A DNA stretch of 64,000 nt, taken from assembly GCF_054482595.1 (NCBI RefSeq), contig NZ_CM137008.1. The stretch is one strand, 5' to 3'. Both the position numbers and the translations under genes were made by a program. Shown in pieces: positions 1-64,000 of the stretch. Every line of letters begins with the position of its first letter. Positions within the stretch are counted from its first letter, which is position 1. The notes under the pieces are model-generated. The model saw nothing but the letters and a program-made list of their open reading frames with translations. It made no database searches and was not told where the DNA came from.

Positions 1-503
1 CGAAATCACTGAATGCTCTTTGAGTATATCTTCGCTGTCAGGTAACCAATGAACCCGTTCCACATCCCGGGAGCTTCTGGTACTGCGCCGCTTCGTCCGG
101 TGACACAAAGCTCTTACATTGCCCATGGCATCCATAATCAACTGCTCCAGAACAGGGGCATCGAAATACGCCTTTCGGGCACATCACACCACTTTATATT
201 CCGGCATATCAGGAGCATAGTTCCGGGTCAGAAGTACCGGTCATCAGATCGAGCAGGATGTCAGTCAATGCTGCCCCCGGGATTAACTATGCAGAAACAG
301 TCCTGAGACACAGACAAGATCAGAGACGACGCACGCGTGTGGTTGATTGACACCAACGTGCGGGTTCAGCGAATCAGCGATCACGGTGCGATTTCGCGCC
401 ACAGTACACAATCAATAGTAAGCGTAAACTGACCGCCGTATGTAGCCATTAAGCCTGTATTGGTAACGTAGGTGCCCACTTTTTCAACTAGTGGACACCT
501 GTT

Positions 504-710
504 ATGGAACAGAAAATATTATCCGCAGAACCCCGCAGAACATTTTCAAATGAGTTTAAACTTCAAATGGTTAAACTGGCTTCACAACCAGGAGCCTCTG
601 TTGCCCGTATTGCCAGGGAACACGATATCAATGATAATCTTCTGCTCAAATGGCTCTGGCTGATCGGCCTTCCCCCACTTTTTACGCGAGGTGATTATGA
701 AGATCAATGA
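504..710 (+). pseudogene. IS3-family transposase OrfA-like fragment (HTH N-terminus, truncated)
   Basis: 68-aa ORF with the typical IS3/IS911 OrfA N-terminal pattern (RRTFSNEFKLQMVKL...SVARIAREHDINDNLLLKWL); too short for an intact orfA and no orfB follows. Confidence 0.5.
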
Positions 711-908
711 CTAGCCGTCGAACCGTGTGCATGAACTGCTGCACTGAAACTTCTCAGCTGTAAAGTAATCCTTACGCTACGTACTTCTCGGAGCGCTTAC
801 GATTAATCAGATGCAGTCCTGACTGGAAGAAAGAAAAATGGAAAAATAAGAGGAATTAATATATTCCACGTTCCTGAAATCCTGGAGGATATTAATGTCA
901 TCAAAATA

Positions 909-1925
909 TTAGCGAACGATAATCCCTAACAAAATACCCAGTACGCCAAAGTCAGCATCACTGGAGGTGGTGTTAGCAAAACCAATATCATCCAGCACAG
1001 GCAATAAGAATACTGGCGGGAAGGTAATAGGCAAGCCTTGAGCGAAGGCACCCAAAATCGCACCACGACGTCCCCCCGTTGCATTACCGAATACCCCTGC
1101 AGTTGCACCTACGAAGAAGTGCGGCACCATACCAGGAATAATCACGATCATGTTCAGCAGATACAACGTGAACATACCGATTAAACCTGCAGCAAAGCTG
1201 CTCAGGAAACCAACCAGTATAGCGTTAGGTGCGTAAGGGAAGACGACCCGGGAATCGAGAGCTGGTCTGGCATTCGGAACCAGCTTGTCTGAAATACCTT
1301 TGAATGCCGGGACAATCTCCGCAATCACCATGCGCACACCCTGCAGAATGATGTAAACACCTGCTGCGAAGGTAATAGATTGCATGATGGAGAACATGAA
1401 CCAGTTTTTACCACCACTAAGCTCTTTCACCACATCTGCACGCGCAAACAGGCACGTCACCAGGAAAATTATGCTCATGGTAAAAGAGATAGCAACCGGC
1501 GTGTCGCGCAAGAACAGCAGACTTTTCGGCACATTCATGTCTTCAGTCGAGTGGTCTTTATTACCAAACTTGCTGCCGATGAAACCGGCCAATACATAAG
1601 ATAATGTTGAGAAGTGGCCGATGGCAACGTCATCAGAACCGGTCACTTTCTTCATGTACGGATGCGCAATAGCCGGGAAAAAGACCATTGCCACGCCAAC
1701 AACCAAAGAGCCAACGGCTATAAGCGTAATGCCGGTCATGCCTGCTGTTGCCAGAATTACCGCTACCATCATCGACATAAACAACGTGTGATGACCGGTC
1801 AGGAAGATAAATTTCCACGGTGTGAAACGGGCAATCAGAATGTTGATAACCATCAGAAACGCTGGACTATCCCTCGGAAACGTTAGCTGAGATCCGCCAT
1901 ACCGGCGCACGAGCCGGGCTGGCAT
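909..1925 (-). CDS. PTS sugar transporter EIIC, SgaT/UlaA-like; probably N-terminally truncated, ORF start likely spurious
   Basis: 338-aa polytopic membrane ORF with glycine-rich transmembrane segments typical of L-ascorbate-family EIIC; shorter than the usual 420-480 aa; it abuts a truncated epimerase fragment on the opposite strand. Confidence 0.45.
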   Translation of the reverse strand: MPARLVRRYGGSQLTFPRDSPAFLMVINILIARFTPWKFIFLTGHHTLFMSMMVAVILATAGMTGITLIAVGSLVVGVAMVFFPAIAHPYMKKVTGSDDVAIGHFSTLSYVLAGFIGSKFGNKDHSTEDMNVPKSLLFLRDTPVAISFTMSIIFLVTCLFARADVVKELSGGKNWFMFSIMQSITFAAGVYIILQGVRMVIAEIVPAFKGISDKLVPNARPALDSRVVFPYAPNAILVGFLSSFAAGLIGMFTLYLLNMIVIIPGMVPHFFVGATAGVFGNATGGRRGAILGAFAQGLPITFPPVFLLPVLDDIGFANTTSSDADFGVLGILLGIIVR

Positions 1926-1981
1926 TTAATCCGGCGACCCCAATCGACGCCTGGCAATATCTGGCGTCTGAGCTGGACGGC

Positions 1982-2221
1982 GTGATGGTGATGACCTGTG
2001 AGCCCGATGGGCACGGACAGCGGTTTATTCCCTCTATGTGCGAGAAAATCCAAAAAGTACGCACGGCTTTTCCTCAGACCGAGTGCTGGGCCGACGGTGG
2101 AATTACGCTGGCGGCAGCACAGCAACTGGCTGCAGCCGGGGGGCAGCATATGGTGATTGGGCGCGTCTTGTTCTTTTCATCTGACTATCGCGCGACCTTA
2201 GTTCAATTCGCCACCCTGTAA
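1982..2221 (+). pseudogene. sgcE: Ribulose-phosphate 3-epimerase C-terminal fragment (sgcE-like remnant)
   Basis: 79-aa ORF matching the C-terminal part of Rpe-family epimerases (FIPSMCEKIQKVR...DGGI...AAGG...VIGRVLF); lies immediately upstream of sgcR as in the K-12 sgc locus; N-terminal ~2/3 missing. Confidence 0.6.
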
Positions 2222-2237
2222 GAGGAGATTGTTTCTG

Positions 2238-3020
2238 ATGAGCCAACAGAGACCTGACCGTATCAAACAGATGCTGCACTACCTGTGGCAACATCGTCAC
2301 CTCTCCACACAGCAGGCCATGGAGCTTTTTGGCTATGCGGAGGCGACTGTCCGTCGTGATTTTCAGTATATTGCCAACCAGTACCCAGGCATGATCCGCG
2401 GTCACGGTTGTCTCGACTTCGACGACAGTACTGACGACAAAGAGTACGTTTTCGATGTGAAACGTACATTGCAATCTGTGGCGAAGAGAGAAATAGTCGC
2501 CCTTGCCCGAACGATGATCAAAGATGGCGACTGCTTTTTTCTCGACTCCGGCTCAACCTGCCTCGAACTGGCGAAATGCCTGGCCGATGCACGGGTGAAG
2601 GTCTCCTGCAACGACATTAAAATCGCCAATGAGCTGGGCTGTTTTCCCCATGTGGAAAGCTATATTATCGGTGGACTGATTCGCCCGGGGTATTTTTCGG
2701 TAGGAGAGAGTCTGGCGCTGGAGATGATCAATGCCTTTTCCGTAGAACGTGCGTTTATCTCCTGCGATGCGCTGTCGCTGGAGACGGGGATCACCAATGC
2801 CACCATGTTTGAGGTCCGGGTGAAAACACGGATTATTCAACGCTCGCGTGAAGTTATTCTCATGGCCGAACACTCAAAATTTGATGCCGTTGAGCCGCAT
2901 GCTGTAGCAACACTCTCATGTATTAAAACGATCATTAGTGACAGCGGGTTACCTGAGACTATTGCACAGCGTTATCAGCGAGCCGGATGTCAGTTGTTTT
3001 TACCTCATTCAATAAAGTGA
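2238..3020 (+). CDS. sgcR: DeoR-family transcriptional regulator SgcR
   Basis: N-terminal HTH plus DeoR C-terminal sugar-phosphate domain; sequence from MSQQRPDRIKQMLHYLWQHRHLSTQQAMELFGY matches my recollection of K-12 SgcR. Confidence 0.8.
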   Translation: MSQQRPDRIKQMLHYLWQHRHLSTQQAMELFGYAEATVRRDFQYIANQYPGMIRGHGCLDFDDSTDDKEYVFDVKRTLQSVAKREIVALARTMIKDGDCFFLDSGSTCLELAKCLADARVKVSCNDIKIANELGCFPHVESYIIGGLIRPGYFSVGESLALEMINAFSVERAFISCDALSLETGITNATMFEVRVKTRIIQRSREVILMAEHSKFDAVEPHAVATLSCIKTIISDSGLPETIAQRYQRAGCQLFLPHSIK

Positions 3021-3392
3021 TAGGTAAGTTCGTTCGAGAGGGATTTCAAGCAAAAACAATCAATGGCACCCAATAGAAAATATTGGCGATGTGCTCGAAC
3101 GAATAAAGAAGCCCTATGCGCAATCCACACGCTACGATGTTGCAACAACACTCCATCTACTTTTTATTCTCATTCACTAAATGTGGCTGTTCTGGATTCA
3201 TTATTCAAAGTGTGTACAAGATCACATTTAATCACTTCATTACGGTTCAGCATGCTGAACAAAGCATATTTTCCACTATGTAATGCCGATACCATTTATT
3301 CCATGAGCAAGGAGGAGCCATTATGGTTCGCAAAGGGGGTGATGCTGCCAACTTACTGATTTAGTGTATGATGGTGTTTTTGAGGTGCTCCA

Positions 3393-3668
3393 GTGGCTTC
3401 TGTTTCTATCAGCTGTCCCTCCTGTTCAGCTACTGACGGGGTGGTGCGTAACGGCAAAAGCACCGCCGGACATCAGCGCTATCTCTGCTCTCACTGCCGT
3501 AAAACATGGCAACTGCAGTTCACTTACACCGCTTCTCAACCCGGTACGCACCAGAAAATCATTGATATGGCCATGAATGGCGTTGGATGCCGGGCAACAG
3601 CCCGCATTATGGGCGTTGGCCTCAACACGATTTTACGTCACTTAAAAAACTCAGGCCGCAGTCGGTAA
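3393..3668 (+). CDS. insA: IS1 InsA
   Basis: 91-aa product [43 protein letters not shown]... is the canonical IS1 InsA. Confidence 0.95.
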
Positions 3669-4090
3669 CCTCGCGCATACAACCGGGCAGTGACGTCATC
3701 GTCTGCGCGGAAATGGACGAACAGTGGGGCTATGTCGGGGCTAAATCGCGCCAGCGCTGGCTGTTTTACGCGTATGACAGGCTCCGGAAGACGGTTGTTG
3801 CGCACGTATTCGGTGAACGCACTATGGCGACGCTGGGGCGTCTTATGAGGCTGCTGTCACCCTTTGACGTGGTGATATGGATGACGGATGGCTGGCCGCT
3901 GTATGAATCCCGCCTGAAGGGAAAGCTGCACGTAATCAGCAAGCGATATACGCAGCGAATTGAGCGGCATAACCTGAATCTGAGGCAGCACCTGGCACGG
4001 CTGGGACGGAAGTCGCTGTCGTTCTCAAAATCGGTGGAGCTGCATGACAAAGTCATCGGGCATTATCTGAACATAAAACACTATCAATAA
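3587..4090 (+). CDS. insB: IS1 InsB (normally expressed as InsAB' by -1 frameshift)
   Basis: 167-aa product ...[72 protein letters not shown] is canonical IS1 InsB. Confidence 0.9.
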
Positions 4091-4322
4091 GTTGGAGTCA
4101 TTACCGAATCAACCTATGGTGCGGTATGTTTAAGTATGCCGGTATTCAATATGTATAACAGAGTTAACTATGCAATCTCACTTTCTGGCGATCCGGTAAT
4201 TTATTCAGGAAATAAGATAGACAGCTATCTGGAGTTGCTCCGGAAATGCACAGGGCAAATATCATATGGGCTGGGATACAGAAACGAAAATGAACATTTA
4301 CGAAAAGGAAACTGAGGTAATG

Positions 4323-5225
4323 AAAAAATTCAGCGGCATTATTCCACCGGTATCCAGCACGTTTCATCGTGACGGAACCCTTGATAAAAAGGCAATGCGC
4401 GAAGTTGCCGACTTCCTGATTAATAAAGGGGTTGACGGGCTGTTTTATCTGGGTACCGGTGGTGAATTTAGCCAGATGAATACAGCCCAGCGCATGGCGC
4501 TCGCCGAAGAAGCTGTAACCATTGTCGACGGGCGAGTGCCGGTATTGATTGGCATCGGTTCCCCTTCCACTGACGAAGCGGTCAAACTGGCGCAGCATGC
4601 GCAAGCCTGCGGCGCTGATGGTATCGTCGCCATCAACCCCTACTACTGGAAAGTTGCGGCGCGGAATCTTGACGACTACTACCAGCAGATCGCCCGCAGC
4701 GTCACACTGCCGGTGATCCTGTACAACTTTCCGGATCTAACCGGTCAGGACTTAACCCCGGAGACCGTGAAACGTCTGGCACTGCAAAATGAAAATATCG
4801 TCGGCATCAAAGACACCATCGACAGCGTCGGCCATCTGCGCACGATGATCAACACCGTTAAGTCTGTACGTCCGTCATTTTCGGTATTCTGCGGCTTCGA
4901 CGACCATTTACTGAATACCCTGCTGCTGGGCGGCGATGGCGCGATATCCGCCAGCGCTAATTTTGCTCCGGAACTCTCTGTCGGTATCTACCGCGCCTGG
5001 CGCGAGGGCGATCTGGCAACTGCCGCCACCCTGAATAAAAAGCTCCTGCAACTGCCCGCGATTTACGGCCTTGAAACGCCGTTTGTCTCACTGATCAAAT
5101 ACAGCATGCAGTGCGTGGGGTTGCCGGTGGAGACATATTGCCTGCCGCCGATTCTTGACGTCTCAGAAGAAGCCAAAGAAAAAGTCCACGCACTGCTGGC
5201 CGCGCAGGGCATTTTATCGGACTGA
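4323..5225 (+). CDS. yjhH: 2-dehydro-3-deoxy-D-pentonate aldolase (DapA/NAL family), YjhH/YagE-like
   Basis: DapA-family TIM barrel; from MKKFSGIIPPVSSTFHRDGTLDKKAMREV it is near-identical to my recollection of E. coli YjhH; directly followed by the yjhG-like dehydratase. Confidence 0.85.
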   Translation, partial: KKFSGIIPPVSSTFHRDGTLDKKAMREVADFLINKGVDGLFYLGTGGEFSQMNTAQRMALAEEAVTIVDGRVPVLIGIGSPSTDEAVKLAQHAQACGADGIVAINPYYWKVAARNLDDYYQQIARSVTLPVILYNFPDLTGQDLTPETVKRLALQNENIVGIKDTIDSVGHLRTMINTVKSVRPSFSVFCGFDDHLLNTLLLGGDGAISASANFAPELSVGIYRAWREGDLATAATLNKKLLQLPAIYGLETPFVSLIKYSMQCVGLPVETYCLPPILDVSEEAKEKVHALLAAQGILSD

Positions 5226-5235
5226 GGAGAAGATC

Positions 5236-7203
5236 ATGTCTGTTCGCCATATTTTTGCTGACGAAAGTCGCGATATCTACACCGTCAGAACCCACGCCGA
5301 TGGCCCTGACGGAGAACTGCCGCTTACGGCGGAAATGCTCATCAACCGCCCGAGCGGGGATCTGTTCGGGATGACCATGAATGCCGGAATGGGCTGGTCC
5401 CCAGACGAACTGGATCGGGACGGTATTCTACTGCTCAGCACGCTGGGAGGGTTACGCGGGGCAGACGGTAAGCCCATCGCGCTGGCGCTGCACCAGGGTC
5501 ACTACGAGCTGGATATCCAGATGAAAGCGGCCGCGGAGGTCATCAAAGCGAACCGTGTCCTGCCCTATGCCGTGTATGTTTCCGATCCGTGCGACGGACG
5601 AACTCAGGGTACGACGGGTATGTTTGACTCGCTACCGTACCGTAATGACGCCGCCATGGTGATGCGTCGTCTAATCCGCTCTCTGCCCGATGCGAAAGCC
5701 GTCATTGGCGTGGCGAGCTGCGACAAGGGACTTCCGGCCACCATGATGGCACTTGCCGCGCAGCATGACAAAGCGACGGTGCTGGTGCCCGGTGGCGCGA
5801 CGCTACCCGCAAGGGATGGGGAGGATAACGGCAAGGTGCAGACCATCGGCGCCCGCTTCGCCAATGGCGAGTTATCGCTACAGGATGCCCGCCGTGCGGG
5901 TTGTAAAGCCTGCGCCTCCTCCGGCGGCGGCTGTCAATTTCTGGGCACCGCCGGGACATCGCAGGTCGTAGCCGAAGGATTAGGACTGGCCATCCCGCAC
6001 TCAGCACTGGCCCCTTCCGGCGAACCGGTGTGGCAGGAGATAGCCAGAGCCTCCGCGAAGGCGGCGTTGAACTTATGTAAACAAGGCATCACCACCCGGG
6101 AAATACTCACCGATAAAGCGATTGAGAATGCGATGACGGTCCATGCGGCGTTCGGTGGTTCAACAAATCTGTTGCTGCATATTCCGGCGATTGCCCATCA
6201 GGCCGGCTGCCATATTCCAACCGTTGACGACTGGATCCGCATCAACAAGCGGGTGCCCCGACTGGTAAGCGTACTCCCCAATGGTCCGGTTTATCACCCG
6301 ACAGTGAATGCCTTCATGGCGGGAGGTGTGCCGGAGGTGATGCTGCATCTTCGTAGTCTGGGATTGCTGCATGAAGACGTGATGACGGTCACCGGCAGCA
6401 CGCTGAAAGAAAACCTGGACTGGTGGGAGCATTCCGAACGGCGTCAGCGGTTCAAACAGCTTCTGCGCGAACAGGAGCAGATCGATGCCGACGAGGTGAT
6501 CATGTCGCCACAGCGGGCACGGGAGCGCGGCCTGACCTCAACGATCACTTTCCCGGTGGGCAATATTGCCCCGGAAGGGTCGGTTATCAAATCCACCGCC
6601 ATCGATCCCTCGGTGATTGATGATCGGGGCATCTATTACCATAAAGGCGTGGCGAAGGTTTATCTGTCCGAGAAAAGCGCGATTTACGATATCAAGCACG
6701 AGAAGATTAAAGCGGGCGATATTCTGGTCATCATCGGCGTTGGCCCTTCCGGCACCGGGATGGAGGAAACCTACCAGGTCACCAGCGCCCTGAAACATCT
6801 GTCCTATGGCAAGCATGTTTCACTGATCACCGATGCGCGTTTCTCGGGTGTTTCCACGGGAGCCTGTATCGGCCACACAGGGCCAGAAGCACTGGCCGGA
6901 GGGCCAATCGGTAAATTACGCACCGGAGATATTATTGAAATTAAAATTGATTGTCGCGAGCTTCAGGGCGAAGTCAATTTCCTCGGAACCCGTAACGATG
7001 AAACATTACCCTCACGGGAGGAGGCCACCGCAATATTAAACGCCCGACCCAGTCATCAGGATTTACTTCCTGATCCTGAGCTGCCCGATGACACCCGACT
7101 CTGGGCGATGCTCCAGGCGGTAAGCGGCGGGACATGGACGGGTTGTATTTATGATGTAAATAAAATCGGCGCGGCCTTGCGCGATTATATGAATAAGAAC
7201 TGA
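5236..7203 (+). CDS. yjhG: D-xylonate dehydratase (IlvD/EDD family), YjhG/YagF-like
   Basis: IlvD/EDD-family protein starting MSVRHIFADESRDIYTVRTHADGPDGELPL, with CDGRTQG and SCDKG motifs; near-identical to remembered YjhG. Confidence 0.85.
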   Translation: MSVRHIFADESRDIYTVRTHADGPDGELPLTAEMLINRPSGDLFGMTMNAGMGWSPDELDRDGILLLSTLGGLRGADGKPIALALHQGHYELDIQMKAAAEVIKANRVLPYAVYVSDPCDGRTQGTTGMFDSLPYRNDAAMVMRRLIRSLPDAKAVIGVASCDKGLPATMMALAAQHDKATVLVPGGATLPARDGEDNGKVQTIGARFANGELSLQDARRAGCKACASSGGGCQFLGTAGTSQVVAEGLGLAIPHSALAPSGEPVWQEIARASAKAALNLCKQGITTREILTDKAIENAMTVHAAFGGSTNLLLHIPAIAHQAGCHIPTVDDWIRINKRVPRLVSVLPNGPVYHPTVNAFMAGGVPEVMLHLRSLGLLHEDVMTVTGSTLKENLDWWEHSERRQRFKQLLREQEQIDADEVIMSPQRARERGLTSTITFPVGNIAPEGSVIKSTAIDPSVIDDRGIYYHKGVAKVYLSEKSAIYDIKHEKIKAGDILVIIGVGPSGTGMEETYQVTSALKHLSYGKHVSLITDARFSGVSTGACIGHTGPEALAGGPIGKLRTGDIIEIKIDCRELQGEVNFLGTRNDETLPSREEATAILNARPSHQDLLPDPELPDDTRLWAMLQAVSGGTWTGCIYDVNKIGAALRDYMNKN

Positions 7204-7309
7204 AAGCAAAAATAAAAACATCCAGACACCTGAATTATCCGGTTACGCATTATTCATCCTGTGCGCAGCCGGATAATGACGGGTCGTTACCCTATGATGA
7301 GAGGACGTT

Positions 7310-8659
7310 ATGCCACTAATTATCGTTGTGGCAGGGATTGCTTTACTCCTGCTTTTAACCATAAAAATTAAGCTTAATACGTTTGTTTCGTTAATTATTG
7401 TCTCGATTGCTGTCGCCATCGCCAGTGGTATGGATTTGAGTAAAGTCGTCACCTCAGTCGAATCCGGACTTGGCGGTACGCTGGGCCATATTGGTTTGAT
7501 ATTTGGGTTCGGTGTTATGCTCGGTCGCTTGCTGGCCGATGCGGGGGGGGCGCAGCGAATAGCGCTGACCATGCTGAATTATTTCGGGAAAAATAAACTT
7601 GACTGGGCAGTGGTCTGTTCGGCGTTTATTGTCGGTATCGCACTTTTTTTCGAAGTCGGTTTAATTCTTCTGGTACCTATTTTATTCGCTATTGCCCGTG
7701 AAGCAAAAATATCACCGATGTTTATGTGTGTGCCGATGCTTTCCGGTTTGCTGGTCGCACACGGTTTTTTGCCGCCGCACCCCGGCCCGACAGTAATCGC
7801 CAGAGAATATGGTGCTGATGTAGGATTGGTACTGATATACGGTATCATTGTCGGCATTCCAACCTTTATTCTTTGCGGCCCGGTATTGAATAAATTCTGC
7901 CAGCGCATTATTCCGGAAGCCTTTAAAAAAGAGGGGAATATAGCCTCTCTCGGCGCGACCCGCCGGTTCAGCGAAAGCGAAATGCCTGGCTTTGGGATCA
8001 GTTTTCTCACGGCAATGCTGCCGGTGATCCTGATGGCGGTTGTCACCATCATCCAGATGACTCATGCCAAAAGTGCCGCGGATTCAGGCTTATTCTACAA
8101 CGTGCTACTGTTCTTAGGTAATTCGACGATCGCCATGCTGATTTCACTGCTGTTCGCGATCTATACCATGGGCCTGGGGCGCGGGAAAACAATCCCTGAC
8201 CTGATGGATTCTTGCGGAAAAGCTATCGCGGGTATTGCCGGTCTGCTGCTGATTATCGGTGGTGGTGGTGCATTCAAGCAAGTTCTCATCGACTCTGGCG
8301 TTGGTCAGTATATTTCCACCCTGGTTTCGGGTATGGATATTAACCCGATCCTGATGGCCTGGGGCGTGGCCGCATTCCTGCGTATTTGTCTGGGTTCAGC
8401 CACCGTCGCGGCGATCTCTACCGCCGGTCTGGTCATCCCATTGTTGGCAGTACATCCCAATACCAACCTGGCCTTGATTACGCTGGCTACCGGTGCCGGA
8501 TCCTGTATTTGTTCTCACGTTAACGATGCCAGTTTCTGGATGATTAAAGACTTTTTTGGCCTGACCACCAAAGAAACGCTGTTATCCTGGACGCTGATGT
8601 CCACACTCTTATCCATCAGTGGGCTGATTTTTATTCTGCTCGCCAGCTTAGTTTTATAA
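7310..8659 (+). CDS. yjhF: GntP-family permease (sugar-acid:H+ symporter), YjhF-like
   Basis: 449-aa polytopic membrane protein of the GntP type; position downstream of yjhG matches the K-12 yjhF arrangement. Confidence 0.8.
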
Positions 8660-9005
8660 TCGGGTTCTTGCCAGTGAGCCAACCTGTTGTTCACTGTCCC
8701 CCATAATTTAGTGAGTGACGGCAACCGTCTGCACGGTGACGAATCGCTGGCGATCAAAAAGGGGCGATATTGAACCGTCGATTATGCTTGTTGAGTGTAC
8801 TCTCAGTAATACTGTAAAGCCGGAGCATGTCTCCGGCTTTACAGTATGGGGGAACAGCGGGAGATCGCTCAAATGGTATGCTGGTTTATTTCATGTAAAA
8901 GAATAAAATATCTGTATAAAATCATGCCACTGGCAATCTGCATCAACTCTCCGGGTAAACAGGGTTAAGATGAGCATTTCCCCGGTTTAATACAGGTATA
9001 CAAAA

Positions 9006-9992
9006 GTGGATAGAGATCAAACAAACAGCAGCCTGTTCAATGATGATCCCGTACTTCATGCAACATGGCTGTACTATCAGGAAGGCAAAAGCCAGACTGA
9101 AGTTGCAGCTATCATGGGGGTGTCCCGCGTCACGGTTGTCAAATACCTGCAAACAGCCCGGGAAAATGGACTGGTTCATATCAACCTGGATGTGAATGTC
9201 TTTGGCTCTATCGACGCTGCTTTGCAAATTCGCGATAAATTCAATCTCCTGAGAGTGATCATCGTGCCGGATGGCGAACATGCCGGAAAACGTGATGATA
9301 CAAAGCTGATGCGGACTCGCCTTTCACGTGCCGGTGGCATGTATCTGAATCAGGTGATTGAGAATGGTGATGTGCTGGGGGTTGCCTGGGGAAGAACAAT
9401 CCATCAGATGAGCAAAACCATGACGCCGAAGTCATGTAAAAATGTCACCGTTATACAGATGCTCGGTTCCATGCCATCTCAGCCAGACCTGACGATCATT
9501 GAATCCTCATCGCAAATCGCCTACAAGCTTTCAGGCCGTGTCGCTTCGCTGCACGTGCCCGCCGTGGTATCAAGCGCCAGACTGGCCATGGAGTTACAGG
9601 CAGAGCCTATTATTCGATCGAATTTTGACGTTCTGACTCGCTGTACGAAAGCCTTTTTTGTCGTGGGTAACACGCTTGATGAAAATCCCCTGATTCGGGT
9701 GGGCGTGCTGAATAAGAAGGAAATGCAGACGTATCGAGATTTAGGCGCAGTAGGTGTCATTTGTGGCCGCTTCTATGACAAGGAAGGGATGCCCGTCGTG
9801 GCTGATGTTGACCAGCGTATTCTGGGAATCAGTCTGGCTCAGTTAAGGCAGATTGAACGGAAGATCTTTCTTGCTGGTGGCGAAAGAGGCTATGACGCAA
9901 CGTTGGGTGCCTTGCTGGGAGGATATGTCACTGACCTGATTGTTGATGAAGGAACGGCAGAGTTTTTGCTGGCGTGTGAATTACCACACTAA
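9006..9992 (+). CDS. yjhU: SorC/DeoR-like sugar-binding transcriptional regulator, YjhU-like
   Basis: N-terminal HTH (SQTEVAAIMGVSRVTVVKYLQTARENGLV) followed by a SorC-type sugar-phosphate-binding domain; GTG start as given by the ORF track; position after yjhF matches K-12 yjhU. Confidence 0.7.
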   Translation: MDRDQTNSSLFNDDPVLHATWLYYQEGKSQTEVAAIMGVSRVTVVKYLQTARENGLVHINLDVNVFGSIDAALQIRDKFNLLRVIIVPDGEHAGKRDDTKLMRTRLSRAGGMYLNQVIENGDVLGVAWGRTIHQMSKTMTPKSCKNVTVIQMLGSMPSQPDLTIIESSSQIAYKLSGRVASLHVPAVVSSARLAMELQAEPIIRSNFDVLTRCTKAFFVVGNTLDENPLIRVGVLNKKEMQTYRDLGAVGVICGRFYDKEGMPVVADVDQRILGISLAQLRQIERKIFLAGGERGYDATLGALLGGYVTDLIVDEGTAEFLLACELPH

Positions 9993-10004
9993 AAGAATGA
10001 ACAA

Positions 10005-10028
10005 CTGCCCCATGTGGATATGGGGCAG
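10005..10028. terminator. Bidirectional hairpin between convergent yjhU-like and permease genes
   Basis: Perfect 9-bp inverted repeat CTGCCCCAT-gtggat-ATGGGGCAG followed by a T-rich tract, between two convergent stop codons. Confidence 0.6.
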
Positions 10029-10032
10029 GATT

Positions 10033-11037
10033 TTATTGATTAGCGGCGATAATAAGAACAATACCCACAATGTATGAAATAAACATAGTCAGCAGCAGTT
10101 TATTGGTTCCGGCTGGCGCACTGGCAAATTCTCTCCAGATGAAGACTCCCCAGATCACGGCAATCATTGTGGCACCCTGTCCCAGACCGTAGGAAATGGC
10201 ATAACCCGCCTGACCAGACGCAATCAAACTGAATGCCAGACCGACACACCAAATCATACCGCCCAGCCAGCCGCAAACATGATCCCGTAAACTCCCGGAA
10301 AAATACATTTTCCTGTAGACCGGTTCTCCTGAAATAGGCTTTTTCATGACCAGCGTGTTAAGGACAAAGTTCGACAAAAACAGCCCCACTGCAAACAGAA
10401 CAAGTGCTGAGTACGGCGTCATCAGACCGCTGGCAGGCTGGCTGAAATTGTCAGACATGGAGTCCGCCAGGAAGCGGAAAAACCATCCCATGATGATACC
10501 CGCAAGAATGGCAGTGATGAGGCCTTTGTTACGGCGAGATTTATCCGCCTCCTGCGTGACACGGCCATAGGCTATCGCGGTAAAAATAATGGCGATCACA
10601 ACGCAGGCGACACCGAGGAACAGAATGAGCGGATCGCCCTGCGGATTGCCGATATAGGTGGTGATCACACCCAGAGCCAGTGCCAGCCCCACCCCCACAG
10701 GAAAAGCTACCGCCATACCGGCAAGATTAATAGAAGCCACCAGAAGAATATTGGAAATATTGAAGATAATCCCTGCCAGTATTGCCGACATCAGACTACT
10801 GCTGCTCGCCTGCTGAATATCAGGTATAAAGCTGCGACCGGCTTCGCCCATAGAACCCAGAGTGAAGGCAAATAACAAAGAACACAGCAATAATCCAATT
10901 GAATAATCCCAATAGAATAGAGGGAACTCCCATTTTTTATTACTGACAAGTTTAGTTGTATTCGCCCATGAACCCCAGCAAATCATGGTAATAAAACACA
11001 TTATTATGGCGACAGCATACGATTCCACGATAAACAT
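10033..11037 (-). CDS. Sugar permease (DMT superfamily, RhaT/GlcU-like); candidate 5-deoxyribose/methylthioribose importer of the DHAP shunt cluster
   Basis: 334-aa membrane protein with ~10 transmembrane segments in two repeated halves; last gene of the mtnK-mtnA-ald2 operon on the minus strand. Confidence 0.65.
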   Translation of the reverse strand: MFIVESYAVAIIMCFITMICWGSWANTTKLVSNKKWEFPLFYWDYSIGLLLCSLLFAFTLGSMGEAGRSFIPDIQQASSSSLMSAILAGIIFNISNILLVASINLAGMAVAFPVGVGLALALGVITTYIGNPQGDPLILFLGVACVVIAIIFTAIAYGRVTQEADKSRRNKGLITAILAGIIMGWFFRFLADSMSDNFSQPASGLMTPYSALVLFAVGLFLSNFVLNTLVMKKPISGEPVYRKMYFSGSLRDHVCGWLGGMIWCVGLAFSLIASGQAGYAISYGLGQGATMIAVIWGVFIWREFASAPAGTNKLLLTMFISYIVGIVLIIAANQ

Positions 11038-11140
11038 AAATAACTCCTTGTGGTAGTTACAATCAATCGTTGTGGACAGAGGGCATAACAGCCATTCCTC
11101 GAATGGCTGTTATATGTTATTAATTAAAATAAAGCTGTAA

Positions 11141-11782
11141 TTACGCTTTCAAACCATACGTTTTGAATTTTTCAAGAACGATGGTCATTTCGGCTTCAGA
11201 CAGAACGGGAACATCGTGATGTAATCCGCCACATTTGATGTATAAATCAGCCAGCGTCTCAGTTTCACCCGCCAGCCACAACGTCTTTTCCAGCGTGACG
11301 TCCATGGCCAGCATACCGTGGTGCTGCATCAGTAAGGACTTACTTTCTCTGATTCCTTGAGATACACTGTCGGCCAGTTCAGGGCTGCCAAAGGTATAAT
11401 AGGGAATACAGGGAATATGATCCGTCCCCGATACCGCCACCATATAATGAATAGCCGGAATTGAATGATTATGTATTGCCACCGCCGTGGAATTCACCGC
11501 ATGCGTATGTATGACAGCATTCAATTCTGGTCTGGCTTTATAACACGCCAGATGAAATAGCCATTCACTTGATGGTATTTTACCCGCTTCAGGTATTCCC
11601 TTATCGTCTACAAAGACAATCATGTCCGGCGTCATCTTTGAATAAGCGATCCCACTCGGTGTAATCAACATGCCACCGGTATATCTGGCACTCACATTAC
11701 CTGATGTTCCTTGATTCAGACCTGACGCATTCATTTCCCGACAAATGGAAATGATATTTTCTGCTAACTTAATCCTTTCCAT
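11141..11782 (-). CDS. ald2: Class II aldolase (fuculose-1-P aldolase family); 5-deoxyribulose-1-P / 5-methylthioribulose-1-P aldolase of the DHAP shunt
   Basis: 213-aa class II aldolase/adducin-fold protein with metal-binding His motifs (HTHAVNSTAVA...QHHG); directly downstream of mtnA and mtnK homologues. Confidence 0.8.
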   Translation of the reverse strand: MERIKLAENIISICREMNASGLNQGTSGNVSARYTGGMLITPSGIAYSKMTPDMIVFVDDKGIPEAGKIPSSEWLFHLACYKARPELNAVIHTHAVNSTAVAIHNHSIPAIHYMVAVSGTDHIPCIPYYTFGSPELADSVSQGIRESKSLLMQHHGMLAMDVTLEKTLWLAGETETLADLYIKCGGLHHDVPVLSEAEMTIVLEKFKTYGLKA

Positions 11783-11812
11783 TACTGCTCCTTAACAGAA
11801 GTGATCGTCGTT

Positions 11813-12928
11813 TTAATGCAGCTCGTCCTGGAGTGCTTTACTCTTCAGGTCAGCAAACATATCCGCCAGAGCTGACTTACTGGCAGCACAGACTCCCCGT
11901 TCAGTAATGAGGCCGGTAATGTATCGGGCAGGCGTGACGTCGAAAGCGTAGTTCCCACAACGGGTTCCTTCAGGGGCGGTATTGACCCAGCTCAATTCTC
12001 CCTGAGTATTTATCCCATAGACATGGGACTGCTCTTTTCCGTCACGTTGCTCAATCGGAATGGTTTTTCCGTCCTCGATAGTCCAGTCAATAGTGGGAGA
12101 AGGTAACGCGACGTAGAAGGGAACATGGTTATCATGGGCCGCCAGCGCCTTAAGATAGGTACCAATTTTATTACAGACATCCCCTCTGGCCGTGGTTCGA
12201 TCGGTCCCCACTATACAGAGATCAACGTCACCGTGTTGCATCAGGTGGCCACCCGCATTGTCGGCAATCAGGGTGTGAGGAATACCGTGTGAACCCAGTT
12301 CAAATGCCGTGAGTCCACCCTGATTACGTGGCCGCGTTTCATCCACCCAGACGTGAACAGGGATTCCGTTTTCATGCGCTTTATAGATGGGAGAAAGCGC
12401 GGTTCCCCAGTCTACAGTCGCCAGCCAGCCTGCGTTACAATGTGTCAGGATATTGACCACACTCCCGGCCGATTTTTTCTGGGCTATTTCGCGGATGACT
12501 TCTGCACCATGTAATCCAATTTGTTCACACAACGCGACATCTTCCTCGGCAATTTCTGCCGCCAGCGCCCAGGCCACATCCTTGCGCTCTGATACACAGA
12601 GATCCTTCAGTGTGGCTATCATCCTGTCGAGAGCCCATTTGAGGTTAATTGCAGTTGGTCGGGTTTTGATAAGAAGGTCATAGTAACGCTGCAGACCTAC
12701 GTCACTGGCATTGTGGTTCATTCCCAGTGCGATACCATATGCCGCAACGACACCAATAAGCGGGGCGCCACGAACCCACATCTCCTGAATAGCCGCAGCG
12801 GCCATTTCCGCAGAGGTAAGCGCCACCACTTCAAACTTAAAAGGCAGCTTAGTCTGATCGATGATCTCTACCGCTTTTCCATCCCCGGAAACCCAGACCG
12901 TTCGGTAGTGTTTACCTTTAATATTCAT
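11813..12928 (-). CDS. mtnA: 5-methylthioribose-1-phosphate (5-deoxyribose-1-P) isomerase
   Basis: 371-aa eIF-2B alpha/beta/delta-family protein ([39 protein letters not shown]) typical of MtnA. Confidence 0.85.
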
Positions 12929-12937
12929 AATGACCTC

Positions 12938-14197
12938 TTACTTAACCTTCGCAGACTGGATGACGGAGTCCATATTTTTAAACTGGCGGGCATTGACAAT
13001 AAGATCGCGCGCCATGGTCAATGCACGTCGTTCACATTCTGCGCGAAGCTCTGTATTTTCAATCTGTTTCAGCTCGGCAACGCCAGCAAAACCAATGATC
13101 CGGCGATTCATTTCCATGCCGGCATTCACCAGGGAATCTTCAAGCAGCGTGGCAAAAAACTGATCCTGTGCGTCCTCAAGAGCGGCCCTGTTCTGTTGAT
13201 ACATTTCTGTCGGCCACGCGTCACCCTGTGTTTTGTTGTCCCAGAGCTGGCGGAACTCCCGGGTGAAAACTGACCAGGTGTGGACAATCTGCTGAAGTAG
13301 CCATTCCTGATAGTCAGCGCGACGTTGCTCATTTGCATCCCACCCAGGGCGTGAGAAGAACGCCAGCAGGAGGTTGCCAATATAGTTGCCGATATCAAAC
13401 GCCATTGGTCCCATGAAACCGAACTCCGGATCAATCACTTTGGTATCCGTGTCGGTCACCATGATTGAGCCTGAATGAAGGTCACCATGTAACAATGCCT
13501 GCGCTTCTGTCATAAATTTGTACTTATAACGCATGGCAACCTGGAGCATCTCTACATCAGCCCAGGCCTTATGGACGGCATCGTCCAGCTCAGGAGAAGT
13601 CCAGTTATTCCGTTCCGCGTTGTAATAGGGCTCTGTGAAGATCAGATCTTCCGTAATTTTGCACAGCTCATGATTTAACGCGAACTCAGCAGTAAGCGCT
13701 TTTTTCTGTTCTGCTGACATGCCAATGTCAGACGTATTAAAGAGAGTCTGTGCTAAAAATCTGCCGATATCTTCAGCTAGCTTAGGGAATTTTTTACCGT
13801 TAATCAGTCCCTTACGCAGAATTACGTGAGGCGTCAAATACTCCATGGCAAACAGTGCCATTTCCGGGTCATAAAAATAGACCTGGGGAATCAGTGTGTG
13901 ACCCGCGTACTTGGCTTCCTGACATAAGACGTTGTACTCAAAGCCCGCACGGCTCAGAGATAAAGGCCATCCTTCGCCCCCTGCACGAAGCCAGGGCAGA
14001 GCTTGTTTTACAATGATGGTTTTATGTGTCCCCTTAACGATAAACACCATGTTCAGGTTTCCGTCCCCCACTTCTGAAACTTTCCACTCTTCTGGTAACC
14101 CTCCCGGTTCGCATGAAGGGGTCAGTCTGGACGAGAGATAACCAGGCAGCGTGTCACATGTCAGCGGCTTGTAACCTGATGGAATTGAATCCGTCAT
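12938..14197 (-). CDS. mtnK: 5-methylthioribose / 5-deoxyribose kinase
   Basis: 419-aa protein-kinase-like fold with MtnK hallmarks (EVGDGNLNMVF, HGDLHSGSIMV, KVIDPEFGFMGP). Confidence 0.85.
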   Translation of the reverse strand: MTDSIPSGYKPLTCDTLPGYLSSRLTPSCEPGGLPEEWKVSEVGDGNLNMVFIVKGTHKTIIVKQALPWLRAGGEGWPLSLSRAGFEYNVLCQEAKYAGHTLIPQVYFYDPEMALFAMEYLTPHVILRKGLINGKKFPKLAEDIGRFLAQTLFNTSDIGMSAEQKKALTAEFALNHELCKITEDLIFTEPYYNAERNNWTSPELDDAVHKAWADVEMLQVAMRYKYKFMTEAQALLHGDLHSGSIMVTDTDTKVIDPEFGFMGPMAFDIGNYIGNLLLAFFSRPGWDANEQRRADYQEWLLQQIVHTWSVFTREFRQLWDNKTQGDAWPTEMYQQNRAALEDAQDQFFATLLEDSLVNAGMEMNRRIIGFAGVAELKQIENTELRAECERRALTMARDLIVNARQFKNMDSVIQSAKVK

Positions 14198-14711
14198 AAC
14201 AGTTCTCCTTGTCTACACAGAATGATAACTGACTTATCATATGGCAACTATACTTTATCATGTGTAAAGTAATTTGTGATGCATGTAGATTTTTTGAACT
14301 GGAGAAAATTAAAAATAATGTTGTATGGAGTCATGATCTTTACAGGAATTAGTAGGGTGCATTCCTGTTATTTATATAAAATTCATTGTATTACATAAAA
14401 ATGACGGTGCTGCGCGGGGAATTGTCTCGGGCAATCTTAGACGAAAGGAAGTATTGAAGTGACAGAATAATCTACATTTTTTATACATGTGTATTTTTCT
14501 GTTGTCTTTTGTTTTTAGCGTATGGTGTTTTTATGCCGATGTCTAATAGACAGATAGATTCGAGGGCCAACAGCCCCATTATCATGATGGAGCAACAGAG
14601 GTGAGTCTAACGTTTCCGTACTTCTTATCGATCGGCACTAACAATCCTTTGTGATAACGGTATTCCCACACAGAGAAACCCACGTACCTGAATAAAAAAA
14701 AGATTACTGGT

Positions 14712-15130
14712 GTGGAAATGGGATTAACAGATTATGCCATCAAATCGGATGGTAATGAGGTCAATAATCCTCGTCATCTCATTAACGTCAACTGTAATCT
14801 GCGACGCAAATTAGCCAGCATGATGAATAACAAACACAATCTGGCAAGAGCGTTAGGTGATGCTGATTGGCACGGCTTTATCAACAAACTGGAGTACAAG
14901 GCAGCCGAAAAAGGCGTTCATCTGGTAAAAATCGACCAGTAGTTTGTCTGTTCGAAAAGCTGCTATTGTTGTGGTTACAAAATGTCGCTTCAAAAACGGA
15001 TCTGGCGATGCCCTGAATGCGGTGTTGAACATGACCGGGATATAAATGCGGCAATCAACATAAAACTTAAAGACATACAGGAATTAAAGGCGGCGGGCCC
15101 CGTCGTCTCTGTCTATGGAGGAGCTGCGTA
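14712..15130 (+). pseudogene. tnpB: IS200/IS605-family TnpB C-terminal remnant with an in-frame TAG stop
   Basis: Single reading frame gives ...AEKGVHLVKIDQ*FVCSKSCYCCGYKMSLQKRIWRCPECGVEHDRDINAAINIKL...; the zinc-finger and RuvC-III region of TnpB is present, the N-terminal ~2/3 is absent, and there is an in-frame TAG at 14940-14942. Confidence 0.7.
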
Positions 15131-15395
15131 AACCCGTCGTACAGACGGTTGCAGCCTGAAAAGTGGGAAGGCCTTGCCCGATTGGGCGGGGAGTAGTCAC
15201 CCTTGGAGTCATTTTTATCCGGTGTATTAATATGCTCCTAATAGTTAATCTGGTTATAATATTTTTTTTTTGATTATGATCACGAAAATATCTCGGTTTT
15301 TATTTGCAAAACTTGAAACGTGAATCCAAAAAAGATAAATATTTGTCCGCAGTGACTTCTTTTCTGTTGAAAAGTTCAATCTAAAGGGCAAAAAA

Positions 15396-16508
15396 ATGAA
15401 AAAAATTACAGTGGCACTTTCTGTGGTTGCGGCATCTGTTCTGATGGCAATGTCTGCACAAGCGGCAGAAATCTATAACAAAGACGGTAACAAACTGGAT
15501 CTGTACGGCAAAGTTAATGCAGAGCATTACTTCTCTTCTTCAGCTAGTGATGACGGGGATAAAACTTATGCTCGTATGGGTTTCAAAGGTGAAACTCAGA
15601 TTAATGACCAGTTAACCGGTTTTGGTCAGTGGGAGTACGAATTTAAAGGTAACCGTACTGAAACTGAAGGTTCTGATAAAGATAAAACTCGTCTTGCGTT
15701 TGCAGGGCTTCGCTTTGGCGATTATGGTTCGCTCGACTATGGTCGCAACTACGGTGTAGCTTATGATGTTGGCGCTTGGACTGACGTGCTGCCGGAGTTT
15801 GGTGGAGATACCTGGACTCAGACTGATGTATTTATGACCCAGCGTGCTACTGGCGTAGCGACCTATCGTAACAATGATTTCTTCGGCTTGGTTGATGGTC
15901 TGAACTTTGCTTTGCAGTATCAAGGTAAAAATGATAGTGCTGCAAAAGTGAATAACTGGAAAGGCCGTGACGAAGTTGAATCTAATGGTGATGGCTTTGG
16001 TCTGTCAGCTACTTACGATTATGAGGGATTTGGCGTTGCTGCAACCTATGCAAAATCTGACCGTACTGATGGGCAGGTATCCTATGCTAAAGACAGCCCT
16101 CTGAATGCCTCTGGTAAAACTGCTGAAGTATGGGCTACGGGCCTGAAATATGATGCAAACAACATTTACCTGGCTGCAACTTATTCTGAAACTCAGAATA
16201 TGACAGTCTTCGGTGATGACCATATCGCAAACAAAGCGAAAAACTTTGAAGCTGTTGCTCAATACCAGTTTGATTTCGGCTTGCGTCCGTCCATCGCTTA
16301 CCTACACTCTCGCGGTGAAAATATTGGTGCGTTCGGTAACCAGGATCTAGTTGAATACATCGACGTAGGTGCGACTTATTACTTCAACAAAAATATGTCC
16401 GCTTTCGTTGACTACAAGATCAACCTGATTGATGAAAGTGAATTTACCAAAGCATCTGAGGTTGCAACCGACAACATCGTTGCTGTTGGTATGACCTACC
16501 AATTCTAA
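15396..16508 (+). CDS. Outer-membrane general porin, OmpC/OmpF/PhoE family paralogue
   Basis: Signal peptide followed by [17 protein letters not shown], conserved porin motifs ([25 protein letters not shown]) and C-terminal ...VAVGMTYQF; a Rho-independent terminator follows. Confidence 0.9.
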
Positions 16509-16663
16509 TTTTGGTAGGTAAGAATATGCGGGAAGGGAGTGATGTCACTGCCCGCATATAGGTGGCACCCTCATGCCACCTTTGAAGAGGCAATTTTATT
16601 GCCTCTTCTCAATTTAACTTCATGTTATTTATTACCCTTTTATTGATTTGAAACTCTATTGTT

Positions 16664-16690
16664 GGGGCGCTTTGTTGCGCCCATTTTTTT
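16664..16690 (+). terminator. Rho-independent terminator downstream of the porin gene
   Basis: GGGGCGC-tttgtt-GCGCCCC stem-loop followed by ATTTTTTT; a second perfect hairpin GAAGAGGCAA-tttta-TTGCCTCTTC lies at 16584-16608. Confidence 0.7.
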
Positions 16691-16742
16691 ACACCAATTA
16701 GGTAAAGTTATTTTTAAGTAATCGAGCAACTTGATCCTACCC

Positions 16743-17975
16743 ACGTAATGTGGACACGGCCCTAAGCGAGATTATGGTTTTCAAATTGTTCCGGGCTGAG
16801 ACCGCCACAGGCACTGTGACGACGCCAGCGATTGTAATCACACTCGATATAATTAAACACCGTTGCCCGCATTATTTCCCGGCTGCTAAAGCGTTCCCCG
16901 TGGATACATTCCACCTTCAGCGAATGAAAGAAGCTTTCCACACAGGCATTGTCATAACAGTAGCCTTTCGCACTCATACTGCCACGCAGGTTGTGTCGCT
17001 TCAGCAGCGCCTGATAATCCCCTGAACAGTATTGACCACCACGGTCCGTATGAACAATGACGCTTTCCGGGCGTCTTCTCCGCCACAACGCCATTTGCAG
17101 TGCATCACAGGCCAGTTGTGCTGTCATTCGCGGTGACATCGACCAGCCAATGACGGCGCGTGACCACAGGTCGATGACTACTGCGAGATACAACCAGCCC
17201 TCATCGGTACGCAAGTACGTGATGTCACCCGCCCACTTCTGGTTCGGGCCACTGGCGCTGAAGTCCTGCTCCAGCAGATTCTCCAATACGGGCAGACCAT
17301 GTGCACGGTAGCTGACCGGGCTGAACTTCCGGCTGGCTTTCGCCCGCAGCCCCTGACGACGCAGGCTGGCGGCAATGGTTTTAATATTGAACTCCGGCAG
17401 TTCGTCAGCAAGGCGGGGATCACCGTATCGCTGCTTTGCCTCAAAGAATGCCTTATGGACAGCGGCATCGCAGGTGAGCCGAAACTGTTGGCGCAGGCTC
17501 ATCTGGTGACGACGCCTGAGCCAGACATACCAGCCGCTGCGGGCAACCCGAAGTACACGACACATCGCTTTGATGCTGAACTCTGCCCGATGATTTTCGA
17601 TGAAGACATACTTCATTTCAGGCGCTTCGCGAAGTATGTCGCGGCCTTTTGGAGGATGGCCAGTTCCTCAGCCTGCTCCGCCAGTTGTCGTTTAAGGCGG
17701 ACATTTTCAGCGGCCAGTTCGCTTTCGCGCTCTGACGAACTCATTTGTTGCTGCTGTTTACTGCGCCAGGCATAAAGCTGAGATTCATACAGGCTGAGTT
17801 CACGGGCTGCGGCGGCCACACCGATGCGTTCAGCGAGTTTCAGGGCTTCGTTACGAAATTCAGGCGTATGTTGTTTACGGGGTTTCTTGCTGATTGATAC
17901 TGGTTTTGTCATGAGTCACCTCTGGTTGAGAGTTTACTCACTTAGTCCTGTGTCCACTATTGGTGGGTAAGATCA
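16743..17975 (-). mobile_element. IS3-family insertion sequence (IS3-like), ~1.23 kb, orfA/orfB with overlapping frames
   Basis: Terminal inverted repeats TGATCCTACCCACGTAATGTGGACAC (left) and GTGGACACAGGACTAAGTGAGTAAACT...TGATC (right, reverse strand); OrfA (17613-17912) is IS3 InsE-like and OrfB (16762-17616) has the DDE integrase core; the two ORFs overlap as expected for a -1 frameshift. Confidence 0.9.
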
Positions 17976-18244
17976 CGGCGGGGTTAGGTGCGTGCGCTGA
18001 ACAAAATGACGAAGGTAGGAATGCCAGAAAGCGTGCGTATTGCCTGACGGTAGCAACCAGCTGAAGGGATGCTTATCCCCAAACCTGATTTATTCAACAA
18101 AGCCGCTATAGCCTTACCAGAACAATCACCACCTCCCCTGGAGGTGGTCAAGAATACAGCTCTGGCGAGCCGCATACCTTTAATTACCTGCTCTGATTAG
18201 ATAAATCAGATGCAGGTACATAAGTATGCCAGCATTATATGCAA

Positions 18245-19435
18245 TTAACGTTTCCGTCCTGGAAATACAAATAGTGCAATAACGGGAGATATTACCATCA
18301 GAACAAAAACATAGGTAAATCCAAGTGTAAATCCGCCTGTTAGATCGACCGACCAGCCAATTAACTGACTGTTTATCGTTGCCAAAATAAATGTACAAAC
18401 CCAGAAGGTGGACATTGAATAAGTAACAGTTTGGGTATTCGCATTTTTTTGTTCTTCTTTTGGAATGGAGAAGATGAATGCAAACCAGGTGGCAAAAATA
18501 GAACCCGTCAAAAACGAACAAACCAATATAACGATATCATTAGTGGCAAATAACATTGCAAAGGTTGTAATAGCCATAAAGATACTGGAAATAAATAGCC
18601 ATGATTTATAATTATACCCACGGTTTTTAAAGTACGGCCCCATCAATGCACCAAGTAAAATTCCCACCTGATTGACTGTGCCACTCAAGTGAGCACAGGA
18701 GTCAGGGGGAAGATTAGCATATTTTGCATAGTACAGAGGCAGAAATGTGAACATAAAAATCATCATGATCATTGCCCCAGCATACTGAATAATCATTCCC
18801 CAGACAATACGATTAAACAATACATCCTTTAATACAGATATTCGCTGTTCATAACTTATAGATATATGGCTATTCTGTTGTTGCTCTTCATCCGTGAAAC
18901 ATATTATCCAGACAACCCCCAATATTAACGTAATTATTCCATAGATAGCTAACAGATTACGCCACCCGTTGAACAGCAGTGATAAATAACCTGCCAATGT
19001 CAATGCAATAATTGTACCGATAATATTTGAAGTGCAATTTATACTATTTAATGTTGACGCCATTTTGTTATCGAAAAAGCGAGCAACCGTGGGCACCAGT
19101 GATACAAGGCAAATAGCCCCCCCCAGCCCACCAAGAAAACGAATAATCAATAACAAAGTAAAGTTATTAATAAATGGAATGAGCAAGGAGCTCCCAATCA
19201 TTATACATCCAAGAAAATAGGATTTTCGGGTGCCGAGCCGGGAAACAAAGACTGCAGTACAAACAGCTCCCACAATTTTAGCCCATAAAATTACATTTGA
19301 CATCAATGCAGCATGTGATACATCAACATTAAAATCACTCATAATTTGTGGCATTACGGCCCCTGTCGTAGCCCAGGCGGCACCAAATACCATATAAACG
19401 GTGTAAAGAATGAATTCAATGACCCATTTTTTCAT
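18245..19435 (-). CDS. MFS transporter
   Basis: 396-aa protein with ~12 predicted transmembrane helices; low-GC codon usage; start overlaps the stop of the upstream peptidase gene by 4 nt. Confidence 0.7.
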   Translation of the reverse strand: MKKWVIEFILYTVYMVFGAAWATTGAVMPQIMSDFNVDVSHAALMSNVILWAKIVGAVCTAVFVSRLGTRKSYFLGCIMIGSSLLIPFINNFTLLLIIRFLGGLGGAICLVSLVPTVARFFDNKMASTLNSINCTSNIIGTIIALTLAGYLSLLFNGWRNLLAIYGIITLILGVVWIICFTDEEQQQNSHISISYEQRISVLKDVLFNRIVWGMIIQYAGAMIMMIFMFTFLPLYYAKYANLPPDSCAHLSGTVNQVGILLGALMGPYFKNRGYNYKSWLFISSIFMAITTFAMLFATNDIVILVCSFLTGSIFATWFAFIFSIPKEEQKNANTQTVTYSMSTFWVCTFILATINSQLIGWSVDLTGGFTLGFTYVFVLMVISPVIALFVFPGRKR

Positions 19436-20685
19436 TTTTGTACCTCAGGGACACTTAGCTCAACCATTTCCAGCAGCATTTCACTGGCAAGACGCAGGGA
19501 TTCCACAGGCAAAAACTCTCTGGTTGAGTGAAAATTGTGCGCCCCTGTAAATATATTAATAGTAGGCAGCCCTTTTGGGGTGATGACGCTACCATCATAA
19601 CCACCGCGCATAATCAGTGGTTTTGGTGTAATGCCAAGGTTACGCATTGCCTTTCTAACGTTATCTAAGATTGCAGGTGTTTTATCAAGCGCTGGTTTGA
19701 CATTTTCATATATATCGGTTAACACTAATGTTATTCTTTCACTCTTCCAGCGCTGATTAATACTCTTAACAATGTTCTCGAGTACGGCTTTACGTTGTTT
19801 ATATCCTGTTAACTCAAAGTCCCGAATAGCAATATCAAGCGTGGCGCTGGCTGTATCACCATGGAGATTATGGACCCAATAATATCCTTCCCGTTTTTCA
19901 GTATGCTCAGGCCTTTCTTTTTCAGGTAATGCGGCGATAATTTCCGTTGCTATACACAACGCATTAACAAGCTTACCTTTAGCACTCATTGGATGTGCTG
20001 TAACACCACGAACTGTAATTCGTGCACTACCTGCATACCAGTTTTCAACAACATATTCTCCAATCTCACAACAGTCGAGACAGATACCAAAATCAGAATT
20101 CAGTTCACCAACATCAAGCGCTTTTGCCCCTCTGATACCGGTCTCCTCATCAGGCAAAAGAACAAGACGAATATCACCATGAGAAAAGGAGGGTGTATTA
20201 ATCATATATTTGAGAGCTTCAACACCTGCTGCAATGGCAGCTTTGTCGTCAGCCCCCAGCAAGCTGGTGCCATCAGTTACAATAATATCCTGACCGATAT
20301 AGTTGAGTAGTTCTGGATTATCCTGTGGGGATAGTTTTTCCACACTCCCTGCAAACGGTATAGCACCTCCGTTATACTTTTTCACTCGGAAAGCATGTGT
20401 ATCTGTACTGTGGTCCGGAGCTGTATCAAGGTGTGCAAAGAATACGATAGAAGGTGCATCAGGAATATTAGCGGGTAAATGAATTGTGGCAATAGCATTT
20501 TCTTTTATGCTTGTTTGTACCTCTGGAACATCAGAAAATTGATTTACAACATATTCTGCCAGTTTATATTGATTTTTACAGCTTGGAAGCTCCTTGCTAC
20601 CATCAACCGATGTCGTATTTATTTTTGTGTAATATAAAAAAGTCTCAATTATTTTCTCTAAGTCAATGCGTTTTTTCATGATCAT
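19432..20685 (-). CDS. M20-family metallopeptidase, peptidase T (tripeptidase)-like
   Basis: 417-aa protein with M20 metal-binding and catalytic motifs (FFAHLDTAPD, LGADDKAAIAAGVEAL, LLPDEETG); low GC. Confidence 0.75.
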   Translation of the reverse strand: MIMKKRIDLEKIIETFLYYTKINTTSVDGSKELPSCKNQYKLAEYVVNQFSDVPEVQTSIKENAIATIHLPANIPDAPSIVFFAHLDTAPDHSTDTHAFRVKKYNGGAIPFAGSVEKLSPQDNPELLNYIGQDIIVTDGTSLLGADDKAAIAAGVEALKYMINTPSFSHGDIRLVLLPDEETGIRGAKALDVGELNSDFGICLDCCEIGEYVVENWYAGSARITVRGVTAHPMSAKGKLVNALCIATEIIAALPEKERPEHTEKREGYYWVHNLHGDTASATLDIAIRDFELTGYKQRKAVLENIVKSINQRWKSERITLVLTDIYENVKPALDKTPAILDNVRKAMRNLGITPKPLIMRGGYDGSVITPKGLPTINIFTGAHNFHSTREFLPVESLRLASEMLLEMVELSVPEVQK

Positions 20686-20889
20686 ATACCTAATTGTTTA
20701 CTATCAATATCCTGACTATCTATATTTAGATAATATCCTGCAAAAATTAGTGAGTATAGAAAAGGTCGTCAGTTCCTGACTGGTAAATGTCCCTTCGAGA
20801 TTTATTAGAGTCATAATTTGCCTCATCCCAATACAAAAAACAATACGAAAGTATGAAAAAGTGTAGTGATCAACAAAATATTGCCACGT

Positions 20890-20967
20890 TTGTTTCGGTG
20901 TTATTGGAGAGGTTTTTGGTGTTTTGTCCTTACGAGCATCACGCAGTTGTTTGCCCCATCTTGTCAT
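20890..20967 (-). pseudogene. IS911-like OrfA fragment
   Basis: Translation [26 protein letters not shown] matches the central region of IS911-type OrfA; the rest of the ORF is not transposase-like. Confidence 0.45.
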
Positions 20968-21120
20968 CGTGGAAAGGCGACATCAATAGCTTGGTGTAAC
21001 TCTGGTCAACAACCAGTTGCACGGAGTTGCATATGAATTCAGGAGCTTTTCACTGGTGCACCTATATTGGCATATCTGAACCGCCCCGGAAATCCTGGAG
21101 ACTAAACTCTCTGAGAAAGA

Positions 21121-21189
21121 GGCAAACAGGATGACTAAAAAAACACGTTTTTCCCCCGAAGTCCGTCAACGGGCAGTTCAATGCTTTGT
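21121..21189 (+). pseudogene. IS629/IS3411-like OrfA N-terminal fragment
   Basis: MTKKTRFSPEVRQRAVQCFVE followed by a stop; resembles the IS629-type OrfA N-terminus MTKNTRFSPEVRQRAV. Confidence 0.45.
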
Positions 21190-21602
21190 CGAATAAACAT
21201 TTACCTGAACGATTAACTGCAACGGCTATCCTTACCGACAATCAACGTCAATAAAAATCTGTACTGACTCGTCAGCACTGGGTTCGATCAGTAGGAACAT
21301 GAATTCAAAGGCCTCCTTGCTGAATCTCAAGACTCCTCCGATTCCAAAGATAAACCCCGTCTTAAGTTCGCTGGCCTGAAATTCGGTGACTATTGTCTAT
21401 ATCGGGATCACCACGGTTGTGTGATTAATCATCGTCGATCATAAAGCGTCTATGGATGTACTGCGGCGTTCCTGCTACTGGTGATCACCCTGTGGTTGTG
21501 CAATTCCAAACGGATGAAGCGAGAGTAACAGACATCACGCCGCAATCGGGGGCGGCGTGTAGACGTGGTTAATTACTATCAAATATATTAATCAGGCCGA
21601 TT

Positions 21603-23054
21603 CTATTTGCTTTCATTTATGGTTTCCATCATGAGCTGTTGCTGCTTTTCTTTGGACAGTCGAGCGATACCAAAGCCTGTGAACCCCCACAGCGTCGCAA
21701 AGAAAATGCCACTCCAGCAGAGAATAGCCCACGGAAGATAGCTTAATGTAGCAACGCCAAGTGTACCTGCCATGTAGGCACCCGCGGCAGTCCAGGGCAG
21801 AATTGGTTCAAATATGGTGGCAGAGTCTTCTACAGTCCTTGCCAGATTTTTTGGATGTAGGCCGCGCTCAATATAAGCACTTCGTAGCATTTCAATCGGA
21901 ATCAGGATTGATATCTGACCATTACAGGTCACGCTAATCATTGTTAAACCACAGGCAATAGTCGCAAGAATCATGGTTCCTGTGGAATGAACTAATTTGA
22001 GCAGATTATGGACGATGACTTCTAAAGCGCCGCTCAAGGCTAATGTTCCTGCAAATGAAAGGGCGCAGAAACAAATAAGCAACGTACTCATCATCGAGTT
22101 CATGCCACCGCGGTTTAACAAATTACCTAATAGCGGATTAACATCTTTATCGGTAAGCATTGAAACGTTAAATCCGTCTACTGCACTTTTAACAATGTCG
22201 TGTAGTGCGAACCCCTGAATAACGCTGGCGTTGATCATGGCTACCAGTGCCGAAACAAGCATAATTGGAATGGTTGGTTTCTTGGTAATCGAACCGTACA
22301 GGACAATGGCAATGGGTAGCAATAACAATAAATTAAAATGATAAATTCCTTTTAATCCTTCAGTGATTAGCTGAATTTTTTCGGGAATGGTTGAGCCGCC
22401 GAGCTCGCCATTCATCCCATAGAGCGTCATAACAAAGGCTGACAGTATCAATGAAGGAAGGGTTGTATAAAGTAAATGAGCGATGTGTTCATAGAGATCT
22501 ATCTGGGCTGCCATTGCGGCTAAGTTAGTATCACCAGAAAGGGGAGACAGTTTGTCCCCGAAGTAAGCCCCTGCCACAATAGCGCCTGCAGTTGCTGCCA
22601 GATTAGCCTCCATTCCGATAGCCACACCCATAAACGCAACACCGACGGTGCCTGCGGATCCCCAGGATGTCCCTGTGCATACAGAAACGACGGCAGTAAC
22701 GAGCAGGGCCGTCACATAGATCATGGAAGGATTTATCAGAATAAGGCCGTAATAAATCATCAGCGGAATAGTACCGCCTATCATCCATGTCCCAATCAGG
22801 AGGCCCACGCTGATCAAAATTAGCAGAGCAGGCATTGTTTTAGCGATTTTCTGCGATATTGATTCAAGGATTGCATTGTAGCCATACCCCAACCGCTTAA
22901 CTAACAGTGCAGCAATGACGGTTGAAAGAACCATTAATGGCTCAGGTGGCAGATCGAATGCCGCATAACCAAATCCCAGCAATAGTATCATCGCTAGTAT
23001 TGGTAATAATGATTCCACCAGAGTTGGGGATCTTGGAGTATTGTTATTATTCAT
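21603..23054 (-). CDS. NhaC-family Na+/H+ antiporter-type transporter (possible amino-acid or organic-acid carrier)
   Basis: ~480-aa polytopic membrane protein with NhaC-like topology; likely start MNNNNTPRSP at 23054, immediately after the stop of the upstream C-S lyase; low GC. Confidence 0.7.
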   Translation of the reverse strand: MNNNNTPRSPTLVESLLPILAMILLLGFGYAAFDLPPEPLMVLSTVIAALLVKRLGYGYNAILESISQKIAKTMPALLILISVGLLIGTWMIGGTIPLMIYYGLILINPSMIYVTALLVTAVVSVCTGTSWGSAGTVGVAFMGVAIGMEANLAATAGAIVAGAYFGDKLSPLSGDTNLAAMAAQIDLYEHIAHLLYTTLPSLILSAFVMTLYGMNGELGGSTIPEKIQLITEGLKGIYHFNLLLLLPIAIVLYGSITKKPTIPIMLVSALVAMINASVIQGFALHDIVKSAVDGFNVSMLTDKDVNPLLGNLLNRGGMNSMMSTLLICFCALSFAGTLALSGALEVIVHNLLKLVHSTGTMILATIACGLTMISVTCNGQISILIPIEMLRSAYIERGLHPKNLARTVEDSATIFEPILPWTAAGAYMAGTLGVATLSYLPWAILCWSGIFFATLWGFTGFGIARLSKEKQQQLMMETINESK

Positions 23055-24225
23055 GAAGGGAAACTCCTGTAGTGAAGGGGATGCTCTGATAAATCCGTTC
23101 AAATGCTTGTGTAAGATTGCTTCTCGGCGTGGCTATGTTCACACGGAAAAAACCAAGTCCTTCATCGCCAAAATCTGATCCCCAGCTCATCTCAACACCT
23201 GCGAGCGAGACAAACCAATGGCGTAGTTGCTCTTCGCTGATGTTCATTGCCCGGTAGTCGATCCACAACATGTAAGTTCCGCCACCAGAGGCGACAAACC
23301 AGTCTGGAAAATGAGCTTGGCAGAATGATTGAACCCAGCTCCTGTTTTCGACCAAATAATCTTTTAATGCTGCTAACCAAGAATCGCCATGGCGGTAAGC
23401 ACAGAGAAATGCAGGAACAGAGAAATAACCAGGATTATGGATACCTGCTGCAATAAGAGCTAATTTAAACTGTTCACGATATTTATCGTTAGCAATAACA
23501 ATATTTGCGATTTCAAGTCCGGCCATATTAAAAGTTTTTGCTGGAGATGTACAAATAAACGAGTTTTGTGCAACGTATGAGCTTATAGAAGAAATTGTTT
23601 GATGTTGTTTTTGGGTGAAGTTGAAGTCTGCATGAACATCATCAGAAATAATAAAAACATTATATTTTTCTGCTAATGAAGCTATTTTCCTTAGATTGTC
23701 TTCTGACCAGATTGTTCCTGTTGGATTATGCGGCGATATTAGAATGAAACAACAAGCCATTTTAAACTTATCTTCGAGATCCGCAAAGTCTATTTCATAG
23801 TGGTGGTCACGATAAAGTAACGCACTTTCCAGCAATACTCGATGGTTGACTTCAACTGCATGACTAATAGGATGATAGGCTGGTGCCAGGCTGACAATAG
23901 CATCTCCCGGTTGGGTAAAGTTCTGGATAAATAATGAGACGGCCTGTACTACCCGTGGGCAAAAAACAATGTGTTCAGGGTTGACCTTCCACGAGTAATG
24001 GCGTTGATACCACTGTGCTGCCACTTGCTGCCAGTCATCACTTAATAATGTATAACCGTAGATACCTTTCTGATTTGCGACAGATAATTCAGAAACTATA
24101 AAATCAGCTACAGGAATATCCATATCAGCTACAGACAGGGGAATGATGTCACGCCCCTTGTTATTATATTTAGCGCTATAGGTTCCGTCGCGTGAAATAA
24201 CTTTATCAAAATTATAAACTTTCAT
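23047..24225 (-). CDS. PLP-dependent aminotransferase class I/II enzyme, PatB/MalY-type cysteine-S-conjugate / cystathionine beta-lyase
   Basis: Likely start MKVYNFDKVISRDGTYSAKYN; typical MalY/PatB features (SVADMDIP, aminotransferase fold); first gene of a low-GC minus-strand cluster. Confidence 0.75.
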   Translation of the reverse strand: MKVYNFDKVISRDGTYSAKYNNKGRDIIPLSVADMDIPVADFIVSELSVANQKGIYGYTLLSDDWQQVAAQWYQRHYSWKVNPEHIVFCPRVVQAVSLFIQNFTQPGDAIVSLAPAYHPISHAVEVNHRVLLESALLYRDHHYEIDFADLEDKFKMACCFILISPHNPTGTIWSEDNLRKIASLAEKYNVFIISDDVHADFNFTQKQHQTISSISSYVAQNSFICTSPAKTFNMAGLEIANIVIANDKYREQFKLALIAAGIHNPGYFSVPAFLCAYRHGDSWLAALKDYLVENRSWVQSFCQAHFPDWFVASGGGTYMLWIDYRAMNISEEQLRHWFVSLAGVEMSWGSDFGDEGLGFFRVNIATPRSNLTQAFERIYQSIPFTTGVSLHE

Positions 24226-24657
24226 ATTTGTTACTCGCCCGGTTTTATCGTTAGGGTAATGTAATATTTCGAGGGAGGAAGTGTTATTCTGTATTTTGTT
24301 TTCGTTATTATGAAAATTTGCATATGTGATGTTTATCACAAAGATGTTAACTATCTGTCAATAAAAAGACTCCAGCAAATGTAAACGTTTTACATCGCTT
24401 AAGCCTATGGAATTTACATAAAAAAAGGGCGTGCCGAGTCTTTCGACCCAATCATTATCTCGGTAACTCCATTCACAAGAGCAGGAAATAACCTCTTCAA
24501 CAAATAACAGACTGATGCCTGCGAGCGCGCTCCCCAGGTTTCCGGGCTGAAAGTACCGCCGCACTCGTTTAACGCGGAACAGTCTGTGTTGGCGGTTTAA
24601 TGGTGGATGTTGCTGTAGACCACAACTGATGAGGCAACGGAGTTTACCGTGATGATT

Positions 24658-25839
24658 CCTATTTATCATTTTCTGGTCAGTGCCGCGATTCTGGTATTCA
24701 TGGTGATTTTCTGTCAGACACGCCATCGCGACCACCGTAACTGGCTGGCTCTGCTGCTATTCGTATTATGATCTGTAAACAGCTGGCCATTGCGGATGGT
24801 TAAAGGAACAATTGTGGGGACAACTGACACATTGCGTAAAATGCAGCGTTATGAACAACTGAGTCAGCACGGGGCTGACAGCTGGAAAATCCTGCTGGGA
24901 GCACCGTTATATGACACGATTGTTATTGTCACTAGTGAGAGTGTGCGCAGGAATTATATGACAGCGTATGGCTATCCCGTATCAACCACACCGTGGCTGA
25001 ATATGGCACCCGGTTTATTTATTGACGGTTATAACTCGACAGCCTCCAGTACTGTGCCTTCCCTGAGCCGGACACTGATTTATGACTATGAGCAGCCCCC
25101 TGATTCCGACAACAACGTGGTGGCGCTGGCAGCAAAAGCAGGATACAGCACATAGTGGATATCCAATCAGGGAAAACTGGGGGAGTATGACACACGCATC
25201 TCTGTTATTGCTTCTGATGCGGAGCATACCGCTTTCCTCAAGAAAGGCAGCTTCGCTTCCCGTAAAACAGATGACAAACTGTTGTTACAGGAAACAGAAC
25301 GTGCGCTGGCGGATACATCCTCTCCGAAGATAATTTTCCTGCACATGATGGGTTCTCATCCAAATCCGTGTGACAGCCTTAACTCCTGGCCGAATAATTA
25401 CCTGGAGCAGTATCCCCGAAAAATTGCCTGTTACCTCGCCAGCATCAGTAAACTGGATAACTTTCTTGGCCAGCTTGATGGTATCCTTCGCCGGTACTCA
25501 CGTCATTTCGCCATGCTTTACTTTTCTGGCCTTGGGCTGTCGGTCAGCGACAGTGCTAATCCTGTTCATCATGATGGTCATGTGCAGGGGGGCTACAGCG
25601 TTCCCCTGATTATTACCGCCAGTGACATCACGTCTCATCAGTCCGTCAGCAGGAAAATCAATGCCCGTAATTTCGCAGGCATTTTTCAGTGGCTGACCGG
25701 TATTCGTACCGAAAATATAACGCCATTCAATCCGCTGACAGACGAAGATAATGAACCCGTTATGGTTTTTAACGGAGAGAAAAATGTGCCGGCAGACAGT
25801 CTGAAACCGCAGCCACTTATTCTTCCGGACCACAGGTAA
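24658..25839 (+). pseudogene. Phosphoethanolamine transferase (sulfatase-family, EptA/YhbX-like) pseudogene, truncated and frameshifted
   Basis: Two adjacent ORFs in different frames (24790-25155 and 25282-25839) carry sulfatase-domain motifs (YGYPVSTTPWLN; IIFLHMMGSHPNP); a short transmembrane peptide is encoded just upstream; the N-terminal membrane domain is missing. Confidence 0.55.
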
Positions 25840-26162
25840 TCATATATGGCAAACTGTAATACAGTCTCTTGTACTGAAAAGGATTCTGTATAGAATAGAA
25901 CCTGTATTCATATCAGCACAAGGGACCACCAAATCCCGGCAACATTCCTTACGTCAGTTATCCCGCATCACCCTGTGGGTGCGGGATTTTTTATGATGTT
26001 TCTTTTTATTGAATATATATAAATAACGAATAACTGCGGATTCTGATAATCCACCTGCAGGGAGCAATCCGGTAAACATTTAATACATCAGTTAATATCG
26101 TTTTGCCTTTTTAACAAAGAAAATATTCATGGAGTAAGTTCCCGGGCATTTGCCCGGGATGA

Positions 26163-27428
26163 TTACTGTTTTAATGGATTATTAATCTTTGCATATTCAA
26201 ATGGACTGATAAATTTTTCTCTGTTTGCATCCAGAAAATCGGCCCACCATTGTAGCATCAAGCGGCGTTCTTCCAGATGCTCTGCTTTATGAATGTAAGC
26301 AGCACGTACACCGTTACGTTCCTGATGGCTCATCTGACGTTCCACAGCATCGCGGGACCACAAACCTGATTCAATCAATGCACTGCACGCCATCGCCCGG
26401 AATCCATGGCCACAGACTTCCTGGGTTGTGTCATACCCCATCACCCTCAGGGCTTTATTTACAGTATTTTCACTGATTGGTTTACGCGGGTCATGTGCAC
26501 CCGTAAATATCAGACCATTTTCACCTGCCCATGTCTGAAGTTCTGTCAGTATGGCTACAGCCTGTTTGCTGAGTGGCACAAGATGTGGTGTTCGCATCTT
26601 GGAGCCCCGGTGTGAGAATTTTACGCCTGGCAGAGGTTCGCGTTCGGCTGGAATAGTCCACTTGGCATTGTCAATATCAATTTCAGACCAGCGGGCATAT
26701 CTGAGTTCACTGGAACGAATAAAAACCAGTAAATTCAGCATAACTGCCAGTCGGGTGACAGGCTGGCCTTTATAACCGTCAATACGCGACAGAAGTTCAG
26801 GCAAGCGTGAAAGATCCAGAGCAGGGCGATGCTGGCGTTTTACCGTGGTCAATGCACCAGCCATATCCAGAGCCGGGTTATATCTGATGATGCCTGACTG
26901 TACGGCATAACGCATTACAGCAGATATTCTTTGCTGCAGACGACTGGCGATTTCATAAATTTGTTTTGCTTCTGCAGCACGAACAGGGATAAGCAGATCC
27001 GGGGTATTGAGTGTTGTGATATCCCGGTTGCCGATAAAGGGGAAAACGTGTGTCTCGAGGCTTTTGAGTACTTTATCGCTGTGTGATTGTGCCCATTGTT
27101 TATTACTGGCATGCCAGCGTCGTGCAATATGTTCAAAAGAGAGCTGTAAATCAGGGACAACTTTTTTAACTCTTTTCTGTTCGCAAGGGTCAATCCCTTC
27201 TGAAATCAGTTTTCGGGCCTCATCCCGTTTTGTACGAGCTTCGGAGAGAGAAACTTCTGGATACACACCAAGTGCCAGAGTCTTCTCCTTACCCAGAATA
27301 CGATAACGGAGACGCCAGTAACGGGAACCATTAGGATGAACCAGCAGGAACATGCCGGCCCCGTCAGTGAGTTTATAAGCCTTGTCAGTGGGCTTTGCAG
27401 CCCGGATTTTTGCGTCAGTCAGTGCCAT
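26163..27428 (-). CDS. int: Tyrosine site-specific integrase, P4-type (island integrase)
   Basis: 421-aa protein with the P4-integrase N-terminus MALTDAKIRAAKPTDKAYKLTDGAGMFLLVHPNGSRYWRLRY and the C-terminal catalytic domain; lies ~200 bp from the 3' end of tRNA-Phe. Confidence 0.95.
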   Translation of the reverse strand: MALTDAKIRAAKPTDKAYKLTDGAGMFLLVHPNGSRYWRLRYRILGKEKTLALGVYPEVSLSEARTKRDEARKLISEGIDPCEQKRVKKVVPDLQLSFEHIARRWHASNKQWAQSHSDKVLKSLETHVFPFIGNRDITTLNTPDLLIPVRAAEAKQIYEIASRLQQRISAVMRYAVQSGIIRYNPALDMAGALTTVKRQHRPALDLSRLPELLSRIDGYKGQPVTRLAVMLNLLVFIRSSELRYARWSEIDIDNAKWTIPAEREPLPGVKFSHRGSKMRTPHLVPLSKQAVAILTELQTWAGENGLIFTGAHDPRKPISENTVNKALRVMGYDTTQEVCGHGFRAMACSALIESGLWSRDAVERQMSHQERNGVRAAYIHKAEHLEERRLMLQWWADFLDANREKFISPFEYAKINNPLKQ

Positions 27429-27625
27429 AGTTCAGCCTTCTGAATGCGTTAAAGAGGGTACAAATTCTGTCGAACTGGGGTATACCCGCAATTATACCCA
27501 CACAATGAGGTTGATGTGGGGGGAATCTGGTTGAGTTCGGTAGAATTGATTTGGAGGCAGAACGCTTAAATTGTGGCGTTCTGAAACGAAAAACGGACCT
27601 CCGTGGAGGTCCGTTGATATGAATT

Positions 27626-27701
27626 TGGTGCCCGGACTCGGAATCGAACCAAGGACACGGGGATTTTCAATCCCCTGCTCTACCGACTGAGCTATCCGGG
27701 C
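27626..27701 (-). tRNA. pheV: tRNA-Phe (GAA)
   Basis: Reverse complement reads GCCCGGATAGCTCAGTCGGTAGAGCAGGGGATTGAAAATCCCCGTGTCCTTGGTTCGATTCCGAGTCCGGGCACCA, which is E. coli tRNA-Phe with CCA end. Confidence 0.97.
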
Positions 27702-27806
27702 AACGGGGCGCATTAAACCTGATTCGCCTCGTCTCGTCAATCAAATTTCTTCAATTTACTGCAGACTGCACAATCTATCATCACTTTGCCGCTATTGCAC
27801 GCATTG

Positions 27807-28514
27807 TCAGGCAAACCAGGCGGTCCAGGCGGCGGAAAGCGGCATTGCCAGAAGGAGTGCTGGAAGCATGTTGACCACCGGGAACATTTTAATGCCACAG
27901 ATGCGTAATCCGGTTGCCAGCAGCAATAAACCGCCTACGGCGCTGAAGTCTGCCATCATCGACGGTGTGGTCAGCGGTAATATCAGCGTGGCAGCCCACG
28001 CCAGCGTTAACTGGATGATCAGTAATGGGATACTAATCACCGATACCGCAATACCCAGCGAGCAGGCGAAGATCATCGCCGTAAAGAAATCAAGAAATGA
28101 CTTGGCGATTAAAATACTCGGATCGCCGGTCATCCCTTCGTTCATCGCCCCGAAGATCCCGGTGCCGCTGGCGCAAAACAGGACAATAATCGCGACATAA
28201 TTCTGAATAAAAGATTCATGCGCTGGCTTCTTACGTGAGTGACGAAACAGATTTTGTGCTTTGGCGACCGCTGTATTGACGCCTTTCTCCAGCAGACAAA
28301 TTTCGCCGATTAATGCTCCGAGTAAGGTTGCTAAAACCATCGCCGGAAGGTTGGCGCATTTCACCACCAGTAAAATACCAATCCCCAGCGATGCCAGACC
28401 AAAAATTGATGTCATGGAGACGCGGATACGTTCCGGTAAGCGTTGGCTAAGCAGTGCACCGAGCATGCCACCCAGTAATATTGCACTTGCGTTGATAAAA
28501 GGGCCGATGACCAC
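27807..28514 (-). CDS. yqgA: DUF554 inner-membrane protein YqgA
   Basis: 235-aa membrane protein; matches K-12 YqgA and its position next to pheV. Confidence 0.9.
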   Translation of the reverse strand: MVIGPFINASAILLGGMLGALLSQRLPERIRVSMTSIFGLASLGIGILLVVKCANLPAMVLATLLGALIGEICLLEKGVNTAVAKAQNLFRHSRKKPAHESFIQNYVAIIVLFCASGTGIFGAMNEGMTGDPSILIAKSFLDFFTAMIFACSLGIAVSVISIPLLIIQLTLAWAATLILPLTTPSMMADFSAVGGLLLLATGLRICGIKMFPVVNMLPALLLAMPLSAAWTAWFA

Positions 28515-28912
28515 AAGAGTTCCTGTTAACTGTATTGTTTGATTTTCTTATTATGAACTTTTTGCCTTGTTGATGGCTTGTCTAGTCGCAAAGTCCTGGC
28601 TTGCACGCCTTAGCGAAAGGTGCCATGATTGCGCGAATTTTCTCCTCTCTGTACGGAGTTTGCCCGATGCACGCCATCTCCTTACATTCTCTCGCTTATC
28701 GCCGTTTCGCGCGAAACCCTTCTCTTTTTATGCTACTGCTCATGCGGTGAAGTTAACGCACGTTCACTGCAGGACAACAGTAAAATCAGAGCGTTTCTGC
28801 TTTTACTGATGTCTGGCGGTCGGAGCTGGTGACCAGTTTGACCCATATCTCATGGGGCAGGGTTTTACACCTTGTCCGGTATTCTTACTTCCCCGAAACG
28901 GGTTTTGCGCTT

Positions 28913-31048
28913 ATGAAATCAATGAATATTGCCGCCAGTAGTGAACTGGTATCCCGACTTTCTACTCATCGCCGCGTGGTGGCGTTGGGAGATACTGATT
29001 TTACGGACGTCGCGGCAGTCGTCATTACCGCTGCGGATAGTCGCAGTGGCATTCTTACGTTGCTTAAGCGCACCGGTTTTCATCTACCGGTGTTTTTGTA
29101 TTCCGAACATGCTGTTGAATTACCTGCGGGCGTTACGGCGGTAATCAACGGCAACGAGCAGCATTGGCTGGAGCTGGAATCCGCAGCCTGTCAGTATGAA
29201 GAGAATTTGCTGCCACCGTTTTATGACACGCTGACGCAGTACGTTGAGATGGGCAACAGCACCTTTGCTTGCCCTGGGCATCAACATGGTGCGTTTTTTA
29301 AAAAGCATCCTGCCGGACGCCATTTTTACGATTTCTTTGGTGAGAACGTCTTTCGCGCCGATATGTGTAATGCTGACGTAAAATTGGGCGATCTGCTTAT
29401 TCATGAAGGATCGGCGAAAGATGCGCAGAAATTCGCAGCCAAAGTCTTTCATGCCGATAAAACCTATTTTGTACTGAACGGCACATCGGCAGCGAATAAA
29501 GTGGTGACGAATGCGCTATTAACGCGTGGCGATCTGGTGCTCTTCGACCGTAACAACCATAAGTCGAATCATCACGGCGCGCTGATTCAGGCGGGGGCGA
29601 CGCCGGTCTATCTGGAAGCTTCACGCAACCCGTTTGGTTTCATTGGCGGTATTGATGCGCACTGTTTTAATGAAGAGTATCTGCGCCAGCAAATTCGCGA
29701 CGTTGCGCCAGAAAAAGCCGACCTGCCGCGCCCGTTTCGCCTGGCGATTATTCAGCTGGGAACCTATGACGGCACTGTCTATAACGCCCGTCAGGTGATC
29801 GATACCATTGGGCATCTGTGTGATTACATTCTGTTTGATTCCGCGTGGGTCGGTTACGAACAGTTTATCCCGATGATGGCGGATAGCTCGCCGCTGCTGT
29901 TAGAACTTAACGAAAACGATCCAGGGATCTTTGTGACTCAGTCGGTGCACAAACAGCAGGCGGGATTCTCACAGACGTCGCAGATCCATAAAAAAGATAA
30001 CCATATCCGCGGACAGGCGCGTTTTTGCCCGCATAAGCGGTTGAATAACGCCTTTATGCTCCATGCTTCTACCAGCCCTTTCTATCCGCTGTTTGCTGCA
30101 CTGGATGTTAACGCCAAAATTCATGAAGGGGAGAGTGGGCGTCGGCTGTGGGCTGAGTGCGTTGAGTTGGGTATTGAGTCGCGCAAGGCTATTCTTGCGC
30201 GCTGTAAGCTGTTCCGCCCGTTTATCCCGCCCGTTGTTGATGGCAAATTGTGGCAGGATTATCCGACATCAGTGTTAGCCAGCGACCGCCGTTTTTTCAG
30301 TTTTGAGCCGGGGGCGAAGTGGCACGGCTTTGAAGGATATGCCGCGGATCAGTATTTTGTTGATCCGTGCAAGCTGTTACTCACTACACCAGGTATCGAT
30401 GCCGAAACCGGCGAGTATAGCGACTTTGGCGTTCCGGCGACGATTCTGGCGCACTATCTGCGTGAGAACGGCATTGTGCCGGAGAAGTGCGATCTCAACT
30501 CCATTCTGTTCTTATTAACTCCGGCGGAAAGCCAAGAGAAGCTGGCACAACTGGTGGCGATGCTGGCGCAATTTGAACAGCATATTGAGGATGACTCGCC
30601 GCTGGCTGAGGTGTTGCCGAGCGTTTATAACAAATATCCGGTGCGCTATCGCGACTACACCCTGCGCCAGTTGTGTCAGGAGATGCACGATCTGTATGTC
30701 AGTTTCGACGTCAAAGACCTACAAAAAGCGATGTTCCGCCAGCAGAGTTTCCCGTCAGTGGTGATGAACCCCCAGGATGCGCATAGCGCTTATATTCGCG
30801 GTGACGTGGAGTTGGTGCGGATTCGTGATGCCGAAGGGCGAATTGCGGTAGAAGGGGCGTTGCCTTATCCACCTGGCGTGCTTTGCGTGGTACCCGGGGA
30901 AGTCTGGGGTGGGGCGGTTCAACGTTATTTCCTTGCACTGGAAGAAGGGGTGAATTTGTTGCCGGGATTTTCGCCGGAGCTGCAAGGTGTTTATAGCGAA
31001 ACCGATGCGGATGGCATGAAACGGTTGTACGGTTATGTGTTGAAGTAA
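28913..31048 (+). CDS. speC: Ornithine decarboxylase, constitutive
   Basis: From MKSMNIAASSELVSRL...; full-length match to remembered SpeC (711 aa). Confidence 0.95.
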   Translation: MKSMNIAASSELVSRLSTHRRVVALGDTDFTDVAAVVITAADSRSGILTLLKRTGFHLPVFLYSEHAVELPAGVTAVINGNEQHWLELESAACQYEENLLPPFYDTLTQYVEMGNSTFACPGHQHGAFFKKHPAGRHFYDFFGENVFRADMCNADVKLGDLLIHEGSAKDAQKFAAKVFHADKTYFVLNGTSAANKVVTNALLTRGDLVLFDRNNHKSNHHGALIQAGATPVYLEASRNPFGFIGGIDAHCFNEEYLRQQIRDVAPEKADLPRPFRLAIIQLGTYDGTVYNARQVIDTIGHLCDYILFDSAWVGYEQFIPMMADSSPLLLELNENDPGIFVTQSVHKQQAGFSQTSQIHKKDNHIRGQARFCPHKRLNNAFMLHASTSPFYPLFAALDVNAKIHEGESGRRLWAECVELGIESRKAILARCKLFRPFIPPVVDGKLWQDYPTSVLASDRRFFSFEPGAKWHGFEGYAADQYFVDPCKLLLTTPGIDAETGEYSDFGVPATILAHYLRENGIVPEKCDLNSILFLLTPAESQEKLAQLVAMLAQFEQHIEDDSPLAEVLPSVYNKYPVRYRDYTLRQLCQEMHDLYVSFDVKDLQKAMFRQQSFPSVVMNPQDAHSAYIRGDVELVRIRDAEGRIAVEGALPYPPGVLCVVPGEVWGGAVQRYFLALEEGVNLLPGFSPELQGVYSETDADGMKRLYGYVLK

Positions 31049-31052
31049 GAAT

Positions 31053-31089
31053 AAAAAAAACGGGTCGCCTTCTGGCGACCCGTTTTTCT
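31053..31089. terminator. Bidirectional Rho-independent terminator between speC and nupG
   Basis: AAAAAAAA-CGGGTCGCC-ttct-GGCGACCCG-TTTTTC. Confidence 0.8.
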
Positions 31090-31097
31090 TTGCGTAA

Positions 31098-32357
31098 TTA
31101 GTGGCTAACCGTCTGTGTACCTGTCGGGACACGAACGTGTTTATATTTGAACATCGCCATGAACGCGAAGGCCAGAACCACGGAGTAACCAGCGAAAATC
31201 AACCATACGGTCTGCCAGTCGGTAATGCCGTTTTGGGTGTACATCTCAACAACTTTACCGCTCACGATGCCGCCGAGGATACAGCCGAAGCCGTTAGTCA
31301 TCATCAGGAACATCCCTTGTGCACTGGCGCGAATTGCCGGGCTAACTTCTTTTTCGACAAACACCGAACCAGAGATGTTGAAGAAGTCGAATGCGCAACC
31401 GTAAACGATCATCGACAGTACCAGCAGTACAGTACCGAACGGAGTCGGGTCGCCGTAAGCAAACAGCGCAAAACGCAGGATCCACGCCACAATACTGATC
31501 ATCATTACGTTCTTAATACCGTAGCGGCTTAAGAAGAACGGGATGGTCAGAATGAACAGGGTTTCAGAGATCTGCGAAATCGACATGATGATTGACGCAT
31601 GCTGCACAATAAAGCTGCTGGCAAACATCGGATCTTTGTCGAAGCTGTGCAGGAAGGTATTACCGAACATGTTGGTAATCTGCAGTTCCGCGCCCAGCAG
31701 CATTGAGAAGATGAAGAAGATTGCCATACGCTTGTTTTTAAACAGCGCGAATGCATCGAGGCCCAGCAGGGTTGTCCAGCTCTGATTCGCTTGCTGTTTA
31801 GCAACCGGAATATGCGGCAGAGTCAGGGTAAACAGAACCAGAATGGCGGAAAGTGCTGCGCCAATATACAGCTGCATGTGGCTTAATTCGAAGCCAGACA
31901 GGCTCACCACCCACATTGCCATGATAAAGCCGATGGTGCCCCAGATACGGATTGGCGGGAAGTCAGTAACGATATCCATCCCGGCATTTTGCAGGCGATA
32001 GTAAGAGATGGTGTTGATTAACCCAAGTGTTGGCATATAAGCAAACGAGTTAATCAATATCACAAGGAACATCGCTTCCGGCGTCGTGACCTGTGCCGCC
32101 ATGAACAGCGTGATAGCGCCAATGGTGTGGCAAATGGCATATACCCATTTCGCACTTAACCATTTGTCGGCCACAATCCCCAGCAGCGCAGGCATAAAGA
32201 CCGCGGCGATACCCAGTGAACTATAAACTGCGCCAATAGAAGCACCGTCAAACTTCAGGGTAACAAACATATAGGAGCCGAGGGTCGTCAGCCAACTTCC
32301 CCACAGACAGAACTGCAGAAAAGAGAGGATTTTCAGCTGCAGCTTAAGATTCATGTT
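31098..32357 (-). CDS. nupG: Nucleoside:H+ symporter
   Basis: Start MNLKLQLKILSFLQF...; MFS nucleoside permease matching NupG. Confidence 0.93.
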   Translation of the reverse strand, partial: NMNLKLQLKILSFLQFCLWGSWLTTLGSYMFVTLKFDGASIGAVYSSLGIAAVFMPALLGIVADKWLSAKWVYAICHTIGAITLFMAAQVTTPEAMFLVILINSFAYMPTLGLINTISYYRLQNAGMDIVTDFPPIRIWGTIGFIMAMWVVSLSGFELSHMQLYIGAALSAILVLFTLTLPHIPVAKQQANQSWTTLLGLDAFALFKNKRMAIFFIFSMLLGAELQITNMFGNTFLHSFDKDPMFASSFIVQHASIIMSISQISETLFILTIPFFLSRYGIKNVMMISIVAWILRFALFAYGDPTPFGTVLLVLSMIVYGCAFDFFNISGSVFVEKEVSPAIRASAQGMFLMMTNGFGCILGGIVSGKVVEMYTQNGITDWQTVWLIFAGYSVVLAFAFMAMFKYKHVRVPTGTQTVSH

Positions 32358-32555
32358 AATTTCCTCACATCGTGATGCGGATGAGTGTTTGAAAAAGCAC
32401 ATTTGACCGTGCGAGATGATGGGATTCTATCAACTTCGCGGACTGGTTTTTTGTTACCTGTGGCAAATAATTGCAAACATTCCCAATTTGCAAAACGAAA
32501 TTGTGATGTGGATAACATTTTTGCCCCTGAGCATCGTCAGGGGCGGTTAATGGAA

Positions 32556-33662
<1,107 letters not shown>

Positions 33663-33699
33663 TTAAGCAAGCTGCCGGAGGCGTGCTCCGGCACTGTTT

Positions 33700-33978
<279 letters not shown>

Positions 33979-34002
33979 TCATCCTCTTTATCGACTCACG
34001 CG

Positions 34003-35055
34003 CTAAACCGGCGCGCCAGTGCGTAACTGCTGTAACAAACGCTCCACGGGAGCCGCCAGGCCAACTGACGGCGGTTGCGCTAAGTTATACCAGAGCGCAT
34101 TGCCTTCATCCATGCAGCCGGTGAATGACGACACGGGAAGCCACATAGGCACAATATCTAAGTGGAAATGGCTGAAGGTATGCCGAAACGCGGTCAGCTG
34201 CGTCAGGTTATCGGCAGCAATCTGCCGTTGCGCCAGCCACTGCCGCAAACTTTCTTCGTCGGCAAACTGCGGGAAACAGTATAAACCGCCCCACAATCCG
34301 CTCGGCGGACGCTGCGCCAGCAATACTTCATCTTCGTGCTGTAACAGGAGAAAGTAGCCGGTGCGCTCCGGCAGCGTCTGTTTCGGTTTTTTGCCCGGAT
34401 AAAGCGACCAGCTATTGTTGGTGGCGGCAATACATCCGTTTTGTAGCGGACAGAGCGAACATTTCGGCTTCGAACGCGTGCAAATCATCGCGCCCAAATC
34501 CATCATCGCCTGATTAAACCGTTCCACGCCGACCGCGGGCGTCACCTGCTCGCTCAAACTCCATAATTTATTCTCGACCTCTTTTTTCCCAGACCAGCCG
34601 CTTACAGCATAGCAGCGCGCCAGCACCCGTTTGACGTTACCGTCGAGAATCGGAAAGTGCTTACCCAGAGAAAGCGAGAGAATCGCGCCTGCGGTGGAAC
34701 GCCCGACGCCCGGCAGTGCTGCAACTTCCTCAAAGGTTTCCGGGAATTTACCGCCGTGTAAGGTCGCCACTTGTTGTGCCGCTTTATGCAGATTGCGCGC
34801 GCGGGCGTAATAGCCAAGCCCGGTCCACAAGTGGAGAACTTCGTCGAGCGGCGCATTGGCGAGATCGGTCACCGTCGGGAAGCGCGCCATAAAGCGTTCA
34901 AAATAGGGGATAACGGTCGCAACCTGAGTTTGTTGCAACATCACTTCTGAGAGCCATACTTTGTAGGGCGTCTTGTCAATTTGCCAGGGCAGAGTTTTTC
35001 GCCCGTATTTATCGTACCAGTCCAGAACCTGGGCTGAAAATTGCGACGCTTGCAT
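34003..35055 (-). CDS. mutY: Adenine DNA glycosylase
   Basis: HhH-GPD domain and 4Fe-4S cysteine cluster; start [25 protein letters not shown]. Confidence 0.93.
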
Positions 35056-35215
35056 GGTCACCGAATTCACTGTTGTTGGGGGCCAGATTGCAGCACAGCG
35101 ACGGCAGGGTGTAAACCGGAACTTTCCGCAGCCACGGCCTTATCATGCTTGCATCCGGCAACTAACTTTGGATAATGCCCGTTTTCAGAACACTTTCACA
35201 AGCGACTAAATCTTT

Positions 35216-35935
35216 ATGAAAAACGACGTCATTTCACCGGAATTTGATGAAAACGGCCGCCCACTGCGCCGTATCCGTAGTTTTGTGCGCCGCCAGGGGC
35301 GACTGACCAAAGGCCAGGAACATGCGCTGGAAAACTACTGGCCGGTGATGGGCGTTGAGTTCAGCGAAGATATGCTGGATTTCCCCGCGCTTTTTGGCCG
35401 TGAAGCGCCGGTGACGCTTGAGATTGGTTTTGGCATGGGGGCGTCGCTGGTGGCAATGGCTAAAGATCGCCCCGAGCAGGACTTCCTCGGCATTGAAGTG
35501 CATTCACCGGGCGTTGGTGCGTGCCTGGCTTCTGCGCATGAAGAGGGCTTAAGCAACCTGCGCGTGATGTGTCACGATGCGGTTGAAGTGCTGCATAAAA
35601 TGATTCCTGACAATTCATTGCGCATGGTGCAGCTCTTTTTCCCTGACCCGTGGCACAAAGCGCGCCATAATAAACGCCGTATCGTTCAGGTGCCGTTTGC
35701 CGAACTGGTAAAAAGCAAACTGCAGCTGGGGGGCGTATTCCATATGGCGACCGACTGGGAACCTTATGCGGAACATATGCTTGAAGTGATGTCTTCTATT
35801 GACGGTTATAAAAACCTGTCAGAGAGCAATGATTACGTACCGCGTCCGGCATCACGTCCGGTGACGAAATTTGAACAACGTGGTCATCGTCTTGGTCACG
35901 GAGTATGGGACTTAATGTTCGAGAGGGTGAAATAA
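35216..35935 (+). CDS. trmB: tRNA (guanine46-N7)-methyltransferase
   Basis: 239 aa; matches TrmB (YggH). Confidence 0.93.
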
Positions 35936-36261
35936 TGGCAAAGAACCGTAGCCGTCGTCTGCGTAAAAAAATGCACATCGACGAATTCCAGGAATTAGGA
36001 TTTTCGGTGGCATGGCGATTCCCGGAAGGTACATCGGAAGAACAGATTGATAAAACCGTTGATGATTTTATTAACGAGGTTATCGAACCGAACAAACTGG
36101 CCTTTGACGGCAGCGGTTATCTGGCCTGGGAAGGTCTGATCTGCATGCAGGAAATCGGCAAATGCACCGAAGAACATCAGGCGATTGTGCGTAAGTGGCT
36201 GGAAGAGCGCAAACTGGATGAGGTACGCACCAGCGAACTTTTCGACGTTTGGTGGGACTAA
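35935..36261 (+). CDS. yggL: DUF469 protein YggL
   Basis: Start [18 protein letters not shown]...; 108 aa. Confidence 0.9.
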   Translation: MAKNRSRRLRKKMHIDEFQELGFSVAWRFPEGTSEEQIDKTVDDFINEVIEPNKLAFDGSGYLAWEGLICMQEIGKCTEEHQAIVRKWLEERKLDEVRTSELFDVWWD

Positions 36262-36293
36262 GAAAGCATACGGGCGATGACAAATGCAAAACT

Positions 36294-36375
36294 GCCTGAT
36301 GCGCTACGCTTATCATGCCTACAAAGATGCACGATCGAGTAGGCGGGATAAGGCGTTTACGCCGCATCCGGCATG
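36294..36375. repeat. REP/BIME palindromic element
   Basis: Contains GGCGGGATAAGGCGTTTACGCCGCATCCGGCA-type REP unit. Confidence 0.7.
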
Positions 36376-36444
36376 GAAAACGCGTACTTTGTTATCAATC
36401 TGGGGCCAGCAAATGCTGGCCTGATTTGTTCTTGAGGGAAGACT

Positions 36445-37164
36445 ATGATGCGCAAAATGCTGCTGGCGGCAGCACTTTCAGTGACGGCAATGACCGCTCA
36501 CGCCGACTACCAGTGCAGCGTCACGCCGCGTGACGATGTGATTGTCAGCCCGCAAACCGTGCAGGTGAAGGGCGAAAACGGCAATCTGGTGATCACGCCA
36601 GACGGCAACGTGATGTATAACGGTAAGCAATATTCCCTGAATGCCGCCCAGCGCGAGCAGGCGAAGGATTATCAGGCTGAACTACGTAGCACGCTGCCGT
36701 GGATTGATGAAGGCGCGAAAAGCCGCGTCGAGAAAGCCCGTATTGCTCTGGATAAAATTATCGTTCAGGAGATGGGCGAAAGCAGCAAAATGCGCAGCCG
36801 TCTGACCAAACTTGATGCGCAGCTGAAAGAGCAGATGAACCGTATTATCGAAACGCGCAGCGATGGCCTGACGTTCCACTATAAAGCCATTGATCAGGTT
36901 CGCGCTGAAGGCCAGCAATTAGTGAATCAGGCAATGGGCGGAATTTTACAGGACAGCATTAATGAAATGGGCGCGAAAGCGGTGCTGAAAAGCGGCGGCA
37001 ACCCATTACAGAATGTGCTGGGAAGTCTGGGCGGTCTGCAATCCTCAATCCAAACCGAGTGGAAAAAGCAGGAAAAAGATTTCCAGCAGTTTGGCAAAGA
37101 TGTTTGTAGCCGCGTTGTGACTCTGGAAGATAGCCGCAAAGCCCTGGTCGGGAATTTAAAATAA
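36445..37164 (+). CDS. yggN: DUF2884 periplasmic protein YggN
   Basis: Signal peptide; 239 aa; matches YggN. Confidence 0.9.
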   Translation: MMRKMLLAAALSVTAMTAHADYQCSVTPRDDVIVSPQTVQVKGENGNLVITPDGNVMYNGKQYSLNAAQREQAKDYQAELRSTLPWIDEGAKSRVEKARIALDKIIVQEMGESSKMRSRLTKLDAQLKEQMNRIIETRSDGLTFHYKAIDQVRAEGQQLVNQAMGGILQDSINEMGAKAVLKSGGNPLQNVLGSLGGLQSSIQTEWKKQEKDFQQFGKDVCSRVVTLEDSRKALVGNLK

Positions 37165-37339
37165 TCCTCTATTTTAAGACGGTATAATACTTTTTTATGC
37201 CGTTTAATTCTTCGTTTTGTTACCTGCCTCTAACTTTGTAGATCTCCAAAATATATTCACGTTGTAAATTGTTTAACGTCAAATTTCCCATGCAAAGCTA
37301 AGGGATAATGCGTAGCGTTCACGTAACTGGAGGAATGAA

Positions 37340-38386
37340 ATGGAGTTTTTCAAAAAGACGGCACTTGCCGCACTGGTTATGGGTTTTAGTGGTGCAGCAT
37401 TGGCATTACCCAATATCACCATTTTAGCAACCGGCGGGACCATTGCCGGTGGTGGTGACTCCGCAACCAAATCTAACTACACAGCGGGTAAAGTTGGCGT
37501 AGAAAATCTGGTTAATGCGGTGCCGCAACTGAAGGACATTGCGAACGTTAAAGGCGAGCAGGTAGTGAATATCGGCTCCCAGGACATGAACGATGATGTC
37601 TGGCTGACACTGGCGAAAAAAATTAACACCGACTGCGATAAAACCGACGGTTTCGTCATTACTCACGGTACCGACACGATGGAAGAAACCGCTTACTTCC
37701 TCGACCTGACGGTGAAATGCGACAAACCGGTGGTGATGGTCGGCGCAATGCGCCCGTCCACGTCCATGAGCGCAGACGGTCCATTCAACCTGTATAACGC
37801 GGTAGTGACTGCAGCTGATAAAGCCTCCGCTAATCGTGGCGTGCTGGTGGTGATGAACGACACCGTACTGGATGGGCGGGATGTCACCAAAACCAACACC
37901 ACCGACGTAGCGACCTTCAAGTCTGTTAACTACGGTCCTCTGGGTTACATTCACAACGGTAAGATTGACTACCAACGTACCCCGGCACGTAAGCACACCA
38001 GCGACACGCCGTTCGATGTCTCTAAGCTGAATGAACTGCCGAAAGTCGGCATTGTTTATAACTACGCTAACGCATCCGATCTTCCGGCTAAAGCACTGGT
38101 AGATGCGGGCTATGATGGCATCGTTAGCGCTGGTGTGGGTAACGGCAACCTGTATAAAACCGTATTTGACACTCTGGCGACCGCCGCGAAAAACGGCACT
38201 GCAGTCGTGCGTTCTTCCCGCGTACCGACGGGCGCTACCACTCAGGATGCCGAAGTGGATGATGCGAAATACGGCTTCGTCGCCTCTGGCACGTTGAACC
38301 CGCAAAAAGCGCGCGTTCTGCTGCAACTGGCTCTGACGCAAACCAAAGATCCGCAGCAGATCCAGCAGATCTTCAATCAGTACTAA
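37340..38386 (+). CDS. ansB: L-asparaginase II (periplasmic)
   Basis: Signal peptide plus asparaginase motifs (ILATGGTIAG, GIVITHGTDTMEETA); matches AnsB. Confidence 0.95.
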   Translation: MEFFKKTALAALVMGFSGAALALPNITILATGGTIAGGGDSATKSNYTAGKVGVENLVNAVPQLKDIANVKGEQVVNIGSQDMNDDVWLTLAKKINTDCDKTDGFVITHGTDTMEETAYFLDLTVKCDKPVVMVGAMRPSTSMSADGPFNLYNAVVTAADKASANRGVLVVMNDTVLDGRDVTKTNTTDVATFKSVNYGPLGYIHNGKIDYQRTPARKHTSDTPFDVSKLNELPKVGIVYNYANASDLPAKALVDAGYDGIVSAGVGNGNLYKTVFDTLATAAKNGTAVVRSSRVPTGATTQDAEVDDAKYGFVASGTLNPQKARVLLQLALTQTKDPQQIQQIFNQY

Positions 38387-38393
38387 CCACCTC

Positions 38394-38420
38394 GCCCCGG
38401 TATCGTGCCGGGGCTTTTTC
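38394..38420 (+). terminator. Rho-independent terminator of ansB
   Basis: GCCCCGG-tatcgt-GCCGGGGC followed by TTTTT. Confidence 0.8.
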
Positions 38421-38502
38421 ACTTCAGACTTACGTCCATTGCCAATTTTTATTACCCTGATGATAATCACCGGAATAAATTATTCCGCGCGAGGGTTTTC
38501 GG

Positions 38503-39510
38503 GTGAAAAAGCAATGGATTGTTGGCACGGCGCTGCTTGTGTTGATGACTGGTAATGTCTGGGCAGATGGCGAACCGCCAACTGAAAATATCTTAAAAGC
38601 TCAATTCAAAAAGCAGTATCACGGCATTCTCAAGCTTGATGCCATCACCTTAAAAAATCTTGATGCTAAGGGTAATCAGGCCACCTGGTCAGCGGAAGGC
38701 GATGTCTCTTCCAGTGACGATCTCTATACCTGGGTCGGTCAGTTGGCAGATTACGAACTGCTCGAACAGACCTGGACGAAAGATAAACCGGTAAAATTCT
38801 CGGCGATGTTAACCAGTAAAGGAACGCCCGCGTCTGGCTGGTCGGTGAACTTTTACTCTTTTCAGGCGGCAGCCAGCGATCGTGGGCGGGTGGTCGACGA
38901 TATCAAAACGAATAATAAATATCTGATCGTGAATAGCGAAGATTTCAATTATCGCTTTAGTCAGCTTGAGTCTGCGTTGAATACCCAGAAGAACTCGATT
39001 CCTGCGCTGGAAAAGGAAGTGAAAGCGCTTGATAAGCAAATGGTGGCGGCGCAGAAAGCAGCGGATGCATATTGGGGAAAAGATGCAAACGGTAAGCAAA
39101 TGACCCGCGAAGACGCCTTTAAAAAAATTCACCAACAGCGTGATGAGTTTAATAAACAGAATGATAGCGAGGCGTTCGCGGTTAAATATGACAAAGAGGT
39201 TTATCAACCGGCGATTGCGGCATGTCATAAACAGAGTGAAGAGTGTTATGAAGTGCCGATTCAGCAGAAGCGAGATTTCGATATCAACGAACAACGGCGA
39301 CAGACTTTTCTGCAATCACAAAAACTTAGCCGTAAATTGCAGGATGACTGGATAACGCTCGAAAAAGGGCAATATCCTTTAACGATGAAAGTTTCAGAAA
39401 TAAACAGTAAAAAAGTCGCGATTTTGATGAAAATTGACGATATCAACCAGGCTAATGAACGCTGGAAAAAAGATACCGAACAACTGCGGCGCAATGGGGT
39501 GATTAAGTAA
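38503..39510 (+). CDS. yggM: DUF1202 protein YggM
   Basis: 335 aa with signal peptide; matches YggM. Confidence 0.88.
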   Translation: MKKQWIVGTALLVLMTGNVWADGEPPTENILKAQFKKQYHGILKLDAITLKNLDAKGNQATWSAEGDVSSSDDLYTWVGQLADYELLEQTWTKDKPVKFSAMLTSKGTPASGWSVNFYSFQAAASDRGRVVDDIKTNNKYLIVNSEDFNYRFSQLESALNTQKNSIPALEKEVKALDKQMVAAQKAADAYWGKDANGKQMTREDAFKKIHQQRDEFNKQNDSEAFAVKYDKEVYQPAIAACHKQSEECYEVPIQQKRDFDINEQRRQTFLQSQKLSRKLQDDWITLEKGQYPLTMKVSEINSKKVAILMKIDDINQANERWKKDTEQLRRNGVIK

Positions 39511-39533
39511 TTTTTGCGATAACGCATGAGTTG

Positions 39534-39572
39534 TGGCCGGATGCTGCGTACACGCACGCCGCATCCGGCAAT
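39534..39572. repeat. REP element
   Basis: GGCCGGATGCTGCGTACACGCACGCCGCATCCGGCA. Confidence 0.7.
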
Positions 39573-39578
39573 ACAAAT

Positions 39579-40715
39579 TTACTCCGCCAGAAAAAGCTCC
39601 AGCAGCGAATTTAAAAACAGCTTCCCATGTTCCGTTATTTGCCAGTAATCCGCACATTCTGTGAGATAACCCTGAGCGATAGCCTCTTCTAACTGTGGGC
39701 GAATAACTTCTTCAGAAAGGCCAGTATACTGGCTAAACTCCATGCGCGGCGCGGCCTCCAGCAGACGGAAGCGATTCATAAAGAACTCAAACGGCTTATC
39801 TGCGGCTTCGACATCACGCTGGCTTTCCAGATACCTTCCTTGCATAAAACCACGCGGGTGACGCGTTTTGGTGGTACGCAGAATGCGACCATCCGGGAAG
39901 GTGACTTTGCCGTGCGCGCCGCAGCCAATACCGATGTAGTCACCAAATCGCCAGTAGTTGAGATTGTGCTGGCACTGATAACCGGGTTTGGCGTAAGCGG
40001 AAGTTTCATATTGCTGATAACCCGCTGCGGTTAATAACTGATGCCCCTGTTCGAAAATATCCCACAGCGCGTCATCGTCCGGCAGCACCGGTGGTCGCGA
40101 ACCAAACAGCGTATTGGGTTCGATGGTCAGTTGATACCAGGAAAGATGCGGCGGATTCAGTTCAATGGCCTGGCGTAGATCGCCAAGCGCCTCTTCCAGT
40201 GATTGATCCGGCAGCCCATGCATCAAATCAAGGTTAAAGCTACGCAGCCCCAGCCCGCTCGCCAGCTTTGCCGCTCGATTCGCTTCTTGCGGGCCATGAA
40301 TACGCCCAAGTCGTTTCAGCTTTTCTTCGCTAAAACTCTGCACACCAATAGAGATGCGGTTCACACCAGCACGCTGATAATCGACAAAGCGATCCGCTTC
40401 TACCGTGCCTGGGTTCGCTTCCATAGTAATTTCTGCATCCGCTGCCAGCGGCAAACGCGCACGCACGCCGTCCAGCAGCGTTTGCATCGCCGGGCCGGAA
40501 AGCAGGCTCGGCGTACCACCGCCAATAAAGATTGTCTTTACTTCACGGCCCTGAGCGTAAGCCACATCATTGTCCAGATCGCAAAGCAGATGCTGAACAT
40601 AATCGTCGTGCGGCACTTCTCCTTTCAACGCGTGAGAGTTGAAATCGCAGTACGGGCATTTCTGCACGCACCACGGGATGTGAATGTAGAGACTCAGCGG
40701 CGGTAATTTAACCAT
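39579..40715 (-). CDS. hemW: Radical-SAM heme chaperone HemW (YggW)
   Basis: CxxxCxxC radical-SAM motif ([10 protein letters not shown]) near the N-terminus; 378 aa. Confidence 0.92.
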
Positions 40716-41301
40716 TACGTAAAGCGTCCAGCAGCAGTTTCAATGCCTGACCACGGTGGGAAATGGCGCTCTTTTCTTCGCGGGTCAGTTCGGCAGCGGT
40801 TTTCCCTTCGGAAGGTACGAAGAAGATTGGATCATAACCAAAGCCGCCAGTACCCGCTGGTTCACGAGTAATCATGCCCGGCCAACTACCGTGGCACACC
40901 AGCGGAGTCGGATCTTCCGCGTGACGCAGATATACCAGCACGCAGTGGAAACGCGCCTGACGTTGGTCGTCCGGTACGTCTTTCAGTGTTTCCAGCAGTT
41001 TTTGCAGATTCTTTTGATCGGTCGCGTCTTCACCGGAATAACGCGCGGAGTAAATCCCCGGCGCACCGCCAAGTACATCTACCGCCAGACCGGAGTCGTC
41101 GGCAATTGCCGGTAAACCGGTCACTTTTGCCGCATGGCGCGCTTTCAGAATCGCGTTTTCGATAAAGGTCAGGCCGGTTTCTTCAGCGGAATCTACGCCG
41201 AGGTCTGTTTGGGCCACGATATCAAGACCGAAGTCGCTAAGCAGCGACGCCAGCTCACGCACTTTACCGGCATTGCCGGTTGCGAGGACAACTTTTTGCA
41301 T
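40708..41301 (-). CDS. rdgB: dITP/XTP pyrophosphatase
   Basis: 197 aa Ham1-family protein; overlaps the hemW start by 8 nt. Confidence 0.92.
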
Positions 41302-41308
41302 AGGATAC

Positions 41309-41599
41309 CTAATTAATTAACGCCGCGATTTCTGGCGGGATTTGTTGCGGATTAATGATTTTAATTTGTTTGTGGCGGCCAAGTTCGCCTTTTTCAATCA
41401 CCACCTGGCTTTTGGCAACCCGGAATTGCTTACCGAGGAACTTCACCAGATGGCTGTTGGCCTGACCGTCAACCGGTGGCGCGGTAATGGCGACTTTTAC
41501 CTCGTCGCCATGTAAACCGACAATAGAATCACGGCTGGCTTTCGGCTGAATATAGAGCCGTAAAACCAGACCGTCATCATTAACTGTTACGGCACTCAT
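41309..41599 (-). CDS. yggU: DUF167 protein YggU
   Basis: Start [21 protein letters not shown]... Confidence 0.88.
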
Positions 41600-42162
41600 A
41601 ACGCCATCCACAGCCCCGGCAGCAGCATGTTTCCGGTTGCCTGTAATACTTCTGCGACACCCATATTGATGACATACAGCAGCAGAACGAGGATCATCGG
41701 CGAGAAATCAATCCCACCCATTGCTGGTAGCAGGCGGCGAATCGGGCGCAGCAGCGGATCGGCCAGCTGAATCAGCACGTATTCAATCGGGCTACGACCC
41801 TGGCTTACCCAGCTCATAATCGCCATCACCAGCAGGACCCAGAAAATCAGCAGGCCGATGGTTTTCAGCAGAATCAGTAAACCGGCAATCCAGATGATTG
41901 GCAGGAAGGTCACCACTTTAAACAGCACAATGGCTTTGATAAAACTGAGAATATAGGCAACCAGCAGCGAGGCGCTGTCAATGGGTCCCATTGCCGGAAT
42001 AACGCGGCGCAGTGGCCCGATAATTGGCTGCGTTACCTTCACTACAAACTGTGAGAAGGGGTTGTAAAAATCACAATGAGCCCACTGCATCCAGATGCGT
42101 AATAACAGCACCATGGTATACAGCTCAATGACCGTTGAAAGCAGGAAAGTCAACGTATTCAT
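41596..42162 (-). CDS. yggT: YggT-family membrane protein
   Basis: 188-aa membrane protein; matches YggT. Confidence 0.9.
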
Positions 42163-42179
42163 GGCGTTCCTTTAATTCC

Positions 42180-42884
42180 TTATTTTTTAGAGTAATCACG
42201 CGCACCAAAAATTGCAGTGCCGATACGAACCATCGTGCTACCTGCCGCAATGGCGGCTTCCATATCGTCCGACATTCCCAGAGAGAGCGTGTCGATATGC
42301 GGGTAGCGCGTTTTCAGTCCGGCAAATGCTACAGCCATTTGGCGTGCAACTTCAAACTGCCTTACATATTCTGACTCAGGCGCAGGGATTGCCATCAGCC
42401 CGCGCAGACGTAAACGCGGTAGTTCAGCGACCGCAGCTGCCAGCTCGTCCAGTTCTGCCAGTTGAATCCCGGACTTACTGTTTTCATCACTAATATTAAT
42501 TTGAATCAGTACGTTAAGAGGGGGAAGTTCTGCCGGGCGCTGATCGTTGAGGCGGGTAGCAATGCGCAAACGGTCGATGGTATGACACCAGTCGAAATGC
42601 TCTGCCACCAGGCGGCTTTTATTAGACTGCAACGGGCCAATAAAATGCCATTCTAATCCTGTTACGCCCAGTTCCTGAAAGTGGCGAATTTTATCTACCC
42701 CTTCCTGAACGTAGTTTTCACCAAATTGACGCTGCCCGGCATCAATGGCTTCTGCGATGGCGCTCGCAGGTTTTGTTTTACTGACTGCAAGCAGCGTAAT
42801 TTCTTCTGGAGAACGGCCGCAACGCGTTGCAGCCGCTGAGATTTTGTCCCGGACCTGTGCCAGGTTATGCGCAATATCGTTCAT
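42180..42884 (-). CDS. yggS: PLP-homeostasis protein YggS
   Basis: 234-aa alanine-racemase-fold PLP protein. Confidence 0.92.
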   Translation of the reverse strand: MNDIAHNLAQVRDKISAAATRCGRSPEEITLLAVSKTKPASAIAEAIDAGQRQFGENYVQEGVDKIRHFQELGVTGLEWHFIGPLQSNKSRLVAEHFDWCHTIDRLRIATRLNDQRPAELPPLNVLIQINISDENSKSGIQLAELDELAAAVAELPRLRLRGLMAIPAPESEYVRQFEVARQMAVAFAGLKTRYPHIDTLSLGMSDDMEAAIAAGSTMVRIGTAIFGARDYSKK

Positions 42885-42901
42885 TTTCCGAGGATCTTAG
42901 T

Positions 42902-43882
42902 ATGAATATGGAAGAAATTGTGGCCCTTAGTGTAAAGCATAACGTCTCGGATCTACACCTGTGCAGCGCCTGGCCCGCACGATGGCGCATTCGCGGGCTA
43001 ATGGAAGCTGCGCCGTTTGATGCGCCGGACGTCGAAGAGCTACTGCGGGAGTGGCTGGATGACGATCAGCGGGCAATATTGCTGGAAAATGGTCAGCTGG
43101 ATTTTGCCGTGTCGCTGGCGGAAAACCAGCGATTGCGCGGCAGTGCGTTCGCACAACGGCAAGGTATTTCTCTGGCGTTACGGTTGTTACCTTCGTGCTG
43201 CCCGCAGCTCGAACAGCTTGGCGCACCACCGGTATTGCCGGAATTACTCAAGAGCGAGAATGGCCTGATTCTGGTGACGGGGGCGACGGGGAGTGGTAAA
43301 TCCACCACGCTGGCGGCAATGGTTGGCTATCTCAATCAACATGCCGATGCGCATATTCTGACGCTGGAAGATCCTGTTGAATATCTCTATGCCAGCCAGC
43401 GATGTTTGATCCAGCAGCGGGAAATCGGTTTGAATTGTATGACGTTCGCATCGGGATTGCGGGCCGCATTGCGGGAAGATCCTGATGTGATTTTGCTCGG
43501 AGAGCTGCGTGACAGCGAGACAATCCGTCTGGCGCTGACGGCGGCAGAAACCGGGCATTTGGTGCTGGCAACATTACATACGCGTGGTGCGGCGCAGGCA
43601 GTTGAGCGGCTGGTGGATTCATTTCCGGCGCAGGAAAAAGACCCCGTACGTAATCAACTGGCAGGTAGTTTACGGGCAGTGTTGTCACAAAAGCTGGAAG
43701 TGGATAAACAGGAAGGACGCGTGGCGCTGTTTGAATTGCTGATTAACACACCCGCGGTGGGGAATTTGATTCGCGAAGGGAAAACCCACCAGTTACCGCA
43801 TGTTATTCAAACCGGGCAGCAGGTGGGGATGATAACGTTTCAGCAGAGTTATCAGCAGCGAGTGGGGGAAGGGCGTTTGTGA
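42902..43882 (+). CDS. yggR: PilT-like type IV pilus retraction ATPase homologue
   Basis: Walker A GATGSGKST; start MNMEEIVALSVKHNVSDLHL. Confidence 0.9.
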   Translation: MNMEEIVALSVKHNVSDLHLCSAWPARWRIRGLMEAAPFDAPDVEELLREWLDDDQRAILLENGQLDFAVSLAENQRLRGSAFAQRQGISLALRLLPSCCPQLEQLGAPPVLPELLKSENGLILVTGATGSGKSTTLAAMVGYLNQHADAHILTLEDPVEYLYASQRCLIQQREIGLNCMTFASGLRAALREDPDVILLGELRDSETIRLALTAAETGHLVLATLHTRGAAQAVERLVDSFPAQEKDPVRNQLAGSLRAVLSQKLEVDKQEGRVALFELLINTPAVGNLIREGKTHQLPHVIQTGQQVGMITFQQSYQQRVGEGRL

Positions 43883-43888
43883 CGTTGC

Positions 43889-44030
43889 CATGCCCGATGT
43901 GCAAGCTTATCGGGCCTACAAAGGCAATAAACGTCTGATGCGACGCTTGCGCGTCTTATCAGACCTACAACCGCTGCCACATGTAGGCCGGATAAGGCGT
44001 TCACGCCGCATCCGGCAATAAGGCGTAAGG
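43889..44030. repeat. REP/BIME cluster
   Basis: Several copies of GCCGGATAAGGCGTTCACGCCGCATCCGGCA-like units in alternating orientation. Confidence 0.8.
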
Positions 44031-44072
44031 CGCGATGATATTATTTACACTCCGCCAGGCTTTTAAATCGCC

Positions 44073-44489
44073 TTAATATCCCTGCTCGAAATAGCTTTCG
44101 AGAATAATAACCGCAGAGGCAGAGTCAACTTTGCCTTTGTTGAGCGCCCGATAGCCGCCCTGTTCAAACAGACCGGAACGTGCCTCCACGGTGCTAAGAC
44201 GCTCGTCATGGAGCTTTACTTCAACACCGAAACGACCATGAATACGGTTGGCAAATTTACGCGCTCTGGCAGTCAATGGTTGCTCGGTACCGTCCATATT
44301 CAGCGGCAAACCGACGATGATTTCGTCCGGCTGCCACTCTTTCAGTAAACGCTCGATAATGTTCCAGTCCGGCGTACCGTCCTGTGCTTTAATTGCAGGC
44401 AAAGGGCGAGCGGTGCCGGTAATGCGTTGGCCGACCGCTACGCCAATGCTTTTGGTGCCGAAGTCGAAGGCGAGTAAGGTTCCACTCAT
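44073..44489 (-). CDS. ruvX: Holliday-junction-resolvase-like pre-16S rRNA nuclease RuvX (YqgF)
   Basis: Start [20 protein letters not shown]...; 138 aa. Confidence 0.92.
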
Positions 44490-57241: not shown

Positions 57242-59233
57242 ATGTCCTCACGTAAAGAGCTTGCCAATGCTATTCGTGCGCTGAGCATGGACGCAGTACA
57301 GAAAGCCAAATCCGGTCACCCGGGTGCCCCTATGGGTATGGCTGACATTGCCGAAGTCCTGTGGCGTGATTTCCTGAAACACAACCCGCAGAATCCGTCC
57401 TGGGCTGACCGTGACCGCTTCGTGCTGTCCAACGGCCACGGCTCCATGCTGATCTACAGCCTGCTGCACCTCACCGGTTACGATCTGCCGATGGAAGAAC
57501 TGAAAAACTTCCGTCAGCTGCACTCTAAAACTCCGGGCCACCCGGAAGTGGGTTACACCGCTGGTGTGGAAACCACCACCGGTCCGCTGGGGCAGGGTAT
57601 TGCCAACGCAGTAGGTATGGCGATTGCAGAAAAAACGCTGGCGGCGCAGTTTAACCGTCCGGGCCACGACATTGTCGACCACTACACCTACGCCTTCATG
57701 GGCGACGGCTGCATGATGGAAGGCATCTCCCACGAAGTTTGCTCTCTGGCGGGTACGCTGAAGCTGGGTAAACTGATTGCGTTCTACGATGACAACGGTA
57801 TTTCTATCGATGGTCACGTTGAAGGCTGGTTCACCGACGACACCGCAATGCGTTTCGAAGCTTACGGCTGGCACGTTATTCGCGACATCGACGGTCATGA
57901 CGCAGCATCCATCAAACGCGCAGTAGAAGAAGCGCGCGCAGTGACTGACAAACCGTCCCTGCTGATGTGCAAAACCATCATCGGTTTCGGTTCCCCGAAC
58001 AAAGCCGGTACTCACGACTCCCACGGTGCGCCGCTGGGTGATGCAGAAATCGCTCTGACCCGCGAACAGCTGGGCTGGAAATACGCGCCGTTCGAAATCC
58101 CGTCTGAAATCTATGCGCAGTGGGATGCGAAAGAAGCAGGCCAGGCGAAAGAATCTGCATGGAACGAGAAATTCGCTGCTTACGCGAAAGCTTATCCGCA
58201 AGAAGCCGCTGAATTTACCCGCCGTATGAAAGGCGAAATGCCGTCTGACTTCGACGCAAAAGCGAAAGAGTTCATTGCTAAACTGCAGGCTAATCCGGCG
58301 AAAATCGCCAGCCGTAAAGCGTCTCAGAATGCTATTGAAGCGTTCGGCCCGCTGTTGCCGGAATTCCTCGGCGGCTCCGCTGACCTGGCACCGTCTAACC
58401 TGACCCTGTGGTCTGGTTCTAAAGCAATCAACGAAGATGCTGCGGGTAACTACATCCACTACGGTGTTCGCGAGTTCGGTATGACCGCGATTGCTAACGG
58501 TATCTCCCTGCACGGTGGCTTCCTGCCGTACACATCCACCTTCCTGATGTTTGTCGAATACGCACGTAACGCCGTACGTATGGCTGCGCTGATGAAACAG
58601 CGTCAGGTGATGGTTTACACCCACGACTCCATCGGTCTGGGCGAAGACGGCCCGACTCACCAGCCGGTTGAGCAGGTCGCTTCTCTGCGCGTGACCCCGA
58701 ACATGTCTACATGGCGTCCGTGTGACCAGGTTGAATCTGCAGTAGCGTGGAAATACGGCGTTGAGCGTCAGGACGGCCCGACCGCGCTGATCCTCTCCCG
58801 TCAGAACCTGGCGCAGCAGGAACGTACTGAAGAGCAGCTGGCAAACATCGCGCGCGGTGGTTATGTGCTGAAAGACTGTGCCGGCCAGCCGGAACTGATC
58901 TTCATCGCTACTGGTTCTGAAGTTGAACTGGCTGTCGCTGCATACGAAAAACTGACTGCCGAAGGCGTGAAAGCGCGCGTGGTTTCCATGCCGTCTACCG
59001 ACGCATTCGACAAGCAGGACGCGGCTTACCGTGAGTCTGTACTGCCTAAAGCGGTTACTGCACGCGTTGCGGTGGAAGCGGGTATTGCTGACTACTGGTA
59101 CAAGTATGTTGGCCTGAATGGCGCTATCATCGGTATGACCACCTTCGGTGAGTCAGCTCCGGCAGAGTTGCTGTTCGAAGAGTTCGGCTTCACCGTCGAC
59201 AACGTCGTTGCGAAAGCAAAAGAACTGCTGTAA
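57242..59233 (+). CDS. tktA: Transketolase 1
   Basis: Start [41 protein letters not shown]; 663 aa. Confidence 0.97.
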
Positions 59234-59247
59234 TTAGCATTTCGGGT

Positions 59248-59276
59248 AAAAAGGTCGCTTCGGCGACCTTTTTTAT
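59248..59276 (+). terminator. Rho-independent terminator of tktA
   Basis: AAAAAGGTCGC-ttcg-GCGACCTTTTTT. Confidence 0.85.
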
Positions 59277-59546
59277 TACCTTGATATGTCCGTTTGCGGA
59301 CAAGCAATAGATAAAGCGTGTTGTAGATCACAAATATTTATATGCAATAAATATCAATTATGTAATATGCATCACGATATGCGTGTTGACATTTGTTGTT
59401 ATATCTATAACTCAATGTTATATAAGAAATTAATAATTCACTGTTTTCAAAACACCGGTTTCCCTGCTCAATTGCTTTCATTAAACCGCACGAGTATTTT
59501 ATTTTTACCGCCGGACGGTACCCTAAAAATAAAATAAGGATAATTT

Positions 59547-59990
59547 ATGCGGCTTAGTGATTATTTTCCAGAATCATCAATCTCAGTTATACATTCAGCA
59601 AAAGATTGGCAGGAAGCTATCGATTTCTCGATGGTATCATTGTTGGATAAAAACTATATCAGCGAGATTTACATTCAGGCAATTAAAGATTCCACCATTA
59701 ACAATGGCCCTTATTATATTCTCGCACCAGGCGTGGCAATGCCTCATGCGCGACCGGAATGTGGGGCGCTTAAAACCGGGATGTCTTTGACATTACTTGA
59801 ACAAGGTGTTTATTTTCCGGGGAATGACGAACCAATTAAATTACTCATCGGACTCTCTGCTGCCGATGCCGATTCGCACATTGGCGCTATTCAGGCGTTA
59901 AGTGAATTACTGTGCGAAGAAGAAATACTCGAACAACTCTTAACAGCATCATCAGAAAAACAATTAGCGGACATTATCAGCCGCGGATAA
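59547..59990 (+). CDS. cmtB: Cryptic mannitol-type PTS EIIA
   Basis: 147-aa PTS EIIA (fructose/mannitol type) with AMPHARPE motif; matches CmtB. Confidence 0.9.
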   Translation: MRLSDYFPESSISVIHSAKDWQEAIDFSMVSLLDKNYISEIYIQAIKDSTINNGPYYILAPGVAMPHARPECGALKTGMSLTLLEQGVYFPGNDEPIKLLIGLSAADADSHIGAIQALSELLCEEEILEQLLTASSEKQLADIISRG

Positions 59991-60017
59991 TTACTCTCTC
60001 CTCTACAGGATAATATT

Positions 60018-61406
60018 ATGGAAAACAAGTCTGCTCGTGCAAAGGTCCAGGCTTTTGGGGGCTTTTTGACTGCAATGGTCATCCCCAATATTGGTGCTTT
60101 TATTGCCTGGGGTTTTATTACTGCGTTATTTATTCCCACCGGTTGGCTGCCTAACGAACATTTCGCCAAAATTGTCGGCCCGATGATTACCTATTTATTG
60201 CCCGTGATGATTGGTTCTACCGGTGGTCATCTGGTCGGCGGTAAACGCGGCGCGGTCATGGGCGGAATAGGTACTATTGGTGTGATCGTCGGCGCAGAGA
60301 TCCCGATGTTCCTTGGCTCAATGATTATGGGGCCGCTCGGTGGTCTGGTCATAAAATATGTTGATAAGGCACTGGAAAAACGCATACCTGCCGGTTTTGA
60401 GATGGTTATCAATAACTTCTCATTAGGTATCGCGGGGATGCTCCTTTGTCTGCTGGGTTTTGAAGTGATCGGCCCGGCGGTGTTAATTGCCAATACTTTC
60501 GTCAAAGAGTGTATCGAGGCGCTGGTACATGCGGGTTATCTGCCTCTGCTGTCAGTCATCAATGAACCGGCGAAAGTGCTTTTCCTTAATAATGCGATCG
60601 ATCAGGGCGTCTATTATCCGCTGGGAATGCAACAGGCTTCGGTTAACGGTAAATCCATCTTCTTTATGGTGGCCTCTAACCCAGGTCCGGGCCTGGGGCT
60701 GCTGCTGGCGTTTACCTTGTTTGGTAAAGGGATGAGTAAACGTTCTGCGCCCGGGGCGATGATTATTCACTTCCTCGGTGGGATCCACGAACTGTATTTC
60801 CCATATGTGCTGATGAAGCCGCTGACTATTATTGCCATGATTGCGGGCGGTATGTCTGGCACCTGGATGTTTAACTTACTGGACGGTGGTCTGGTGGCTG
60901 GCCCAAGTCCGGGGTCTATCTTTGCTTACCTGGCGCTGACGCCGAAAGGTTCGTTCCTGGCGACAATTGCCGGTGTTACGGTAGGTACCCTGGTGTCCTT
61001 TGCTATCACTTCGCTGATACTGAAGATGGAAAAAACGGTGGAAACGGAGAGCGAAGATGAGTTTGCTAAGTCAGCCAATGCGGTTAAGGCGATGAAACAA
61101 GAGGGTGCATTCTCGTTAAGCAGGGTTAAGCGTATCGCCTTTGTTTGCGATGCGGGGATGGGCTCCAGTGCGATGGGCGCGACCACCTTCCGTAAACGCC
61201 TGGAAAAAGCGGGGCTGGCAATTGAAGTAAAACATTACGCCATAGAAAACGTGCCTGCGGATGCGGATATCGTCGTTACTCATGCCAGTCTGGAAGGGCG
61301 CGTGAAACGTGTGACGGATAAACCACTGATATTGATTAATAACTATATTGGCGATCCAAAACTCGACACTTTATTTAATCAATTAACCGCCGAACATAAA
61401 CACTGA
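60018..61406 (+). CDS. cmtA: Cryptic mannitol-type PTS EIICB
   Basis: 462-aa EIIC membrane domain plus C-terminal EIIB domain (VCDAGMGSSAMGA). Confidence 0.9.
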   Translation: MENKSARAKVQAFGGFLTAMVIPNIGAFIAWGFITALFIPTGWLPNEHFAKIVGPMITYLLPVMIGSTGGHLVGGKRGAVMGGIGTIGVIVGAEIPMFLGSMIMGPLGGLVIKYVDKALEKRIPAGFEMVINNFSLGIAGMLLCLLGFEVIGPAVLIANTFVKECIEALVHAGYLPLLSVINEPAKVLFLNNAIDQGVYYPLGMQQASVNGKSIFFMVASNPGPGLGLLLAFTLFGKGMSKRSAPGAMIIHFLGGIHELYFPYVLMKPLTIIAMIAGGMSGTWMFNLLDGGLVAGPSPGSIFAYLALTPKGSFLATIAGVTVGTLVSFAITSLILKMEKTVETESEDEFAKSANAVKAMKQEGAFSLSRVKRIAFVCDAGMGSSAMGATTFRKRLEKAGLAIEVKHYAIENVPADADIVVTHASLEGRVKRVTDKPLILINNYIGDPKLDTLFNQLTAEHKH

Positions 61407-61420
61407 TTACAGAGATAAAA

Positions 61421-62698
61421 ATGAAAACCAAAGTTGCTGCTATTTATGGCAAGCGGGATGTCCGTCTGCGCGAATTTGAACTGCCAGAAATTACCGATAA
61501 TGAATTACTGGTGAGTGTGATTTCTGACAGCGTCTGTTTATCCACCTGGAAAGCGGCGTTACTCGGTAGTGAACATAAACGCGTACCCGACGATTTAGAA
61601 AATCATCCGGTCATTACCGGGCATGAATGTGCCGGGGTTATTGTCGAAGTGGGTAAAAATCTCACTGGCAAATATAAAAAAGGCCAGCGTTTTGTATTGC
61701 AACCGGCGATGGGGTTACCAAGCGGATATTCAGCGGGCTACAGCTACGAATATTTTGGCGGCAATGCCACTTATATGATTATTCCCGAAATCGCCATTAA
61801 TTTGGGCTGCGTATTACCGTATCACGGCTCTTATTTTGCTGCGGCGTCGCTGGCAGAGCCTATGTGCTGCATTATTGGTGCTTATCATGCCAATTATCAC
61901 ACCACGCAATATGTTTATGAGCATCGCATGGGCGTCAAACCTGGCGGCAATATTGCACTGCTGGCGTGTGCAGGTCCGATGGGCATTGGCGCTATCGATT
62001 ACGCCATTAACGGCGGCATACAACCGTCGCGGGTGGTGGTGGTCGATATCGACGACAAACGTCTGGCGCAGGTACAGAAGCTGCTGCCGGTGGAACTGGC
62101 GGCCAGTAAAGGCATTGAGCTGGTGTATGTGAATACCAAAGGGATGAGCGATCCTGTCCAGATGCTGCGGGCGCTGACAGGAGATGCCGGGTTCGATGAC
62201 ATTTTTGTTTATGCGGCGGTGCCTGCTGTCGTTGAGATGGCTGATGAATTACTGGCGGAAGATGGCTGTCTGAACTTCTTTGCCGGGCCGACGGATAAAA
62301 ACTTCAAAGTGCCGTTTAATTTCTACAACGTTCATTACAACAGCACGCACGTCGTCGGTACATCCGGCGGTTCAACGGACGACATGAAAGAGGCGATTGC
62401 CCTTAGCGCCACTAGGCAGTTACAGCCGTCGTTTATGGTGACCCATATCGGTGGCCTGGATGCGGTGCCAGAAACCGTGCTCAATCTGCCGGATATCCCT
62501 GGCGGTAAAAAACTCATTTATAACGGCGTGACCATGCCGCTCACTGCCATTGCCGATTTTGCCGAAAAAGGCAAAACCGATCCGCTGTTTAAAGAGTTGG
62601 CGCGGCTGGTTGAGGAAACGCACGGCATCTGGAATGAACAGGCCGAGAAATATCTGCTGGCACAATTTGGCGTTGATATCGGGGAGGCCGCGCAATGA
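61421..62698 (+). CDS. yggP: Zinc-dependent alcohol/polyol dehydrogenase YggP
   Basis: 425-aa MDR-superfamily dehydrogenase. Confidence 0.88.
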   Translation: MKTKVAAIYGKRDVRLREFELPEITDNELLVSVISDSVCLSTWKAALLGSEHKRVPDDLENHPVITGHECAGVIVEVGKNLTGKYKKGQRFVLQPAMGLPSGYSAGYSYEYFGGNATYMIIPEIAINLGCVLPYHGSYFAAASLAEPMCCIIGAYHANYHTTQYVYEHRMGVKPGGNIALLACAGPMGIGAIDYAINGGIQPSRVVVVDIDDKRLAQVQKLLPVELAASKGIELVYVNTKGMSDPVQMLRALTGDAGFDDIFVYAAVPAVVEMADELLAEDGCLNFFAGPTDKNFKVPFNFYNVHYNSTHVVGTSGGSTDDMKEAIALSATRQLQPSFMVTHIGGLDAVPETVLNLPDIPGGKKLIYNGVTMPLTAIADFAEKGKTDPLFKELARLVEETHGIWNEQAEKYLLAQFGVDIGEAAQ

Positions 62699-63660
62699 TG
62701 TCCCTGGCGTGGCCATTATTTCGCGTTACGGAACAGGCAGCGTTGGCTGCCTGGCCGCAAACCGGATGTGGCGACAAAAATAAAATTGATGGCCTGGCGG
62801 TCACCGCGATGCGCCAGGCATTAAACGACGTCGCTTTTCGTGGACGAGTGGTTATCGGCGAAGGAGAAATTGACCATGCGCCGATGCTGTGGATTGGCGA
62901 AAAGGTGGGCAAAGGCGATGGGCCAGAAGTCGATATCGCGGTTGACCCGATCGAAGGCACGCGGATGGTAGCGATGGGGCAGAGCAATGCGTTGGCGGTC
63001 ATGGCTTTCGCCCCTCGAGATAGCCTGTTACATGCGCCCGATATGTATATGAAAAAGCTGGTTGTTAATCGACTGGCTGCCGGGGCGATTGATCTGTCTT
63101 TGCCTCTGGCGGACAACTTGCGTAACGTGGCGCGGGCGTTAGGTAAACCGCTGGACAAGCTGCGCATGGTTACGCTGGATAAACCGCGTCTGAGTGCCGC
63201 GATTGAAGAAGCAACACAGCTGGGCGTGAAGGTTTTTGCCCTGCCGGATGGCGATGTTGCCGCCAGCGTGCTGACCTGCTGGCAGGATAATCCTTACGAT
63301 GTGATGTACACCATCGGCGGTGCGCCGGAAGGCGTGATTTCTGCCTGTGCCGTTAAAGCATTAGGCGGGGATATGCAGGCCGAGCTGATTGACTTTTGTC
63401 AGGCTAAAGGGGATTACACGGAAAATCGGCAGATTGCAGAGCAGGAGCGCAAGCGTTGCAAGGCAATGGGCGTTGACGTTAACCGTGTGTACTCGCTCGA
63501 TGAACTGGTGAGGGGGAACGATATCCTCTTTAGCGCTACGGGCGTGACGGGCGGTGAGCTGGTGAACGGTATCCAACAGACGGCGAATGGGGTGCGGACG
63601 CAGACATTACTGATCGGCGGCGCGGACCAAACGTGTAATATAATAGACTCCCTGCATTGA
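62695..63660 (+). CDS. yggF: Class II fructose-1,6-bisphosphatase (GlpX paralogue)
   Basis: 321-aa GlpX-family protein; 4-nt overlap with yggP. Confidence 0.9.
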   Translation: MMSLAWPLFRVTEQAALAAWPQTGCGDKNKIDGLAVTAMRQALNDVAFRGRVVIGEGEIDHAPMLWIGEKVGKGDGPEVDIAVDPIEGTRMVAMGQSNALAVMAFAPRDSLLHAPDMYMKKLVVNRLAAGAIDLSLPLADNLRNVARALGKPLDKLRMVTLDKPRLSAAIEEATQLGVKVFALPDGDVAASVLTCWQDNPYDVMYTIGGAPEGVISACAVKALGGDMQAELIDFCQAKGDYTENRQIAEQERKRCKAMGVDVNRVYSLDELVRGNDILFSATGVTGGELVNGIQQTANGVRTQTLLIGGADQTCNIIDSLH

Positions 63661-63681
63661 TGGTGATCTATCGGAAGACCA

Positions 63682-64000
63682 ATGGCGACGCTGACAGAAG
63701 ATGATGTGCTTGAGCAACTGGATGCACAGGACAATTTATTTTCATTTATGAAAACTGCGCATTCTATTTTGCTCCAGGGGATACGCCAGTTTCTGCCGTC
63801 GCTGTTTGTCGATAACGATGAAGAGATCGTGGAATATGCAGTGAAGCCGTTACTCGCCCAAAGCGGCCCGCTTGACGATATTGATGTTGCGCTGCGTTTG
63901 ATTTATGCGCTGGGGAAAATGGATAAATGGCTGTACGCCGATATCACGCATTTTTCCCAGTTCTGGCATTACCTGAACGAACAGGATGAAGCGCCCGGAT
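63682..64000 (+). CDS. yggD: MtlR-like transcriptional regulator YggD (5' part; runs off the window)
   Basis: Start MATLTEDDVLEQLDAQDNLFSFMKTAHSILLQG...; ORF still open at the window end. Confidence 0.85.
   Translation, partial: MATLTEDDVLEQLDAQDNLFSFMKTAHSILLQGIRQFLPSLFVDNDEEIVEYAVKPLLAQSGPLDDIDVALRLIYALGKMDKWLYADITHFSQFWHYLNEQDEAPG

Follow-up and report, generated by a model that had tools for sequence, protein, structure and literature searches.

Two independent two-gene units side by side on an Escherichia coli island: a PatB-type lyase and carrier pair with a predicted xylose-type promoter, and a peptidase T paralog paired with an MFS transporter

Characterized PatB and MalY enzymes cleave sulfur amino acids of the cystathionine/djenkolate type (PMC7385124; PMC11203769). 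In Bacillus subtilis PatB (BsPatB) the PLP lysine is Lys234, and the pocket of the Staphylococcus hominis enzyme (ShPatB) is apolar, with Tyr25 and Phe274 (PMC7385124). A different role is known for MalY, a PatB-family lyase that is encoded with a sugar transporter gene and represses the maltose regulon without catalysis (PMC11203769).

The window, a 64,000-nt stretch of E. coli DNA, carries four minus-strand genes arranged as two pairs, here termed cassettes A and B. The first gene of cassette A, patB (23047-24225), encodes a PatB/MalY-family PLP-dependent beta-lyase, and the second, nhaC (21603-23054), an NhaC-family transporter of the IT superfamily. Cassette B consists of pepT2 (19432-20685; the PGAP start is at 20679), which encodes a peptidase T paralog of the M20B tripeptidases, followed by the gene for an MFS transporter (18245-19435). 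An ORF check bears out these four reading frames as they were given in a preliminary description, and the families assigned there are right: TIGR04350, TIGR00931 and NF009920 all score above cutoff, the MFS protein matches Pfam MFS_1, and RefSeq annotation of identical copies agrees. The pepT2 and MFS genes overlap by 4 nt (ATGA), as first claimed. The patB stop codon had been thought merely to abut the nhaC start, but in fact patB and nhaC share 8 nt (ATGAATAA), and this suggests translational coupling. The lower GC content of the module is confirmed, at 0.417 compared with 0.473 for the remainder of the island and 0.515 for the core; the values by gene are 0.38 (MFS), 0.41 (pepT2), 0.45 (nhaC) and 0.41 (patB).

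The preliminary description had joined the four genes in one pathway for cysteine-S-conjugate peptides, with two acquisitions as the alternative, and it is the alternative that proves correct. The patB-nhaC pair is present at at least 99% identity in 378 of 5426 complete E. coli genomes. The pepT2-MFS pair is found in 23-24 E. coli genomes, with nine copies at at least 99% identity and 14-15 at 87%; the latter are mostly on plasmids of about 62 kb and have no lyase nearby. All four genes occur together in only nine E. coli genomes, where they lie in one mosaic island with the same surrounding gene order. Among 80 loci that encode PatB relatives in other species, not one has a homolog of PepT2 or of the MFS protein in the surrounding 10 kb. 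In Buttiauxella, Salmonella, Vibrio and Aeromonas as well as on the E. coli plasmids, pepT2-MFS is found by itself among unrelated genes, and in none of these five other contexts is it linked to patB-nhaC. With the pairs separately inherited, a single four-gene pathway is unsupported. The pairs are two independent two-gene units that were juxtaposed by insertion-sequence traffic in a few E. coli strains.

The DNA between the pairs had been described as IS debris from 20690 to 21600. This is true of a short part only, at about 21065-21180; the rest includes a psiE remnant. The IS sequence, at the cassette junction, is an IS3-family end fragment (IS629/IS1203-like); its thousands of matches (91-97%), all confined to query positions 380-494, carry an IS3-family transposase annotation. 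The region upstream of pepT2 (20686-21064) is unique to the nine genomes with pepT2-MFS at this site, and no cross-genus conserved element was detected in it. The segment shared with strains that have only patB-nhaC begins at about 21077, and 21077-21602 accompanies this pair in other strains. The psiE pseudogene remnant (21395-21528, plus strand, from RefSeq annotation of identical DNA) is found with patB-nhaC in every E. coli context examined. A GC-rich minus-strand hairpin with a weak T-run (21536-21559), 44 nt 3′ of the nhaC stop codon, is a possible terminator of cassette A. A second terminator-like GC-rich hairpin on the minus strand (18128-18148), a pattern match from a consensus scan, lies about 100 nt 3′ of the MFS gene and marks the predicted end of cassette B.

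Among loci whose PatB is at least 41% identical, nhaC is directly 3′ of patB in 55 of 61. These PatB-adjacent NhaC proteins are 52-82% identical to the E. coli carrier, and their identity tracks that of PatB (r=0.89). The loci come from three phyla-level groups and include Morganellaceae, Orbaceae, Pasteurellaceae, Paenibacillus, Lachnospiraceae and Anaerococcus. Where PatB identity falls below 41%, none of 18 loci has nhaC directly 3′ of patB; in one of the 18, a distant NhaC-family gene (30% identity) lies upstream on the opposite strand. Judged by this distribution, patB-nhaC is an old, co-inherited and widely conserved unit.

The carrier scores 593 bits against TIGR00931 (cutoff 370) and 199 bits against Pfam Na_H_antiporter (PF03553); the model of the arginine/ornithine exchanger ArcD also scores it, at 286 bits. 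A search found no close solved or characterized relative. In view of this and of the exchanger score, the NhaC name is to be read as a family label rather than as demonstrated antiport. The NCBIfam call is of the 'equivalog' type; taken at face value it would make the protein a Na+/H+ antiporter, and it counts against the import role that is proposed for cassette A below.

In 35 of the 61 loci a xylose gene (xylA, xylB or xylR) lies within 10 kb of the pair, and xylFGH genes are also present in 22-28 patB-nhaC loci. The gene order in Proteus is xylR<>patB-nhaC-xylA-xylB, with intergenic gaps of 6, 10 and 71 nt; Pasteurella has xylBA<>patB-nhaC-xylFGH-xylR, and in Serratia rubidaea xylR<>patB-nhaC adjoins xylHGF<>xylAB. 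In E. coli, K. oxytoca and Pluralibacter cassette A is physically unlinked to xyl genes. The Paenibacillus loci have no xylA within 10 kb and also a different regulator, and for this reason the core function of cassette A may be independent of xylose. The Proteus and Zophobihabitans loci have no other xylose transporter (XylFGH or XylE) within 10 kb, which raises the question of whether the carrier might move xylose itself.

The region upstream of patB also points to xylose. A predicted XylR operator (24286-24323, minus strand), 60 nt 5′ of the patB ATG, consists of two direct repeats ending in AAT and set 21 nt apart, in agreement with the consensus published for XylR repeats (PMC3561964). 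It is preceded by a perfect CRP-type palindrome, TGTGATAAACATCACA (24325-24340, minus strand), detected by a composite pattern scan. The distance from the palindrome to the end of the first AAT is 18 nt, identical to that in the K-12 xylA promoter when the upstream regions are aligned. The composite of CRP palindrome and AAT-21 nt-AAT (24286-24340) has one match in the window and none in 100 shuffles, and across 1.73 Mb of fetched loci it is found only 5′ of patB, xylA or xylF. An XylR matrix trained solely on eight xylA- or xylF-side sites ranks 24286-24323 first in the window (24.5 bits; the runner-up has 14.8). In three loci without neighbouring xyl genes, those of K. oxytoca, K. indica and Pluralibacter, the top match of this matrix is likewise the site 5′ of patB. 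The predicted operator is conserved 5′ of patB in Klebsiella, Pluralibacter, Proteus, Providencia, Zophobihabitans and Serratia. It should be pointed out that the training sites score 35-46 bits, so that recognition of the E. coli site by E. coli XylR is uncertain. From the promoter elements we infer XylR control of patB-nhaC in E. coli. A literature search found no paper describing the pair as a member of the xylose regulon.

The lyase scores 369.2 bits against TIGR04350 (cutoff 340), which places it with the PatB/MalY-family C-S lyases of PLP fold-type I. Its PLP lysine, K230 (SPAKTFN), aligns with the BsPatB lysine in APSKTFN, and the alpha-carboxylate-binding R361 (FFRVN) is conserved in ingroup and outgroup. 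Nine residues are invariant and clade-specific (C89, R91, Q94, N127, D200, F201, H263, E331 and S347); those near pocket segments (R91, Q94 and H263) are polar, as is N127, and no support emerges for an apolar pocket with the Tyr25 and Phe274 of ShPatB. The nearest solved relatives are 4DGT of Clostridioides difficile (268 bits) and B. subtilis PatB (6QP3, 249 bits). Both are nearer than MalY (1d2f, 193 bits), and the lyase thus falls outside the housekeeping MalY/MetC enzymes, as had been supposed. ShPatB ranks only 15th among solved relatives (163 bits), farther away than generic PatB enzymes. In Paenibacillus (16-18 loci) a YheO-PAS/HTH regulator gene lies ahead of the pair, and behind it comes a gene for the enamine/imine deaminase RidA, which usually accompanies 2-aminoacrylate-releasing enzymes. 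Its position next to the pair argues for a real beta-elimination by the lyase.

PepT2 scores 455 bits against NF009920 (cutoff 293), 319 bits against TIGR01882 (cutoff 286) and 260 bits against the PepT structure 1FNO. It keeps the H, D, EE, D and H of the HVDT, GADDKA, PDEE, VD and NYH motifs, which we take to be the metal and catalytic residues of PepT. The MFS gene is always 3′ of pepT2 in relatives at least 63% identical. Its product matches the generic Pfam MFS_1 model only (124 bits); no defined MFS subfamily, e.g. ACS / D-galactonate, is above the NCBIfam cutoff (the best, TIGR00893, has 83.8 against 395), and no solved relative was found. The best reading of pepT2-MFS is a separate conserved pair that functions as an independent peptide unit.

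The explanation that we favour, and consider reasonably probable, is that of two unrelated two-gene operons: cassette A for xylose-regulon import and beta-lysis, and cassette B as an independent peptide unit. IS-mediated rearrangement would have brought both together inside the tRNA-Phe (pheV) island. The predicted CRP and XylR promoter would drive patB-nhaC, and it is this promoter that would place cassette A in the xylose regulon. The carrier would import an amino-acid-type conjugate and the lyase would cleave it by alpha,beta-elimination, releasing a leaving group together with pyruvate and, via 2-aminoacrylate, ammonia. What leaves is probably xylose or a compound that feeds into xylose catabolism, as a xylose-regulon promoter on this pair points to a xylose-linked amino-acid substrate rather than to a thioether peptide. 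In cassette B the MFS carrier would move a small peptide-like compound, and the peptidase T paralog, catalytically intact by its motifs, would trim it.

Perhaps cassette A salvages O-beta-D-xylosyl-L-serine, a stub from host proteoglycan degradation that occurs in human urine. This more specific proposal is drawn entirely from gene context and is rather unlikely as it stands. The carrier would take up the glyco-amino acid, and beta-elimination of the C-O bond by the PatB-clade enzyme would give D-xylose, pyruvate and ammonia; the D-xylose released would both induce and feed XylAB. If true, the proposal would explain why xyl operons begin with this pair in obligate animal commensals and uropathogens, i.e. 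Pasteurellaceae, Proteus, oral Lachnospiraceae, Anaerococcus and ExPEC islands, and it would account for the polar signature residues of the pocket region. No paper on bacterial use of xylosyl-serine was found in a literature search.

Other explanations should be weighed against that of two unrelated operons. Cassette A might be a generic scavenger of sulfur amino acids, such as cystathionine, lanthionine, djenkolate, S-methylcysteine or its sulfoxide, with xylose control only signalling that plant material is present. Amino-acid carriers of the NhaC family are known or predicted, ArcD and MetT among them, and the clade-specific Arg91 could bind a distal carboxylate. Characterized PatB/MalY enzymes also cleave such compounds (PMC7385124; PMC11203769). 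A scavenger is nevertheless unlikely: it leaves unexplained why obligate animal commensals such as Pasteurellaceae, oral Lachnospiraceae and Anaerococcus carry the pair within their xyl operons, and no conserved sulfur-metabolism genes are found near the pair. It is quite unlikely that the NhaC-family protein is instead a carrier of xylose or xylosides and PatB a general cysteine, cystathionine or cystine lyase in sulfur/redox housekeeping on pentoses. In favour of this, the carrier is the sole transporter within 10 kb in the Proteus and Zophobihabitans xyl loci, but most other xyl-linked loci carry xylFGH too, and no member of its superfamily is known to transport neutral sugars. The RidA gene and the constant association with the lyase would also go unexplained.

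A regulatory role has about the same low probability. Here the PatB homolog would act mainly by protein-protein contact on a sugar regulator, e.g. XylR, as MalY does on MalT; catalysis would be incidental, with NhaC serving as an ordinary Na+/H+ antiporter. There is the precedent of MalY, with its catalysis-independent repression (PMC11203769), and the cassette is promoter-proximal in xyl operons. Against this is the strict pairing with one transporter in Gram-negative and Gram-positive bacteria despite unrelated xylose regulators, which are of the AraC/PBP type (XylR), of another AraC type in Lachnoanaerobaculum and of the YheO type in Paenibacillus. In addition, RidA is part of the Paenibacillus operon, and the invariant clade-specific residues are in active-site segments, not just at the surface. 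Very improbable is the original proposal of one four-gene pathway similar to the Staphylococcus thioalcohol route, with import of a cysteine-S-conjugate or thioether peptide, trimming by the peptidase and C-S cleavage. In its favour, nine genomes have all four genes next to one another on one strand, the lyase does belong to the PatB family and the peptidase retains the conserved metal-site motifs. This is outweighed by the separate inheritance of the pairs in E. coli and their lack of linkage in the 80 other PatB loci and five other pepT2 contexts. An IS fragment, the psiE remnant and a hairpin lie between the pairs, and patB-nhaC has its own predicted xylose-type promoter. The lyase is distant from ShPatB and its clade-specific residues are polar. 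Finally, PepT enzymes are tripeptidases and not Cys-Gly dipeptidases.

The comparison with known systems can be drawn for each component. PepT2 belongs to the same M20B family as PepT of Salmonella and E. coli (1FNO, 1VIX), aligns over the full length and keeps the metal-site motifs. It differs from the housekeeping E. coli PepT (P0238), to which it is 48% identical, in the constant MFS partner and in being mobile on plasmids and islands. The S. hominis thioalcohol pathway likewise has a PatB-family lyase that acts after conjugate import, as well as a peptidase and transporters in the organism. The transporter families are other ones, however, a dipeptidase is found there and the tripeptidase paralog PepT2 here, and ShPatB is a weaker match to the lyase than generic PatB. 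The peptidase and MFS genes are, moreover, inherited separately from the lyase pair.

With B. subtilis PatB and C. difficile 4DGT the lyase shares the PLP lysine and the carboxylate-binding arginine. In the NhaC-linked clade, however, Arg91 replaces the conserved Gly of the 'S-P-G-V' loop, and the invariant Cys89, Gln94, Asn127 and His263 are absent from the outgroup. E. coli malX-malY is similar in that a PatB/MalY-family PLP lyase gene shares its transcript with a transporter gene and is linked to a sugar regulon; it differs in the distant lyase, a PTS transporter and MalI control, as opposed to the NhaC-family carrier and the CRP and XylR-like elements seen here. The promoter layout matches that of the E. 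coli xylAB/xylFGHR regulon, which XylR and CRP activate: as in PxylA, a CRP site is followed by two AAT-ending repeats with a 21-nt period and the same spacing. Elsewhere the xylAB or xylFGH operon itself starts with patB-nhaC, whereas in E. coli the xyl genes are far away and patB-nhaC, on a mobile island, is predicted to be under XylR control.

The four minus-strand open reading frames at 18245–24225 are borne out at the positions given in the preliminary description, and curated models uphold its family assignments; identical DNA is annotated alike in RefSeq. The lyase (23047–24225) is a PatB-family C-S lyase (TIGR04350, 369 bits vs a cutoff of 340), and the transporter (21603–23054) belongs to the NhaC family (TIGR00931, 593 bits vs a cutoff of 370). 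The peptidase (19432–20685), a paralog termed PepT2, is a Peptidase T (NF009920, 455 bits; TIGR01882, 319 bits), and the MFS protein (18245–19435) is generic, with a Pfam MFS_1 match and no subfamily model above cutoff. The pepT and MFS genes overlap by 4 nt. The patB and nhaC genes are indeed in close contact, but they overlap by 8 nt and do not abut as had been thought. GC content rises from 0.417 in the four-gene module to 0.473 elsewhere in the island and 0.515 in the core.

The same description had tentatively placed the four genes in one pathway for thioether peptides or cysteine S-conjugates. Such a pathway would not hold, as the two pairs are conserved and mobile separately. Among 5426 complete E. 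coli genomes, patB-nhaC is found at an identity of at least 99% in 378, on both chromosomes and plasmids, with UTI89 and an ST131 strain among the carriers. The pepT-MFS pair is found at the same threshold in nine, and an 87%-identical version is present in another 14–15 genomes, mostly on plasmids of about 62 kb. All four genes are side by side in only nine of the 5426. Co-occurrence of the set in other genomes, whose absence had been named in advance as a refutation, was found nowhere apart from these nine. In UTI89 and SCU-176, other IS remnants flank patB-nhaC and a cutC microcompartment locus is nearby; around the plasmid pepT-MFS pair are remnants of IS91 and of transposases and a sucrose-type locus, and a lyase gene is absent. 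Outside E. coli, an alignment of PatB relatives was scanned against one genome per species (GTDB), and the 80 loci recovered were searched with the four window proteins over 10 kb on each side. Not one of the 80 yielded a PepT2 or MFS homolog. Homologs of pepT2 that are 63–75% identical occur in Buttiauxella, Salmonella, Vibrio and Aeromonas, each with the MFS gene directly next, unrelated other neighbours and no lyase; a homolog at 57% identity is without a downstream MFS gene. Given their separate occurrence in E. coli and elsewhere, the pairs are two-gene operons, each conserved and mobile independently of the other.

The spacer between the pairs had been described as about 900 bp of IS debris, which proved too broad, as IS3-family end matches are confined to about 21065–21180. 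A psiE pseudogene remnant is annotated at 21395–21528 on identical RefSeq DNA. The segment 20686–21064 is restricted to strains with the four-gene arrangement, and from about 21077 onwards the DNA goes along with patB-nhaC in other strains. The four examined of the nine four-gene strains (Santai, GTEN_97, Rb-50 and SM107) share the order mtnK, tnpB′, ompC, ISEc16, MFS, pepT, psiE′, nhaC, patB, and this indicates a single ancestral junction. The two pairs came to lie side by side by chance as the island was assembled, and the lesson is that neighbouring genes on a mosaic island say little about a shared pathway.

The island ends at a tRNA-Phe gene (27626–27701) beside a gene that is 99% identical to K-12 yqgA, and the insertion site is therefore pheV. 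The same island, P4-type integrase included, is found at pheV (yqgA side) in the window (26163–28514) and at pheU (dicD/dsbD side) in the loci from GTEN_97 and SM107 (L003, L100). Strain Santai has different genes after the integrase; in SM107 a frameshift splits patB, and the integrase is also frameshifted. The region 5′ of patB (24457–25839) contains a short frameshifted pseudogene and an EptA-like phosphoethanolamine-transferase pseudogene with internal stops; the EptA-like gene is intact in the same island type of strain SCU-176 (locus L002, 3179–4681). The island also contains an additional porin gene of the OmpC family (NF007841, 532 bits; 15396–16508), with a degraded TnpB-like pseudogene on one side and ISEc16 (16762–17912) on the other. 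On the minus strand at 10033–14197, mtnK, mtnA and genes for a FucA-like aldolase and a GRP-type transporter are grouped, a cluster that we take to resemble the 5-deoxyribose/methylthioribose ‘DHAP shunt’ cluster of ExPEC. The yjhH/yjhG/yjhF/yjhU-like genes of the same island (4266–9992) encode, among others, a YjhG/YagF D-xylonate dehydratase (1207 bits), a DapA-family aldolase and a GntP permease; the cassette with the xylose promoter and, about 15 kb away, this oxidative xylonate module thus make two xylose-related units in one island. Both the mtnK/mtnA cluster and the yjh xylonate genes were ruled out as part of the patB-nhaC unit, which has wholly different neighbours in UTI89, SCU-176 and other strains.

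PepT2 shares 48% identity with the housekeeping PepT. It aligns with 1FNO over its full length, and the residues of the conserved metal-site motifs are kept. The MFS partner has no informative relatives among family models, and a search of solved-structure sequences gave no matches. A search 5′ of pepT2 across genera for a shared regulatory element gave nothing convincing beyond the two E. coli versions. The conserved gene overlap points to a putative pepT2-MFS unit in which a small peptide-like compound with a free N terminus is transported and then trimmed.

The pairing of patB with nhaC is strict. NhaC is directly 3′ of PatB in 55 of the 61 loci whose PatB is at least 41% identical, with a median gap of 43 nt between the aligned segments, and in none of the 18 loci with a more distant PatB; in one of these 18, an NhaC-family gene of 30% identity lies upstream on the opposite strand. 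PatB identity and NhaC identity to the E. coli pair are correlated (r = 0.89). Relatives are found in Proteus, Providencia, Zophobihabitans, an enterobacterium and more than 12 Pasteurellaceae genera, as well as in Paenibacillus, Lederbergia, Lachnoanaerobaculum and Anaerococcus, and the pair is also carried by Klebsiella oxytoca, Pluralibacter and Serratia. Of the loci that can be assessed, four have a broken pair; one of them is that of Klebsiella indica, which keeps patB (locus L023, 9899–11152) and a CRP/XylR-type upstream site, with no NhaC homolog downstream.

Clustering of all neighbouring open reading frames leaves xylose genes as the only families that recur across lineages (xylA in 35 loci, xylB in 28, xylR in 26 and xylFGH in 22–28). 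In Proteus, the layout is xylR<>patB-nhaC-xylA-xylB (intergenic gaps 6, 10 and 71 nt); in Pasteurella multocida it is xylBA<>patB-nhaC-xylFGH-xylR; and in Serratia rubidaea xylR<>patB-nhaC adjoins xylHGF<>xylAB. The Lachnoanaerobaculum and Anaerococcus pairs are less than 5 kb from xylA; xylB is present as well in the Anaerococcus loci, and xylFGH-type ABC genes are also found in Lachnoanaerobaculum and one Anaerococcus locus. Annotation of further neighbours that recur in Lachnoanaerobaculum, Proteus, Klebsiella and Pluralibacter revealed no shared glycosidase or glycosaminoglycan-degrading gene. In 16–18 Paenibacillus loci, a YheO-PAS/HTH_22 regulator, patB, nhaC and RidA form a four-gene unit (e.g. 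L052, 9225–9950; L045, 12783–13205), and no xylA is present within 10 kb in the Paenibacillus loci (L035–L075). Beside patB in the window, tblastn reveals no remnant of xylR, xylA or xylB; the pseudogene 5′ of patB is not xylR-like. Among the 24 bloodborne-enriched genes of a pan-GWAS on non-typeable Haemophilus influenzae are xylA, xylB and a gene named ‘NhaC family’ (PMC11932112).

The xylose connection extends to the promoter. About 60 nt 5′ of E. coli patB are conserved with Klebsiella and Zophobihabitans, the invariant part being GTGAT-N6-TCACA followed by CATAATAAC-N13-GAATAAC. The published XylR operator is a pair of direct repeats that end in AAT, beside the -35 region (PMC3561964). 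The layout upstream of patB is that of PxylA in the K-12 xylA-xylF intergenic region: a CRP-type site, 18 nt to the first AAT end and 21 nt to the second. The composite CRP/XylR pattern occurs once across the 64 kb of the window (24286–24340, minus strand) and never in 100 shuffles, and a slightly relaxed pattern has 26 matches in 1.73 Mb of fetched loci, all 5′ of patB, xylA or xylF. A weight matrix made from only eight xylA- or xylF-side sites, two K-12 sites included, ranks 24286–24323 first among sites on either strand of the window (24.5 bits vs 14.8 for the next), and in the K. oxytoca, K. indica and Pluralibacter loci, which have no adjacent xyl genes, its best match is again the site upstream of patB. 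From this promoter match we predict that the island cassette would be activated by the resident XylR and CRP.

How the pair might act can be pictured from both proteins. The lyase keeps its PLP lysine (K230, which aligns with the lysine of B. subtilis PatB) and R361, the arginine that binds the carboxylate. RidA proteins remove 2-aminoacrylate, and the presence of one in the Paenibacillus operon argues that the lyase would perform a true alpha,beta-elimination, its substrate being derived from serine or cysteine. The NhaC family includes amino-acid and organic-acid exchangers; the transporter scores 286 bits on the ArcD model, and a solved-structure sequence search with it gave no matches. The carrier may thus take up an amino-acid-type conjugate, which the lyase would cleave to pyruvate, ammonia and a leaving group. 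Because the pair is promoter-proximal in xylose operons of unrelated bacteria and its XylR/CRP-type promoter is kept after relocation, the leaving group would most simply be xylose or a compound channelled into xylose catabolism. O-xylosyl-serine, which derives from the linkage region of proteoglycans, is to our knowledge the only natural compound that joins xylose directly to an amino-acid beta-carbon. As a substrate it is speculative, and no literature on bacterial use of xylosyl-serine was found.

Other explanations can be set beside conjugate cleavage. The NhaC-family protein might carry xylose itself, and the Proteus and Zophobihabitans loci, which encode no other transporter, favour this. 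The cassette could also serve generic thioether scavenging. Alternatively, the PatB homolog might have a MalY-like regulatory role (cf. review PMC11203769).

On this evidence, a unit labelled ‘MalY/PatB’ and ‘Na+/H+ antiporter’ is better read as a conserved xylose-regulon accessory in many host-associated bacteria, and islands and plasmids have carried it into about 7% of complete E. coli genomes. Once its substrate is found, two gene families that are widely mislabelled would gain a function. The substrate could explain the purpose of xylose genes in bacteria that never meet plant xylan, and could reveal a host-derived nutrient for urinary and respiratory pathogens. Interest would rise sharply were the substrate truly a host glyco-amino acid.

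All four proteins are from known families. In the searchable literature, no description was found of the strict PatB-NhaC pairing, of its embedding in xylose operons across phyla, or of the XylR/CRP-type promoter of patB-nhaC in E. coli islands. We rate the cassette as a catabolic transporter-plus-PLP-lyase operon under a sugar regulator. The nearest solved relatives of the lyase are 4DGT and B. subtilis PatB; MalY (193 bits) and the Staphylococcus hominis thioalcohol lyase ShPatB (163 bits) are farther away. When 58 NhaC-linked sequences are compared with 17 unlinked relatives, nine residues are invariant or nearly so in the linked clade but seldom or never seen elsewhere: C89, R91, Q94, N127, D200, F201, H263, E331 and S347. 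R91 replaces the glycine of the S-P-G-V loop, and the R91 and H263 segments correspond, approximately and by alignment only, to pocket-lining segments described for ShPatB. As mapped by this alignment, the clade-specific residues in these segments are polar, whereas the ShPatB pocket behind thioalcohol specificity is apolar.

Follow-up and report, generated by a model that had tools for sequence, protein, structure and literature searches.

The 917-nt interval at positions 20686-21602, between the pepT start and the nhaC stop codon (both genes on the minus strand), is very probably a non-functional junction, an "IS graveyard" within a tRNA-Phe-associated E. coli island that records serial mobile-element events. 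Positions refer throughout to the window, i.e., the whole 64,000-nt stretch of DNA that was analyzed. The interval is a mosaic of gene remnants, with three IS pieces and the tail of a psiE gene, and it joins two independently acquired two-gene cassettes, pepT-MFS on the left and patB-nhaC on the right. Overall, this is an ordinary feature of mosaic islands.

E. coli chromosomes matched the window, with O157:H16 Santai reaching 99.6% identity over window positions 8600-27648. The genomic island around the interval includes a P4-type integrase gene (26163-27428) and, at its edge, a tRNA-Phe gene (27626-27701) that is adjoined by an ornithine decarboxylase gene, a neighborhood which we take, from the K-12 map, to be the pheV arrangement. 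Beyond 27648, a position in the 3′ end of the tRNA-Phe gene, the Santai sequence departs from that of the window and runs into CP4-type prophage-like genes (toxin-antitoxin, antirestriction, RadC); in that strain, a second island appears to lie in tandem at the same tRNA-Phe attachment site. Self-comparison of the 64-kb window revealed no second copy of any piece of the interval, and a search of the plasmid collection with the interval returned matches solely for its IS911-like and IS629-like pieces. Two stretches, 20736-20888 and 21291-21392 (~250 bp together), were without assignable homologue in the sequences searched. RefSeq annotation marks the PsiE pseudogene and none of the three IS remnants.

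The leftmost of these remnants, on the minus strand at 20889-21069, derives from an IS911-like element (IS3 family) and was recognized by blastn, by tblastn, and in an alignment to an annotated IS911-family copy. All 181 nt aligned at 77.9% identity (E = 2e-37, blastn against a 28-Gb collection), and tblastn matched residues 36–64 of the IS911 OrfA protein to 20976-20890 (79% over 29 aa, E = 7.7e-13) and residues 9–24 to a second segment at 21040-20993 (69% over 16 aa). The remnant contains ~20 nt of leader, a degenerate start codon, and orfA codons 1–64, and differs from IS911 by deletions of 16 nt and 11 nt and by a frameshift. Neither a terminal inverted repeat nor orfB was present in the alignment to the IS911-family copy: the ~70 nt that carry the IS911 left repeat are missing, and homology stops at orfA codon 64. 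Since the piece has no repeats and its homology ends at codon 64, we consider it a remnant and not an element. At 78% identity, its source was a relative of IS911, not IS911 itself, and that relative turned up intact neither in the 5426 E. coli genomes nor in the plasmid collection.

The second remnant lies on the plus strand at 21077-21179, where blastn and tblastn revealed the left end of an IS629/IS1203-like element (IS3 family). Copies that carry the annotation IS629 or IS1203 match it at 93–96% identity (E about 1e-39), and tblastn recovered the start of an IS629-like orfA, MTKKTRFSPEVRQRAV. The piece comprises the terminal repeat, a 54-nt leader, and orfA codons 1–16, with the orfA ATG at 21131, and the homology is broken internally at 21179/21180, after codon 16. 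Most IS629 matches in unrelated chromosomal and plasmid contexts begin at one base, window position 21076/21077, and this same start base in many unrelated replicons identifies 21077 as a genuine IS terminus. The ~976 records covering 21070-21200 are inflated by ordinary IS629 copies and give no measure of how often the junction occurs. With homology ending at 21179, the rest of the orfA/orfB transposase and the right end are absent from the piece, so that it cannot move by itself. Both of these IS pieces had been noted in the preliminary description as very short OrfA fragments, IS911-like at 20890-20967 and IS629-like at 21121-21189, on opposite strands. Both are real, with the orientations given and with similarities far beyond chance, and both are longer than was claimed, the second starting to the left of the position given for it. 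The two had also been assigned to different IS families, which is wrong, as RefSeq labels both as IS3-like (IS3 family).

The third IS remnant, on the minus strand at 21180-21290, corresponds to codons 1–40 of an IS110-family, ISEc20-like transposase. Its DNA matched ISEc20 at 74.6% identity over 114 alignment columns (blastn; E = 2e-16 locally and 5e-6 against the 28-Gb collection), and two collinear tblastn segments, 59% and 88% identical to the ISEc20 transposase, gave the peptides LIEPSADESVQIFIDVD and AVAVNRSGKCLFDKAL. Relative to ISEc20, the remnant carries a 1-nt insertion and an 8-nt deletion. The 37-aa stitched peptide, a very short piece, had no match among Pfam and NCBIfam profiles, and a related truncated peptide (P0205) had a weak match to PF01548. 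We regard this putative IS110-family transposase N-terminus as a moderately supported assignment. An intact element was sought with a stitched 43-aa peptide, in which three residues (THH) and the frameshift repair had been taken from ISEc20, inflating the E-values, and the search returned two other truncated N-termini alone. The remnant probably stems from a different member of the family than ISEc20.

The IS110-like homology ends precisely at the IS629 breakpoint, 21179/21180. Since both homologies end at this position, the two elements were fused at a breakpoint internal to both, and the joint reads as one of deletion or illegitimate recombination, not of transposition. On the other side of the IS110-like remnant, the 102 bp at 21291-21392 resembled neither the leader of ISEc20 nor any other sequence searched. 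As it lies between the start codon of the transposase and the breakpoint in psiE, we infer that this stretch represents the IS110-like element's non-coding 5′ end; insertion of that element would have truncated psiE.

The rest of the mosaic is a 3′ pseudogene of psiE on the plus strand (21393-21528), which retains codons ~88–136 and the stop codon and was identified through blastn, alignment, NCBIfam, and RefSeq, the latter placing a PsiE pseudogene at 21395-21528. Its DNA is 79–80% identical to the chromosomal psiE (E = 1e-33), a gene present in 5424 of the 5426 E. coli genomes. The PsiE equivalog profile NF002767 matched with an E-value of 6.8e-16 over positions 90–136 of 136; the score of 58 bits lies below the full-length cut-off of 222 because the fragment covers about one third of the protein. 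The copy is disabled by the loss of its first ~87 codons, an in-frame stop, and a 10-nt deletion. A GC-rich hairpin with an 8-bp stem, including 7 G-C pairs, follows at 21536-21559, 44 nt downstream of the nhaC stop codon. It was detected by a terminator scan of the minus strand and by conservation with E. coli strain KL53, in which alignment showed the hairpin to be kept in the gap that separates psiE from xylE, its convergent neighbor. For the surrounding 53 nt of the plus strand (21528-21580), the folding energy is -17.8 kcal/mol, with a z-score of -2.5. The U-tract that follows the hairpin on the nhaC strand is weak and interrupted (AUGUCUGUUACUCU; AUGUCUGUU). We predict that this hairpin is a probable bidirectional terminator, inherited from psiE and ending the patB-nhaC transcript.

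Next, we consider how the interval is distributed across E. coli. The block to the right of the IS629 terminus was found in 336 of the 5426 genomes (those with at least 80% of 21190-21602), in which it is kept at 99% identity, and the whole interval was found in nine. All 16 partial matches listed start at 21076/21077. For strains ET565, NMBU_W05E18, 19SZHZ663Rt, and ES4, the match to the window is 99% identical rightwards from 21076-21079, with nothing shared to the left. There, the left flank encodes McrBC with a phosphorothioate-dependent nuclease in ET565 (locus L002, 3029-7865), a NotI-family restriction-modification system next to another transposase remnant in NMBU_W05E18 (locus L040, 1199-3065), DUF499/DUF3780 anti-phage-associated genes in 19SZHZ663Rt (locus L041, 1-3763), and a restriction enzyme with yet another transposase remnant in ES4. 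The DNA to the left thus consists mostly of defense genes in the other sampled genomes and of metabolic cargo, i.e., pepT-MFS, in the window. By these comparisons, the IS629 terminus at 21077 marks where a conserved block on the integrase side gives way to a region of exchangeable cargo.

We tentatively raise the possibility that the 103-nt IS629 terminus itself is a recurrent recombination anchor for cargo swaps in tRNA-Phe and tRNA-Leu islands, although we are doubtful of it. Such swaps could proceed by homologous recombination with incoming IS629-bearing DNA, or through a transposase acting in trans, and an anchor of this type, if real, would account for the break at the same base in every sampled genome. 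The block that runs from the IS629 remnant through the IS110 remnant, the psiE tail, nhaC, and patB to a phosphoethanolamine transferase pseudogene (21077-26512) is associated with tRNA-Phe in the window and with tRNA-Leu in ET565 (L002, 8001-14744). The near-identity to ET565 (96.8%) ends at window position 26512, inside the integrase gene. Together, these observations suggest exchange of a cargo block between islands at two tRNA sites, the crossover having taken place inside the integrase gene.

To the left of the interval, the pepT-MFS cassette occupies 18245-20679 on the minus strand, with the MFS gene at 18245-19435 and pepT at 19432-20679 (alternative start at 20685). Both genes are annotated by RefSeq; in NCBIfam, pepT matched the peptidase T model NF009920 with 455 bits (cut-off 293), and the MFS gene had subfamily-level matches. 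The same two genes occur on ~62-kb E. coli plasmids at 86.5% DNA identity, flanked by IS91 and another transposase remnant, and they adjoin each other as well in E. albertii, on a Buttiauxella chromosome, and on a contig that includes conjugation genes. No nhaC-type gene was called near pepT-MFS in the plasmids, E. albertii, the conjugation-gene contig, or Buttiauxella. In the window, an intact ISEc16 (IS3 family, with programmed frameshift; 16762-17912) bounds the cassette on its far side. The RefSeq annotation of the matching strain places an additional ompC-like porin gene and a fragment of a TnpB/InsQ pseudogene just left of ISEc16, at 14641-16508.

IS3-family sequences of like orientation lie on both sides of the cassette, as would be expected if pepT-MFS had arrived as a composite transposon with ISEc16 on one side and the IS911-like sequence on the other, and the plasmid cassette likewise lies between transposase genes or remnants. 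We nevertheless consider such an arrival very unlikely: ISEc16 and the IS911-like remnant share no detectable DNA similarity, the IS911-like copy is without both terminal repeats, and a general repeat scan of 16000-22000 showed no direct target repeats. In addition, a unit running from ISEc16 to an IS911-like sequence is absent from the 5426 genomes except at this site.

The AT-rich 5′ region of pepT (20686-20888, minus strand, 32% GC) separates this cassette from the IS911-like remnant. In an alignment with the plasmid locus (L007), the ~50 nt directly upstream of the pepT ATG (about 20686-20735) were alone common to both, and the upstream DNA of pepT relatives showed no similarity to the window past ~40–50 nt. 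Farther upstream, 20736-20888 had no match in E. coli beyond the nine carriers of the interval and none in the plasmid collection. A small hairpin with a T-run at 20768-20780, ~85 nt upstream of pepT, is no stabler than shuffled sequence (z = -0.34). On the pepT strand ahead of the pepT start, a consensus scan detected no promoter-like site bar one that overlaps the start. An FNR-like half-site near the pepT start, spotted by eye, is too near the ATG for interpretation.

Rfam 15 gave no match at E ≤ 1 on either strand of 19000-23500, none of the small ORFs of the interval reached a Pfam family threshold, and all of its ORFs of at least 25 aa are chimeric or antisense read-outs of the remnants. 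When Pfam and NCBIfam profiles were applied to the small ORFs and to the stitched remnant peptides, PsiE alone was recovered, the IS peptides being too short. Hence, nothing in the interval would be expected, from its sequence, to yield a functional protein or RNA. The preliminary description had seen here a recombination scar of IS debris with no convincing ORF, and this stands: the longer ORFs are remnant read-outs without a Pfam-level match, no bona fide small protein or RNA came to light in Rfam or Pfam, and the left half of the interval occurs in only 9 of 5426 E. coli genomes. The interval is not otherwise empty, since it also holds the IS110-family remnant (21180-21290) and the psiE tail (21393-21528) with its hairpin.

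Part of the interval might still have a function, with the IS629 promoter or leader driving a chimeric non-coding RNA or a 21-codon orfA′ peptide (21131-21196), or with the pepT-proximal 150 bp serving as a regulatory leader. The IS629 leader and start codon are indeed intact and 93–96% conserved, but recent common descent of the whole block accounts for conservation of this kind, including the 99% identity across 336 genomes. A chimeric RNA is countered by the lack of any Rfam match, and the orfA′ peptide scored 15 bits against a cut-off of 24 for the transposase HTH model. The position of the 20768-20780 hairpin and T-run, ~85 nt upstream of pepT, would suit a regulatory leader, but its z-score of -0.34 does not, and the pepT-proximal stretch is not kept in the plasmid cassette. 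Overall, we judge a partly functional interval to be highly improbable, and a non-functional junction remains the preferred reading.

To the right of the interval, NCBIfam models identified the patB(malY)-nhaC cassette (21603-24225, minus strand), with nhaC at 21603-23054 and the C-S lyase gene at 23047-24225; NhaC matched TIGR00931 with 593 bits (cut-off 370) and the PatB C-S lyase matched TIGR04350 with 369 bits (cut-off 340). In all 18 of the Gram-positive loci, nhaC is directly preceded by a PatB/MalY-type C-S lyase gene. The Gram-positive NhaC relatives, from Lachnoanaerobaculum, Anaerococcus, Oceanobacillus, Mobiluncus, and others, are 50–58% identical, and no PepT or MFS relative was present near the 18 patB-nhaC loci in the flanks fetched (up to 7 kb, contig permitting). 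The closest NhaC homologues (86–88%) come from Serratia fonticola, Pluralibacter gergoviae, and a metagenome contig, where the same pair sits in three different neighborhoods. In all three, the nhaC stop codon is where the resemblance to the window ends, and neither psiE nor pepT/MFS was found beside nhaC in the flanks fetched. Neither a scan of genome contigs with NhaC, which returned only the 50–58% Gram-positive relatives, nor these closer homologues revealed the genome in which psiE and nhaC first became neighbors. Based on these comparisons, the patB-nhaC pair looks like a mobile uptake-plus-cleavage unit. It is carried by oral and skin Firmicutes and Actinobacteria and by Serratia and Pluralibacter, and in S. 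fonticola it lies between xylR and xylA. A complete IS3-family element interrupts nhaC in both ET565 (L002, 8513-11292) and 19SZHZ663Rt (L041, 4512-7210), so that the cassette is evidently decaying in some lineages.

A transcript reading through from nhaC to pepT would have to pass the hairpin, then 917 nt of remnants with two weaker hairpin-plus-T-run sites (21261-21278 and 20768-20780). The IS110-family remnant and the psiE tail with its terminator, which the first reading of the sequence had missed, argue against co-transcription of nhaC and pepT, and we consider such co-transcription unlikely; the weak U-tract on the nhaC strand makes some read-through into pepT possible. Probably, patB-nhaC ends at the inherited hairpin and pepT-MFS is transcribed alone.

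This bears on the claim that the interval splits a low-GC module, i.e., that patB, nhaC, pepT, and the MFS gene once formed a single operon-like unit, later interrupted by IS elements, with co-transcription in the past or at present. The idea is scarcely credible and appears largely refuted by comparative data: all four genes do lie on the minus strand with below-average GC (38–45%), and a tripeptidase with a transporter next to a C-S lyase with a transporter would make a shared catabolism of peptides and amino-acid conjugates plausible, but in no relative of either pair does the other lie close by, the tail and terminator of psiE abutting the nhaC stop point to an unrelated convergent gene having formerly been there, the pepT-side junction occurs in only 9 of the 336 genomes with the nhaC-side block, and the plasmid pepT-MFS, 86.5% identical, comes without nhaC. 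Instead of one module that was split, patB-nhaC and pepT-MFS are each conserved alone, and the left flank differs in four other E. coli.

Given a junction between two separate cassettes, the remnants would fit the following succession of events. A psiE gene would have been transcribed towards the end of a patB-nhaC operon that had been acquired horizontally, the two sharing the terminator hairpin; the psiE tail and terminator that abut nhaC indicate that an unrelated gene formerly converged on the end of patB-nhaC, which used the terminator of that gene or shared it. An IS110-family element may then have replaced the first ~87 codons of psiE. Subsequently, an internal deletion could have fused an IS629-like element to the IS110-like transposase gene, after which 103 nt of the former, with its terminal repeat, and 40 codons of the latter remained. 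The remaining IS629 terminus at 21077 would then have come to delimit the variable cargo region in the island. Finally, in the lineage of the window, an IS911-like element, cut upstream of orfA and at codon 64, and then pepT-MFS would have joined this edge. No genome was found with an intact psiE paralogue, IS110-like element, or IS911-like element at the site.

For annotation, the spacer needs no new gene or RNA call, and the gain consists of three IS remnants added to what RefSeq marks. nhaC and pepT are best handled as separate transcription units and as separate acquisitions. The breakpoint at the IS629 terminus provides a handy landmark for the variable cargo region of tRNA-anchored islands.

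Each remnant can be compared with a known counterpart. The E. coli RefSeq copies of IS911 share with the IS911-like remnant a collinear leader and orfA N-terminal coding region at ~78% DNA identity, but the remnant keeps only ~180 nt, without terminal repeats and without orfB. The IS629/IS1203 elements have their left terminal repeat, leader, and first 16 orfA codons in common with the 21077-21179 piece, which, unlike them, ends after 103 nt, without transposase and without right end. For ISEc20 of the IS110 family, the first ~40 codons of a DEDD-type transposase are recognizable in 21180-21290 at 75% DNA identity, whereas the remnant is frameshifted, has lost the rest of the gene, and is preceded by an unrelated upstream leader. 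psiE, which encodes a phosphate-starvation-inducible inner-membrane protein, is collinear with the remnant over its last ~47 codons, stop, and GC hairpin; the remnant represents a second, diverged copy that is convergent to nhaC, whereas the chromosomal psiE is convergent to xylE.

At the scale of the island, tRNA-anchored islands such as the one at leuX (hotspot 37) have been described as hypervariable hotspots of defense and cargo genes (PMC12707154). The island in the window resembles the leuX hotspot 37 (PMC12707154) in its conserved integrase-proximal block, in the swappable restriction-modification, McrBC, and anti-phage cargo, and in the IS remnants found at the joins. It differs from that hotspot in being located at tRNA-Phe and in that the cargo at this junction is metabolic, not defensive.

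Follow-up and report, generated by a model that had tools for sequence, protein, structure and literature searches.

A decayed yjgX-family phosphoethanolamine-transferase remnant at the integrase end of a pheV island

The window, the whole stretch of 64,000 nt that was analysed, chromosomal DNA of Escherichia coli, contains the remains of a yjgX-family phosphoethanolamine (pEtN) transferase gene, belonging to the pEtN-transferase/alkaline-phosphatase superfamily, next to the integrase at one end of a tRNA-linked island. The copy has lost its 5' part, carries three nonsense codons in its single frame and has exchanged a metal-binding residue pair, and it very probably has no function and persists by linkage. 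The features on which this reading is built are collected in Table 1.

Table 1. Features of the window that bear on the yjgX remnant, in order of position
Feature	Position	Strand	Basis or detail
MFS transporter, pepT (19432-20679), psiE fragment (21395-21528), nhaC (21603-23054), patB (23047-24225)	18400-24225		Left of the junction
Decayed 5' dnaB-like fragment, 168 bp (37 bp leader and ~44 codons)	24441-24608	+	DNA identity to dnaB
yjgX-family pEtN-transferase remnant, codons 91-499 and stop of the 499-aa form, single frame	24609-25839	+	Gapless DNA alignment, tblastn, PGAP
Nonsense codon TAG (Q93*)	24616-24618	+	CAG, Gln93, in the intact allele; in 5/5 assemblies compared
Nonsense codon TGA (C144*)	24769-24771	+	TGC, Cys144, in the intact allele; in 4/5 assemblies
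Nonsense codon TAG (W272*)	25153-25155	+	TGG, Trp272, in the intact allele; in 5/5 assemblies compared
GGC CTT (Gly-Leu) replacing GAC CAT (Asp397-His398) of the SDHG motif	25528-25533	+	Alignment to intact alleles
Recombination tract: 3' segment of the remnant and downstream DNA	25540-25900	+	100% to AR436, ~90% to K-12 yjgX
Terminator-like hairpin with T run	25960-25995	+	10-pair stem, 6 G-C pairs, then TTTTT
P4-type tyrosine integrase, intact, 421 aa	26163-27428	-	Arm-DNA-bind_3, Phage_int_M and Phage_integrase domains
tRNA-Phe (GAA), pheV copy, island attachment site	27626-27701	-	Rfam scan

Identity of the remnant and anatomy of its decay

When the intact family member P0002 was used as the tblastn query, its residues 91-499 aligned to 24610-25836 of the window with 88.5% identity (E = 0), and over the same codons the remnant shares 90.7% protein identity with WP_106087037.1, the intact 499-aa protein of strain AR436. 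Two Sulfatase (PF00884) matches, at 24790-25152 (E = 4.5e-11) and 25156-25836 (E = 7.3e-16), flank the stop at 25153 and confirm the sulfatase-domain motifs that the original prediction had recognised in the letters. The gene end that it had placed at 25839 was also correct, while its start at 24658 was set too late, the homology beginning 49 bases earlier at 24609. Orthology, the Sulfatase domain and a tail-to-tail position at a P4-type integrase and tRNA, by which membership of the yjgX family was judged, were all found. Megablast revealed that 1701 bases of the window are identical in strain GTEN_97, in which the equivalent of 24619-25839 is annotated by PGAP as a pseudogene, [quoted passage not shown].

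The window contains no second copy, as tblastn with either P0002 or the paralog P0020 as the query led to this one locus only. P0020, a second E. coli paralog of 511 aa, shares 52% identity with the YjgX-type protein; its cluster, of 1955 member sequences, is named "lipid A phosphoethanolamine transferase" by the sources.

Aligned with the intact allele of AR436, the DNA of the window shows no gaps from 24609 to 25900, and all homologous pieces fall in the frame of base 24610. No Sulfatase signal was detected in the ORFs of other frames or of the other strand, namely 25082-25330, 25370-25606, 25501-25833 (minus strand) and 24361-24735 (minus strand). A frameshift, which had been proposed because the motifs seemed to occur in two frames, is ruled out by the gapless alignment together with the lack of Sulfatase matches in these ORFs; the gene is disrupted within a single frame by three nonsense codons and a 5' truncation.

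The intact N-terminus features five predicted hydrophobic segments (residues 11-35, 37-59, 56-80, 102-128 and 135-151). Since the homology of the remnant starts only at codon 91 of 499, three of these five segments, the start codon and the promoter are gone, and the expectation that the membrane anchor would be largely missing is upheld by the absence of the first 90 codons. Of the hydrophobic segments, the window still encodes only the fourth and the fifth, and the latter is interrupted by the TGA at 24769, as C144* falls inside it; strain 19SZHZ663Rt retains TGC at that position. W272* is located in the middle of the Sulfatase domain.

The SDHG motif of the family aligns with the SDHG of E. 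coli EptC and MCR-1, and the ESxR motif aligns as well. The Asp-His pair of SDHG is metal-binding and provides zinc ligands in the solved structures of MCR-1 and EptA, and it is this pair that the remnant has replaced with Gly-Leu. The catalytic Glu (in TSESVR) and the candidate Thr nucleophile (in STASSTVPS) are both retained, so the decay of the active site is partial. An open frame with its own start, the five-helix membrane domain and the Asp-His of SDHG, all of which belong to a functional pEtN transferase, are missing from the remnant. Between codons 91 and 400, the window and AR436 are separated by 38 non-synonymous and 32 synonymous codon differences, counts that are consistent with relaxed constraint and are not decisive.

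Island end, dnaB junction and recurrence

The tRNA-Phe gene was assigned to the pheV copy because it is followed by two ORFs recognised as YqgA (27807-28514, minus strand) and SpeC (28829-31048, plus strand). An Rfam scan over all of the window gave no match besides this tRNA. When its 3' end was searched for as a direct repeat within the window, no second copy was found, even of 14 nt, so the island has its other boundary beyond the window or in a degenerate form. The position beside an integrase that had been noted from the letters is corroborated by the three integrase domains of the adjoining gene, which PGAP names "tyrosine-type recombinase/integrase". The remnant is located directly to the left of this gene and, as the two are encoded on opposite strands, they converge tail to tail, a layout also present in AR436, K-12, GTEN_97, 19SZHZ663Rt and CDE2901. 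The terminator-like hairpin, a strong one, is situated between the convergent remnant and integrase, 121 nt 3' of the stop codon of the remnant.

On its 5' side, the remnant is fused straight to a decayed dnaB fragment at 24608/24609 with no evident microhomology. PGAP marks the fragment as a pseudogene and gives it no name beyond "hypothetical protein". Its best matches, at 89.3% identity, are dnaB genes of the Citrobacter freundii complex, and its identity to the 5' end of E. coli dnaB is 83-84%. Its start ATG is changed to AGA (24478-24480), a TAA is present at 24505-24507 and 1 bp is deleted. The metabolic and transport module to the left of the junction is intact, including patB of the MalY/PatB family. 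The donor was sought by scanning genome contigs with a conserved dnaB-leader pattern, which retrieved 39 enterobacterial dnaB loci; patB or nhaC was not found beside dnaB in any of the 39, nor was an exact donor of the fragment or of the patB-nhaC module found among them. Because these dnaB loci have no adjacent patB or nhaC, the fragment and the module are regarded as separate pieces and the junction region as a patchwork.

Four further complete genomes, each sequenced independently, have the dnaB'-'yjgX junction, Q93* and W272* in identical form, GTEN_97 and CDE2901 carrying them at pheU, 19SZHZ663Rt at leuX and Santai at another site, and C144* is present in three of the four (GTEN_97, CDE2901 and Santai, not 19SZHZ663Rt). 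PGAP likewise annotates a pseudogene in these other assemblies. In total, 374 of 5426 complete genomes matched a 286-nt junction probe with at least 80% coverage, and the whole 24.7-kb island stretch is rare, occurring in 9 genomes only. The patB-dnaB'-'yjgX-integrase module is identical at three tRNA sites (pheU, leuX and pheV) of different strains, with differing 3' yjgX mosaics, indicating that the integrase-proximal island end has been exchanged between sites.

Over 1187 nt, the remnant is closer to K-12 yjgX (94.2% DNA identity) than to the intact AR436 allele (91.5%). The likeness is nevertheless not uniform, since positions 25301-25539 are 99.6% identical to K-12 and 91.2% to AR436, and the reverse pattern holds for the tract that starts at 25540. 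The other four copies (GTEN_97, CDE2901, Santai and 19SZHZ663Rt) possess yet other 3' ends. These allele comparisons point to recombination between yjgX alleles that has repeatedly overwritten the integrase-proximal end. The Gly-Leu change is common to the remnant, K-12 yjgX and the protein cluster P0009 (501 member sequences), named "phosphoethanolamine transferase YjgX" by sources; as it is shared while the 5' breakpoint and the secondary lesions of K-12 differ, the change is older than the truncations and stops, which arose independently.

Intact copies, for which a search had originally been suggested, do occur in related islands. One of them, the AR436 ortholog, is encoded beside the integrase of the leuX island, and full-length proteins form a 90%-identity cluster of 8941 member sequences. 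With the intact gene as the query, a match was obtained in 2973 of 5426 complete E. coli genomes (~55%), with a maximum of 5 places in one genome. Of the 5426, 1450 (27%) contain 80% or more of the gene, and the remaining matching genomes contain remnants of several recurrent shapes. All of the pheU, pheV and selC sites analysed by Saile et al. in 2018 held putative pEtN transferases, YjgX or YhbX (PMC6174562), and a bloodstream-infection GWAS from the Denamur group reported "putative opgE" adjoining phage-type integrases in pap islands (PMC8946752). yjgX is commonly found as a recurrent integrase-flanking gene of leuX, pheU, pheV and selC islands. The original description as a degraded cargo gene of the island is therefore right in that the gene is degraded and lies beside the integrase, and wrong in that it is not cargo specific to this island. 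Given the PGAP annotation and the published notes on yjgX or opgE at the integrase side, the feature was already known.

Proposed history and alternative readings

A history in four steps could account for the present state. The remnant and K-12 yjgX would go back to one allele lineage, whose SDHG motif had already exchanged Asp-His for Gly-Leu, a change that probably abolished catalysis at that stage. An illegitimate join would then have cost the gene its promoter and start codon together with codons 1-90, which encode three of the five membrane segments, and set the MFS transporter-pepT-nhaC-patB module, ending in the Citrobacter-like dnaB fragment, against codon 91. Subsequently, nonsense mutations may have piled up, Q93* and W272* before C144*, and recombination with other yjgX alleles would have replaced the integrase-proximal 3' end, which now equals that of an intact allele. 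This order of events is a suggested one, drawn from five genomes. The outcome would be a remnant that is probably not expressed and yields neither an enzyme nor an effect on the envelope, and that very probably persists because it is located between retained cargo and the integrase.

A broader reading concerns the family. The YjgX family may be an uncharacterised OpgE-like pEtN transferase that travels with P4-type integrases and has, in some islands, an outer-membrane beta-barrel protein gene as its partner. Its target may lie outside lipid A, for instance in periplasmic glucans or a different glycan of the envelope, and its repeated and independent inactivation might then reflect selection against the activity in some E. 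coli backgrounds and not neutral decay alone. This reading is held to be unlikely; were it true, the window copy would be a further case of recurrent loss, alongside the Gly-Leu lineage, the varied 5' truncations and the varied stops.

It is very improbable that the remnant is itself functional, whether through a C-terminal fragment (ORF 25282-25839), a non-catalytic role of the Gly-Leu form or cis-acting integrase-proximal DNA. Two ORFs survive, of 121 aa (24790-25155) and 185 aa (25282-25839), both with TTG starts, and their translation is possible in principle. The latter, however, lacks the half of the active site with Glu and Thr as well as a signal or anchor, and has Gly-Leu in place of Asp-His; the promoter scan returned 5 sites against 4.3 expected from the shuffled background, which is no excess. 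The Gly-Leu lineage is widespread, as seen from the size of cluster P0009, and the last 300 nt of the remnant are 100% identical to an intact allele. The persistence of 3' ends in many genomes, among them short 3' remnants (positions 1389-1489 and 1446-1500), would be accounted for by a cis-acting role, but linkage alone predicts persistence beside the integrase, and the five copies differ in additional stops and 3' mosaics, as is the pattern of neutral decay and recombination. A non-functional remnant retained by linkage is thus the preferred reading.

The original prediction had regarded the gene as a frameshifted EptA/YhbX-type transferase for lipid A or the LPS core, the intact form of which would confer polymyxin resistance. 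There is a certain kinship, as the superfamily is the same, the intact ortholog shows a weak match to EptA_B_N (E = 9.7e-5, marginal) besides its Sulfatase match (E = 1.6e-36), and some databases call relatives "lipid A phosphoethanolamine transferase". Nevertheless, this assignment is highly improbable, since the frameshift is absent and the intact ortholog falls far under the NCBIfam equivalog cut-offs, reaching 39.8 and 56.1 bits with the EptA models (cut-offs of 660 bits for NF008619, the E. coli-type model, and 561 for NF007160), 47 bits with EptB (cut-off 493) and 106.2 bits with CptA, the heptose-I pEtN transferase (NF007933, cut-off 404). BLASTP of the intact ortholog, in which five intact K-12 paralogs were compared, ranked OpgE as the closest (30% identity over the full length, E = 1e-73), far above YhbX (33% over 247 residues of the catalytic domain only, E 1e-28 to 4e-28), EptC (22%, E = 1e-22), EptB (23%, E = 1e-11) and EptA (22%, E = 4e-8). 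The PDB chain 5zzu of EptC gave E = 1.2e-17. The ortholog is placed outside EptA and EptC/CptA by these cut-offs and is not orthologous to YhbX over the full length, and its 30% identity to OpgE is at the level of a paralog only.

With OpgE, and not EptA or YhbX, as the closest K-12 paralog, a role in polymyxin resistance is unsupported. A literature search on yjgX found no published polymyxin phenotype, and the only yjgX experiment that it found is a defensin screen (PMC4808223) in which a K-12 deletion of the gene served as false-positive control. Nothing was found to support the suggested action on lipid A.

The last alternative, an intact gene whose disruptions are sequencing or assembly errors, which had been named as the outcome that would overturn the prediction, is so improbable that it can be set aside: single-base errors can create stops in principle and nothing was found in its favour, whereas the junction, Q93* and W272* recur identically in four independent genomes and C144* in three, and base-calling error cannot yield unrelated DNA in place of the first 90 codons.

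As an ordinary pseudogene, the remnant matters little, and its sole value is that of a marker of island history and mosaicism, the dnaB'-'yjgX junction at pheU, pheV and leuX showing that the integrase-proximal module has been moved from one tRNA-linked island to another or has recombined among them. The remnant does not belong in a list of determinants of polymyxin resistance or envelope modification. The question of the substrate belongs to the intact YjgX-type alleles; about one complete E. coli genome in four has a copy of near full length.

Relation to known yjgX and pEtN-transferase genes

K-12 yjgX (b4575), likewise a pseudogene, adjoins intB in the KpLE2 or PR-Y element at leuX. It resembles the window remnant in family, allele lineage and the Gly-Leu change, in its tail-to-tail arrangement with a P4-type integrase at a tRNA, and in being both 5'-truncated and disrupted. 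The two copies are distinct in their sites, leuX for K-12 and pheV for the window, and in their 5' breakpoints, which correspond to about position 314 of the intact gene in K-12 and to 270 in the window. K-12 yjgX has its own 1-bp deletion and other stops and is free of Q93*, C144* and W272*. In addition, the 3' end of the window remnant has been replaced by an intact-type allele, unlike that of K-12.

The intact form of AR436 shares the integrase-side neighbourhood and the identical last 300 nt with the window remnant. It features five N-terminal hydrophobic segments, SDHG and a reading frame with no internal stops, all three of which are lost in the window. Upstream of the gene, AR436 carries a gene for an outer-membrane beta-barrel protein, in contrast to the dnaB fragment and patB of the window. 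This beta-barrel gene (PF13505, 246 aa) is located at 4818-5558 of the AR436 locus. In K-12, opgE adjoins ompX in convergent orientation (5451-7598 of the fetched K-12 locus), and the two arrangements, beta-barrel with yjgX type in AR436 and ompX with opgE in K-12, may be a parallel gene pairing.

OpgE (YbiP) of E. coli K-12, a pEtN transferase that modifies osmoregulated periplasmic glucans (PMC3818809), has the same architecture as the YjgX type, with a multi-pass membrane domain at the N-terminus and a periplasmic Sulfatase domain after it. OpgE is encoded by a core-genome gene beside ompX, whereas the YjgX type is island-borne, and at 30% identity it rates as a paralog rather than an ortholog. 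EptA and the MCR type, EptB, EptC (CptA) and YhbX belong to the same superfamily and share the catalytic-domain fold, with ESxR and SDHG aligning, but it is the catalytic domain alone that aligns between EptA, EptB, EptC or YhbX and the YjgX type, with 21-33% identity.
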